Shown: one piece after another, positions 1 to 38,864 of the stretch
Position numbering within the stretch: the stretch's first letter is position 1
Layout of the letters: the number at the start of each line of letters is the position of its first letter
DNA from: Acidimicrobiia bacterium
Lineage (GTDB): Bacteria > Actinomycetota > Acidimicrobiia > Spongiisociales > ZC4RG35
Assembly (NCBI GenBank): GCA_029865445.1
Contig: JAOUGY010000001.1
Span: 1 to 38,864 of the forward strand
DNA: 38,864 bases
Direction of reading: 5' to 3'
The notes under the pieces: generated by a model
What the model was told of the DNA's origin: nothing
What the model saw: the letters and a program-made list of their open reading frames with translations, nothing else
Databases searched by the model: none
Position numbers and translations under genes: made by a program

Positions 1-105
1 ACTGGGGACTGGGGACTGGGGACTGGCGACTGGCGACTGGCGACTGGCGACTGGCGACTGGCGACTGGCGACTGGCGACTGGCGACTGGCGACTGGCGAC
101 TGGCG
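1..105. repeat. Tandem heptanucleotide repeat: 3 x ACTGGGG then 12 x ACTGGCG, truncated by the left window edge
   Basis: Read directly: perfect 7-nt periodicity from nt 1-105, with the variant switch at nt 22. Ends 1 nt before the otsB stop codon (107-109, minus strand). Confidence 0.97.
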
Positions 106-106
106 G

Positions 107-805
107 CTATTCCCGAAGCTGCTCGAGGAGGGTCACGACCTCTCGTGGTCCGTCGACTCGGAATCGGGCCGCCGTCGGCCCCGGTCCGACCTTCACTCCC
201 ACGTCGATCGGCCCCAAGCCGGCAAACACCGTCTCGTCGGTTGTGTCGTCCCCGGCGAAGAACACGGCGTCGGCGGCGCAGCGGCTTCGCAGTTCCGCCA
301 CCGCCAGGCCCTTGTCGACGGCGACAAACCCGACGTCGACGACCCGCTTGCCAAACGTCACCTCGGGGTGCCCGGCCAGCGCCCGGGCTGCGTCGGCGAC
401 CACCGCCGACTCGTCCTCGACGGCTCGGGTGTGCAGCACCAGGGAGAGCTCCTTGGCTTCGACCCAGGCTCCGGGATGCCGGGCGGCTACGCCGTCGAGC
501 AGTGCGGCCATCTCGTCGTAGCCTGCCGGTCGATCCACGCTGACGCCGTCCCAGGCCGCACCGTGCTCGCCGACGAGGGTCAACCCGGGGATCGGGATCA
601 GTCGCCGCAGGTCTGCGAGTCGGCGCCCCGAAACAACGGCCACCGTGATACCCGACGTTCCGGCGAGCCTCGCCAAGGCTTGAAGCGCCCCAGGAGTCGG
701 GACCGCCGCCGCGGGGTCGCTCACGATCTCGGACAGGGTTCCGTCGAAGTCCACCACCACGAGCAGGGGTCGGGGCAGCCGCGCCACGGCATCGCCGACA
801 CTCAT
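107..805 (-). CDS. otsB: Trehalose-6-phosphate phosphatase (HAD-IIB, OtsB)
   Basis: ORF 107..1528 trimmed to the ATG at 803-805 (MSVGDAV...). HAD motif I VVVDFDGTLS and C-terminal FAGDDTTDE motif. The ATG overlaps the otsA stop as ATGA. The longer ORF-track version lies inside otsA. Confidence 0.85.
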   Translation of the reverse strand: MSVGDAVARLPRPLLVVVDFDGTLSEIVSDPAAAVPTPGALQALARLAGTSGITVAVVSGRRLADLRRLIPIPGLTLVGEHGAAWDGVSVDRPAGYDEMAALLDGVAARHPGAWVEAKELSLVLHTRAVEDESAVVADAARALAGHPEVTFGKRVVDVGFVAVDKGLAVAELRSRCAADAVFFAGDDTTDETVFAGLGPIDVGVKVGPGPTAARFRVDGPREVVTLLEQLRE

Positions 806-2193
806 CCCAGAACTGAGTCCAGACACCGTTCGGCCCATCCGTAGACGTCCCAGCGCGTCACCGCCCGCCGGAGATACCGCATCCGGTCCCGCTGCTCGCC
901 CGCTCCCAGCTCGATCGCCCTCTCGATGGTGTCGGCGAGGCCGTCGAGGTCGTACGGGTTCACGACGAGGGCACGATCGAGTTGTTCGGCCGCTCCGGCG
1001 AACTCGGACAGAACCAGTACGCCGGTGCCGTCGACCCGACACGCTATGTATTCCTTGGCAACCAGGTTCATCCCATCGCGCAACGGGGTGATGACCATCA
1101 CGTCGGCGGCCCGGTAGTAGGCCACCAGCTCCTCGCGGGCGAGGCTGCGATGGAGGTAATGCACCGGCACCCAGTCGCGGCGACCGAACTCGCCGTTGAT
1201 CCGTCCCACCAGCAGTTCGATCTGGTCGCGGATGATTTGATACTCCTCCACGCCTGCACGCGAAGGGACGGCCACCTGGACGAACGTCACCTGGCCGCGG
1301 AGATCGGGGCGCCGTTCCAGCACGGTTTGAAACGCCCGCAGCCGGAGGTCGATGCCCTTGGTGTAGTCGAGCCGATCGACACCCAACATGAGGTGGCGTG
1401 GTGATCCCAGTTCTCGCCGGAACCGAACGGCGGCATCGGCGATCTCGGGCGACCCCGCCAACGCCTTGAACTCGGCCGTGTCGATCGAGATGGGAACCGA
1501 CTCCACGGTGATGGTGCGGCCCTGCCACGACAGCTGTCCCGCGGGGCCGGTTGCAGTCGAGAAGACCCTGGCCGCCCGCGCGAAGTTTCGGGCACTCTGA
1601 CGAGTGTGAAAACCGATGACGTCGGCGCCGAGGAGGCCGGCGATGATCTCACGCCTCCACGGCAATCGGCCGAAGATCTCGACCGGAGGGAAGGGGATGT
1701 GCAGGAAGAACCCGATCCTCCGATCGGGCGTCGCGGCTCTGAGCATGGCCGGAACAAGCTGCAGTTGATAGTCCTGGACCCAGACCGGTTCGTCGACTGC
1801 GGTCTCCGAGATCACCGCGTCCGCGAATCGTTGGTTCACCACCACATAGGGCCGCCACCAGTGCCTGTGCATCTCCACCGGCCTGATCGCGTCGTGATAG
1901 AGAGGCCAGATGGTCCCGTTGCAGAAGCCCTCGTAGTAGTCGGTGAACTCCTCGGCAGAGATCGTCACCGGTACCTGGCGGATCCCTTCGAGACGAAACG
2001 GCTCCTCTTCACGGTCGGCGATGCCCGGCCAACCCACCCACGCCCCCCGTCTGTCCACGAGGATGGGAGCGAGGGCCGAAACGAGGCCTCCGGGGCTCGG
2101 AGCCCAACGGTCGGCGATGTCGTCCCAGGCCACCGGCAACCGGTTGGCCACGACGACGAGTCCCCCTCGCTGTGGCTGCATACTCCCGACCAT
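802..2193 (-). CDS. otsA: Alpha,alpha-trehalose-phosphate synthase (GT20, OtsA)
   Basis: LVVVANRLPV N-terminus and full-length GT20-like sequence (WVQDYQLQLVP, HIPFP, LRDGMNLVAKEY). Start is ambiguous: ATG at 2193 or 2181. The ORF-track start 2277 would overlap the divergent gene at 2235. Confidence 0.9.
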   Translation of the reverse strand: MVGSMQPQRGGLVVVANRLPVAWDDIADRWAPSPGGLVSALAPILVDRRGAWVGWPGIADREEEPFRLEGIRQVPVTISAEEFTDYYEGFCNGTIWPLYHDAIRPVEMHRHWWRPYVVVNQRFADAVISETAVDEPVWVQDYQLQLVPAMLRAATPDRRIGFFLHIPFPPVEIFGRLPWRREIIAGLLGADVIGFHTRQSARNFARAARVFSTATGPAGQLSWQGRTITVESVPISIDTAEFKALAGSPEIADAAVRFRRELGSPRHLMLGVDRLDYTKGIDLRLRAFQTVLERRPDLRGQVTFVQVAVPSRAGVEEYQIIRDQIELLVGRINGEFGRRDWVPVHYLHRSLAREELVAYYRAADVMVITPLRDGMNLVAKEYIACRVDGTGVLVLSEFAGAAEQLDRALVVNPYDLDGLADTIERAIELGAGEQRDRMRYLRRAVTRWDVYGWAERCLDSVLG

Positions 2194-2234
2194 ACCCAGA
2201 GTAGGCTCAAATCCAATTTCGACCCCCCGGGACC

Positions 2235-3182
2235 ATGGAGATCTTCGACGACGTCCTCGCCGCCATCGGCAACACACCCCTCGTCCGACTGGGCAGACTG
2301 CATCCCCCCGGAAACCTCGTCGCCAAAGTCGAGTACATGAACCCCGGCGGTTCGATCAAGGAGCGGATCGCCGTTTCGATGATCGACGCCGCCGAGCGGG
2401 ACGGGCTGCTCGAGGCAGGCGGGACGATCATCGAGCCGACGTCTGGTAACACCGGTGTGGGCCTGGCCCTGGTCGGAGCGGTGCGAGGGTACCGGGTGAT
2501 CTGCACCGTCCCAGACAAGGTGTCACAGGCCAAGATCGACCAACTGGCGGCCTACGGGGTCGAGGTCATCGTCACACCCACCGAGTTGCTCCCCGAGGAC
2601 GACGACTCCTATTACGGCGTGGCCCGGCGGCTCACCAGCGAGATCCCGGGGGCGTTCAATCCGAACCAGTACGCCAATCCCGCCAACCCTGCCGCCCATG
2701 AGGCGACGACGGGCCCAGAGTTGTGGCGTCAGACCGAGGGTCGGCTCGACGTCCTCGTGGCAGGGGTGGGTACGGGCGGCACGATCACCGGATGCGCCCG
2801 TTATCTGAAACCGCTCAAGCCCGAGATCGAGATCGTGGGGGCGGACCCGGAAGGTTCCATCTATTCGGCGGGACCCGACGACGAGATCCACCAGTACTAC
2901 GTCGAGGGAGTCGGTGAGGACTTCTATCCGGACACCGTCCAACTCGACCTGATCGACCGGTTCATCAAGGTCGCCGATGCCGAGTCGTTTGCCATGACGC
3001 GCCGCCTCGCCCGCGAGGAGGGATTGCTCGTGGGCGGTTCGTGCGGAATGGCGGCCCATGCGGCCCTCGAGGTGGCCCGCGAGGACGACTCGCGGCTCGT
3101 GGTGGTCATTCTCCCCGACTCGGGTCGTGGCTACCTCGAAAAGGTGTTCAACGACACCTGGATGTCAGAGCACGGTTTCTGA
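2235..3182 (+). CDS. PLP-dependent cystathionine beta-synthase / cysteine synthase family protein (catalytic domain only, no Bateman module)
   Basis: NPGGSIKERIA (PLP-lysine region), TSGNTGVGLA, GVGTGGTITG loop, VEGVGEDFYP. 315 aa. Confidence 0.85.
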   Translation: MEIFDDVLAAIGNTPLVRLGRLHPPGNLVAKVEYMNPGGSIKERIAVSMIDAAERDGLLEAGGTIIEPTSGNTGVGLALVGAVRGYRVICTVPDKVSQAKIDQLAAYGVEVIVTPTELLPEDDDSYYGVARRLTSEIPGAFNPNQYANPANPAAHEATTGPELWRQTEGRLDVLVAGVGTGGTITGCARYLKPLKPEIEIVGADPEGSIYSAGPDDEIHQYYVEGVGEDFYPDTVQLDLIDRFIKVADAESFAMTRRLAREEGLLVGGSCGMAAHAALEVAREDDSRLVVVILPDSGRGYLEKVFNDTWMSEHGF

Positions 3183-3192
3183 CCCAGTTCGG

Positions 3193-4344
3193 TCAAATCG
3201 AAGCGAGAGCCTTGTCGAGGTCTTCGATGAGATCTTCGACATCTTCCATGCCGACCGACAACCGCACCAAGCCGTCGGTGATTCCCGCGGCCAACCGTGC
3301 ATCGCGCGGCATGTCACCGTGGGTCATGGTCACCGGGTGCGTGATCAGGGATTCCACCGACCCCAGGTTCTCGGCCAGCGACCACAACTCGACCGCACCC
3401 ATGAGGTCTTTGCCGGCCTGCACACCGCCGACCACCTCGAACCAGGCCATGGCCCCGAATCCACTGGCTTGACGCTGGGCGAGGTCGTGTTGCGGGAACG
3501 ACGCCAGGCCCGGATACCCGACCCTCTCGACCTTCGGGTGTGACTCGAGGAACGTGGCGACGGCCATCGCGTTCGCCGACTGCCGATCCATGCGCTCCGA
3601 CAGCGTCTTCGTGCCCTGGAGTGTCAGCCAGGCCACCTGCGGCGACATGATGAGACCCATCGACTTCATGATGAACCGGAAACGTTCGTCCAGGGCAGGA
3701 TCGGCGGCAACCACGGCTCCACCGAGGGTGGCGTTGTGTCCGTCGAGGTACTTCGTAGTGGCGTGCACGACGACGTCGGCCCCCAACTCGATAGGGCGCT
3801 GGTAGTACGGACTCAGGAACGTGTTGTCCACGGCGTGAACGACACCGGCAGACGACGCTATCTCGGATATGGCTGCCAGATCGGTCAGCTTGAGTGTCGG
3901 ATTCGCCGGGGTCTCTGTGAACACGAGTTTCGTCTCGGCTCTCATGGCAGCCTCGACCACCTCCGGTCGGGAGGTGTCGACGAAGGAGAATTCGACACCG
4001 AACCGGCTCAACACCTGGGCAGCGAACCTGTGCGTTCCCCCGTACACGACATCGGAGACGATGGCGTGATCACCTGCGTTGAGGAGCGCCATCATCACCG
4101 AGACTGTCGCTGCCATACCCGACCCGTACGCCGTCGCCGCCACACCGCCCTCGAGGGCCGCCATCCGCCGCTCGAACGCGGCCACCGTCGGGTTGCCCGC
4201 CCTGGTGTATGAGAACCCCTTCTCCATGTACCCATCGACCGACTCCTGCACGAATGTCGTGGACTGGTAGATGGGGGTGATGATGGCACCGGTGGTCGGG
4301 TCCGGCTCGACGCCGGCGTGTATCTGATCGGTTCGGAATCCCAT
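3193..4344 (-). CDS. Cystathionine gamma-lyase / gamma-synthase family PLP enzyme
   Basis: IHAGVEPDPTTGA N-terminus, ATTKYLDGH (PLP-lysine motif), ESLITHPVTMTH near the C-terminus. 383 aa. Convergent with the CBS-like gene; the two stop codons sit in TGACCcagttcGGTCA. Confidence 0.88.
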   Translation of the reverse strand: MGFRTDQIHAGVEPDPTTGAIITPIYQSTTFVQESVDGYMEKGFSYTRAGNPTVAAFERRMAALEGGVAATAYGSGMAATVSVMMALLNAGDHAIVSDVVYGGTHRFAAQVLSRFGVEFSFVDTSRPEVVEAAMRAETKLVFTETPANPTLKLTDLAAISEIASSAGVVHAVDNTFLSPYYQRPIELGADVVVHATTKYLDGHNATLGGAVVAADPALDERFRFIMKSMGLIMSPQVAWLTLQGTKTLSERMDRQSANAMAVATFLESHPKVERVGYPGLASFPQHDLAQRQASGFGAMAWFEVVGGVQAGKDLMGAVELWSLAENLGSVESLITHPVTMTHGDMPRDARLAAGITDGLVRLSVGMEDVEDLIEDLDKALASI

Positions 4345-4406
4345 CGGGTCATGCTACGCCCGGCCGAGACCTGTGTCACCGCCCGCACGGCGGAACCCCA
4401 CCACCT

Positions 4407-4422
4407 CCCCCTGCACAACAAA
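4407..4422 (-). repeat. 16-nt direct repeat copy 1 (minus strand TTTGTTGTGCAGGGGG)
   Basis: Identical 16-mer also at 4511-4526. This copy follows a weak CGGG/CCCG hairpin on the minus strand. Confidence 0.8.
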
Positions 4423-4510
4423 CACCCGGGCCACCCGATACGAACGAACCACACCGCCCAACCCACACCTCCGCCACCAACACCGCGCGTGGGGGTCGCA
4501 AGGGTGTCAC

Positions 4511-4526
4511 CCCCCTGCACAACAAA
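4511..4526 (-). repeat. 16-nt direct repeat copy 2 (minus strand TTTGTTGTGCAGGGGG), forms the U-tail of the terminator
   Basis: Identical to 4407-4422 and lies immediately 3' of the 12-bp terminator stem. Confidence 0.8.
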
Positions 4527-4556
4527 AACGACACCCCGCCGGTGGGCGGGGTGTCG
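4519..4556 (-). terminator. Rho-independent terminator (12-bp GC stem, GGTG/CACC loop, U-rich tail) on the minus strand
   Basis: Arms 4529-4540 cgacaccccgcc and 4545-4556 ggcggggtgtcg. The plus-strand A-tract aacaaaaa (4521-4528) reads as GUUUUUGUUG on the minus strand. Confidence 0.75.
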
Positions 4557-4790
4557 TCAAGCCTTCGAGCTTCCTCGTCGCCTCGGCCCGGCTATCGGGT
4601 GGGGCGACGCCCTGGGGGGACCAGCTCCAGAGTTCTCGGAGGTCGGTGGTCCGAGTTGGAGTCGCTACCTGACTCTCCCGTGTGGGAGGCGAGTCGCGCC
4701 TCGCATGGCAAAGCGCCACTCAGCGCTCGGCCACCTCCAGAGTCCCGTAAGAACTATGCAACTAGGACCACCTCCTTTCTCTGGTGATGT
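4557..4790 (-). ncRNA. Candidate structured small RNA or cis-regulatory leader, class unassigned
   Basis: The 515-bp intergenic gap has no credible ORF. Several nested hairpins are present (AGCGC-TGAGTG-GCGCT, GAGGCG-CGACT-CGCCTC, CTCCC-ACAC-GGGAG, GAGTC-AGGTAGC-GACTC), enclosed by GGAGGTGGCCGAG / CTCGGACCACCGACCTCC pairing. The region ends at the strong terminator. Confidence 0.3.
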
Positions 4791-4858
4791 GATTGTGCCA
4801 CGACACCGGCACTAGGGAAAGGGATTTCGTCGATTTGATCGCCCAGTAGATTCGCTCG

Positions 4859-5569
4859 ATGTTCGAATGGTCGATGGCTGCACTCGTGACATTCTTCGCC
4901 GCCTTGGTGCAAGGGGTGATCGGCTTCGGACTCGGCGTGGTTTCGGTGCCGATCCTTACGTTGCTGGATCCGGTCTTCACTCCGATCCCCCAGCTCATGA
5001 TGTCTGTCCCCCTCGCCTTCGGCACCGCGTTCCGGGAGTGGACCGACGTCGACAAGGCGGGGATCGGTTGGGTCACACTGGGCCGTCTCCCCGGTGCGAT
5101 CGCCGGCACATGGCTCCTGACCCGCATTTCCGACGACGTTCTCGGAGTCGTGATCGGCGTCATCGTGCTCGCCGCCGTCGTCGTCTCGAATCGCGGGTGG
5201 TACGTGCCGATCACTCGCACGAGTCGATTGGCTGCGGGGGTGACCGCCGGATTCACGGGAACCACGTCGGGAATCGGTGGCCCACCCATCGCACTCCTCT
5301 ACAGGAGGTCGCGTCCGGAAGAGGCGCGGTCGACGGTGGGAGCCCTGCTTGCGATCGGGCTGTTCGTGAATCTCGCGGTGCTCGGCGCCGCGGGAGCGAT
5401 CGAACAGTCCGACATCGATGTGAGCCTCCGCCTCGTCGTCCCCGCGCTGGCCGGTTTCGGGGCGAGTTCACTCGTGAAGGGACGTGTCGACGCCGGCCGG
5501 TTTCGGGCGGGCGTTCTCGTAGTCTCCGGCGCCGCAGCAGGGGCACTCGTGCTCAGGTCCTTCTTTTGA
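4859..5569 (+). CDS. Sulfite exporter TauE/SafE family membrane protein
   Basis: 236-aa polytopic hydrophobic protein with the two-half repeat typical of TauE/SafE (GxGGG-like TSGIGGPP). Confidence 0.75.
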   Translation: MFEWSMAALVTFFAALVQGVIGFGLGVVSVPILTLLDPVFTPIPQLMMSVPLAFGTAFREWTDVDKAGIGWVTLGRLPGAIAGTWLLTRISDDVLGVVIGVIVLAAVVVSNRGWYVPITRTSRLAAGVTAGFTGTTSGIGGPPIALLYRRSRPEEARSTVGALLAIGLFVNLAVLGAAGAIEQSDIDVSLRLVVPALAGFGASSLVKGRVDAGRFRAGVLVVSGAAAGALVLRSFF

Positions 5570-5572
5570 CGA

Positions 5573-6220
5573 TCACCGACCGTAGCCGGGGTTGTCGAAG
5601 ATCACGGTTCGCGAAGGGCCGAGATCGTCGTCGACCGGTTCGCGGGTGACCCACACCCTCGGATAGTCCGATCGAGCCACCCCGATGGATGTCTCGAAGA
5701 CGCCGTCCGAGGTGAACGACCCTGCTGACACGTGGCGACCGTCGTCTGCCGTCAGCCAGACCTCGTAATACTCATCGGGCCCGAGCGGTTCGACGCCGGA
5801 CACATCGAAGCGCATTCTCGTGGTGCCATCGACGAGCCAGCCCTCGACATGGGCGGACGCACCCCGTGCGGTCTCACCAGCGACCAGAGCCACTTCCCAG
5901 TCCGGCGCGGGAGAGCGGCCGGCCACGACACCTGCCGCGATCACGGCGACGGCAGCGACCGCAGCGACGATGGACCCTGCCACCCGTCCCCGTCGTCCCG
6001 GTCGGCCGGCCGGATTGGCCTTCGCGGAGACCTCGGCCACCACCCGCTCGGCAAGATCGGGGGCGGGGAGCTCCCATAGGGTCGGATCGGCCAGCTCATT
6101 CCGCAACCGGTCGAGAGCACTCCGGCTCGACCGGCACGAGGCGCACCCCGCCATGTGTGACTCGACCGCCGGACCGACGTCCCCGGCGAGATAGAGCGTC
6201 TGGCATTGTTCACACGTCAT
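5573..6220 (-). CDS. Anti-sigma factor: zf-HC2 N-terminus, one TM segment, RskA-like extracytoplasmic domain
   Basis: MTCEQCQ...HMAGCASC zinc-binding motif, then a TM segment IVAAVAAVAVIAAGVVA. C-terminal YYEVWL...SAGSF motif as in anti-sigma-K. Start overlaps the sigma gene stop (ATGA). Confidence 0.8.
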   Translation of the reverse strand: MTCEQCQTLYLAGDVGPAVESHMAGCASCRSSRSALDRLRNELADPTLWELPAPDLAERVVAEVSAKANPAGRPGRRGRVAGSIVAAVAAVAVIAAGVVAGRSPAPDWEVALVAGETARGASAHVEGWLVDGTTRMRFDVSGVEPLGPDEYYEVWLTADDGRHVSAGSFTSDGVFETSIGVARSDYPRVWVTREPVDDDLGPSRTVIFDNPGYGR

Positions 6221-6762
6221 GCGCTCGCCTCCCTCAGGTGTGCCAGCAGTTCAGCCAGTCTCCGATGCGCCCGATGGGAACGGGATTTCACCGTGCCGAC
6301 CGGAATCCCGAGCTGCTCGGCGGTCTCCTCGTGAGTGAGCCCCCGATAGTGCGTGGCCTCGATCACAGTTTTTTCGTCTTCGGTCAACTTGTCCAAGGCG
6401 GACCGTACCTCCCACGCTTCCCACATCCCTTCGAACGACGGTGGGAGCGCCACGATCTCGGTGTCGTCATCGCGGTCGACTCGGTGCCGCCGCTCACGAC
6501 GGTAGGCATCGACCGCTGCTCGCCGGGCGATGGCGTAGAGCCAAGGCCCCGGATCCTTCTCGGGATCGAATCGGTCGGCGGCACGCCAGGCTTGAAGAAA
6601 CGTCTGCTGGACGACCTCTTCCGCCAAGCCACGATCACCGAGCGACCGGTATGCCACCGTGAACACAGCCCGCCCATAGCGGCCGTACAACTGCCGCACT
6701 GCCTCGGCGTCTCCGGTACGAAACCTCCGAAGCAGTCGCTGATCCGTCATGTAGCCATCCAT
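6217..6762 (-). CDS. ECF (group IV) RNA polymerase sigma factor
   Basis: Region 2 (AEEVVQQTFLQAWRAADRFD, PWLYAIARRAAVDAYR) and region 4 HTH (ETAEQLGIPVGTVKSRSHRA). Start is ATG 6762 or, more likely, 6750. The ORF-track start 7158 overlaps the upstream dehydrogenase. Confidence 0.88.
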   Translation of the reverse strand: MDGYMTDQRLLRRFRTGDAEAVRQLYGRYGRAVFTVAYRSLGDRGLAEEVVQQTFLQAWRAADRFDPEKDPGPWLYAIARRAAVDAYRRERRHRVDRDDDTEIVALPPSFEGMWEAWEVRSALDKLTEDEKTVIEATHYRGLTHEETAEQLGIPVGTVKSRSHRAHRRLAELLAHLREASA

Positions 6763-6790
6763 ACGCCGTGACCCCTGGAATCGGTTCGCG
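6761..6790 (-). promoter_or_regulatory. Possible ECF-type autoregulated promoter (GAACC - 17 nt - CGTAT)
   Basis: Minus strand reads GCGAACC gattccaggggtcacgg CGTAT. It overlaps the stop codon of the upstream gene and the first ATG of the sigma ORF. Confidence 0.25.
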
Positions 6791-6791
6791 C

Positions 6792-7727
6792 TCACACGAC
6801 CACGTTGATCCAGTCTCCGTCCCCTTCGAAGGCATCGAGGTTGGCGAGGAACACATCGAGGAGTCGCTCTCCATACCGTGGGGAAAGCCCCCCGGAGTGC
6901 GGGGTCATCACCACCCGCGGGTGGTCCCACAGCGGTGAGTCGACCGGCAGCGGCTCCACGACGAACACATCCAGACCAGCTCCTCTCAACGAGCCTGTGT
7001 CGAGCGCCTCCAAGAGCGCCGCCTCGTCGATCGCCGAGCCCCGGCCTACGTTGACGATCCACCCGGCGCCCAGGGCCTCTAGCTCGTCGGCACCGACGAT
7101 TCCACGAGTCTCCGGAGTGTGGGGAAGGGTGCACACAACGATGTCTGCCATCTCGCACACGGCCTTGGTGTGGGTCGGCGGCAAGACGAGGCGTGCCACT
7201 CCGGAGTAGTCGGCGGGATTCGTTTTGGTGCCGATCACATCCATGCCCCAGGCCACGGCGCGAGCTGCCACGTGTTCACCCACCGACCCGAGGCCGAGGA
7301 TGGCCATGGTGCGACCCGAAATCTCCACGCCCATGTGGGGGCGCCACTCCCGCCTCGTGACCTCCCGCATGGCGACCCCGACCGTCCGGGTGAGCGAGAG
7401 AAGGAGCGCGAAGACATGCTCGGCAAGCTGTGGCCCATGCACTCCCCGGGCGGACGTGAGCCGGACTCCCGCTCCGGCGAGCGTCTCGAGCGGGTACTGG
7501 TCGACGCCGGCGGAAACCGACTGCACCCACCGGAGTGCCGGCGTCAGAAACGCATCCTCCCAGGAATGCGTGATGAGGATTGGCGCCGTTCTCAGCGCAT
7601 CGACCACACCTTCTAGGGACGGTTCCACAAGGTCGAAACGGGGACTCGACCGGAACGCGTCGGCTACTCCGCGGGGATGGCGGGGGTGGAGGACGGCCTT
7701 CAGAGGTTCGACGTCAGGATGTCCCAC
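6792..7727 (-). CDS. D-isomer-specific 2-hydroxyacid dehydrogenase family protein
   Basis: NAD-binding GLGSVGEHVA fold and a catalytic-domain pattern (NVGRGSAIDE, MTPHSGG). 311 aa. Confidence 0.85.
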   Translation of the reverse strand: MGHPDVEPLKAVLHPRHPRGVADAFRSSPRFDLVEPSLEGVVDALRTAPILITHSWEDAFLTPALRWVQSVSAGVDQYPLETLAGAGVRLTSARGVHGPQLAEHVFALLLSLTRTVGVAMREVTRREWRPHMGVEISGRTMAILGLGSVGEHVAARAVAWGMDVIGTKTNPADYSGVARLVLPPTHTKAVCEMADIVVCTLPHTPETRGIVGADELEALGAGWIVNVGRGSAIDEAALLEALDTGSLRGAGLDVFVVEPLPVDSPLWDHPRVVMTPHSGGLSPRYGERLLDVFLANLDAFEGDGDWINVVV

Positions 7728-8515
7728 AGCTCTCCCACGGAGTCTGCGAGGTTGGATGCGGCCCAGGCGAGCACGATGAACAACAGGACGACGCCCACGC
7801 CGGTATAGATGTTCCGCAGGCGATACGACAGGCGCTCACCCGTGTTCTCCATGTACGACTGTACCGATGGTGCTTGCGGGAGAGTGGACGGGGTGGCCGC
7901 AGCGACCGGAGTGGCCCGGCGTACTTCCGAAGGGCGGCGAGGCTGCCGGACGTCGCGCTCTGCCTTGTGCCGCCCCTCCCGCTGGGTGCCGATCACGGAG
8001 TCCGTCTGTTCGATGCCCGGTGTGGCGACAGTTGCCGACACAGGCGCCGGAGGGTTCTCCGGTGGCCGGAGCGCGTCCGACGTAGCCGGCTCTTCGGGCT
8101 CGAGCGTCTCGACCCTTTCGGCGGGGGTGCGTTCCGTTGGCCGCTCGTCCCCCTTCCCGACCATGACGCGGTCACGTTCAGCGGGGGGAGCGATCGTCGA
8201 CAGCACCTGCTGAACGGTGGGACGCTCTTCCACGACGGGCGGGTCGATCCCAGCCGACACGAACAGTGCCTGTTCGTCGATTCCGAGGACGGCGGCGAGC
8301 GATGAGACCACGTCGGCATCTCCCGGTTTGGAGGTCCCGCGCTCCCATGATCTGACCGTGCTCGGGGCGCGGCCGATGAGCTCGGCTACTCGAGAGTGTG
8401 AGAGGCCGAGCCGTTCCCGGCCCCGTCGGATCAGTCCCCCGAAGTCTTGGGTCGACACCCGAGCAAGGTTAGCCCGCGAGCGTTCACATCCCGGTTCGCG
8501 ACCCGGGGCCGTCAT
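7700..8515 (-). CDS. XRE-family HTH domain protein with disordered linker and C-terminal TM anchor
   Basis: HTH region LIRRGRERLGLSHSRVAELIGRAPSTVRSWERG. C-terminal hydrophobic segment GVGVVLLFIVLAWAA. Start uncertain (ATG 8515 or internal GTG). Confidence 0.65.
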   Translation of the reverse strand: MTAPGREPGCERSRANLARVSTQDFGGLIRRGRERLGLSHSRVAELIGRAPSTVRSWERGTSKPGDADVVSSLAAVLGIDEQALFVSAGIDPPVVEERPTVQQVLSTIAPPAERDRVMVGKGDERPTERTPAERVETLEPEEPATSDALRPPENPPAPVSATVATPGIEQTDSVIGTQREGRHKAERDVRQPRRPSEVRRATPVAAATPSTLPQAPSVQSYMENTGERLSYRLRNIYTGVGVVLLFIVLAWAASNLADSVGELWDILTSNL

Positions 8516-8552
8516 GGGGAACAGGCCGAGGAGGCCTGCTAGCGTCGCCGGC

Positions 8553-8647
8553 GGAGGCGACCGAGCGCCTGGTGGGCTCCGCGGTCTTCAAAACCGTTGG
8601 GGGGCCGAAACGTCCCCGGCGGGTTCGATTCCCGTCCGCCTCCGCCA
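8553..8647 (+). tRNA. selC: tRNA-Sec (anticodon UCA), CCA encoded
   Basis: GGAGGCG...CGCCTCC-G-CCA acceptor. Anticodon arm GCGGT-CUUCAAA-ACCGU. Long variable arm (GGGGGGCCGAAACGUCCCC). T-loop GGGTTCGATTCCC. 95 nt. Confidence 0.85.
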
Positions 8648-8649
8648 CA

Positions 8650-8665
8650 GCCCGTCATGACGGGC
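8650..8665 (+). terminator. Palindrome GCCCGTCATGACGGGC immediately 3' of tRNA-Sec (possible terminator or processing hairpin)
   Basis: Perfect 16-nt palindrome read directly. No clear U-tail. Confidence 0.35.
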
Positions 8666-8919
8666 CTCTTCAGGTCTGGCCCGGTCCGAGGTGGTGGGTG
8701 ATCTGGGCCGTGAGTTGTTGGGCGGGCTCGTAAATGAAGGGTCAGCTGCGCCATCCACCAGCTCATTGCCAGATCGACTTGATCGTGGGTGGTAGAACTC
8801 GGGCGGTGGCCCATGCCCCGTACGGCTCGACACCGGGTGTGATGTCGACGGGCTCCAGACGGATCGGGTCGTGGATCGGGTGACTGTGAGCCCGTGTCAG
8901 TCTTGGCCCAGGCGTTCCT

Positions 8920-9220
8920 TCATCGAGCGGACCGCGACAGCCGATGTTGAACTCGCAGGTGGTTGAGGATCGTCGACACGTAGTTGGCCACGGTCTTGCC
9001 GGACACACCCGAAGACGTGACAGCAGGTCAGGGACCAGGGTGCGTCGAGTCGGTGAACAACCACGTCTCGGGCGGATCGGGCCAGCGACTCGGCCGCGAA
9101 CCGATGTCGCCTGCCTTCGGCGCGGTTCAGGGCTGACACCAGCGGACCGGTGTCGCAGATGATCAGCCGGCGAGCCGTGCCAGCACCACCTCAACGCACT
9201 GGGAGGGGTCCTGATCGTCG
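8920..9220 (-). pseudogene. Remnant of a NarL/LuxR-type response regulator (frameshifted, internally deleted)
   Basis: One frame gives a receiver-like start, ARMVDDDQDPSQCVEVVLARL, then a stop. A second frame gives LARSARDVVVHRL. A third gives VSGKTVANYVSTILNHLRV (LuxR HTH signature), ending at TGA 8920-8922. There is no intact ORF. Confidence 0.35.
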
Positions 9221-9497
9221 TCGACCATTCGAGCGTAGGGCAGTGGCTCAGGCCGTTGAGAGACCACTCGGTGACCAAGGAGGAGAAGGAGGTCTTGCGT
9301 CGCTCGGCCTCACCGTCGAGACGAGCCGCAACGGCGGAGGGAGCGAGATGGTGCGTCGTGCGATTGCCGCACTCGAGAGTATGAACCGCGCGGTATGAAG
9401 ATTCGAGGCCTCTGCGTCAGATCAACCATCAACTGGCAAGAACACCGCCAACGCCGGACCACGCAGATCGGCACCTGATGCGTTTGGCCACTGCCGG

Positions 9498-9887
9498 TCA
9501 GATCGTTTCTATTGCGCATCTGGTGCCGGGCGCCCGCGACAGGCGAGCGTCGGCGCTGAGGAGGCTAGAGCCGAGCGTCTCTGCAAGGGCGATGTAGCAG
9601 GCGTCGTAGGCAGTGAGGTTGTCACGCAACTGCCAGCAGCGAAGCAGCAACGGTGCAGTGGGGTACACGGTGATGGGAAGGTCGAGGAGATCCGTCACCG
9701 CTTGTTCGGCCTGGGTGACGTCGAGGTTCCCGAAGTGGAGCTGTCGACGGATCACCGACACGACCTCGACGCGAAGCAGATCCGGTGCGGCTACCTGCTC
9801 ACTATGCAAACGCTGCCGGAAGCGGACACCGTCGGGCCCCGCGTCGGCAACCACCGGGGCAATGACCGAGGCGTCAACGACGAGCAC
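9498..9887 (-). CDS. vapC: PIN-domain ribonuclease toxin VapC
   Basis: N-terminal VLVVDASV (first acidic residue), a later conserved D in TAYDACYIALAE, and a C-terminal SAD motif. 129 aa, GTG start, overlapping the upstream antitoxin by 14 nt. Confidence 0.85.
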   Translation of the reverse strand: MLVVDASVIAPVVADAGPDGVRFRQRLHSEQVAAPDLLRVEVVSVIRRQLHFGNLDVTQAEQAVTDLLDLPITVYPTAPLLLRCWQLRDNLTAYDACYIALAETLGSSLLSADARLSRAPGTRCAIETI

Positions 9888-10104
9888 GTTCAGACTCGAG
9901 CGCGGCGATGGCGTCCTCTCCGCTCAACCGTCCCTTGTTGCGGTGTTCGATCCGGTCGAGAACTTCGTCAATGGTTGGGGTGGAGGCGATCAGTGCCAGT
10001 TTCGCTGCGAGGTACTGCTGGAGCGACTGGCCGGCCAATTCGGCCTGACGGACCAGTGCTTCGTGGACCTCTTCGGGCACGTCACGCACTTGCACATGCG
10101 GCAT
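9874..10104 (-). CDS. vapB: Ribbon-helix-helix (FitA/VapB-like) antitoxin
   Basis: MPHVQVRDVPEEVHEALVRQAELAGQSLQQYL is a typical RHH antitoxin N-terminus. ORF 9874..10242 trimmed to the ATG at 10104, which has a -10 box 6 nt upstream. Confidence 0.8.
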   Translation of the reverse strand: MPHVQVRDVPEEVHEALVRQAELAGQSLQQYLAAKLALIASTPTIDEVLDRIEHRNKGRLSGEDAIAALESERARR

Positions 10105-10125
10105 GCATGCATAATACATGCAGAT
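10105..10125 (-). promoter_or_regulatory. Putative vapBC promoter/operator: -10 TATTAT 6 nt from the ATG (leaderless), embedded in GCATG repeats
   Basis: Minus strand reads CTGCATG TATTAT GCATGC ATG CCG CATGTGCA. This is an AT-rich patch in GC-rich DNA. Confidence 0.4.
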
Positions 10126-10277
10126 CACTGACGAGGCAAGAGATCCGATCACCAGTCCTGGAATGAGAACGAGCACATCACCGAACCACACCGATCGGCA
10201 CGTCGGCGCGCTCTCGCGCCCTCGGATCGGGTTCAGGATCACCGGGTCAAGCTCGACGGAGCATGCTCAAAGAGTTC

Positions 10278-10717
10278 CTATCGCGCAGAAACGGCCTCGA
10301 ACCCGAGCCGCTGATACAGACCGATCGCGGGGTTCCGTACGCCTGTACTGAGACTCATCCGGGGCACGACTTCGAAAAGTCGGCCGCGGAGGGCGATTCC
10401 GAAGCTCGGCCGCGCCAATCCTGCTTCACGGCAATCGTGAGCTCCGGCATGACGTCGTCGACTTAGCCGTTCCCGCGATCTTCGCCCCGAAACAGACGCA
10501 CCCACGCGGCCCCGACCGGATTGCCCCCGGCTTCGGCCACCAAACCCACGTCACCCATCCTGGTCCCGAATCCGGCCGCATACCGGGCGACCTCCGGTGT
10601 GTCGAGAACGGATCGAGGGAAGGGCTCACAGCCGGTAAGAACGAAGAGCGCCTCGTAGAGCATGTCGAAGAGGAACGCTTCGTCGTGCGAGGAAGCGGCG
10701 CGAATCGTGCCCATCAC
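10278..10717 (-). pseudogene. GNAT N-acetyltransferase, inactivated (in-frame TAA at 10463-10465 plus a frameshift near 10410)
   Basis: N-terminal part is in ORF 10463..10717. After the TAA the same frame continues PELTIAVKQDWRGR. The C-terminal part, FGIALRGRLFE...NPAIGLYQRLGFEAV, lies in another frame (ORF 10278..10505). Confidence 0.7.
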
Positions 10718-11029
10718 CCGCCCGAGCCTATCGAGCCGGCGTCGCCGGGTAGGGCGGCGAGCACGTTCGACTTCCGCTCTTCGAGCTCCGATCGTGTCGG
10801 CCGCGTTGGGGGGTCGTCGAAGGTTGGTGCGTCAGCGTGCCGGTTCCGGAGCGAGGAGAACCACCCGCGCGTAACGGCGCCTCGATGATCGATTCGGCCG
10901 GTTGGAGGGGAGGAACTCGGCGACGGGACGAATCCGATGCTGAGCGCACATGGGTAGTCACGACCGTTGGCCCTAGCGCCGGGCGTCCGCGAAAGGCAAT
11001 CTCGGAGATAGGTAACAAGGGAGGTTGCG

Positions 11030-12691
11030 ATGCGTCCCGTGTCACTTTGGTGCCCTCACAGCAGCAAGTACATACGGGCAGGCGTTGGACCGCACAGTCA
11101 CCTCGCCGCCGTCAGCGACGCCGTAAGCGCGTGGGAGTCCTTCGTCCTCGACGACTTCGGTGCGAGTTCCGTCACGGTGCAGTCCTTGTGGAGCGAGCGC
11201 TTCGTTCGGGCCGGTGTGGGCCCAGACAGTCACTTGGCGGCAGTCAGCTCGCACATCGGAGGATGGGAGACGTTCAAGCTGATCGAGCTCGGCGGAGGGA
11301 AGTCGGCACTTCAGTCCACCCACAGCGGCAAATACGTCCGGGCTGGGGTCGGGCCGGACAGCCATCTGGCTGCGGTGAGTGACCACATCGACGCATGGGA
11401 GACCTTCGAGCTACGAGACAGCGCATGGCGCCCGGACTTCCGACACCCGGATGCCCACATGACGGGCATCCGAACCGTCAGGGGATCCAAGCCGGTTCTC
11501 ACCGTGCTTGTCGACTATCCGGATCAACCCATCAGCGACCACAACGTGGCTTCGGCCGACGGGGTCGGCGCCTACACGGCCAACTCGTTCACGACGATGC
11601 TCTTCGGGCCTCGGCCGAGCGTCCGGGACTGGTTCGAGCAGAACTCATACGGCGCGTTCACCATCACCAATGCCGGAGTCGTCGGATGGCTGCGCGACAA
11701 CCGGGCTTTTGGCGATCGGGTCAACCCCGCGCCGGGCACCTATCGGGCGACCAACCAATACCGAGTGGCCCGGACTCGGGCCGTCCAATTGGCCGATGCG
11801 CAGGTGAACTTCGCGCAATTCGACACCGATGGTGACGGCGTCGTGACTCCCGAGGACCTCAGCATCATCGTTGTCTACTCGCACGGCGAGCACTGGACCG
11901 TGCCGGGCGGGCTGGTGCGGCCCATCAACGCCTTCACTACCGCTGACGGTGTGTACCTCGGGGATCACAAGTCCGCGTCGTTATTCAAAGGTGTCGCCGA
12001 GATGTACCTGCACGCTCCCATGTCGAAGTACATCCACGAGCTCTGCCACCTGCTCCTGCATCTCGAGGACCTCTACGCCGATGTGCCGGCGGGCATCGTC
12101 GGTCGGGCGAGCGACTATTCGATCATGGACGACGACTGGAATTACCGCCACCTCGACCCATGGTCGAAGATGAACGTCGGTTGGGTGCGACCACGGGTGA
12201 TCTTCGGATCAGAGGCGGTCACCCTGCGTGCGATCGAAGAACACGGGGACGTCGCCCTCCTCTACGAACCGGCTCACGGACGGCAAGAGTTCTTCCTCGT
12301 CGAGAACCGTTGGCCGGGGACGTCCTACGACGCCGGGATTCCCGGCGGCATCCCGACTCTGGTCCCCGGACCGGCTCAGAACGAGACGACGAGTGCTGGA
12401 ATCGCAGACGCCGGTCTCGCTGTCTGGCACATCGATCACGGCAGCAAATGGCAGGACGACAACACGAATGGGCGGCGGGCCCTGCGCCTCGTGACGCGGG
12501 ATGGTTCGTGGCCGATCGCATCCGCGACGGCGCTGTGGGACGCGTCAGAGCCGGGTGCGGGCTATGACCTCACCACGAGCTCCGGTCCGGCCAACACCTG
12601 CTGGGCCGATGGTTCGACCAATGCGATCCGCGTCGCCAACATCCCATCAGCCGGGCCGGTGGTGACGGTGACCGTCTCGAACGAGGGATGA
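11030..12691 (+). CDS. Fusion protein: N-terminal three-repeat beta-trefoil (fascin-like) domain + M6 (InhA-like) zinc metalloprotease domain; no signal peptide
   Basis: Three ~44-aa repeats (KY[IV]RAGVGP[HD]SHLAAVS..[AG]WE[ST]F). M6-domain pattern KPVLTVLVDYPDQP...WFEQNSYGAFT. HExxH in IHELCHLLLHLEDLY. Strong SD AAGGGAGG 5 nt before the ATG at 11030. Confidence 0.85.
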   Translation: MRPVSLWCPHSSKYIRAGVGPHSHLAAVSDAVSAWESFVLDDFGASSVTVQSLWSERFVRAGVGPDSHLAAVSSHIGGWETFKLIELGGGKSALQSTHSGKYVRAGVGPDSHLAAVSDHIDAWETFELRDSAWRPDFRHPDAHMTGIRTVRGSKPVLTVLVDYPDQPISDHNVASADGVGAYTANSFTTMLFGPRPSVRDWFEQNSYGAFTITNAGVVGWLRDNRAFGDRVNPAPGTYRATNQYRVARTRAVQLADAQVNFAQFDTDGDGVVTPEDLSIIVVYSHGEHWTVPGGLVRPINAFTTADGVYLGDHKSASLFKGVAEMYLHAPMSKYIHELCHLLLHLEDLYADVPAGIVGRASDYSIMDDDWNYRHLDPWSKMNVGWVRPRVIFGSEAVTLRAIEEHGDVALLYEPAHGRQEFFLVENRWPGTSYDAGIPGGIPTLVPGPAQNETTSAGIADAGLAVWHIDHGSKWQDDNTNGRRALRLVTRDGSWPIASATALWDASEPGAGYDLTTSSGPANTCWADGSTNAIRVANIPSAGPVVTVTVSNEG

Positions 12692-12829
12692 TCGTGCAGA
12701 ACCCAAAAACCGTGGCCTGAATGTGGGCGCACACGGGACGAACCGGGCGCCCTGCTCGGTCCACGGGCGCCCTCGTCCTGCGATTTGGCCTCGAGATCCG
12801 GCAACCAGTGTGGTAGCGCCGCCGCCTCC

Positions 12830-15109
12830 TCAGGACCCGTCCCTGGCGGCTTTGTGCTGGGCGTCGGCGACCGCGATCGCTGTGAGGTTCACCACATCGC
12901 CCACCTCGGCATCGCGTTGGAGAACGTGCACCGACTTGGCCAAGCCCGTGAGGATCGGTCCGATCACCTCGGCGTCCGCCAGCTGATTGAGCAGCTTGTA
13001 TGCGGCGTTGCCCGCCGTCAGCGACGGAAACACCAAGATGTTGGCGGCGTGATCGAGTTGCCCGTGAGGCCGGCGGGCCCGCAACAGATCCGTCTTCACC
13101 GCGGTATCCGCCTGCATCTCACCGTCGGCCTTCACGTCGGGGCACCGCTCGCGGAACAACTCGACAGCCCGCCTTATCCGGGCGGGTTCGTCGCCAACCG
13201 CCGACCCAAAGTCCGAATAGCTGAGGAAGGCCACACGGGGCTCGCGATCGAATTGCTGCTGTGCCACCACCACGGCCGCGTCGGCGATCTCCGCCAACTG
13301 CTCGGCGGTCGGCTCGATGTTCACTGCGCAGTCCGTGAAGAAGTACGGCTTGCCCTTGGCGATCACCACGTACACCGACGAGGCGATCGAGCGACCCTCC
13401 TCGAGCTGAATGATCTGCAAGGCAGGTCGGATCGTCTCGGGGTAGAAGGTGGTGAGACCGCCGAGCAGGGCATCTGCGTCCCCCTGTTCCACCATGAGAG
13501 CCGCAAACACGTTCGGGTCGAAGACCTGGCGTTCGGCATGAGCGGCCGACATGCCCTTGCGGCTGCGCAACTCGACGAGCCGGGCGGCATACGCCTTGCG
13601 GAGTTCTGGCTCCGTCACGGGATCGACGATCCTCATACCGTCGAGTTCGATTCCGAGCTCGACAGCCAGCTCGCGGATCACGCCCGTATCACCCAACAGA
13701 ACCGGACTCCCGATTCCCTCGTCGCTGACGCGCCGTGCCGCCCGCAGGATCCGCAGATCGTCCCCATGCGGATACACGACGGTCTTGGGGCGCGATTTGG
13801 CACGTCTCGTCACCAGAGAGATGAGCCCGTACGACGACTGGAACCTGGCCCGAAGGCTCTGGCGGTACTCGTCCACGTCGGTGAGCGGCTCTCGGGCCAA
13901 CCCTTCCTCACAAGCGGCGAGAGCGACGGCCGGCGCAACCGTCCACAGCACGCGGGGGTCGAACGGCTTGGGAATGAGGTACTCGGGACCAAAGCTCAAA
14001 CGGTCGACGTCATACGCCTTCAGCACCGATTCGGGTACCGGTTCCCGGGCGAGCTCGGCGAGGGCTTTCGTAGCGGCGACCTTCATCCCTTCGCTCACTC
14101 CCCGAGCTCGAACGTCGAGCGCGCCGCGGAAGATGAACGGGAACCCGAGCACGTTGTTGACCTGGTTCGGCGTGTCGCTCCGACCCGTGGCGACGATCGC
14201 ATCCGGCCGTGCCTCCTTGGCGTCGTCGTAGTCGATCTCCGCGTCAGGGTTGGCAAGGGCGAAGACGATCGGAGTGTCGGCCATCGACCGGACCATCTCC
14301 TTGGTGACCGTCCCGCCCACCGAGACCCCCACGAAGGCGTCGGCGCCAACGAGAGCGTCCTCGAGCGTTCTAGCTTCGGTTTCTCGCACGAACTCGAGCT
14401 TGAATCCCGTCACGTCATCGCGTCCGGAGTGGATCACACCCTTCGAGTCGAGCATCAGGACGTTCTCGGCTCGCACACCCAGAGACTGGAAGAACCGCGC
14501 CGTGGCGATACCGGCGGCGCCGGCCCCGCTGAAGACGACGCGGACATCCTCGATCCGCTTCTCGGCCAGTTCCAAGGCGTTGAGAAACGCCGCTCCGCCG
14601 ATGATGGCCGTACCGTGCTGGTCGTCGTGGAACACGGGTATGTCGAGACGAGAGCGCAGGGTCTCTTCGATGTGGAAGCAGTCGGGTGCCCTGATGTCTT
14701 CGAGGTTGATGCCCCCCACCGTGGGTTCCAACAGCTCGCAGAACTTGATGATGTCTTCGGGGTCCTCCGACCCCACCTCGAGGTCAAAAACATCGATGTC
14801 GGCGAAGCGCTTGAAGAGAACTCCTTTGCCCTCCATCACCGGCTTGCTGCCCATGGGGCCGATGTTCCCGAGACCAAGCACCGCGGTCCCGTTCGAGACC
14901 ACAGCCACGAGATTGCCCTTGTTGGTGTATCGGAAGACGGCTGACGGGTCCTTGGCGATGACCCGACACGGCTCCGCCACGCCTGGGGTGTAGGCGAGAC
15001 TCAGATCGGCTTGAGTGGCTGTCGGTTTGGTGGGACGGGTCTCGATCTTCCCGGGGCGACCCCTCTCGTGGTAGTCGAGGGCTTCCGAGAACTGTGCGCG
15101 GTCTGTCAT
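12830..15109 (-). CDS. maeB: NADP-dependent malic enzyme with C-terminal phosphate-acetyltransferase-like domain
   Basis: 759 aa. N-terminal malic-enzyme motifs (LSLAYTPGVA, VVSNGTAVLGLGNIGP, FSGAGAAGIA) and a PTA-like C-terminal half. Confidence 0.93.
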   Translation of the reverse strand: MTDRAQFSEALDYHERGRPGKIETRPTKPTATQADLSLAYTPGVAEPCRVIAKDPSAVFRYTNKGNLVAVVSNGTAVLGLGNIGPMGSKPVMEGKGVLFKRFADIDVFDLEVGSEDPEDIIKFCELLEPTVGGINLEDIRAPDCFHIEETLRSRLDIPVFHDDQHGTAIIGGAAFLNALELAEKRIEDVRVVFSGAGAAGIATARFFQSLGVRAENVLMLDSKGVIHSGRDDVTGFKLEFVRETEARTLEDALVGADAFVGVSVGGTVTKEMVRSMADTPIVFALANPDAEIDYDDAKEARPDAIVATGRSDTPNQVNNVLGFPFIFRGALDVRARGVSEGMKVAATKALAELAREPVPESVLKAYDVDRLSFGPEYLIPKPFDPRVLWTVAPAVALAACEEGLAREPLTDVDEYRQSLRARFQSSYGLISLVTRRAKSRPKTVVYPHGDDLRILRAARRVSDEGIGSPVLLGDTGVIRELAVELGIELDGMRIVDPVTEPELRKAYAARLVELRSRKGMSAAHAERQVFDPNVFAALMVEQGDADALLGGLTTFYPETIRPALQIIQLEEGRSIASSVYVVIAKGKPYFFTDCAVNIEPTAEQLAEIADAAVVVAQQQFDREPRVAFLSYSDFGSAVGDEPARIRRAVELFRERCPDVKADGEMQADTAVKTDLLRARRPHGQLDHAANILVFPSLTAGNAAYKLLNQLADAEVIGPILTGLAKSVHVLQRDAEVGDVVNLTAIAVADAQHKAARDGS

Positions 15110-15163
15110 GGTCGAAGGCTACAGCGCTTGTGCACACCCGGTCACCATGCATACCGTGCCACC

Positions 15164-15268
15164 ATGAACGTTCGGACGGCGGCCAAGATCGCACTCTGGG
15201 TGATGGTTGGCGCCACCGTCCTCGCAGTATTCACTGCGTTTGGCGCCTACCTGGTCGCTACGTTCTGA
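15164..15268 (+). CDS. Possible 34-aa single-TM small protein
   Basis: MNVRTAAKIALWVMVGATVLAVFTAFGAYLVATF, taken from an internal ATG of ORF 15011..15268. No clear SD, so this rests on the hydrophobic helix only. Confidence 0.25.
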   Translation: MNVRTAAKIALWVMVGATVLAVFTAFGAYLVATF

Positions 15269-15301
15269 CAATCGCCGACGTTTTTTGTCCACCCCAACGA
15301 G

Positions 15302-15616
15302 ATGCCAGACTGTCGGACTCACATGACCAAAGACGACACCAACGGTTTTCGCGTACTCAACGGATGGCGGGTGGGAGCCACCCCCGACGAATCGACCACG
15401 AAGTCGGGGCTGCTCGTTCCGATCGGGACGAAAGAGGGCAATGACGCTCTGACCCTCATCGACGTGAACACCGGTCGTCGTTTCTGGGCGGTCCCGTCGG
15501 GGGCGTGGCGGTTCATTTGGCCTCCCACCGGGAAGCCGGTCGTAGCCGTCCGCGAGTCGCAGATCATCGCCGAGGAAGATGCCGCGCAGGTCGGAGACGA
15601 GGGCCAGTACCTCTGA
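15302..15616 (+). CDS. Hypothetical protein (104 aa, no recognisable domain)
   Basis: Third codon positions are predominantly G/C in this frame. The overlapping minus ORF 15119..15685 lacks that signal. Start could be the internal ATG at 15323. Confidence 0.5.
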   Translation: MPDCRTHMTKDDTNGFRVLNGWRVGATPDESTTKSGLLVPIGTKEGNDALTLIDVNTGRRFWAVPSGAWRFIWPPTGKPVVAVRESQIIAEEDAAQVGDEGQYL

Positions 15617-15701
15617 GAGCGGGGTGACCTGTCTCGCCGGGGCCGGTACTCTGATCGATAATGACACACCAGCCGGATGATTCAAGGGGTACCTTCACCC
15701 C

Positions 15702-17012
15702 GTGACGTACGATCATCAGGCACGCGGCCGCCGGCGACTCACCGCCACCGTCACCGACCTCGAGGTCGTACGCCAGAAGGCGTTTCTCGTCGGTGTCGCA
15801 TTTCCCGACACCGACGTCGCAGAGGCGGAACGCTCGCTCGACGAGCTGGCGTTGCTGACCGACACCGCAGGCTCGGATCCCGTCGACTCTGAGCTGGTGC
15901 GGCGTCGTGACCCCGACCCGGCGACCTTCATCGGCAGCGGCAAGGCCCAGGAGCTGGCCGAACTGACGCGTGCGCTCGACATCGACCTGGTGGTGTTCGA
16001 CAACACGCTCACACCGGCCCAACAGCGGAATCTCCAGAAGAAGTTCGAAGTCGATGTCGTAGACCGTGAGGCGCTCATCCTCGATATCTTCGCCCAGCAC
16101 GCCACGTCCAAGGCGGGGGCGATTCAGGTCGAGTTGGCCCTGTACCGCTACAACCTGCCTCGGCTCCGTGGCCGGGGAAAGCACATGTCGCAACAGGGAT
16201 ACGGCGTCCTCGCCCGCGGGCCGGGCGAGACAAAGCTGGAAACGGACCGGCGCAGGATTCTCGCCCGCATCTCCAGGCTCGAGCGCGATCTCAAGGCCCA
16301 GTCGAGGACCCGAGCCACCCAGCGCAAGTCGAGACATCGCAATGACGTGCCCCAGGTGGCCCTCGTCGGGTACACGAACGCGGGCAAGTCGACCTTGCTC
16401 AATCGGCTGACTTCCGCAGAAGTCCTGGCCGAGGACCGGCTGTTCTCCACCCTCGACTCCACCGTTCGGCGATCCGCCCTGCCCGACGGTCGCTTCGTTC
16501 TCCTCTCCGACACGGTGGGTTTCGTGAGACGTCTCCCTCACCAACTCGTGGAGGCCTTCCGTTCGACACTGGAAGATGTCACGGAGGCCGACCTGTTGCT
16601 GCATCTCGTCGACGCGTCGGATCCCGACCCGGCCGGCCAGATCGCAGCCGTCCGCACCGTGCTCGCCGAGATCGATGCCAACTCAATCCCCGAGATTCTC
16701 GTGTTCAACAAGGCCGATCTCGCCGACCCGTTGGCGCTCGGGCGTCTGCGCAACGTCTATCCGGACAGCGTGACGATCTCCGCCCGGACGGGTGACGGCG
16801 TCGATGACCTGCTCCATGCCGTAGCCGAACAGCTGGCCGGGCGACTCCGTCTCTACCAGCTGCTCGTGCCGTACGATCGGGGCGACATAGTTGCAGCCGC
16901 CCATCGGCTGGGTGAAGTGGTCCTCGAGAAACACACCGACGACGGAACCTACATCGACGTGAGGCTGCAGCCGGATCAGGCGGGAAGGTTCGAGTCGTTC
17001 CAAACCGAATGA
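15702..17012 (+). CDS. hflX: GTPase HflX
   Basis: HflX N-domain followed by G motifs (GYTNAGKSTLLN, DTVGF, NKAD). 436 aa, GTG start. Confidence 0.93.
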   Translation: MTYDHQARGRRRLTATVTDLEVVRQKAFLVGVAFPDTDVAEAERSLDELALLTDTAGSDPVDSELVRRRDPDPATFIGSGKAQELAELTRALDIDLVVFDNTLTPAQQRNLQKKFEVDVVDREALILDIFAQHATSKAGAIQVELALYRYNLPRLRGRGKHMSQQGYGVLARGPGETKLETDRRRILARISRLERDLKAQSRTRATQRKSRHRNDVPQVALVGYTNAGKSTLLNRLTSAEVLAEDRLFSTLDSTVRRSALPDGRFVLLSDTVGFVRRLPHQLVEAFRSTLEDVTEADLLLHLVDASDPDPAGQIAAVRTVLAEIDANSIPEILVFNKADLADPLALGRLRNVYPDSVTISARTGDGVDDLLHAVAEQLAGRLRLYQLLVPYDRGDIVAAAHRLGEVVLEKHTDDGTYIDVRLQPDQAGRFESFQTE

Positions 17013-17030
17013 AGTCGGCCAGAGTGGAGA

Positions 17031-17065
17031 CGAGGGAGACCACCTGCCTCGCGCGGTCTCCCTCG
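17031..17065 (+). terminator. Hairpin downstream of hflX (11-bp stem, 13-nt loop, no U-tail)
   Basis: Arms cgagggagacc (17031-17041) and ggtctccctcg (17055-17065). Confidence 0.4.
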
Positions 17066-17192
17066 CCGGGGTTCCGACCCCCTACGCGCCGTCCGGACAT
17101 CCGGCACGCATCGGAACCAAGCCGATATCGATGGATGCCCCACACCCCTGAGGCGCATCCTTCGAGTCCGACCGGGTCACATTATACTCATA

Positions 17193-17954
17193 ATGATTAC
17201 GTTCACAATGGAACAAGAACCCGAGGATTCCACGACCGAACCGCGCACCCGAGATCGCCTGCTTGCGGCCGGAATCGAGCTCATGGTCGAGACGCCGGTG
17301 GGGACAGGCGTCAATCACATCAAGGCCACCGAGGTGTCCCGCAGGGCAGGCTTGTCACACGGTGCCTTCTATCACCACTGGTCGAGCCAGGAGGACTTCC
17401 AGATCGAACTCCTCCACCACGCCATCCAACTCGGACGCAACCCCGCGGAGGCCGACCAGTTCCGCAAACGGGTCGAAGCCGCCGATCTCACGAACCCCTC
17501 CGAAGCCATCCGCACGGTCATGAACGAGGCGTTCGAGGAAGCGGACCTGGTGGCATGGCGGATCTGGGTGGCCCTCCTCGCCCGCAACGATCCCCAAACC
17601 GATGCGTTGCTACGTGATCGCTACCAGGAGGTCGTGGACGCCTACACACCCGCAGTGGCGGAAGCCTTTGGGCCGCTCATGCTCCGGATCCGTCCACCCA
17701 TGGACCTCGACCGGCTTTCGGTACTGACCGACGCCCTGTGGGAGGGTCTCGCCCTACGTCGCACCGTCGACGCCGATGCCATCGATGGTGCCGCCGCCAC
17801 CGACCGGTTCGGAAAGGAGTGGAGCCTCTACGCGCTCGGCGCCGCTGCCATGCTCGTCGGGTGTACAGAACCGGTCGGCGGGGTCGAGACCGACCTCCTC
17901 GATGCGATCGATCGGCTGGGGGCCGCCCTTCGTGAACGGCCTCACGACAGCTGA
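17193..17954 (+). CDS. TetR/AcrR family transcriptional regulator
   Basis: N-terminal [30 protein letters not shown]. 253 aa. Alternative start at ATG 17208. Confidence 0.85.
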
Positions 17955-18688
17955 ACCGCGGCCATCGCCGCCCCCACGATGCCGGCCTCGTTCTGGAGAA
18001 CCGCCGGCACCGTCTCGACGTCGACATCGAGGAACTGGGCGTACTTCTCCCACTTGCGAGAGATGCCACCACCGATCACGAAGAGATCCGGCGAGAACAA
18101 GCGATTGAGATGCTGAAGGAACCTGCTGACGCGCCCGGCCCACTCCTCGTAGGAGAGCCCCTCGTCGTCGCGAGCCCGTGACGAGGCCCACCGTTCCACC
18201 GATTCGAACCCGGCGAAGTTGAGATGGCCCAATTCGGTGTTCGGGACCAACCGCTCGTCCACGAACATCGCCGACCCGATTCCTGTGCCAAAGGTGAGAA
18301 GCAGGACGACGCCGTCGACCCCCTTTGCCGCCCCAAACGACACCTCCGCGATTCCGGCCGCGTCCGCATCGTTGAGAACAACGAAACGCGACCGCACTCG
18401 ACGCTCGAACAGCGCTACTGCATCGGTCCCGATCCAAGCTTGGTCGACGTTGGCGGCGCTCAGGGTCACGCCCCGACGAACGACGGCGGGGAAGGTGCAT
18501 CCGACCGGGCCCGAGTACGAGAAGTGCTCCACCATCTGTCCGACGACCTCGGCCACGGCCACGGGCGAAGAAGGCCTCGGCGTCTTGATCTTGTGACGCT
18601 CCGCCAGCAACGCGCCCGTGCCCGGGTCGACGAGGTTCCCCTTGATTCCGGAACCGCCGATGTCGATGCCCAGAATGCCATCACGCAT
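17942..18688 (-). CDS. ppgK: ROK-family polyphosphate/ATP glucokinase
   Basis: [12 protein letters not shown]-terminus, [21 protein letters not shown] motifs. ORF 17942..18835 trimmed to the ATG at 18688. Confidence 0.88.
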
Positions 18689-18751
18689 GGCGGCGCAGGA
18701 TAGATCGGCCGGACCAACAGGCCAGCCGACCCTCCGGTTACGCTCCCAACC

Positions 18752-20197
18752 ATGACTTTGGACATCAAGGCCGACATCGGCCTCATCGGCCTGGCAGTGA
18801 TGGGCCAGAACCTCGTGCTCAACATGGTCGACCACGGGTACCGAGTGGCCGTGTACAACAGGACGACGGCGGTGACCGACGAGTTCACGTCAGGTCGTGG
18901 GGCCTCGCCATCCATCGTGGGCGCAGACACCGTCGAGGCACTGGTCGACTCGCTGCAGTCACCGAGAATCGTGATGCTGATGGTCAAGGCCGGACCCGCC
19001 GTAGACGCCGTGATCGATCAACTGCTGCCCCTCATGGCACCGGGCGACGTCATCGTGGACGGCGGCAACTCGCTCTACACGGACACCGCGCGCAGGGTCG
19101 AGACGCTGGCCGCGCACGGATTGAGGTTCGTGGGCACAGGTGTGTCCGGAGGCGAAGAGGGGGCACGGCACGGACCGTCGATCATGCCTGGCGGGTCGGA
19201 GGAGGCCTGGCCGGTCGTCCAACCCATTCTCCAGGCGGTCGCGGCCAAGGTCGCCGACGGGACACCATGCTGCGATTGGGTCGGCCCCGGGGGTGCCGGC
19301 CACTACGTGAAGATGGTGCACAACGGTATCGAATACGGCGATATGCAAGTCATCGCCGAGGCATACGCTCTGCTCAAAGCGGCCGGAATGGAGCACCGTG
19401 ACATGGCGTCCACTTTTCGGACGTGGGGCGACGGCATCCTCGACTCGTTCCTCGTCGACATCACTGCCGACATCCTCGATCACGTCGACGAGGATGGATC
19501 TCCGCTCCTGGAGAACATCCTCGATGCCGCCGGCCAGAAGGGCACCGGCAAGTGGACGGTGATCTCGTCGATGGAACTCGCACAACCGGTGAGCCTGGTG
19601 GCCGAAGCCGTGTTCGCGCGCATCGTCTCGGCACTCAAGGACGAACGAGTCGTGGCGTCGGAGGCGCTGGCCGGACCGGCCGATCGTCCCGAGCTCGACG
19701 TCGATGACGTTCGCGACGCCTTGTACGGTTCGAAGATCGTCTCGTACGCCCAGGGGTTCATGCTGCTGTCGGAGGCATCGCGAGAGTCCGGATGGGACCT
19801 CGACCTCGGCCGGGTCGCCTCGTTGTGGCGGGAAGGGTGCATCATCCGGGCCCGCTTCTTGGACGACATAACCGCGGCCTACGAGCGTGACCCCGCGCTC
19901 GACAACCTGCTGTTGGACCCGTTCTTCTCCGAGGAGATCGGCCGTGTCGAGTCGGGTTGGCGCCGAGTGGTTGCTGCAGGTGTCCTGGCCGGCGTAGCGG
20001 TACCTGCGTACTCGGCGGCGCTGGCCTTCTACGACGCCTACCGGTCGGCGATCCTGCCGGCGAATCTGATCCAGGCCCAGCGCGACTACTTCGGGGCCCA
20101 CACCTATGAGCGGGTCGATCGGCCGCGCGGCGAGTTCTTCCACACCAACTGGACCGGTCGAGGCGGCACCACTACGGCCGGCACCTACTCCGCCTGA
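18752..20197 (+). CDS. gnd: 6-phosphogluconate dehydrogenase (decarboxylating)
   Basis: [13 protein letters not shown] Rossmann start, [28 protein letters not shown]. 481 aa. Confidence 0.95.
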
Positions 20198-20224
20198 CCG
20201 ACCCCACCACCTCCCGCACTTCCC

Positions 20225-20272
20225 CAACCCTGGGTTGAGGAAGTGAAAATCCACACAACCAACCCTGGGTTG
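20225..20272. repeat. 48-bp direct repeat, copy A: CAACCCTGGGTTG - 22 nt - CAACCCTGGGTTG
   Basis: Matches 21273-21320 with 3 mismatches, all in the spacer. Each end is a 13-nt near-perfect palindrome. Confidence 0.95.
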
Positions 20273-20287
20273 AGCAGGCGCCGGCCT

Positions 20288-21193
20288 TCATGAGTGGGAC
20301 CCGAAGGCAGCGCGGACTGTTGCCACGACATGACCCGGCCGGTTCGCCACATCATGCCATGTGAACCGGAGCAGCTTCCACCCGTGGATCACGACGGCAT
20401 TGTCCCGTGCCCGATCCCTGTCGAACTCTTGGTTTCGCGTGTGCCAGCGCCTGCTGTCCCATTCGATTGCGACGCGCTCATCCGGGTAAGCGTCATCGAA
20501 TCGCCGCGTGCGGTCCCACGGGAGTGGGAACTCGCTCAGGAAGCGGCCGCAATCCGCCTCCAACAACAACGCCCTACCCAAGGCCTCCAACTTCGATGCG
20601 ACGTGTGGAGAGCCATCGACGAGTTCGGAGGTCACCTCTCTGAGGACCTTCGAGCCGGGTCGGCCACGGCGCGCCACCGAATCCCGAATCGCGACCAACA
20701 GGTCGAGATCGACTCGCTTGTCCAAGATCAACGACCGCAACACGTCGCTCAAGTGTGAAACGGAGCAGAAGCGAGCCATATCGACAACCGTTCGCTCGAC
20801 GGTGGTGACCCGCAGTCCGTCGCGTGTGGTGATGTGAGAGTCCGCTAGGTCATGGTTGCGCCGAACGGTGACGCCGGGAAAGGCATGCGTGGTCCGGCTG
20901 TGGACCGACACGACGGCGAGCCCCTTGGCAAATCCCTTCACGCTATGTACCTCGGCCGCCGCCTCGTGCGACGCCACTGCGCTCGGCAGCACGGCCACCG
21001 CAGCGCGGACCCTCTCCATGGGAACCGAGGCGTCGTAGAGCTGGATGGCACCCCCATCCAACCGCTTCCACTGTCCCCGACTGAGGCGCCCCCGAACCTC
21101 GTTGACCGTCATCCCCAGTTCGAGAATCTGCTTTCTGCGCAAACAGCCACCTTGAGAGGCGGCGACTTCCATCACGGCTCGTTCGATGTTCAT
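20288..21193 (-). CDS. DUF559 (Vsr-like PD-(D/E)xK endonuclease fold) protein with N-terminal AbiEi-like wHTH domain
   Basis: C-terminal RFDDAYPDERVAIEWDSRRWH...HGWKLLRFTWHDV is the DUF559 signature. The N-terminus, GGCLRRKQILELGMTVNEVRGRLSRGQWKRL, is AbiEi_4-like. ORF trimmed to the ATG at 21193. Confidence 0.8.
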   Translation of the reverse strand: MNIERAVMEVAASQGGCLRRKQILELGMTVNEVRGRLSRGQWKRLDGGAIQLYDASVPMERVRAAVAVLPSAVASHEAAAEVHSVKGFAKGLAVVSVHSRTTHAFPGVTVRRNHDLADSHITTRDGLRVTTVERTVVDMARFCSVSHLSDVLRSLILDKRVDLDLLVAIRDSVARRGRPGSKVLREVTSELVDGSPHVASKLEALGRALLLEADCGRFLSEFPLPWDRTRRFDDAYPDERVAIEWDSRRWHTRNQEFDRDRARDNAVVIHGWKLLRFTWHDVANRPGHVVATVRAAFGSHS

Positions 21194-21272
21194 GACCGAA
21201 AGATGCCAATGGAGAGTGACATTTATCCATCCCCGCCCAACCGTGGGCCAGATCGGTGGATATCCACTCAGC

Positions 21273-21320
21273 CAACCCTGGGTTGAGGAAGTGAATATCC
21301 ACGCAATCAACCCTGGGTTG
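21273..21320. repeat. 48-bp direct repeat, copy B
   Basis: See copy A. Lies 80 nt upstream of the DUF559 start and 30 nt from the serB stop. Confidence 0.95.
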
Positions 21321-21349
21321 GCGGCGCTTCGCGGCGGCGGGTTTCTTGG

Positions 21350-22522
21350 TCAGGGGGAGATCAGGTCGGCGGTCTCGACATCGTGGCGCCGGATCCCCAG
21401 AAGGAACAGGATCGCGTCGAGATACGGCACACTCAACGACGTGTCGGCAGCCTCGGACACCACGGGCTTGGCGTTGAAGGCGATGCCGAGGCCCGCAACC
21501 GAAAGCATGTCGATGTCGTTGGCTCCGTCGCCGACCGCCACCGTCTGAGCGAGCGGGATACCTTCCGACTCTGCGATCTCCCGCAAGACCCTGGCCTTGC
21601 CCGCACGGTCGACCACCGGCCCCTCGAGGCGACCGGTGACCACACCATCCACGACCTCGAGTCGGTTGGCGACCGCGTGTTCGAGACCGAGGTCTGTCTT
21701 CAGGCGATCGGTGAACACCGAGAACCCTCCCGACACCACGGCCACCTTCATCCCCAGCCGGTGCAAGGTCCGAACAAACGTGCGCGCACCGGGAGTCAGC
21801 TGGATCTGTCCCCTGACCCGCTCGAGATCTCCCTCGGTGGCACCGGCGAGCAGCGCAACCCGCTCCCGCAGCGAGGTCTCGAAGTCGTGATCGCCCGACA
21901 TGGCCTCGGCTGTCAGGCGCGCCACCTCTGCGCCAACCCCTATCTGAGAGGCAAGCAGTTCGATCACCTCGCCCTGGATGAGTGTCGAGTCCACGTCCAT
22001 GACCACGAGACGTTTCGCCCGCCGGAACAGACCTTCCGGCTGAATCGCCAAATCGATCTGGTGCTCCTTGGAGGCCGCTCCGAGTCCCCGCCGCATGGCC
22101 TCGGTGTCCCCTCCCGAAACGGCCAGTTCGTAGCTGATGACCGGGTACGTGGCTATCTGGGCGATCCGGTCGATGTTTCCCCCTCCATCGGCGATCGCCC
22201 GCGCCACCGCGCCGAACCCGGCAGGCTCGACAGCGGTTCCGATCACTGTGACCACCGACTCTGCTCCTCGACGCTGCGGGGAACCATCGACGACCTCGAA
22301 GTCGAGATGGACGCCCCGCTGCCATCCGAAGAACAGCAACTCCTTGACGGTCGACCGGCCTTCCGGCACCTCGATGAGAAGACCGAGTTCCAACCTGCCG
22401 TGCAGAACGACCTGTTCGACATCGAGGATCTCGACGCCGTCCCCCGCCAGCACGTCCATGATGCCTGCTGTGATGCCAGGGCCGTCTGGCCCGCTCACCC
22501 TCACCAATATCGTCGTGCCCAC
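21350..22522 (-). CDS. serB: Phosphoserine phosphatase SerB with N-terminal ACT domains
   Basis: ACT-like ILVRVSGPDGPGITAGIMDVLA. HAD motifs VVMDVDSTLIQ, VSGGF, GDGANDIDML. GTG start at 22522 chosen by similarity to the usual SerB N-terminus; the ORF-track start 22795 lies inside pepN. Confidence 0.88.
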   Translation of the reverse strand: MGTTILVRVSGPDGPGITAGIMDVLAGDGVEILDVEQVVLHGRLELGLLIEVPEGRSTVKELLFFGWQRGVHLDFEVVDGSPQRRGAESVVTVIGTAVEPAGFGAVARAIADGGGNIDRIAQIATYPVISYELAVSGGDTEAMRRGLGAASKEHQIDLAIQPEGLFRRAKRLVVMDVDSTLIQGEVIELLASQIGVGAEVARLTAEAMSGDHDFETSLRERVALLAGATEGDLERVRGQIQLTPGARTFVRTLHRLGMKVAVVSGGFSVFTDRLKTDLGLEHAVANRLEVVDGVVTGRLEGPVVDRAGKARVLREIAESEGIPLAQTVAVGDGANDIDMLSVAGLGIAFNAKPVVSEAADTSLSVPYLDAILFLLGIRRHDVETADLISP

Positions 22523-22543
22523 GGCCGGCAGCCTACCGGTACC

Positions 22544-25123
22544 ATGACATCTCCCGACCAACTCCGAGGCATGCCCGACAATCCATACCGACTTCCGCGT
22601 TCCGTCGTTCCCAGCCACTACAGGCTCCGGCTCGAACCCGACCTCGAGGCCTTCGTGTTCTCGGGGACGGTCGAGATAGACGTGACGGTGGAAGAACCCG
22701 TCGACACCATCCAGCTCAACGCCCTCGAACTCGAGATCGAAAATGGAGTACTGCTCAGAGACTCCGAGACGATCGGGTTGTCCGCGACCCTCCACGAAGC
22801 CGATCAGAGGGTGATCTTCAACTCCGAGGTCGAGATCTCACCCGGGCCGGCCACCATCCGGATCGGTTTCTCGGGAACGCTCAATGATCAACTTCACGGT
22901 TTCTACCGGTCATCGTTCACCGATGTGAACGGCGACGAGCAGGTGATCGCCACGACCCAGTTCGAGGCAACTGACGCCCGACGTGCCTTTCCCTGCTTCG
23001 ACGAACCCGACTTCAAGGCCTCGTTCGGCATCACACTGGTGGTTCCCGAGACGCTGTTTGCGGTGTCCAACGGCGCCGAGGTGAGTCGTGTCCCCTCCGG
23101 CGGCGGGCGGGTCGAGGTCACGTTCGCGGACACGATGAAGATGTCAACGTATCTCGTGGCCTTCGTCGTTGGACCGTTCGAGGCAACGGAGGAACTCGAC
23201 GTCGACGGTGTTCCGCTGCGGGTGATCGCTCCAAGAGGGAAACTCGACCTCAGCCCGTTCGCCCTCGAGTGCGGTGCCTTCTGTCTCAGATATCTCTCCG
23301 AGTACTACGACATCCCCTACCCCGGCGACAAGGTCGACCTCGTCGCCATACCCGATTTCGCGTTCGGGGCGATGGAGAACCTCGGGTGTATCACGTTCCG
23401 GGAGTCTGCGCTCCTGGTGGAACCCGCAACCGCCACGCAGGCCGAACTGGTACGGATCCTGGACGTCGTGGCGCACGAACTCGCTCACATGTGGTTCGGC
23501 GACCTCGTCACGATGGAGTGGTGGGATGGGATCTGGCTCAACGAGGCCTTCGCCACCTTCATGGAGATGAAAGCCACCGACGCCATGCGACCCGACTGGC
23601 GCAGATGGGTGTCCTTCGGCGCCGTCGAACGCCCATGGGCTTTCGCGGTCGACGGGTTGGCGAATACGCGGCCCGTCGAGTTCGAAGTCACCTCGCCCGA
23701 CGAGGCGAACGAGATGTTCGACGCGCTGACCTACGGCAAGGGGTCGTCGGTGCTTCGTATGATCGAGCAGTACCTCGGCGAGGAAGTGTTCCGCCGGGGA
23801 GTCGCCGACTACCTCCGCAAACACTCGTACGCCAACACCGTCACGTCCGACCTCTGGGAGGGTCTCGATCGGGCCTCCACATCCGATGTCGGTTCGATCA
23901 TGGACACCTGGATCCTCCAGGGAGGGTATCCCCAGGTGGAGACGTCGCTGAGCGGTGACAGCCTGAACCTCACACAGCGTCGTTACCTCTCCATCCCGGA
24001 CGAAACCGACCAGACGATGTGGCGAATCCCGGTTCAGGTTCGGGGTGAAGCGGCCGGGAAGCCGTTCGACTCGAAGATGCTGCTGGACGGGCCAGTGAGG
24101 TCGCTCGATGTTCCGACGCCAATCGACTGGGTGATCGTGAACGCGGGCGGCCACGGCTTCTATCGCACGTCCTACGACCGAGATTCATATACGGCTCTGG
24201 TCGGTGCGATCACCCGTCTCGAAGCCCTGGAACGCTTCGTTCTCATCGACGACGCGTGGGCGTTCGTCGAATCGGGACAGGTGTCTGCCCGCCAATACCT
24301 GGAACTGTCCCGGGCCTATGGCAACGAGACCGAGCATTCGGTGTGGTCGGCGCTCGTCGGTGGCCTCGCCTCGCTCCGCCATCACGTCGTCACAGACGAC
24401 CGACTCCCCCAGTTCAGGACCGTCGTAGCATCACTGGTGGGACCGATGGCCGGCCGACTCGGTTGGGACGGCGACTCCGGGGAGGACGATCTTCAGCGGC
24501 GGCTGCGTGGCCTGCTCGTCGGCGCCATGGGACGCCTGGCAGAGGACCCCGCCACGATCGAGGCGTCCCGCGAACTGGCCGTGCGCTACCTCGAGAGCAC
24601 CACCGGCATCGACCCGGATGTCGGCCAGGCGGCGTTGTTCACCTGGGCTGCGCACGGCGACCAGGACTCGCTCGAGCGCCTATTCCTCGCCTACAAAGGG
24701 GCACGGACTCCGCAGGCGGAACTCAAGCTGCTGCAGGCCATGACGTTCATCGATGACAACGAGGCAGTAGATCGGATACTCGCCGCGGTCCTCGACGGAA
24801 CGGTGCGCACCCAAGACAGCGCTTGGATCGTCGCCCGGCTCATGAGCGGCCGCCACAGCGGCTCCTACCTGTGGAGCGAACTGCGGAGCCGTTGGAGCGA
24901 ACTCACCGCCCGGATGCCTCCAGTAACACTCCGCCGCATGATCGAAGGGATCCCGGCGCTGAGCCAGCCAGCGGCGGCAGCGGACGTCCACGCCCACTTC
25001 GCCGAGACCGACCTTCCGATCGCCAAGAAGACCGTGGCTCAGAATCTCGAGAAGCTGACCATCAACACCGGTCTCAGGGCCCGCGAATCGGGTCCTGTGA
25101 ACGAGTTCCTGTCCGAACTCTGA
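22544..25123 (+). CDS. pepN: M1-family aminopeptidase N
   Basis: GAMEN exopeptidase motif and HELAHMWFGD...WLNEAFA zinc site. Start is ATG 22544 (or 22571). The 387 N-terminal residues in the ORF track are antisense to serB. Confidence 0.92.
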   Translation: MTSPDQLRGMPDNPYRLPRSVVPSHYRLRLEPDLEAFVFSGTVEIDVTVEEPVDTIQLNALELEIENGVLLRDSETIGLSATLHEADQRVIFNSEVEISPGPATIRIGFSGTLNDQLHGFYRSSFTDVNGDEQVIATTQFEATDARRAFPCFDEPDFKASFGITLVVPETLFAVSNGAEVSRVPSGGGRVEVTFADTMKMSTYLVAFVVGPFEATEELDVDGVPLRVIAPRGKLDLSPFALECGAFCLRYLSEYYDIPYPGDKVDLVAIPDFAFGAMENLGCITFRESALLVEPATATQAELVRILDVVAHELAHMWFGDLVTMEWWDGIWLNEAFATFMEMKATDAMRPDWRRWVSFGAVERPWAFAVDGLANTRPVEFEVTSPDEANEMFDALTYGKGSSVLRMIEQYLGEEVFRRGVADYLRKHSYANTVTSDLWEGLDRASTSDVGSIMDTWILQGGYPQVETSLSGDSLNLTQRRYLSIPDETDQTMWRIPVQVRGEAAGKPFDSKMLLDGPVRSLDVPTPIDWVIVNAGGHGFYRTSYDRDSYTALVGAITRLEALERFVLIDDAWAFVESGQVSARQYLELSRAYGNETEHSVWSALVGGLASLRHHVVTDDRLPQFRTVVASLVGPMAGRLGWDGDSGEDDLQRRLRGLLVGAMGRLAEDPATIEASRELAVRYLESTTGIDPDVGQAALFTWAAHGDQDSLERLFLAYKGARTPQAELKLLQAMTFIDDNEAVDRILAAVLDGTVRTQDSAWIVARLMSGRHSGSYLWSELRSRWSELTARMPPVTLRRMIEGIPALSQPAAAADVHAHFAETDLPIAKKTVAQNLEKLTINTGLRARESGPVNEFLSEL

Positions 25124-25129
25124 CAAAGG

Positions 25130-25158
25130 GTGAGGGCCCGGCGATGCCGGGCCCTCAC
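25130..25158. terminator. Bidirectional terminator hairpin between convergent pepN and rplL (13-bp stem, 3-nt loop)
   Basis: Arms gtgagggcccggc and gccgggccctcac, flanked by T-containing tracts on both strands. Confidence 0.6.
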
Positions 25159-25184
25159 TGTTCTACGCCATCGTTCCCGGCGAG

Positions 25185-25577
25185 CTACTTGAGCTCCACC
25201 GTCGCTCCGGCGCCCTCGAGCTGAGCCTTGGCCTTCTCGGCGGCTTCCTTGTCGACGCCTTCGAGCACTGCCTTGGGGGCCGCGTCGACGAGATCCTTGG
25301 CCTCTTTGAGACCGAGGCTGGTGATCGCCCGGACCTCTTTGATGACCTTGATCTTCTCGGCGCCCGCCGAAGCGAGAACCACGTCGAACTCGTCCTTCTC
25401 CTCGACGGCGGCAGCGCCTGCATCGCCGCCACCGGCGACCATCATCGGCATCGCGGCCATCGGAGCCGCAGCGGTCACATCGAACTTCTCCTCGAACGCA
25501 TCGAGAAACTCTTTTAGCTCGAGCACCGTCATCTCTTCGAAGACGGACAGCAACTCGTCAGTCGTCATCTTGGCCAT
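25185..25577 (-). CDS. rplL: 50S ribosomal protein L7/L12
   Basis: [24 protein letters not shown]..., Ala/Gly hinge, and a C-terminal domain ending [10 protein letters not shown]. Confidence 0.97.
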
Positions 25578-25580
25578 GTG

Positions 25581-26264
25581 TCATTCCTCCTCAGCCGAAT
25601 TGGCTGGTTCTTCGGTCTCGGACGCCTCTTCGGCCGCCGCAGCTTCCTCGGGCTCGACGATCGCATCGTCCGCCGGTTCGGGCGCTGGGGCCGCTTCTGC
25701 TTCCGCCGCCGGGGTTTCCACCGGAGCGGAGTCGGCGGGCGTGTCCGACTCCTTCTTTTCGAGCAGTTGCGAGAACATCGTTGCGGCATTGCGGGTGAAC
25801 GCACCCAGCATGCCCGCCATCTGCGACAGCGGCGCCTTGGCAGCTCCGGCGATCTTGGACAGCAGGACCTCGCGCGGCTCGATCTCCGCGAGCTTGGTCA
25901 CCTGTTCAGGCATGATCACCTGGCCGCCGCTGAGGATGCCGGCCTTGATCACGACCTTGTCGTTGTCCTTGCCGGCGTCACGCAACGCCTTCGCCGTGGC
26001 GACGGCGTCACCGTCGGCGAATGTGAGACCTGTCGGCCCCACGAGATGTTCAGAGATCCCTTCGATCCCGAGCTCGTCGGTGGCCCGCCGCGCCAAGGTC
26101 ATCTTCACGACCTTGTACTCGGACCCGACTTCCCGGAGCGACCGCCGGAGGGCGGAGAGCTGTTTGACGCTCATCCCGCGGAATTCCGTGAGGAACACCG
26201 CGCGGGCGCCTTCGATTCGCTCCTTGATCTCCGCAACCGCCTGGACCTTCTCAGGTCTCGGCAT
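25581..26264 (-). CDS. rplJ: 50S ribosomal protein L10 with an unusually long acidic Ala/Glu/Pro C-terminal tail
   Basis: MPRPEKVQAVAEIKERIEGARAVFLTEFRGMSV is a standard L10 start. ORF trimmed to the ATG at 26264. The stop lies 3 nt before the rplL ATG. Confidence 0.92.
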   Translation of the reverse strand: MPRPEKVQAVAEIKERIEGARAVFLTEFRGMSVKQLSALRRSLREVGSEYKVVKMTLARRATDELGIEGISEHLVGPTGLTFADGDAVATAKALRDAGKDNDKVVIKAGILSGGQVIMPEQVTKLAEIEPREVLLSKIAGAAKAPLSQMAGMLGAFTRNAATMFSQLLEKKESDTPADSAPVETPAAEAEAAPAPEPADDAIVEPEEAAAAEEASETEEPANSAEEE

Positions 26265-26450
26265 GGTTCTTCTCCTTTTCGTACGTGGTCGTACGGTCCC
26301 AACGAAGAAACCCCCCGGGTGCATGCGGCACAGACACAGAGGGTTCGAAGAACCGACCTGCGGTGGCGGAACGATGTTCCCTTAAGCGACGAATCGCACC
26401 AACGGTCTAGGGCCGAGGGATATTCGGTTGAGGGGGGTCATGCTAGGTGG
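26265..26450 (-). promoter_or_regulatory. Probable rplJL 5' leader (position expected for the L10 autoregulatory leader)
   Basis: Assigned by position only, immediately upstream of rplJ. I could not verify the leader consensus by eye. Confidence 0.25.
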
Positions 26451-26512
26451 AGGAGCCCGGATTCACAAGACGGCACCGCCGGCGGCGTCTCGGGTCTCGA
26501 TCGGCCTTCCGA

Positions 26513-26546
26513 CGAAATGAGCCCGGTCTGGGCCGGGCTCATTTCG
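26513..26546. terminator. 14-bp perfect hairpin (CGAAATGAGCCCGG / CCGGGCTCATTTCG, 6-nt loop), T-rich on both sides
   Basis: Read directly. On the minus strand it lies between rplA and the rplJ leader, so it is a candidate rplKA terminator/attenuator. Confidence 0.55.
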
Positions 26547-26553
26547 GTTCTGA

Positions 26554-26745
26554 GGGGGTCTCTCGGGCCTCGGATGGGACGACGGGCCGGCTTGCCAGGT
26601 CCACCTCACTCTGGCGCCAGTATGTGGGGACGGCACGGTAGGGGTTGCCGAACCCCGGGCGCCACAGGCGCCCATCGCCTCCAGTCCGGGTTCCGTGGGT
26701 GGTGGCGGTCTCGTTACCACCCAGTCTCTCATCCGAGAGACCCCC
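26554..26745. other. 192-bp element bounded by 13-bp perfect inverted repeats (GGGGGTCTCTCGG ... CCGAGAGACCCCC), flanked by TGA on both sides: MITE-like insertion or structured RNA
   Basis: Arms at 26554-26566 and 26733-26745. TGA at 26551-26553 and 26746-26748. Internal GC hairpins are present (GGGCGCC-TGT-GGCGCCC, GGGGTT-CGGC-AACCCC on the minus strand). Confidence 0.4.
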
Positions 26746-26797
26746 TGACTTGTCGTCATTATGCAACCGGCCGGGCCAGATTGCCAGGAAGATCCTG

Positions 26798-27514
26798 TCA
26801 GTGCACCAGGCTCGTGAGATCCTCGAGGTGGGACGGGTCGACCTTCACTGCCGGACCCATCGTCGACGACACCGACATTCCTCGCACATACCGGCCCTTG
26901 GCCGACGCCGGCTTCGCCCGCATGATCTCGCCTGCCAGTGTCGCCAGGTTGGCAATCAGCTGCTCGGAATCGAACGACACCTTGCCCACCGGCACGTGGA
27001 CGTTGCCGTAGCGGTCATTCCGGTACTCGATGCGACCGGCCTTGAACTCGGCGACAGCCTTGGCGACGTCAGGGGTGACGGTCCCGGCCTTCGGGTTCGG
27101 CATGAGACCACGCGGGCCGAGGACGCGACCGAGTTTTCCCACTTCGGCCATCATGTCGGGAGTGGCGATCGTCAGGTCGAAATTCAGCTCTCTCCCTGCC
27201 GCCAGCTCCTCCACCAGTTCCTTGCCACCGACGATGTCGGCTCCCGCCTCCTCGGCTTCCCGAGCCTTGTCTGCGGGTGCGAAGACGGCGATTCGCACGT
27301 CTTTGCCGGTGCCGTGCGGAAGCGCCACCGTGCCACGTACCAGTTGATCCGCCTTGCGAGGATCGATCCCGAGCCGGAAGACGGCGTCGACCGTCTCATC
27401 GAATTTGGCCGCAGCCAGAGTCTTCACCAGCTCCAACGCCTGGGCGGCGGGATAGGCCGCCTGGCGATCAAATCGGCTGGCGGCCTCGTTGTAGCGTTTT
27501 CCACGCTTTGCCAT
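26798..27514 (-). CDS. rplA: 50S ribosomal protein L1
   Basis: [16 protein letters not shown]..., 238 aa, full-length L1-like. Confidence 0.97.
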
Positions 27515-27688
27515 GTTTCCTCCTTGTGGTCCGAACGGCCGTCAGGCCTCCCACTGTCATATGTCGGCCGACTTCTGCCGACCGAAGACCGGCCGTCAGA
27601 ACAGACGCCGGTCGGCCGAATGATACGCACCCGACCAACACCCAAACCCACCGCGCATGGCGTCCTGCGCCCGTGCGCAGCACGGGCA

Positions 27689-28117
27689 CTACTCGGTGAC
27701 GGTGATCCCCATGGAACGGGCGGTTCCCTCGATGATCCGGGACGCCGCCTCGATGTCGTTGGCGTTCAGATCGGGCATCTTCAGCTCGGCGATCTCACGC
27801 ACTTGAGCCTTGGTGACCGAACCGACCTTCTCCATGTGAGGCACCGCCGAACCCTTGTCCACCCGAGCGGCCTGGCGGAGAAGGGCCGGCGCCGGAGGGG
27901 TCTTCATGATGAAGGTGAAGCTGCGATCCTCGTAGATCGAGATCTCGACCGGAATGATCTGACCCCGCTGGTTGGCGGTGGCGTCGTTGTACGCCTTCAC
28001 GAAGTCCATCAGGTTGACGCCGTGCGGGCCCAAGGCCGTACCCACCGGAGGTGCCGGTGTGGCCTGACCCGCCGGAAGCTGCATCTTCACGACGGCGGAG
28101 AGTCTCTTGCGTCCCAT
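27689..28117 (-). CDS. rplK: 50S ribosomal protein L11
   Basis: [26 protein letters not shown]..., 142 aa. Confidence 0.97.
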
Positions 28118-28149
28118 GGTTGCTCCTCATTACCGGGCCAGGCCCGGGC

Positions 28150-28767
28150 TCAGCTCTTCTGAATGTCCTCGAACCCGAGTTCGACCGGTGTGTCGCGACC
28201 GAAGATGTTGACGAGGACGGTGACCTTCGATTGGTCGAGATCGATTCCTTCGATCTTCCCGTTGAAGTCCGCGAATGGACCCGAGATGACCCGGACCACC
28301 TCGCCGACCTCCCACTCGGGCCGGAAGCGAGGCTTCGGCTTCTCCTCTTCCTTCTGGAACCCGAGGAATCGTTCGACCTCGCGCCGCGAAAGCGGAGTCG
28401 GTTTGCTGCTCCCACCGACGAACCCGGTGACACCCGGCGTGTTGCGAACGCCGTACCACGAGTCGTCGTCCAAGATCATCCGCACGAGGATGTATCCCGG
28501 GAACACCTTCTTGGGAACGGTGACCTTCTTGCCGTTCTTGATCTCGACCACGTCTTCCATCGGAATGTGGACCTCGAAGATCCGGTCCTCCATGTGCATC
28601 GACTTGATACGGGTCTCGAGGTTGACCTTGACCTTGTTCTCGTAGCCGGAGTACGAGTGGATGACGTACCAGTCACCCGGCATGTCGTAAGGGCTGACGG
28701 CGGTCGGCTCGGCGTCCTCCGTCTCCTCCTCGAGGATGTCGTCTTCGATTGCGTCGACATCAACCAT
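28150..28767 (-). CDS. nusG: Transcription termination/antitermination factor NusG (acidic N-terminal extension)
   Basis: WYVIHSYSGYENKV NGN start and C-terminal KOW (VGEVVRVISGPFADFNGKI). Confidence 0.95.
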   Translation of the reverse strand: MVDVDAIEDDILEEETEDAEPTAVSPYDMPGDWYVIHSYSGYENKVKVNLETRIKSMHMEDRIFEVHIPMEDVVEIKNGKKVTVPKKVFPGYILVRMILDDDSWYGVRNTPGVTGFVGGSSKPTPLSRREVERFLGFQKEEEKPKPRFRPEWEVGEVVRVISGPFADFNGKIEGIDLDQSKVTVLVNIFGRDTPVELGFEDIQKS

Positions 28768-29095
28768 TGGCGCCTCCGATGGCGAGGAACACGAGTTCTT
28801 TCAACCCGGCGTCGAGACCGAAGACGAAAGCGGTCAGCACGATGGAGGTGACGAGGGTCACGACACTGAACGCCACCATCTGGTCACGTGTGGGCCACGA
28901 CACCTTGCGCATCTCAACCCGAACGTCGTGGAGGAACTGGGCGATGCGCTTGAAGAACGGCTGGCGTTCGCCCTTGGAGCGTTGGAGGGCGGCCTGCGCG
29001 CGCTGATTGGCGGCGGCACGGCCGCCCTGGCGCTGCTCCTGTTTCTTCTGCCGCCGCTCTTCGCGTTCCATCATGCGGCGCATCTCTCGGTTCAT
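28760..29095 (-). CDS. secE: Preprotein translocase subunit SecE
   Basis: Basic N-terminal region, then FLHDVRVEMRKVSWPTRDQM and a single TM segment. Overlaps the nusG start by 8 nt. Start uncertain (ATG 29095 or 29134). Confidence 0.85.
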   Translation of the reverse strand: MNREMRRMMEREERRQKKQEQRQGGRAAANQRAQAALQRSKGERQPFFKRIAQFLHDVRVEMRKVSWPTRDQMVAFSVVTLVTSIVLTAFVFGLDAGLKELVFLAIGGANG

Positions 29096-29170
29096 CGTTC
29101 TTCGTTCCTCACAGTTCGAACCATACGCCGACACATCGTCGTGTCGCGTCTCGACTCAAGGCTTGTTGTG

Positions 29171-29248
29171 TGGCAGGGGTGGAGGGACTCGAACCCCCAA
29201 CCTACGGATTTGGAGTCCGTCGCTCTAACCAGTTCGAGCTACACCCCT
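29171..29248 (-). tRNA. tRNA-Trp (anticodon CCA)
   Basis: Reverse complement is AGGGGTGTAGCTC...GGACTCCAAATCC...GGTTCGAGTCCCTCCACCCCTGCCA. Cloverleaf checked by hand. Confidence 0.9.
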
Positions 29249-29301
29249 AGGGGCCCATCAGTATAGGTCCGTGCTCGCCGTGTGGGAATTTGGCAGTTGG
29301 C

Positions 29302-30129
29302 TCAGAACCGGAACGCACCCGCGACGTACTCCCGGCCTGCACGGTCGACGAGTCTGACGTCGACACCGCCGTCCACCAACCCGCCTTCGACCGTCACCGC
29401 CACCGCAGGCCGGAGCGGGGCCCGATACCGGAATCGGGCCGTGACCGGATCCACGCCGGTTCGTTCTACCGCCTGACATGCCCACGCCGACTGCAGGAGT
29501 CCATGAACGACCACGCCGGGGAGTCCGGCGGCGACAGCGGCCGCATGGTCCCAGTGGATCGGATTGAAGTCCTGGGAGGCGGCGGCATACCGGACGAGAT
29601 CGCTGCGGGAAGCCGAGCGGGCGAGCGGGGCGAGCGACCCGTCGACAACGTCGGCCGCGAGCGCCGGCGACAGCTCGGACCCGGCGTCCGGATCCGGTTC
29701 GACCTCCTCTCCCGCCTCGCCGGCGGGCGGGCTATCGCCCGACATCAGGAACGTCGAAGAACCGGAAACGACGGCTTCCCCAGCCTCGAGCACCTCGAGC
29801 TCGAAGCCCACGAAGGCGACCCCCGATCGCTCACGCACCCGGGTGACGATGCCCGTGACTTCCAGCGTGCGGTCCAGAGGTATCGGTCGCGCCCACGTGA
29901 AGGTCTGATCGCCGTGGATCACCGACCTGGCGGCGCCCTCGAGGTCGGGGTCGGCGAGAAGTCGGGGAGCCACGACGAACAACATGGCGCCGGCGATCGA
30001 GCGGGGAGCTTGGTCCGCCCAGCGCCCCGGATCCTCTCCGGTGGCGGCGACGTATCGTTCGACGAGAGCAGAGGCGGTTGAGAACGTTGCCGGCCCGTAG
30101 GAACGGCCTTCGAGGGCATCGAGGCTCAT
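29302..30129 (-). CDS. Fused double-hotdog MaoC-like (R)-specific dehydratase (HadA-like + HadB-like halves)
   Basis: The C-terminal half carries the hydratase motif SQDFNPIHWD...VVHG. The N-terminal half is a non-catalytic hotdog. Same position as hadABC between rpmG and tRNA-Trp/secE in mycobacteria. Confidence 0.8.
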   Translation of the reverse strand: MSLDALEGRSYGPATFSTASALVERYVAATGEDPGRWADQAPRSIAGAMLFVVAPRLLADPDLEGAARSVIHGDQTFTWARPIPLDRTLEVTGIVTRVRERSGVAFVGFELEVLEAGEAVVSGSSTFLMSGDSPPAGEAGEEVEPDPDAGSELSPALAADVVDGSLAPLARSASRSDLVRYAAASQDFNPIHWDHAAAVAAGLPGVVVHGLLQSAWACQAVERTGVDPVTARFRYRAPLRPAVAVTVEGGLVDGGVDVRLVDRAGREYVAGAFRF

Positions 30130-30186
30130 GCTGCAACACTACCGCCGCGACCCACCCGGGCAGACGGATGACCCGTTGGCACACAG

Positions 30187-30222
30187 GAGAGAGGGGCGGG
30201 TCATCTGACCCGCCCCTCTCTC
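30187..30222 (-). terminator. 16-bp perfect GC-rich hairpin downstream of rpmG (no U-tail)
   Basis: Arms gagagaggggcgggtc and gacccgcccctctctc, with a 4-nt loop. Confidence 0.5.
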
Positions 30223-30265
30223 ATCGACCCCTGACTCCGCAGGTTCCACGCTACCAGCGCGGACC

Positions 30266-30427
30266 TCAGCGAGTCTCGCGGTGAGCGGTATGAGAACGGC
30301 ACCACTTGCAGTACTTCTGCAGCTGAAGCCGATCACGTGTATTGGTCTTGTTCTTCGTCGTCACGTAGTTGCGCCGCTTGCACGTGTCGCACGCCAACGT
30401 GATCGGCGGTCTCTTGTCAGAAGGCAT
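30266..30427 (-). CDS. rpmG: 50S ribosomal protein L33 (zinc-ribbon C+ form); not in the supplied ORF track (53 aa)
   Basis: Hand translation gives [53 protein letters not shown]. Confidence 0.9.
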
Positions 30428-30497
30428 TTAGCTCACTCGCTTCGCTCGTTCGCTGCTGAACGCTGTGCGCCAAACGCGACACGCCAGAACTCTCTGG

Positions 30498-30525
30498 CCC
30501 ACCGCCCACCGCGCACCGCGCACCG
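30498..30525. repeat. Short heptanucleotide tandem repeat: 2 x CCCACCG then 2 x CGCACCG, ending 2 nt from the tuf stop codon
   Basis: Read directly. The minus strand reads TGA-TG-(CGGTGCG)2(CGGTGGG)2. Confidence 0.85.
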
Positions 30526-30527
30526 CA

Positions 30528-31718
30528 TCACTTGCTGATCTTGACAACCCGACCAGCACCAACAGTCCGACCACCCTCACGAATCGCGAACCGCTGCCCC
30601 TCATCCATCGCGATCGGCGTGATCAACTGCACCTGCATCTCCGTATTGTCCCCAGGCATCACCATCTGCGTCCCCTCAGGCAACGTCACCGCACCCGTCA
30701 CATCCGTCGTCCGGAAATAAAACTGCGGCCGATACCCAGAGAAGAACGGGTTATGACGACCACCCTCCTCCCGAGTCAAAATATAAACCTGAGCATCAAA
30801 CTCGGTATGAGGCGTAATCGACCCAGGCTTCGCCAACACCTGACCCCGCTCCACCTCATCCTTACCCACACCCCGCAACAACACCCCCACATTGTCACCA
30901 GCCTGACCCTGATCCAACAACTTCCGGAACATCTCAATCCCAGTAGCCACCGTCTTCTTGGTCGCCTTGATCCCCACAATCTCAACCTCTTCATTGACGT
31001 TGAGAACACCCTGCTCAATCTTGCCCGTCACCACCGTCCCCCGACCCGTAATCGAGAACACATCCTCAATCGGCATCAAAAACGGCTTATCCGTATCCCG
31101 ATCAGGCTCCGGCACAAACGAATCCACAGCATCCATCAACGCCATGACCTGATCCTGAGACCCCTCATCCCCCTCCATCGCCCGCAACGCAGACCCACGC
31201 ACCACCGGCGTGTCATCACCCGGGAACTCATACTCAGTCAACAGATCCCGAACCTCGAGCTCCACCAACTCCAGAAGCTCCTCATCATCCACCATGTCGA
31301 CCTTGTTCAAAAACACAACAATCGACGGCACACCCACCTGACGCGCCAACAACACATGCTCACGCGTCTGCGGCATCGGCCCATCCGTCGCCGCCACCAC
31401 CAAAATCGCACCATCAACCTGCGCCGCACCCGTAATCATGTTCTTGATGTAATCAGCATGACCCGGCATATCCACATGCGCATAATGACGATTCGCCGTC
31501 TCATACTCCACATGAGCAATCTGAATCGTGATCCCCCGCTCACGCTCCTCCGGCGCCTTATCAATCATGTCAAACGCCGTAAACGTATTCGAACCACCAA
31601 CACGCTCAAACAACGTCTTCGTGATCGCCGCCGTCAACGTCGTCTTCCCATGATCAATATGACCCATCGTCCCCACGTTCACATGCGGCTTCGTCCGCTC
31701 AAACTTCGCCTTCGCCAT
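30528..31718 (-). CDS. tuf: Elongation factor Tu
   Basis: [28 protein letters not shown]..., 396 aa, actinobacterial-type sequence throughout. Codon usage is strongly atypical (see findings). Confidence 0.97.
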
Positions 31719-31770
31719 AACGATGTCCCTTTCTAGTGTGATCGTGGGCCGGTGAAGCCCATCTGCGATG

Positions 31771-31844
31771 TAGCGGCGGGCGGACTCGAACCGCCGACCT
31801 CTCGATTATGAGTCGAGCGCTCTCACCTACTGAGCTACGCCGCC
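31771..31844 (-). tRNA. tRNA-Met (anticodon CAT; elongator-type anticodon stem, Ile2-lysidine identity not excluded)
   Basis: Reverse complement is GGCGGCGTAGCTCAGTAGGTGAGAGCGCTCGACTCATAATCGAGAGGTCGGCGGTTCGAGTCCGCCCGCCGCTA. Confidence 0.85.
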
Positions 31845-31901
31845 TCGTTGCGGAGCCATTCTGCTCCGCCATACCTCGTCATCTGTGCCACGAAGTACGC
31901 G

Positions 31902-31973
<72 letters not shown>

Positions 31974-32007
31974 GTGGATTGTGTTGACGCCGCCATGGGC
32001 GCCGTCG

Positions 32008-32090
32008 TGCCGGGAGAAGGATTTGAACCTCCGAAGGCTTGCGCCGGCAGATTTACAGTCTGCTCCCTTTGGCCGCTCGGGCATCCCGGC
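32008..32090 (-). tRNA. tRNA-Tyr (anticodon GTA), long variable arm
   Basis: Reverse complement is GCCGGGATGCCCGAGCGGCCAAAGGGAGCAGACTGTAAATCTGCCGGCGCAAGCCTTCGGAGGTTCAAATCCTTCTCCCGGCA. Confidence 0.88.
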
Positions 32091-32169
32091 ATACCCGGCC
32101 TGCACCGGGGCGACGAAAGCATAGCTTCGGCCGGAAACCGGAACAAAGCGATCAGAGTCGGCCCGCCGG

Positions 32170-33012
32170 TCAGCGCGGTCCGTACGCCATCTCCCGCAGC
32201 CGTTCGATTCGTTCCTCCACGGGTGGGTGGGTCGAAAGCATCCGAAGGAGGGACCCTCCCCGGAGCGCCTTCAGGGGGTTGTCGATGTAGAGCTGACTGA
32301 AGGCCGGATCCACGTTCATGGGTATCTGAGCGGTCGCCTGGCCGATCTTGGCCAGTGCCGACGCCAGCTGCATCGGCTGGCCGGTGATCTCAGCTCCTGT
32401 GCGATCCGCCTGATACTCCCGGGCGCGGGAGATACCCATCCTGATGACCACCGCCGCCATCGGCCCCACGATGAGCGCGATCAACGCCCCCACGGCCCCG
32501 AGCGGATTCTCGCGATCACGCCCGCCACCGAACCACAAGGCACTGCGGGCCAGGATGGCGATGGCCGAACCGATCATGGCGGCGATTGAGCTGATCAGGA
32601 TGTCTCGATTGCGGACGTGGGCCAACTCGTGGGCCAGCACCCCCTGGAGTTCCTCATAGGTCATGATCTGGAGGATCCCGCTGGTCACGGCCACCGCCGC
32701 GTGGTTCGGGCTCCTGCCGGTGGCAAACGCATTGGGTTGCGGGCTGTCGATCACATAGATGCGCGGCATCGGCATGTTCGTCTGAGTGGCCAGAGCCCTG
32801 ACAATGGAGTACACCTGCGGGAGTTCATGCTCTTCCACAGGCTTGGCCCGGCTCGAAGCCAGGGCGAGCTTGTCGGAGAAGAAGTAGGCACCGAGATTGA
32901 ACACGGCGGCGATTCCGAGTCCGACCCAGATCGACTGGCCGAGCGAAATGGCGATCAGGCCGAGGAGGGCGGCCATGAAAGCCAGCAACCCGACCGTCTT
33001 GAGGTTGTTCAT
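32170..33012 (-). CDS. htpX: M48-family zinc metalloprotease HtpX
   Basis: TM segments, the HELAHVRNRD zinc motif, and C-terminal STHPPVEERIERL. ORF trimmed to the ATG at 33012 (MNNLKTV). Confidence 0.9.
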   Translation of the reverse strand: MNNLKTVGLLAFMAALLGLIAISLGQSIWVGLGIAAVFNLGAYFFSDKLALASSRAKPVEEHELPQVYSIVRALATQTNMPMPRIYVIDSPQPNAFATGRSPNHAAVAVTSGILQIMTYEELQGVLAHELAHVRNRDILISSIAAMIGSAIAILARSALWFGGGRDRENPLGAVGALIALIVGPMAAVVIRMGISRAREYQADRTGAEITGQPMQLASALAKIGQATAQIPMNVDPAFSQLYIDNPLKALRGGSLLRMLSTHPPVEERIERLREMAYGPR

Positions 33013-33078
33013 GGCATGAATGCTATCCGGCCCACCGGGCAAACCGGACCGCCGTCCGGCTGCAGACCGCACCCACGC

Positions 33079-33110
33079 GGGTGGGGCGCCCCCGATGGGG
33101 CGCCCCACCC
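33079..33110 (-). terminator. 14-bp perfect GC hairpin downstream of the S8 protease gene
   Basis: Arms gggtggggcgcccc and ggggcgccccaccc, with a cgat loop. Confidence 0.5.
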
Positions 33111-33131
33111 ATGTTCGAACGTCGCCGGCGA

Positions 33132-36119
33132 TCAGTCGGTGCTCACCGACACGACCGTCAGATCGAACAGCTCGGCCTCGGAGTAAGAAACGGCTCCGAG
33201 ATACTTGGTGCCGGCATCGAGTCCGGCCCATGAGACCGAAACCGTGGCACTTCCACCCAACGTTGCCGACGTGGGCGCCGTCACCGACAGATCGGTGACG
33301 TTGCTTCCGTCGGCCGGTGTCGCCGACACGCTCCAGTCGAAGAGCGTGTAGTTGGCGTCGTCACCATCGGTCTGCCAGCCATGCACGACGACCGTATATA
33401 CGCCGGCATCCGGGAAGAGCACGTTCACCTCTTCAGCCGAGGTTCCCGACCCGCTGCCGCCGACGAAACTGCCGTCGGGACCGAACACGTACAGGTCCAG
33501 GTCGTCGTCACCATCGGTGTAGTCGTCGAAGAGGGAGATACGTGTATACGCAGATCCCTCCGGAACTTCCACGCCGTGAAGGGTGATCCCGACACCGGTT
33601 CCGAGCGCCGTGTTGATGTCATCGGCCGGGTCGTCCACGACCGTGCCCTCTTGCGTGTTGGCGGCGACCAACCCGTGCGGGGCGGCCACGAAGTCGCCGG
33701 TGTACCCGAAGCTCACGGCGTAGTCGGCCGTGCCTTCGGTACCGGCACCACCAACCTCGTCGGGAGCGGCCAGCTTCACGGGCTGGATGACCAGCTGACT
33801 GGTCACCTGATGCCCGCGGTTGCCTTCCCACGTGAGCGTGCCGAACGAGTACTGGTCGAGCGGCGCATCGGTCCGGGTGAAGGTGACCTTGAAGTCGGCG
33901 TTCTGGCCGGGCCGCAGCCGCAGCCGCGCTGGCGAGACCGTCACGTCGATCCCCGCAGGGGCATCGACACTGGCGGTGAATACGCCGGCCTTGCCCGACA
34001 CGTTGGTGACCCGACGCATCACCGTCTGGCTTCCCGCCAACTCGGCCACCGCGATGTTGGGCTGGTTCAGGTCGCTCGGGTCGAGGACCCTCACGCCGAA
34101 CACATCGGTGCACACGCTCGCAGCCAGCTGGCCCGTTCCGCACAGGAACCCGACGTACTGGTTGAAGCCGACCTTGTACACCAGACCCGGATCGAGCGCA
34201 GCGTTCGGGTTCACATGACCCGAACCATCGTCGAACGGAGTCATCGATGCCACCTCGTCGGCAGTCGTCATCAGCGCCGACTTGATCATGTCTGGTGACC
34301 ACCCACGATGCGCCGACTTCACGACTGCGGCCAGACCCGCGATGTGCGGGCTCGACATCGACGTACCCGAGAGCGCATCGAAGTCACGGCCGTTGTAGCC
34401 GGGAGGCGACACTGCCGCGATCACATCGACGCCGGGGGCGATGATGTCAGGCTTCAAGATGTCGCCGGACGCTGCCAGCGGGCCCTGAGACGAGAACGCC
34501 GCACGCTGCGGCGCAGTCGTGTCCACGACAGGCACGCCTGGACTGAGTTGACCCGTGGCCGCGTCGCCCTCTGCAGCGATGTAGGCGGTGATCTCACCAA
34601 ACGCCTCTTCGTCGACGTGAATCGACGGCACGAAATGAATGTCGGCGTTGATGGAGTTCGGCGAGGGATTGGCAAGGACCATGCCCAGGCCGCCCGCGTC
34701 CCGCACTGCCAGCGACTTGTCGACCCGTGCGATGACGCCGCGTTCGCAGAGGACCATCTTGTCGTCGACGGCGACGGGGTCGAGGCTTCCTGGAACGCAC
34801 AGCCGTACGTCCTCGGAGTCGGCGCCCGCCAATCCGACGTTCACCGAGTGAACGAGGGGCAGGACGTCGGTCCCCGTGTTCTGGAACGACGCGCTCGTGT
34901 ACGAGGTGCCGTCACCGAGGGTGAGGGTCGCCTCCGAGTACCGGTCGTGGGTTCCTGCAGCAACCGTGGTGATCCACGGGCTGGGATGGGCGACCGTGCT
35001 CGCTCCTGCGGTGTTTCCGGCCGAAGCCGCCACGAACACACCGGCGTCCTCGGCGAAGAGGAACGCCACCTCGACCGGGTCGAGGAAGTTGGTCCGAGTC
35101 CCCGAGATCGAGTAGTTGATCACGTCGACGCCGTCGGCAACGGCCTGATCGATCGCCGCCACCGAGTCGGTGGTGAGGCATCCGCCTTCCGGAGCCCGAC
35201 CCCAGCAGACCTTGTAGGCCGCAATCCGAGCCATCGGAGCCATACCGCTGGCCGTGCCGAGCACCTGCCCGTCGACTACGACATCGACATTGCCGTTCCC
35301 GCCGGCCGTGCTGGCCGTGTGGGTTCCGTGACCATCGGCGTCGCGGGGGGAGTCGTACTCGTACGGGAACTCGGTCTTCGCCGTCGTCCCGTCGCCCCAT
35401 CCGGAGTTGTAGTACCGGGCTCCGATGAGCTTGCGGTTGCAGTCGCTGGCATCGAAGGAGTCACCGGCCACGCACTCACCGTTCCAGCGCCTCAAAGCCG
35501 GGAACCCTCGTCCGGCGTTGTCGGCGAAGCTGGCGCTCTCCGGCCAGATACCCGAGTCGACCACGCCGATGATGACATTGCGCCCCGTGTATCCCATGTC
35601 CCAGGCCCCTCCGTCATCGGTGAGACCGAGGAAATCCGGGGTCGAGATGGTGTCGAGTTGACGGACTTCGTCCTCGACCACGGCGAGCACGCCGGACTGC
35701 TTGGCGAGAGCCGTCGCTTCGGTCCCCGACATGCGGGCGGCGAATCCATTGAACACCACTCCGTAGTCGTAGATCTTCTTGCCGGTCGAGATGCCCGCCG
35801 ACCTCATAGCGGCGTTGGCACGTCCCCGCAGATAGCTGCGATACCTCACGGCCGCAGTGCTGTTGGCGTCGACCTTCTGTCCCTCAGCCGGTTTGGTGGC
35901 GGCGTACCCGGGAACGTCCCCCGCATATCCGGCGACCGGATCCCCGGCCATCATGACGATGTAGGTGCTCTCGGTCTTGTCCGCAACGATTCCCGCTACT
36001 GCATCGGCCGGTACAGAAAAATCCCCAGCTTCCTGCGCGGAAACCGGGGATAGGCCGAACAACATCGAGAACGCAGTGAACAAGAGCAGCAGCACGCCGC
36101 GCTTGGAGCGCTTCACCAT
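33132..36119 (-). CDS. Secreted subtilisin-like serine protease: signal peptide, I9 propeptide, S8 catalytic domain with PA insert, Fn3-like domain, C-terminal PPC domain
   Basis: Signal MVKRSKRGVLLLLFTAFSMLFGLSPVSAQEA. Catalytic D (VIIGVVDSG), H (HGTHTASTAGG) and S (SGTSMSSPHIAG). PPC-like DDDLDLYVFGPDG. SD GGAGGA upstream of the ATG at 36119. Confidence 0.9.
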   Translation of the reverse strand: MVKRSKRGVLLLLFTAFSMLFGLSPVSAQEAGDFSVPADAVAGIVADKTESTYIVMMAGDPVAGYAGDVPGYAATKPAEGQKVDANSTAAVRYRSYLRGRANAAMRSAGISTGKKIYDYGVVFNGFAARMSGTEATALAKQSGVLAVVEDEVRQLDTISTPDFLGLTDDGGAWDMGYTGRNVIIGVVDSGIWPESASFADNAGRGFPALRRWNGECVAGDSFDASDCNRKLIGARYYNSGWGDGTTAKTEFPYEYDSPRDADGHGTHTASTAGGNGNVDVVVDGQVLGTASGMAPMARIAAYKVCWGRAPEGGCLTTDSVAAIDQAVADGVDVINYSISGTRTNFLDPVEVAFLFAEDAGVFVAASAGNTAGASTVAHPSPWITTVAAGTHDRYSEATLTLGDGTSYTSASFQNTGTDVLPLVHSVNVGLAGADSEDVRLCVPGSLDPVAVDDKMVLCERGVIARVDKSLAVRDAGGLGMVLANPSPNSINADIHFVPSIHVDEEAFGEITAYIAAEGDAATGQLSPGVPVVDTTAPQRAAFSSQGPLAASGDILKPDIIAPGVDVIAAVSPPGYNGRDFDALSGTSMSSPHIAGLAAVVKSAHRGWSPDMIKSALMTTADEVASMTPFDDGSGHVNPNAALDPGLVYKVGFNQYVGFLCGTGQLAASVCTDVFGVRVLDPSDLNQPNIAVAELAGSQTVMRRVTNVSGKAGVFTASVDAPAGIDVTVSPARLRLRPGQNADFKVTFTRTDAPLDQYSFGTLTWEGNRGHQVTSQLVIQPVKLAAPDEVGGAGTEGTADYAVSFGYTGDFVAAPHGLVAANTQEGTVVDDPADDINTALGTGVGITLHGVEVPEGSAYTRISLFDDYTDGDDDLDLYVFGPDGSFVGGSGSGTSAEEVNVLFPDAGVYTVVVHGWQTDGDDANYTLFDWSVSATPADGSNVTDLSVTAPTSATLGGSATVSVSWAGLDAGTKYLGAVSYSEAELFDLTVVSVSTD

Positions 36120-36253
36120 GCTTCCTCCTCTGGTTTCCCCGCTGTCTCTCCCGCCTCCGACCCCCAACCGTCAGAGACCCGTCAACCATAGACCCTGTCT
36201 GTGCAGGGTGACAAGACCAGATCTGTCGCGAACGCGACAATTCGGCGACTTTT

Positions 36254-37294
36254 CTACTTTCTGGCCACGAGCACTCGAAAGTCGCCCAGTCCGCGGGGGT
36301 GAACAAGCGTTTCGGCCTCCGCCCGGCGAGTTCGGACCGCCAGTCGCTGCATGTCATCGCCGGCACGGGCGAGTTCGAGTTCGGTGCGGCGCATGTCGGA
36401 GATCCGCCCGCGGAGTCCCCACGCCCCGAGAAAGTCGTCCTGACGGTGGATCTCCACAGACGCGCCCGCTTCCTCGGCCGCCGCCGCCATCGCCGTGAAA
36501 TTGACGTCGGCCGTTATGTCCGTGGCACCCGGTTCGTCTAGCGGGTGCGGACCAAGGTGGTGCGACCGGTACGTCCGCAACGTTCCATCCCGGCGCCGGG
36601 GAGCGAGATTCTCGGCAACGTCGCCGTAGTCGATGAGCACCACCGACCCGCGGTCGAGCATACGAACCGCTCGCCGCACCCAACCCGCGGCCTCGATCTG
36701 GACCTCCACCCAACCTCCGACCTCCACCGGACCGGCGAACCGAGCCAACCAATCCCCGACTTCGGGCCGAACCGGCGCGTCCACGAAACACAGATCGTCG
36801 TCATCCGCTCCAACCCATCGTTCCCGCCACCCCGCTTCGGTCAGTTGAGCGATGGCCATCGGCAGGTTGTCCAGGAGCTCGTTGGCGAGGATCACGCCGG
36901 CCATGGGCGTCTGCAGATCTTCGAGCGACGAGAACACGGCGTCGGCGCCCACGATGGTTTCCAGCGCGGCGCGGGCTGCAGGTGAGGCCTCGACCGCCCG
37001 AGCCGGTACCGGCAGAGCTGAGAGCAACGGGGCCAGCAGTGAGCCGCTACCTCCCGCCACCTCGACCAGGCCAAAATCGGCGCCGACGCGATCCCTCTCG
37101 GCGCCAACGTAGACAGCCAGCGTCTCCCCGAAGAGCACGCTCACCTCGGGCGACGTGAGGAAGTGCCCGCTCTTGGTGGAGCGGAGCTCGGCCGAGGCGA
37201 AGAACCCTCCGTCGCCATAGAGCGCCTCACGCATGAACTCGTCGAAAGGAATCGGTCCACCCGCGGCGATTTGTCGCACCAGTCGCGCCTTCAT
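36254..37294 (-). CDS. SAM-dependent methyltransferase, MidA/NDUFAF7 (DUF185) family
   Basis: IPFDEFMREALYGDGGFF...FLTSPEVSVLFGE and LVEVAGGSGSL (SAM motif I). 346 aa. Confidence 0.8.
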   Translation of the reverse strand: MKARLVRQIAAGGPIPFDEFMREALYGDGGFFASAELRSTKSGHFLTSPEVSVLFGETLAVYVGAERDRVGADFGLVEVAGGSGSLLAPLLSALPVPARAVEASPAARAALETIVGADAVFSSLEDLQTPMAGVILANELLDNLPMAIAQLTEAGWRERWVGADDDDLCFVDAPVRPEVGDWLARFAGPVEVGGWVEVQIEAAGWVRRAVRMLDRGSVVLIDYGDVAENLAPRRRDGTLRTYRSHHLGPHPLDEPGATDITADVNFTAMAAAAEEAGASVEIHRQDDFLGAWGLRGRISDMRRTELELARAGDDMQRLAVRTRRAEAETLVHPRGLGDFRVLVARK

Positions 37295-37359
37295 GAATCC
37301 ATCAAGCTACCAGTGCTCTCAGAGACCCCATCCGAGGCTCGATCGGCCATACTCCGACC

Positions 37360-38211
37360 ATGGAATTCGGAGTCTCGATCTTCGCCACCGACACCACAAT
37401 CGATCCGGTGACCGTCGCCAAGGCCGCCGAGGATCGCGGGTTCGACTCGCTGTGGCTTCCGGAGCACAGCCACATCCCCGCCTCCAGAGAGACGCCGTGG
37501 GGAGGGGTCGCCGGGGCGCCACCTCTGCCCGAGCACTACTGGCGGACGCTCGACACCTTCGTCGCACTTGGCGCGGCCGCCGCGGCAACGGATCGCCTCA
37601 AACTCGCGACCGGCATCACGCTGCTGGCACAACGTGACCCGATCTGGACGGCGAAGGAGGTCGCGACCGTCGATCACCTTTCGGGCGGCCGCTTCATATT
37701 CGGCATCGGGTACGGCTGGAACAAGGAAGAGCTGGCCTCTCACGGGGTCTCATACACGGAACGGCGCGCATTGATGCGCGAGAAGATCCACGTCATGAAA
37801 GCACTGTGGACGGACGACGTCGCTTCGTATGCCGGCGAGAAGCTACACCTCGAACCGTCCTGGGCGTGGCCCAAGCCGATCCAGAAGCCGCATCCGCCGA
37901 TCGTGCTGGGGGGCGCGATCGGACCCAGAACTCTGGCGGACATCGTGGAGTTCTGCGACGGATGGTTTCCGCTCGGACGCTACGACCTCGAGGAGGGAAC
38001 GCGAGCGGTCCGCCAGGCTCTCACCGACGCAGGTCGAGACGACTCTGCCTTCGAGTTCTCGTATTTCCACGCCCGGCCGTCGGACGATTTCATCGGGCAC
38101 CTCTCCACGCTGGGGTTTTCGCGAGCCGTGTTCGGGCTCCCTCAGGGTGACGCATCCGAGGTCATGGCCTCGCTCGACGAACTCGCCCGGTTCGCGGCTC
38201 GAATGAAGTGA
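37360..38211 (+). CDS. Luciferase-like (LLM class) probably F420-dependent oxidoreductase
   Basis: MEFGVSIFATD...AEDRGFDSLWLPEHSHIP and GRFIFGIGYGWNKEE, typical of the LLM F420-dependent subfamily. Confidence 0.8.
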   Translation: MEFGVSIFATDTTIDPVTVAKAAEDRGFDSLWLPEHSHIPASRETPWGGVAGAPPLPEHYWRTLDTFVALGAAAAATDRLKLATGITLLAQRDPIWTAKEVATVDHLSGGRFIFGIGYGWNKEELASHGVSYTERRALMREKIHVMKALWTDDVASYAGEKLHLEPSWAWPKPIQKPHPPIVLGGAIGPRTLADIVEFCDGWFPLGRYDLEEGTRAVRQALTDAGRDDSAFEFSYFHARPSDDFIGHLSTLGFSRAVFGLPQGDASEVMASLDELARFAARMK

Positions 38212-38864
38212 AGACTCCGCTCCGGGTCCTGTTCGTCGCCTCCGAGGTGGTCCCCTACGCAAAGACCGGCGGGCTGGCCGATGTCGGAGGGGCGTTGCCG
38301 GCCGCACTTCGAGCCGCCGGTCACGACGTCGTGACGATCCTGCCGCTGTACTCCGCCATCGACCGCAGCGGCCTCCGGCCCGTACCGGAGTGGTCCGGCA
38401 CCTGTCAGGTCGGGAGTCATGGTTTCGACTGGCTGCTGTGGCAAGACCCCGCCACGAACACTCGCTTCGTCGAGGTACCCGCATTGTTCGATCGGCACGA
38501 GTTCTACACCCACGATCCCGATGAACACATACGATTCGCGGTCTTCTCGCAGATCTGTCTCGACCACGTCGTGACCACGGGCTGGATCCCGGACATCATC
38601 CACTGCAACGACTGGCAGACAGGTCTGATGCCGGCGATGCTCCGGGGCCCATATTCGTCGGCGTTGGCGGGCACCCGATCGATACTGACGATCCACAACC
38701 TTGGATACCAGGGTGTCTTCGGAGCCCAGTCCGCAGATGAGCTCGGGCTGGAAGGCCACACTCACCTCCTTCATCGCGAGCACCTTGCAGAGGGCCGGAT
38801 CTCCCTGCTCGAGACCGCCATCATGCACGCAGATGCCATCACCACGGTCTCCCCGACCTATGCC
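38208..38864 (+). CDS. glgA: Glycogen/starch synthase (GT5, GlgA), 5' partial running off the window; not in the ORF track
   Basis: Hand translation from the GTG at 38208 gives VKTPLRVLFVASEVVPYAKTGGLADVGGALPAALRAAGHDV...IHCNDWQTGL...TVSPTYA. Open to the window end. GTGA overlap with the preceding stop. Confidence 0.88.
   Translation, partial: MKTPLRVLFVASEVVPYAKTGGLADVGGALPAALRAAGHDVVTILPLYSAIDRSGLRPVPEWSGTCQVGSHGFDWLLWQDPATNTRFVEVPALFDRHEFYTHDPDEHIRFAVFSQICLDHVVTTGWIPDIIHCNDWQTGLMPAMLRGPYSSALAGTRSILTIHNLGYQGVFGAQSADELGLEGHTHLLHREHLAEGRISLLETAIMHADAITTVSPTYA

What the first reader, a model, noticed from the sequence alone, without database searches (positions are those of the whole stretch)
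20225..21320. DUF559/AbiEi-like gene carried on a 1048-bp unit bracketed by 48-bp direct repeats made of a 13-bp palindrome
The same 48-bp module occurs at 20225-20272, just after gnd, and at 21273-21320, just before the serB stop. The module is CAACCCTGGGTTG - 22 nt - CAACCCTGGGTTG. The two copies differ by only 3 mismatches, all in the spacer, and the similarity stops exactly at the outer palindrome ends.

Between the copies lies a single gene. It encodes an N-terminal AbiEi-type wHTH fused to a DUF559 (Vsr-like PD-(D/E)xK nuclease fold) domain, a family known for being multi-copy and patchy in actinobacteria. The geometry looks like attL/attR or a duplicated target. It could reflect a nuclease-gene cassette that inserted, or is mobilised, at a palindromic intergenic site in the manner of homing. 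Alternatively the palindrome pairs may be operator sites for its own wHTH. I am not aware of a described mobility mechanism for DUF559 genes.
Basis: partly seen in the sequence, partly recalled or inferred. Interest (0 to 1): 0.6.

Follow-up and report, generated by a model that had tools for sequence, protein, structure and literature searches.

The report
Nuclease gene bracketed by cognate repeats
A gene for a DNA-binding nuclease sits between two copies of a short palindromic repeat that is also scattered about 20 times through this genome, and across related bacteria each version of the gene goes with its own repeat family, much like the known REP/RAYT partnership but with an unrelated enzyme.

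Summary
Two 48-bp modules (CAACCCTGGGTTG-N22-CAACCCTGGGTTG, 3 spacer mismatches) bracket one gene between gnd and serB. The gene encodes an AbiEi-like DNA-binding module fused to a Vsr/DUF559-type nuclease.

The module is not private to this locus. It is a REP-like repeat with a 35-bp period, found at about 20 intergenic sites in this uncultured Acidimicrobiia genome.

It is still tied to the gene:
- The genome has four paralogues, each bracketed by a different dispersed palindromic family.
- About 45 of 51 homologues in 41 relatives, and 67 of 72 loci from other species, are bracketed the same way.
- Repeat families track gene clades across genomes. Two predictions stated beforehand held. One genome (G030) has the repeats but no gene.
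- Scattered copies share each genome's own hairpin variant with the gene-flanking copies.
- No RAYT transposase was found.

Best reading (about 0.55): a REP/RAYT-like enzyme-plus-repeat partnership that uses a different nuclease. No biochemistry supports this yet.

This scan noted the same pattern earlier on other DNA. I found no paper describing it.

The parts
20225..20272 (.). Left (gene-distal, 3' of the gene) REP module: 13-bp palindrome A (20225-20237), a 22-nt spacer containing the GTGAAAATCCAC near-palindrome, then palindrome A again (20260-20272).
   Evidence: It is a member of dispersed family F1. As single-stranded DNA it folds into a long hairpin, -12.6 kcal/mol, z -2.2.
20288..21193 (-). 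Gene for a 301-aa AbiEi-like DNA-binding module fused to a Vsr/DUF559 (EDxHD-like) nuclease. The stop codon lies 15 nt from the left module.
   Evidence: ORF. Pfam, PADLOC AbiEi. AF2 model pLDDT 90.7. Foldseek matches to 6Y8Q, 3R3P and 3HRL. 274 homologues at E<=1e-10, the closest 53% identical.
20594..21193 (-). Region coding for the AbiEi-like part (residues ~1-200: N-terminal winged helix plus the AbiEi C-terminal-like domain).
   Evidence: PADLOC AbiEi models cover residues 5-188. Foldseek match to 6Y8Q_A over 206 columns, probability 1.00.
20300..20551 (-). Region coding for the nuclease domain (residues ~215-298). Invariant residues D233, E244, D246 and H251 lie at about 20495-20497, 20462-20464, 20456-20458 and 20441-20443.
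   Evidence: Invariant columns in a 40-sequence alignment. Foldseek match to the I-Bth0305I catalytic domain, TM 0.78-0.80, and to 3HRL, TM 0.74. Pfam MTES_1575/DUF559 hits over residues 238-296.
21238..21272 (.). Inner variant unit. CAACCGTGGGCCA is motif B (read in gene orientation: TGGCCCACGGTTG). It is followed by a spacer holding the perfect palindrome GTGGATATCCAC. It lies 44 nt upstream of the start codon and probably overlaps the promoter or operator.
   Evidence: D1, 68% copy. The same B-type end unit occurs in the solo arrays on C20 and C511. Motif B (GSCCRCGGTT) occupies the same place upstream of homologues.
21273..21320 (.). Right (gene-proximal, upstream) REP module: palindrome A (21273-21285), a 22-nt spacer with GTGAATATCCAC, then palindrome A (21308-21320). 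It is in direct orientation relative to the left module.
   Evidence: The 95-nt array 21232-21326 folds at -25.4 kcal/mol, z -4.9.

Best explanation
The locus is the gene-carrying member of a repeat-plus-enzyme system in Acidimicrobiia.

The protein. It is a site-specific nuclease. An AbiEi-type DNA-binding module is fused to a small Vsr/EDxHD-type catalytic domain whose active-site residues are conserved.

The cognate DNA. It is the REP-like module that brackets the gene and is scattered at about 20 other intergenic sites. The module consists of motif A (the 13-bp palindrome CAACCCWGGGTTG), a variable hairpin, and then a second A or the related motif B.

Inferred mechanism:
1. The protein, probably as a dimer, binds motif A and motif B. 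By analogy with I-Bth0305I, it cuts or nicks centred on the palindrome.
2. The upstream module ends 44 nt before the ATG. Binding there also represses the gene, as AbiEi does at its own promoter. This would keep the nuclease scarce.
3. Occasional cleavage at repeat copies is repaired from other copies. That keeps the family homogeneous within a genome, overwrites older repeat types and seeds new sites.
4. The gene itself stays single-copy. It is either inherited vertically with its flanks or gained and replaced as a repeat-bracketed cassette, as at this gnd|serB junction.

Shown here: the anatomy, the protein folds, the conserved catalytic residues, the genome-wide scatter, the gene-to-repeat-type correspondence, co-occurrence across genomes, concerted evolution, and lineage-specific gain of repeat sites.

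Inferred only: binding, cleavage, repression, and the causal direction from gene to repeats.
For: Within this genome:
- There are four paralogues, each bracketed by a different dispersed palindromic family: F1 with 33 exact 13-mers, F2 about 20 copies, F3 16, F4 15.
- Among 2662 crude ORFs, only 10 have flank repeats scoring >=21, and 3 of those 10 are family genes. The fourth family gene was missed by the ORF set but has 46-nt flanks.

In relatives:
- About 45 of 51 genes in 41 genomes are bracketed, with conserved geometry: the repeat ends 30-100 nt before the start and 0-15 nt after the stop.
- 67 of 72 loci from other species score >=14, and 61 of 72 score >=18. Mismatched left/right flank pairs reach >=18 in 13 of 354 cases.
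- Repeat type follows protein clades. The CCCWGGG clade has 100/100 support, and labels need 14 changes against 27.8 when shuffled.

Co-occurrence across genomes:
- The F1 13-mer gives 33 in G000 and 0, 1, 1, 0 in the four congeners, which lack this gene.
- F3 gives 16, 6, 7, 4 copies in the four congeneric genomes with an F3-type gene, 1 in the congener without it, and 0 in 36 others.
- F4 is found only in G000.
- A prediction stated beforehand held. TTCTGCACANTGTGCA is found only in G001, G002, G023 and G020. All four have a family gene flanked by it. The other 37 genomes have none.
- A second stated prediction held. The G029/G040 flank motif occurs 45 and 16 times there and 0 times in 39 others.

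Concerted evolution: F2-type copies in five congeners carry each genome's own hairpin variant, identical to the copies flanking its syntenic gene.

Orthologous sites:
- The uppS 3' site carries each genome's own repeat type.
- The C130 and C242 F1 sites lack any such repeat in congeners.

Other points:
- No Y1/RAYT transposase was found in G000-G003 or G030, while the control genomes gave hits.
- I-Bth0305I, the structural match, is a homodimer most specific for a 14-bp pseudopalindrome centred on its cut site (PMC3239194).
- AbiEi binds inverted repeats in its promoter (PMC7319586).
Against: - G030 (same order, 85% complete) has 29 exact copies of the 13-mer in 36-bp-period pairs, but no homologue even at E<=10. 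It has only an unrelated frameshifted small DUF559. So the repeat can exist without a detectable gene, or the gene sits on an unbinned short contig.
- G009 has 5 copies of the 13-mer, none flanking its gene.
- Other ordinary genes are also bracketed by F2 or F3 pairs: a PfkB-like kinase on C108, a dehydrogenase on C522 and a large ORF on C1.
- Co-occurrence among kin is not independent evidence, and most genomes are fragmented MAGs.
- A nuclease that cuts about 30 sites in its own chromosome needs a restraint that I only infer.
- No binding, cleavage or mobility event was observed.
- An earlier check in this scan, on other DNA, reported a failed co-occurrence test for the same idea.
Confidence: 0.55

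Rival explanations
1. REP-targeting selfish cassette. Some other process makes and maintains the repeats. The nuclease gene is a mobile, homing-like cassette that recognises a particular repeat family and lands between or beside its copies, so it is always found bracketed. It does not make the repeats.
For: - The gnd 3' junction is occupied by three different clade members in G000, G002 and G010. It is empty or holds other genes in other relatives, and holds a lone 13-bp palindrome in G030.
- The window's gene has no orthologue in its own genus. Its nearest relatives are 47-53% identical and come from other families or metagenomes.
- G030 shows that repeats can exist without the gene.
- The catalytic domain's closest solved structure is a homing endonuclease.
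Against: - The genes are single-copy per type. Within-genome paralogues are at most 69% identical. The one 98.7% pair lies in a larger duplicated segment.
- The F2, F3 and TTCTGCACA-type genes sit at syntenic positions across the genus, so they are inherited vertically.
- If repeats pre-existed independently, many genomes should have a family without its gene. Only 1-2 of about 19 genome-by-family instances do.
- The recognition sites stay intact on both sides, unlike classical homing.
Confidence: 0.2
2. The protein is a host-serving or defence factor, and the repeats are its binding sites or regulon, with no mobility involved. Examples would be a one-protein AbiE-like toxin-antitoxin or abortive-infection module, a Vsr-like repair or structure-specific nuclease, or a regulator. 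The upstream module is simply its operator. The scattered copies would be terminators, nucleoid sites or decoy sites that co-evolve with the protein's DNA-binding specificity.
For: - The N-terminal 200 residues are AbiEi-like, and AbiEi proteins autoregulate through inverted repeats (PMC7319586).
- The gap between motif B and the start codon is conserved at about 40-55 nt.
- The repeats are strong hairpins at gene ends.
- The core of motif A contains CCWGG, the classical Dcm/Vsr site. This follows from the sequence and was not followed up.
Against: - There is no AbiEii/DUF1814 toxin partner. The neighbours are gnd and serB.
- A second full module lies downstream of the stop codon, in both direct and inverted arrangements, which an operator does not need.
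- Repeat families appear and vanish with the gene within a genus (0-1 against 33 copies), and orthologous sites switch type. That is turnover typical of mobile repeats rather than a conserved regulon.
- Tandem arrays hold 2-4 units.
Confidence: 0.15
3. Coincidence or assembly artefact. Repeats pile up around this gene only because repeat-rich intergenic DNA and MAG mis-assembly place them there.
For: - G000 is a 539-contig MAG with 4% contamination.
- Many homologues sit on ~1-kb contigs.
Against: - The window is a 38.9-kb contig with normal gnd and serB flanks.
- The same architecture recurs in 10-contig and single-contig genomes (G002, G003, G004, G023) and in 67 of 72 independent species loci, against a mismatched-flank control.
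- Only about 0.3% of other ORFs in G000 have flank repeats.
Confidence: 0.02

Closest known systems
REP/REPIN sequences with their RAYT gene (REP-associated tyrosine transposase; PMC3116915, PMC3337134, bioRxiv 10.1101/2021.07.10.451892)
   Same: - A single-copy enzyme gene is bracketed by copies of a short palindromic repeat that is scattered through intergenic DNA of the same genome.
- One genome holds several gene/repeat-family pairs.
- The repeats form hairpins and occur as singlets, pairs and clusters.
- The gene is mostly inherited vertically.
- Repeats within a genome are homogeneous, and each genome has its own variant.
   Different: - The enzyme is unrelated. It is an AbiEi-like DNA-binding module plus a PD-(D/E)xK Vsr-type nuclease, not an HUH Y1 transposase. 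No PF01797 hit was found in these genomes.
- The likely chemistry differs: duplex cleavage or nicking with repair, rather than single-strand transposition.
- The host is Acidimicrobiia rather than Proteobacteria.
- Copy numbers are low (15-80 per family).
- The flanks are direct in this locus and inverted in most relatives.
I-Bth0305I and the EDxHD (Vsr-like) homing endonucleases (PMC3239194; PDB 3R3P)
   Same: - It is the best structural match of the C-terminal domain (TM 0.78-0.80).
- It is a multidomain protein with a separate DNA-binding part.
- The known enzyme is a homodimer whose highest specificity is a 14-bp pseudopalindrome centred on the cut. That is comparable with the 13-bp palindrome here.
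   Different: - This gene is not in an intron or intein.
- It does not interrupt its recognition site. Intact sites lie on both sides and at about 20 other places in the same chromosome.
- The N-terminal module is AbiEi-like.
- The motif here reads E-W-D-S-R-R-W-H rather than EDxHD.
AbiEi antitoxin of type IV AbiE toxin-antitoxin/abortive-infection systems (PMC3985639, PMC7319586; PDB 6Y8Q)
   Same: - The N-terminal ~200 residues share sequence (PADLOC, E 1e-17) and fold with AbiEi.
- AbiEi binds pairs of inverted repeats in its own promoter. This locus has two or three palindromes just upstream of the gene.
   Different: - There is no AbiEii (DUF1814) nucleotidyltransferase partner gene.
- A nuclease domain is fused in its place.
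- The repeats also lie downstream of the gene and are dispersed genome-wide.
Small stand-alone DUF559 genes framed by BoxC/PIT-type repeats
   Same: - A Vsr-fold nuclease gene lies between copies of a dispersed palindromic repeat.
- The same REP/RAYT-like reading was proposed.
   Different: - Those genes are about 100-130 aa, lack the AbiEi module, and are framed by G/C-rich BoxC-type repeats.
- Here a 300-aa two-module protein goes with A-hairpin-B repeats.
- I did not test that system.

Membership tests
REP/REPIN-RAYT system | Single-copy gene flanked by copies of its repeat | tested here: met
   Window. All 4 paralogues. 45 of 51 relatives and 67 of 72 species loci. Within-genome paralogues are at most 69% identical.
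REP/REPIN-RAYT system | The flanking repeat is a dispersed intergenic family in the same genome | tested here: met
   G000 families F1-F4. Also G001-G004, G020, G023, G029 and G040.
REP/REPIN-RAYT system | Repeat family and gene co-occur across genomes | tested here: met
   About 17 of 19 genome-by-family instances have the cognate gene, and two predictions stated beforehand held. Exceptions are G030 (85% complete MAG) and, weakly, G009. Kin are not independent.
REP/REPIN-RAYT system | The enzyme is an HUH Y1 (IS200/IS605 TnpA-like) transposase | tested here: not met
   The protein is AbiEi-like plus a Vsr-like nuclease. PF01797 has no hit in G000-G003 or G030, while control genomes gave hits. 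It is therefore not a member, only an analogue.
EDxHD/Vsr-like homing endonucleases | Vsr-like catalytic fold with conserved acidic and histidine residues | tested here: met
   Foldseek 3R3P TM 0.78-0.80 and 3HRL TM 0.74. D233, E244, D246 and H251 are invariant in 40 sequences. The exact EDxHD spacing is not reproduced.
EDxHD/Vsr-like homing endonucleases | Gene embedded in an intron or intein, or interrupting its own target site | tested here: not met
   It is a free-standing gene between gnd and serB, with intact palindromes on both sides.
EDxHD/Vsr-like homing endonucleases | Cleaves the cognate empty site | not testable with these tools
   Needs purified protein and substrates.
AbiE type IV toxin-antitoxin system | AbiEi-fold antitoxin with an N-terminal winged helix | tested here: met
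   PADLOC AbiEi, E 1e-17. Foldseek 6Y8Q, probability 1.00. Pfam AbiEi_4 is just below cut-off.
AbiE type IV toxin-antitoxin system | Adjacent AbiEii (DUF1814) nucleotidyltransferase toxin gene | tested here: not met
   The neighbours are 6-phosphogluconate dehydrogenase and phosphoserine phosphatase. The cassette holds a single ORF.
Pfam DUF559 / REase_MTES_1575 | Score at or above the curated gathering threshold | tested here: inconclusive
   DUF559 scores 20.3 against 20.6 bits and MTES_1575 32.3 against 38.2. Database homologues carry PF18741 and some PF04480. The fold agrees.

The most novel reading that the evidence does not exclude
AbiEi-Vsr nucleases are the missing partner enzymes of a whole class of REP-like repeats in Actinomycetota. 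The nuclease cuts at the palindrome, and repair from sister copies drives the spread, homogenisation and type-replacement of the repeats. This would be a second, mechanistically independent invention of the REP/RAYT life-style, working on duplex DNA by break-and-copy rather than by single-strand transposition.
Probability: 0.35. Interest if true: 0.85.

Novelty: new variant of a known kind. Interest (0 to 1): 0.7.

Why it matters
Short palindromic repeats fill the intergenic DNA of many bacteria, but a responsible enzyme is known for only one class: REP/REPIN elements with the RAYT transposase, mainly in Proteobacteria.

This work ties a different, structurally unrelated nuclease to its own repeat family. 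The link rests on position, co-variation, co-occurrence and concerted evolution across a whole class of uncultured Actinomycetota.

If the link is causal:
- It explains where these repeats come from.
- It shows that enzyme-plus-repeat partnerships evolved more than once.
- It offers a family of natural nucleases with readable, rapidly diversifying specificity. The 13-bp palindrome and variable hairpin lie next to each gene, so the protein's target can be read from the genome.

It also has practical consequences:
- It explains why these genes break metagenome assemblies, with many on ~1-kb contigs.
- It explains why DUF559 genes score as false 'programmed inversion' targets (PMC9881135).

Tried and rejected
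- attL/attR or target-site duplication of a single insertion. Rejected: the module is a dispersed family, and the right array has the same A-hairpin-A-hairpin-B build as the solo arrays on C20, C511 and C257.
- CRISPR-like array. Rejected: the 'spacers' are conserved, the repeat is 13 bp, and arrays hold 1-4 units.
- Known RNA family. No Rfam hit at gathering score anywhere in the repeats.
- Sigma-70 promoter in the upstream module. The consensus scan found none, which is uninformative for this phylum.
- Recent cassette transposition in G003 (two copies 98.7% identical). Rejected: the whole 2.1-kb fetched region is 98.5% identical, so it is a larger duplication or assembly redundancy.
- G030's cognate gene. 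Protein search at E<=10 and the DUF559 and AbiEi_4 profiles found only an unrelated, frameshifted small DUF559 and a weak AbiEi_4 fragment.
- Single-sequence AlphaFold model. It was unusable at pLDDT 43.7 and was replaced by the alignment-based model.
- Classifying repeat sites as convergent, tandem or divergent with my crude ORF set. It was unreliable in this high-GC genome and I do not use it.
- PDB sequence search gave nothing. Only the fold search did.
Full report
**1. What is in the window**

- The left module lies at 20225-20272, 27 bp after the gnd stop: CAACCCTGGGTTG-N22-CAACCCTGGGTTG.
- A second copy with three spacer mismatches lies at 21273-21320, 29 bp before the serB stop.
- One ORF lies between them on the minus strand (20288-21193, 301 aa).
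- The 13-mer is far above chance in the window: 8 strand matches against 1.0 expected, and 0 of 100 shuffles reach 8.
- The right side has a third, variant unit (21238-21272), so it is a short tandem array with a 35-bp period.
- The 22-nt spacer carries its own near-palindrome, GTGRAWWTCCAC.

**2. The protein**

Pfam gives three hits just under threshold: MTES_1575, AbiEi_4 and DUF559. PADLOC AbiEi models match residues 5-188 at E 1e-17.

A single-sequence fold failed. With a 40-sequence alignment the model reaches pLDDT 90.7. In the Foldseek search:
- The N-terminal ~200 residues match the AbiEi antitoxin 6Y8Q.
- The C-terminal ~100 residues match the catalytic domain of the homing endonuclease I-Bth0305I (3R3P, TM 0.78-0.80).
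- The C-terminal part also matches the DUF559 protein NGO0050 (3HRL).

D233, E244, D246 and H251 are invariant, so the nuclease looks active.

The neighbours are ordinary genes, gnd and serB. There is no AbiEii toxin gene.

In a 5.8-billion-protein collection the nearest relative is only 53% identical. Named relatives are from Acidimicrobiia MAGs and are annotated as 'AbiEi family antitoxin domain-containing protein' or 'very-short-patch-repair endonuclease'.

**3. The module is a dispersed repeat**

The window's genome (G000) is a MAG of 3.98 Mb in 539 contigs, 89% complete. It holds 33 exact copies of the 13-mer, against 0 for the reversed control. They are arranged in about 20 intergenic arrays of 1-4 units at a 35-bp period, in both orientations.

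Several arrays end in the same variant unit (CAACCGYGGGCCA) as the window's right array. The array on C257 ends in TGGCCCGCGGTT.

The general build is therefore (A-hairpin)n-B. A is the 13-bp palindrome and B is a related motif, GSCCRCGGTT.

When the two A copies have A and T at their centres, the 48-nt module folds as one long perfect hairpin: -24.6 kcal/mol, z -7.9.

**4. The repeat is nevertheless tied to the gene**

tblastn finds three paralogues in G000, on C402, C101 and C21, at 25-41% identity. Each is bracketed by its own pair of palindromic repeats, and each of those is a separate dispersed family:
- F2: AACCCTGGGTW + GACTTCGCTGAGCGAAGTC + GCCCGCGGA, about 20 copies.
- F3: AAATTGCGTA...TACGCAATTT, 16 copies.
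- F4: ACGCACGAAAGGCAGCA..., 15 copies.

F3 and F4 occur on the same contigs.

As a control I ran the same flank test on 2662 crude ORFs. Only 10 have flank repeats scoring >=21, and three of those are family genes. The fourth family gene was absent from the ORF set but has 46-nt flanks. A few ordinary genes are also bracketed: a PfkB-like kinase, a dehydrogenase and a large ORF.

**5. Relatives**

In 41 genomes of the order, 32 carry 1-7 family genes. About 45 of 51 genes examined are bracketed. The geometry is conserved: the repeat ends 30-100 nt before the start codon and 0-15 nt after the stop.

In the species-representative collection, 343 stretches encode relatives, nearly all from Acidimicrobiia MAGs.

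| Flank-repeat score | Real loci (72 with enough flank) | Mismatched left/right flanks (354) |
|---|---|---|
| >=14 | 67 | 79 |
| >=18 | 61 | 13 |

Among the 67 positive loci, 58 are inverted and 9 direct, and 60 contain CCCWGGG. The window's direct arrangement is thus the minority form.

The commonest form is A-hairpin-B | gene | B'-hairpin-A'. A and B are conserved and the hairpin differs in every genome. The nearest metagenomic homologue shows exactly this, and its contig ends inside the repeat.

Many homologues sit on ~1.0-1.1-kb contigs. That is what repeat-bracketed genes do to short-read assemblies.

**6. Co-variation**

A maximum-likelihood tree of the 51 proteins shows that flank type follows protein clade.
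- A 100/100 clade of 20 proteins from at least six taxonomic families includes the window's gene and C402. All have CCCWGGG-core flanks.
- Separate, well-supported clades have TGCACANTGTGCA and ATTGCGTA flanks, and most ACCTnAGG-flanked genes also cluster.
- Labels need 14 changes against 27.8 when shuffled. The usual caveat applies that kin share labels.

Protein identities in the CCCWGGG clade fall to about 40% while the non-coding core is kept. This argues that the flanks are functional and are recognised by the protein.

**7. Co-occurrence across genomes**

| Repeat motif | Genomes with copies | Genomes without |
|---|---|---|
| F1 13-mer | G000 33 | congeners G001-G004: 0, 1, 1, 0 (none has an orthologue of the window's gene; best 38-42%) |
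| F3 | 16, 6, 7, 4 in the four congeneric genomes with an F3-type gene | 1 in the congener without the gene; 0 in 36 others |
| F4 | G000 15 | 0 in 40 others |
| TTCTGCACANTGTGCA | G001 78, G002 19, G020 20, G023 5 | 0 in the other 37 |
| G029/G040 flank motif | G029 45, G040 16 | 0 in 39 others |

Before running I noted a prediction in the notebook. The motif TTCTGCACANTGTGCA flanks a gene clade in G001, G002 and G023, so it should be abundant there and absent from G000, G003 and G004. The result matched. The unpredicted G020 also turned out to have family genes flanked by this motif.

A second stated prediction concerned the flank motif of G029 and G040, the window gene's nearest relatives in this set. 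It also held.

The clear exception is G030. It belongs to another family and is an 85% complete MAG. It has 29 exact 13-mers, arranged as A-hairpin-A with a different hairpin, including one lone A between gnd and serB. No homologue is detectable. The gene could be on an unbinned short contig, but I cannot show that. G009 has 5 copies that do not flank its gene.

**8. Concerted evolution, inheritance and turnover**

The F2-type gene is syntenic in all five congeners, as are the F3- and TTCTGCACA-type genes where present. So these genes are vertically inherited, single-copy residents. Within-genome paralogues are at most 69% identical. The one 98.7% pair lies in a larger duplication.

All five genomes have 9-22 F2-type copies. 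In each genome the scattered copies carry the same genome-specific hairpin as the copies flanking the gene:
- G000: GACWYCGCTSAGCGAAGTC.
- G001 and G002: GACCACACCNCGTGTAGTC.
- G003 and G004: GKCCGCCANNNTGGCGGAC.

Comparison of orthologous sites gives two further results.
- At the uppS 3' site, G000 has an F1 array, G002 has its own type, G003 and G004 have their F2 type, and G001 has a degenerate remnant. A site can switch type.
- At two other F1 sites (C130, C242) the congeners have no such repeat. Those are lineage-specific gains.

No Y1/RAYT transposase exists in these genomes.

**9. The gnd|serB junction**

The convergent gnd/serB pair is ancestral in the order. The junction differs between genomes:

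| Genome(s) | Content of the junction |
|---|---|
| G013, G006 | Nearly empty (37-39 bp) |
| G012 | Nearly empty (152 bp) |
| G030 | One lone palindrome |
| G001 | 384 bp of other repeats |
| G014, G007, G005 | Unrelated genes |
| G000, G002 | A family gene; G010 carries one beside gnd without serB |

The three family genes (G000, G002, G010) belong to three different sub-clades and have different flanks. So the gene-plus-flanks unit has been gained or replaced here more than once.

**10. Mechanism**

The closest solved relative of the catalytic domain, I-Bth0305I, is a multidomain homodimer. It footprints about 60 bp and is most specific for a 14-bp pseudopalindrome centred on its cut (PMC3239194). 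AbiEi proteins bind pairs of inverted repeats in their own promoters (PMC7319586).

Putting these together with the anatomy gives the most economical model.
1. A dimer reads motif A (and B) and cuts or nicks there.
2. The upstream module doubles as an operator that keeps the enzyme scarce.
3. Breaks at repeat copies are repaired from sister copies. This gives homogenisation, type replacement and occasional new copies.

Every step from binding onward is inference.

**11. Comparison with what is known**

Functionally this resembles REP/REPIN-RAYT (PMC3116915, PMC3337134). It fails the defining enzyme criterion, so it is an analogue and not a member. It is not an AbiE toxin-antitoxin pair because there is no toxin gene. 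It is not a classical homing endonuclease gene because there is no intron or intein and its sites stay intact.

I found no paper linking DUF559 or AbiEi-nuclease genes to dispersed repeats. The nearest item in print is one table row listing 'DUF559 domain-containing protein' as enriched among predicted programmed-inversion targets (PMC9881135). The inverted flanks explain that row.

This scan has noted the same REP/RAYT-like reading before on other genomes. One earlier check reported a failed co-occurrence test there. In this clade the co-occurrence tests succeed, with one orphan.

**12. Limits**

- Most genomes are fragmented MAGs.
- Kin are not independent.
- Absence in a MAG is weak evidence.
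- No expression, binding, cleavage or mobility data exist.

My best reading is a nuclease-repeat partnership, with confidence about 0.55.

Noticed in passing
window 20231 / 20266 / 21279 / 21314 (centres of the four 13-mers): The core of motif A is CCWGG, the classical Dcm methylation / Vsr mismatch-repair site, and the nuclease domain is Vsr-like. In many solo modules the two palindromes have A and T at the centre, which makes the 48-nt module one perfect hairpin. The window's four copies all have T.
   Followed up: partly
G000 contigs C108:12072-12999, C522:117-1298, C1:16507-18808, C532:1062-1996: Ordinary genes are also bracketed by pairs of F3 or F2 repeats about 0.9-2.2 kb apart. They are a PfkB-like sugar kinase, a zinc-type dehydrogenase, a 719-aa ORF and a small SRPBCC-like ORF.
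   Followed up: partly
G000 genome-wide: There are several further abundant repeat families with no DUF559 partner in the assembly, for example CCCTCGCTTCGCTCGGGC, CCCCGCTGGGGGAGGA, GGGAGGTAGGGGGA and CGTTGAGAAGCCCC. There are also long 7-bp tandem repeats, (GTCACCA)n and (AGCAACA)n. Earlier notes on this genome describe a 248-nt nested palindrome targeted by IS110 elements.
   Followed up: no
L062 (G001 gnd-serB spacer, 384 bp): The congener's junction holds (CAGAACG)n heptamer runs and three copies of ACCGGCGGGGGGTCGAAGGGGGGTCGTCCCCCCTGGGCAT-like elements. This is yet another repeat class at the same site.
   Followed up: no
L145 / L144 (G003, G004 uppS locus): In G003 and G004 the undecaprenyl-diphosphate-synthase-like ORF runs on for about 110 codons into a chorismate-mutase-like tail before the F2-type repeat. 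In G000-G002 it stops earlier.
   Followed up: no
L126 (G030:C10:264532-264832): A small stand-alone DUF559 gene in G030 is split by a frameshift and lies next to a CCCCTCCTGAAGGGAGGGG hairpin. It is unrelated to the F1-like repeats of that genome.
   Followed up: partly
table: Dozens of homologues are the only gene on contigs of 1.0-1.2 kb. This is the size of the gene plus half a repeat on each side, which suggests that flanking repeats routinely break assemblies and that these genes are under-represented in binned MAGs.
   Followed up: no
window 8553-8643: A tRNA-Sec gene (75.6 bits). tRNA genes also lie at 29174-29248 and in a cluster at 31771-32090.
   Followed up: no
L083 (G002 gnd region): In G002 the gene next to the junction matches gnd in two pieces, 69% over the C-terminal third and 38% over the rest. 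This suggests a mosaic or replaced gnd beside its own DUF559 cassette. The cassette's flanking repeats contain the gnd and serB stop codons.
   Followed up: no

Follow-up and report, generated by a model that had tools for sequence, protein, structure and literature searches.

Near-identical tuf copies that avoid C and A on the coding strand in lineages of Acidimicrobiia

Background

The gene for elongation factor EF-Tu, tuf, ranks with the most conserved and most strongly expressed bacterial genes and is a textbook case of translationally optimised codon usage. In the stretch of Acidimicrobiia DNA analysed here (38,864 nt, contig JAOUGY010000001.1 of assembly GCA_029865445.1; called the window in this text), tuf hardly uses codons that end in C, the most frequent class in the other genes of the window. 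This locus therefore raises the question of what kind of force would act on the codons of such a gene, and why on this gene alone.

Results and discussion

Organization of the tuf locus

The gene lies on the minus strand in the following arrangement:

32007..32090 (-): tRNA-Tyr(GTA), leading gene of the cluster of tRNAs that precedes tuf; ARAGORN and Rfam tRNA (54 bits)
31901..31973 (-): tRNA-Thr(GGT); ARAGORN and Rfam tRNA
31770..31844 (-): tRNA-Met(CAT), separated from the tuf start codon by 51 nt; ARAGORN and Rfam tRNA
31719..31769 (-): tuf leader, 51 nt, with the Shine-Dalgarno-like GAAAGGGA and without C depletion (C.29, G.25)
30528..31718 (-): tuf, tufB-type copy, EF-Tu coding sequence of 396 aa, G or T at 91% of the third positions (including the stop codon)
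30428..30527 (-): tuf-rpmG spacer, 100 nt, still G-rich, beyond the tract of tufA/tufB identity
30266..30427 (-): rpmG (ribosomal protein L33, 53 aa), NCBIfam L33 79.5 bits, absent from the ORF list
30189..30220 (-): strong hairpin 3' of rpmG, 16-bp G+C-rich stem, no U tract
30465..31736 (+): antisense "mirror" ORF of 423 aa in the same codon register as tuf, a by-product and not a gene

The encoded protein itself is inconspicuous. It matches the equivalog model TIGR00485 over residues 1-394 with 720.5 bits (cut-off 522.4), its translation contains the GTPase motifs, including NKVD, and its nearest named relatives are Acidimicrobiia. This bears out an initial annotation, made from the sequence alone, that had called it a normal EF-Tu of actinobacterial type. 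The gene is the native Acidimicrobiia EF-Tu gene in the tufB position (tRNA-Tyr/Thr/Met - tuf - rpmG). The RNA of positions 30175-30240 is predicted to fold with -40.4 kcal/mol (z -4.9), and to judge from this fold the hairpin is likely a terminator at the end of the tRNA-tuf-rpmG transcription unit.

Codon usage of tuf compared with its neighbours

The third positions of the 396 sense codons hold 233 G, 127 T, 35 C and a single A, as against 2411 C, 1995 G, 615 T and 482 A in the other window genes pooled (about 44% C-ending; chi-square 320, p 5e-69). The avoidance of C reported initially is thus real. His is encoded ten times by CAT and never by CAC, and the same preference is seen for Asp (23 GAT, 5 GAC), Tyr (6 TAT, 1 TAC), Gly (22 GGT, 1 GGC), Arg (8 CGT, no CGC) and Ile (15 ATT, 7 ATC); Phe (9 TTT, 7 TTC) and Asn (5 AAT, 5 AAC) are more balanced. 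TTG accounts for 19 of the 24 Leu codons (10% in the reference genes), while Ala is written with 22 GCG, 7 GCT and no GCC (52% in the reference genes). The other genes in the window have a C3 fraction of.36-.50, and rplK (.42) and the rplL ORF (.39), singled out earlier as C-ending comparators, fall within this range. Neighbouring genes have a GC3 of.74-.84, from which tuf departs with.68 and in a strand-asymmetric manner. Over the gene, G+C is 0.56 (a drop to roughly 55-60 percent had been estimated) and the plus strand is G-poor, with a GC skew of -0.41; elsewhere in the window |GC skew| is at most 0.17, barring measuring windows that partly overlap tuf.

The stop-free 423-aa mirror ORF pointed out before is present as well. 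It stays open because sense third positions free of A leave no antisense codon that starts with T, and tuf has a single such A. Since 91% of the tuf sense codons end in G or T, nearly all mirror codons begin with C or A, and the product would contain little Gly, Ala, Val, Asp and Glu. We rejected a functional antisense gene as the cause, as an open mirror ORF does not require C avoidance at third positions.

Two tuf copies kept nearly identical

Wherever the copy number was readable, we found two tuf genes, tufB behind tRNA-Thr/Met and tufA behind fusA, and both were skewed. The window holds the tufB-type copy only; the tufA of its own population is known from a fusA-tuf locus (L084), with which it forms a tufB/tufA pair differing in one silent position (nt 93) and the stop codon. 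In six related lineages the pair lies on the same contig (L081/L082, L085/L086, L087/L088, L129, L172/L173 and L184/L185). The initial annotation had recommended looking for a second tuf and had considered a xenologous or second copy with a different codon bias. A second copy does exist, but it is neither a xenolog nor differently biased, its DNA being almost identical and its bias the same.

Such tufA/tufB pairs differ at 0-6 positions per 1191 nt in their sense codons, and their stop codons sometimes differ. Identity begins between -24 and 0; it stops as early as the last sense codon or as late as about +40, and in L081/L082, where there is an indel, it extends to about +100. The flanks are unrelated. 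This amounts to concerted evolution by gene conversion. The order tRNA-Thr(GGT)-tRNA-Met(CAT)-tuf is kept in all 11 Acidimicrobiia tufB-type loci examined, the gene sitting 38-136 nt behind tRNA-Thr/tRNA-Met in each. One metagenome contig (L083) has the upstream flank of tufA fused to the downstream flank of tufB across the tuf repeat, which shows that assemblers can cross over at tuf.

The arrangement resembles that of tufA and tufB in Salmonella and E. coli, where likewise one copy lies behind fusA in the str operon and the other behind tRNA genes ahead of secE-nusG, and where gene conversion maintains identity across the coding sequence only. Lathe and Bork reportedly described the concerted evolution of tufA and tufB in 2001. 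According to the available text of PMC6053082, tuf duplicates evolve in concert in six phyla including Actinobacteria, and the accessible part of PMC5485169 describes conversion in Salmonella as initiating uniformly along the gene and running in both directions. A compositional consequence is not mentioned in those portions of the two papers, whereas the segment studied here has lost nearly all C and A at its free positions.

Recurrence in other lineages

At least ten lineages of Acidimicrobiia have a skew restricted to tuf; long contigs and a complete chromosome are among the sequences that show it. Its strength differs from lineage to lineage, and in one extreme clade of Acidimicrobiia 99% of the tuf third positions are G or T. 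The tuf skew also occurs in Acidobacteriota (L072) and in Desulfobacterota (Desulfatiglandaceae, L073).

Other genes do not take part. In the window and its relatives fusA, rpsJ, rpmG, groEL, groES, nusG, rpoC and more than 20 ribosomal protein genes are unaffected; in L090, for example, C3 is.20 in tuf and.53-.63 in fusA, rpoC and the ribosomal protein genes. The same is true at very short distance. rpmG begins 11-15 nt past the tufB stop codon in L172 and L184 with a normal C3 of.44-.46, and rpsJ, within 16-115 nt 3' of tufA in several loci, has a normal composition. At most of the examined loci of str type, fusA shows a slight shift in its last 40 codons. Among all genes in about 40 kb of each of several such genomes, we found none with the tuf pattern. 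The initial annotation had called the pattern unexpected for a highly expressed gene, and we agree, as it opposes the C-ending optimum of fusA, rpoC and the ribosomal protein genes. It had also asked whether other highly expressed genes share the avoidance of C; this is not so, as ribosomal protein genes, fusA, groEL and rpoC either show no shift or favour C-ending codons. A literature search aimed at tuf composition returned no description of the phenomenon, and such a gene-specific recoding of both near-identical tuf copies does not seem to have been described before.

Boundaries and polarity of the skew

The anomaly had been described as confined exactly to the coding sequence. This holds for the 5' edge, which is sharp, but less so for the 3' edge. 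Three of the last five tuf sense codons end in C (GTC, ATC, AGC), and the tuf-rpmG spacer has a GC skew of +0.31 (measured over 30426..30527). In the rpmG gene of the window 17 of 53 codons are C-ending. The pooled UTRs of 20 skewed loci have a G+T content of.41 and are unskewed on both the 5' and the 3' side; in the extreme clade the 3' UTRs are A-rich or A/C-rich. Along skewed tuf genes, C-ending codons increase from 5' to 3' and are at the unskewed level in the last 20 codons. The pressure thus declines in the direction of transcription and leaves the last 20 codons or so untouched. With normal neighbouring genes and UTRs, the anomaly is indeed a single-gene property and not a regional skew.

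A pressure on nucleotides rather than on decoding

The recoding is not limited to third positions. The TTR share of Leu codons is.65-1.0 in skewed tuf genes (.40 in the weakest, L025) and 0-.05 in unskewed high-G+C tuf genes, CTG being replaced by TTG in skewed tuf genes in general, those of Acidobacteriota and Desulfobacterota included. The EF-Tu of the extreme clade contains 64 Val and 47 Gly residues, compared with about 40 and 35 elsewhere. Transversions (C to G and A to T) belong to the pattern. In conserved columns of L002, 31 changes from A/C to G/T face 4 in the reverse direction, and between the window and L081, 39 of the 53 differences at four-fold sites are exchanges of G and T. Hence, a strand-specific pressure on single nucleotides strips C and A wherever the protein tolerates it and leaves G or T instead. 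It is confined to the homogenised coding segment and runs against the C-ending optimum of fusA, rpoC and the ribosomal protein genes in the relatives.

Divergence at four-fold sites is 28% in tuf and 48-62% in neighbouring genes, but we dropped synonymous divergence as a test of mutation versus selection, because a two-letter alphabet lowers it under either model. A search for Chi-like or other enriched motifs yielded no convincing k-mer relative to synonymous shuffles (best z about 5 among hundreds tested). Hidden stops ("ambush" codons) were rejected as a reason for T-ending codons, since the effect is weak, with T fractions of.40 versus.30 in the extreme clade and.49 versus.44 among the strongly skewed genes.

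Possible selection for a C-poor transcript

The explanation that we favour, tentatively and at somewhat less than even odds, is natural selection for a C-poor tuf transcript that escapes Rho or RNase E, as opposed to a mutational process. Under this view, the skew would have started in the copy within the tRNA operon, and gene conversion would have carried it to the other. As the one protein-coding gene within a tRNA operon, tufB would be reached by RNA polymerase without a trailing ribosome, and its mRNA would be freed through tRNA processing. A C-poor, G/U-rich coding RNA would offer no C-rich, G-poor loading site for Rho, and potential sites for the actinobacterial RNase E, an enzyme that cleaves 5' of C, would be 2-3 times rarer in it. 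Full-length, long-lived tuf mRNA could then persist despite the uncoupling of transcription and translation, and tufA would receive the same sequence through gene conversion. The relaxed 3' end may follow from the fact that a C near this end cannot abort the gene.

C-rich RNA is the anchor of Rho (PMC6797219), coupled ribosomes block the loading of Rho (PMC5021804), and mycobacterial RNase E cleaves 5' of cytidines (PMC10641625). The share of 78-nt windows with more C than G is 0% in the sense RNA of tuf; in other genes it is 9-70%, and the antisense strand reaches 100%. YC dinucleotides are reduced from about 210 to 81 and RNCNU motifs from about 45 to 26. The RNA is also predicted to fold less stably (-0.31 kcal/mol per nt; -0.36 to -0.39 in unskewed orthologues). 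We rejected a weaker mRNA structure as the chief driver, since the predicted folding energy is reduced by only 15-30%. The idea has parallels in ACA-less transcripts that resist MazF and rut-free transcripts that resist Rho, where silent recoding likewise removes a feature that an RNA-targeting factor recognises. Those cases concern short motifs, however, whereas here a whole base class is gone and no avoidance at the motif level was detected.

Several observations speak against selection for a C-poor transcript. Neither Rho (YC) nor RNase E (RNCNU) motifs are avoided in tuf beyond base composition, and TC is even slightly enriched beyond it (z +2 to +4). Proteobacterial tufB genes in a similar tRNA operon have little or no skew (L007, L019, L065). 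On the tufA transcript, Rho could load on the fusA RNA upstream, and the depletion of A is explained just indirectly. In the extreme clade the C-ending fraction fell from about.37 to below.01 while the ribosomal protein genes did not move and the protein itself was altered. This requires a very large force, which resembles a drive more than it does the usual selection at silent sites.

Possible biased gene conversion through NucS

Such a drive is the second candidate, which we regard as rather unlikely, though the main competitor. In this reading, the blind spots of the mismatch endonuclease NucS would act as a filter on tufA/tufB conversion and so ratchet the coding strand of both copies towards G and T, as a non-adaptive process. 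Such a drive would override the codon optimisation of the most abundant protein of the cell and, in one clade, shift EF-Tu towards Val and Gly. Every tufA/tufB conversion goes through a heteroduplex, and the NucS of Actinobacteria acts on G-T, G-G and T-T mispairs while it is blind to C-A, A-C, C-C and A-A. For a drive, the heteroduplex would regularly have to pair the coding-sense strand of the recipient (the lagging-strand template if the gene is co-oriented with replication) with the antisense strand of the donor. With such a pairing, conversions from C or A to G or T might escape repair while the reverse ones would be rejected.

The blind spots agree with in vivo data for M. smegmatis NucS (PMC11551744); the strand bias of the heteroduplex is assumed. 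A drive of this kind would explain why tuf alone is affected, tuf being the sole homogenised duplicate seen and the skewed segment coinciding with the conversion tract. It also fits a base-level pressure that overrides the translational optimum without any motif signal, and the push towards Val and Gly in the extreme clade. Its predictions that C and A are lost by transversions as well as transitions and that G and T exchange neutrally fit the spectra of L002 and of the window compared with L081. Two copies are present in each skewed lineage of readable copy number. Indirect evidence on unskewed lineages comes from an rpoB-centred metagenome scan, in which L092, a lineage without tufB, shares 87% rpoBC identity with L068, the tufA of which is unskewed.

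The limits of the skew are difficult to reconcile with the drive. Non-coding DNA within the tract of identity is not rich in G and T: the 40 nt beyond the stop codon that L087 and L088 share have 75% A+C, and the composition flips right at the stop codon. Further, the skew is strongest in the first codons, which lie directly at the 5' border of the homology, while the last 20 codons or so are spared. Given the uniform initiation and bidirectional course of conversion in Salmonella (PMC5485169), both edges should behave alike under the drive. Finally, the same C avoidance, together with the change from CTG to TTG in Leu codons, is seen in Acidobacteriota and Desulfobacterota. These two phyla are expected to use MutS/MutL.

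GC-biased gene conversion resembles the NucS reading as a conversion-linked, non-adaptive fixation bias limited to recombining segments. It differs in raising G+C symmetrically on both strands, whereas here GC3 is lower (about.68 versus.78) and the asymmetry is one of keto versus amino bases between strands.

Improbable readings: transcription-associated mutation, translational optimum and artefacts

Much less probable than either of these is a mutational asymmetry caused by transcription, in which the exposed non-template strand of a gene under very heavy transcription deaminates (C to U, A to hypoxanthine), perhaps with reinforcement by R-loops, and the coding strand gains an excess of G and T. 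A coding strand rich in G and T is the hallmark classically ascribed to such asymmetry (Francino and Ochman; Green et al. 2003). In sign the skew agrees, and the slight shift in the last 40 codons of fusA at most str-type loci examined would fit. However, the skew in tuf is far larger, it ends at the boundaries of the coding sequence, and it spares the necessarily co-transcribed rpmG and rpsJ as well as the pooled UTRs, the 3' UTRs of the extreme clade being A-rich or A/C-rich. Transversions are not accounted for either. For the same reasons, and because skewed tuf genes also lie behind fusA, we rejected a tRNA-operon promoter combined with transcription-associated deamination. The strand-specific hypermutation listed in the initial annotation is, in its transcriptional form, contradicted by the normal rpmG 11-15 nt downstream and by fusA, rpsJ and the UTRs.

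Just as improbable is a lineage-specific translational optimum in which G- and T-ending codons are the fastest or most accurate (through the tRNA pool or queuosine) and which is visible only in the most expressed gene. As with codon bias from translational selection, the bias is strongest in tuf, the gene expected to be expressed most, and other high-G+C tuf genes, too, avoid codons that end in A. In favour of this reading, the leftover C-ending codons are mostly "weak" ones (TTC, ATC, AAC) while strong codons take T, a split that resembles the classical balancing of codon-anticodon strength. But the direction runs opposite to the optimum of ribosomal protein genes, fusA and rpoC. Either no shift or a preference for C is seen in groEL, fusA, rpoC and all ribosomal protein genes, and no other highly expressed gene shares the tuf pattern. 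One tRNA reads both the T- and the C-ending codons of two-fold families, wobble does not account for the change of Leu CTG to TTG or for the amino-acid replacements, and normal usage is regained in the last 20 codons.

An artefact or foreign DNA, be it a misjoined assembly, a tuf gained by horizontal transfer or a divergent paralogue of weak expression, can practically be dismissed, despite the assembler crossover seen in L083. Synteny and skew recur together across many independent assemblies, among them contigs of 0.8-2.3 Mb and a complete chromosome. EF-Tu proteins closest to that of the window, with 88-95% identity, all come from Acidimicrobiia where their source is named, and on the contigs examined their genes have the neighbours of the window; the flanking genes are conserved in the relative with the closest EF-Tu, P0001. 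No donor genome could be 90-99% G/T on its coding strands genome-wide, and the bias is common to both copies. Of the explanations offered initially, the chimeric assembly is thereby excluded, and low-efficiency coding of a paralogue fails, since all EF-Tu genes found in these genomes are biased.

Conclusions

In these bacteria tuf has been recoded against the optimum of its own genome, to 91% G/T at third positions in the window and to 99%, with a shift in amino acids, in a related clade. If selection for a C-poor transcript is the cause, tuf would provide a natural mRNA resistant to Rho or RNase E and a handle on the coupling of transcription and translation in actinobacteria. If the cause lies in biased conversion, tuf would offer the first case of a conversion drive that is strand-asymmetric and set by the specificity of NucS, and the drive would act on an essential gene. 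There are practical consequences as well. Identical tuf copies make assemblers cross between loci, as in L083. tuf is used both as a phylogenetic marker and as a reference for codon adaptation; in these lineages it would mislead the calibration of CAI and tAI, the composition-based detection of gene transfer and trees built at the nucleotide level.

Codon composition of tuf

tuf codes for a complete EF-Tu protein (TIGR00485, 720 bits). The nearest relatives of this protein are 88–95% identical, and those with a source name are all labelled Acidimicrobiia. The gene lies in a conserved row:

minus strand: M48 peptidase gene, first in the row, before the tRNA cluster
32090–31770, minus strand: tRNA-Tyr, tRNA-Thr and tRNA-Met, after the M48 peptidase gene
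31718–30528, minus strand: tuf, after tRNA-Met
30427–30266, minus strand: rpmG (ribosomal protein L33, 53 aa), downstream of tuf and ahead of the dehydratase gene
30220–30189, minus strand: strong 16-bp G+C-rich hairpin, after rpmG
minus strand: genes for a HadA/B-like dehydratase, tRNA-Trp, secE, nusG, rplK, rplA, rplJ and rplL, in this order, after the hairpin

The rpmG gene was too short for the ORF list of the window and is missing from it, as it is from the initial annotation.

Upon recount, the codon numbers reported before were each right or nearly so. All His codons are CAT (10/10), Asp is mostly GAT (23/28) and Leu mostly TTG (19/24, vs 10% in the reference genes). GCC is used in 0 of 29 cases (52% in the reference genes), CGC in 0 of 23 and GGC in 1 of 39, and a single codon of the whole gene ends in A. 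The third positions (G 233, T 127, C 35, A 1) differ strongly from those of the pooled other genes (C 2411, G 1995, T 615, A 482; chi-square 320, p 5e-69). It also holds that tuf is unlike every other gene of the window, the remaining ORFs having 36–50% C-ending codons (C3.36–.50) and none coming close, and that the plus strand across tuf is poor in G (GC skew down to -0.41; |skew| ≤0.17 in windows lying outside tuf). The 423-aa mirror ORF antisense to tuf is present, and is open because the third positions of tuf lack A, an arithmetic by-product. The anomaly had been said to stop exactly at the CDS edges. This is true of the sharp 5' edge, while the 3' end is less clean: 3 of the 5 final sense codons end in C, and G-richness persists in the tuf-rpmG spacer. 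In rpmG itself, 17 of 53 codons end in C.

Other features of the window and of related loci

The window carries a genuine tRNA-Sec (8553–8643, plus strand; Rfam RF01852, 75.6 bits) next to an HTH regulator and ORFs without assignment; no match to SelA, SelB or SelD was found among the window ORFs scanned with Pfam. A gene for a PIN-domain (VapC-like) toxin (9498–9887, minus strand) is overlapped upstream by a small ORF (9874–10242) that could encode the antitoxin. At 21350–25123, a plus-strand ORF of 1246 aa overlaps a minus-strand serB-like gene. It has aminopeptidase N Pfam domains from residue 409 onward only, which places the probable actual start near 22600; the long overlap is an artefact of ORF calling in high-G+C DNA. 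In locus L060 (14168–15184, minus strand), a unit of about 400 bp is repeated three times in tandem, each with the same ORF (VRHTPARVVDERPRR...), whose third positions are heavily C-skewed.

Distribution across bacteria

A scan with one genome per species yielded 80 tuf loci. In ordinary high-G+C bacteria, C-ending codons of tuf exceed those of the surroundings by 0.10 to 0.20. A separate group has far fewer than its surroundings (-0.11 to -0.37) and more G. It takes in many Acidimicrobiia (Ilumatobacteraceae, Iamiaceae, Microthrixaceae and other lineages), an Acidobacteriota genome (L072; C.07 and G.78 at four-fold sites) and a Desulfatiglandaceae genome (L073). In the latter (8970–11194), tuf directly follows rpsL and rpsG with no fusA between, and has C.07 at four-fold sites. 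One Acidimicrobiia clade, with the complete chromosome L002 among its members, reaches C3 =.01 and A3 (A-ending codons) =.00. On the EF-Tu tree the skew is a scattered, quantitative trait. Recurrence, conserved synteny and the native protein rule out both the chimeric assembly and the xenologous tuf that had been proposed.

In every case tuf alone is affected. The adjoining fusA (upstream) and rpsJ (downstream) have normal composition, as do groEL, groES, nusG, rpoC and more than 20 ribosomal protein genes. In locus L090 these other genes favor C (C3.53–.63) and tuf has only.20; tuf thus opposes the translational optimum. The C3 avoidance in other highly expressed genes that the initial annotation had considered was not seen. 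General translational selection was rejected likewise: such genes are unaffected or shifted the opposite way. In L154, from a distant lineage, rpoB (9843–13187) is G-rich at four-fold sites too (C.22, G.64), like tuf, which suggests a G3 excess that is genome-wide or strand-wide and not tuf-specific.

Two tuf copies

In the relative bearing the closest EF-Tu, a single 1.2-Mb contig carries two tuf genes separated by 50 kb, one syntenic with the window (tufB) and the other in rpoBC-rpsL-rpsG-fusA-tuf-rpsJ (tufA). The two genes are identical over all 1191 nt, and their flanks are unrelated. In two genomes of the extreme clade, the paired copies differ at 0 and 6 sites; L129 has two copies with identical composition and identity values, and pairs of this kind, alike within the gene, also occur in an abundant freshwater lineage and one further lineage. 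A fusA-tuf locus from the window's own population carries a tuf that, compared with the one in the window, has a single silent change (nt 93) and a different stop codon. All 11 tufB-type copies lie 38–136 nt after tRNA-Thr(GGT)-tRNA-Met(CAT). Since the bias is common to all copies found, a low-efficiency paralogue is ruled out. Passages of PMC6053082 describe long-term concerted evolution of tuf duplicates in six phyla including Actinobacteria.

Among the genomes examined, no single-copy genome with a skewed tuf was demonstrated. A negative control is available only indirectly: tufB is absent from L092, and the rpoBC of L092 is 87% identical to that of L068, whose tufA is unskewed. On metagenome contig L083 (1–9701), the fusA side of tufA is joined across tuf to the dehydratase, secE and nusG side of tufB, most likely because the assembler crossed an identical repeat; a real recombinant is possible. 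The low-G+C organism of L117 has a tufB-type and a tufA-type copy (tuf at 4283–5479 and 21344–22537) of unlike codon usage (four-fold G.18 vs.07, T.40 vs.56), apparently not homogenised.

Anatomy of the skew

The pressure on tuf acts at the nucleotide level and not through wobble decoding. The skew is graded: four-fold C to G changes and Leu CTG to TTG come early, two-fold C to T changes later. In the extreme clade (L002, L085–L088; tuf at 10001–11191), 99% of third positions are G/T. Its EF-Tu has 64 Val and 47 Gly, vs about 40 and 35 in others, and conserved columns show 31 A/C to G/T changes vs 4 opposite. Whether G or T is chosen depends on the neighbors, T being used before G/C and after G, so that G runs are avoided. 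YC and RNCNU are not avoided more than composition alone would give, and no k-mer is enriched. None of the 78-nt windows of the sense RNA has more C than G, vs 9–70% in other genes, while all antisense windows do; predicted folding is 15–30% weaker.

The skew is limited to the coding sequence, which is the conversion tract. UTRs pooled over 20 skewed loci show no G/T richness, rpmG is normal in relatives despite starting 11–15 nt past tuf, and in L087/L088 the 40 nt past the stop are identical between copies and 75% A+C. C-ending codons are scarcest 5' (zero within the first 300 codons in the extreme clade) and increase toward 3', the last ~20 codons of every group having returned to the level of unskewed genes. 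Among the terminal codons (GTC ACC AAG ATC ... AAG stop; window 30531–30560), the C-ending ATC is kept in all Acidimicrobiia loci and ACC usually, even in the clade where C-ending codons are otherwise absent. The window's tuf contains GATCA 8 times, against 4.0 expected (z 3.5). This may reflect a specific 3'-end constraint.

Strand-specific hypermutation, proposed earlier and taken here as transcription-associated mutation, is ruled out by the unaffected co-transcribed neighbors and UTRs and by the transversions involved. GC-biased gene conversion was rejected: GC3 drops and the effect is strand-asymmetric.

Possible causes

Our preferred explanation, which we put forward tentatively, is selection on the tuf transcript. 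tufB would be the sole protein-coding gene within a tRNA operon, and would therefore be transcribed without a coupled ribosome and freed by tRNA processing. Without ribosomes, Rho anchors on C-rich RNA according to PMC6797219 and PMC5021804; a coding RNA poor in C and rich in G would be unable to load it. Such RNA would also offer few targets to actinobacterial RNase E, which cleaves 5' of C (PMC10641625). This would explain the limit to the coding region, the 5'-to-3' gradient and the spared 3' end, since Rho loading in the last 60–100 nt cannot abort tuf, as well as the presence in several phyla. The link with duplication would follow because conversion carries the tufB sequence over to tufA. 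Against transcript selection count the missing motif-level signal, the hardly skewed proteobacterial tufB in the same context, and the very large force needed.

The main rival is a conversion drive filtered through the mismatch-repair specificity of NucS, which we consider less likely than transcript selection. In vivo, NucS rejects G-T, G-G and T-T mispairs and not C-A, C-C or A-A (PMC11551744). With a constant heteroduplex strand, the drive predicts exactly a G/T-enriched coding strand with neutral G<->T changes, as well as specificity for tuf and indifference to fitness. However, the skew also occurs in phyla expected to use MutS, namely Acidobacteriota and Desulfobacterota. Moreover, non-coding DNA within the tract is A/C-rich, the composition flips at the stop codon, and the two tract edges behave asymmetrically, unlike the uniform, bidirectional tuf conversion of Salmonella described in PMC5485169. 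Transcript selection and conversion drive fit most data; the remaining probability falls to some further mechanism.

The literature searched on tuf composition yielded no account of C and A being depleted in tuf specifically, nor of a compositional consequence of tuf concerted evolution. Gene-specific codon bias and concerted evolution of tuf are themselves known phenomena, to which the depletion would belong. The cause of the tuf recoding could be new.
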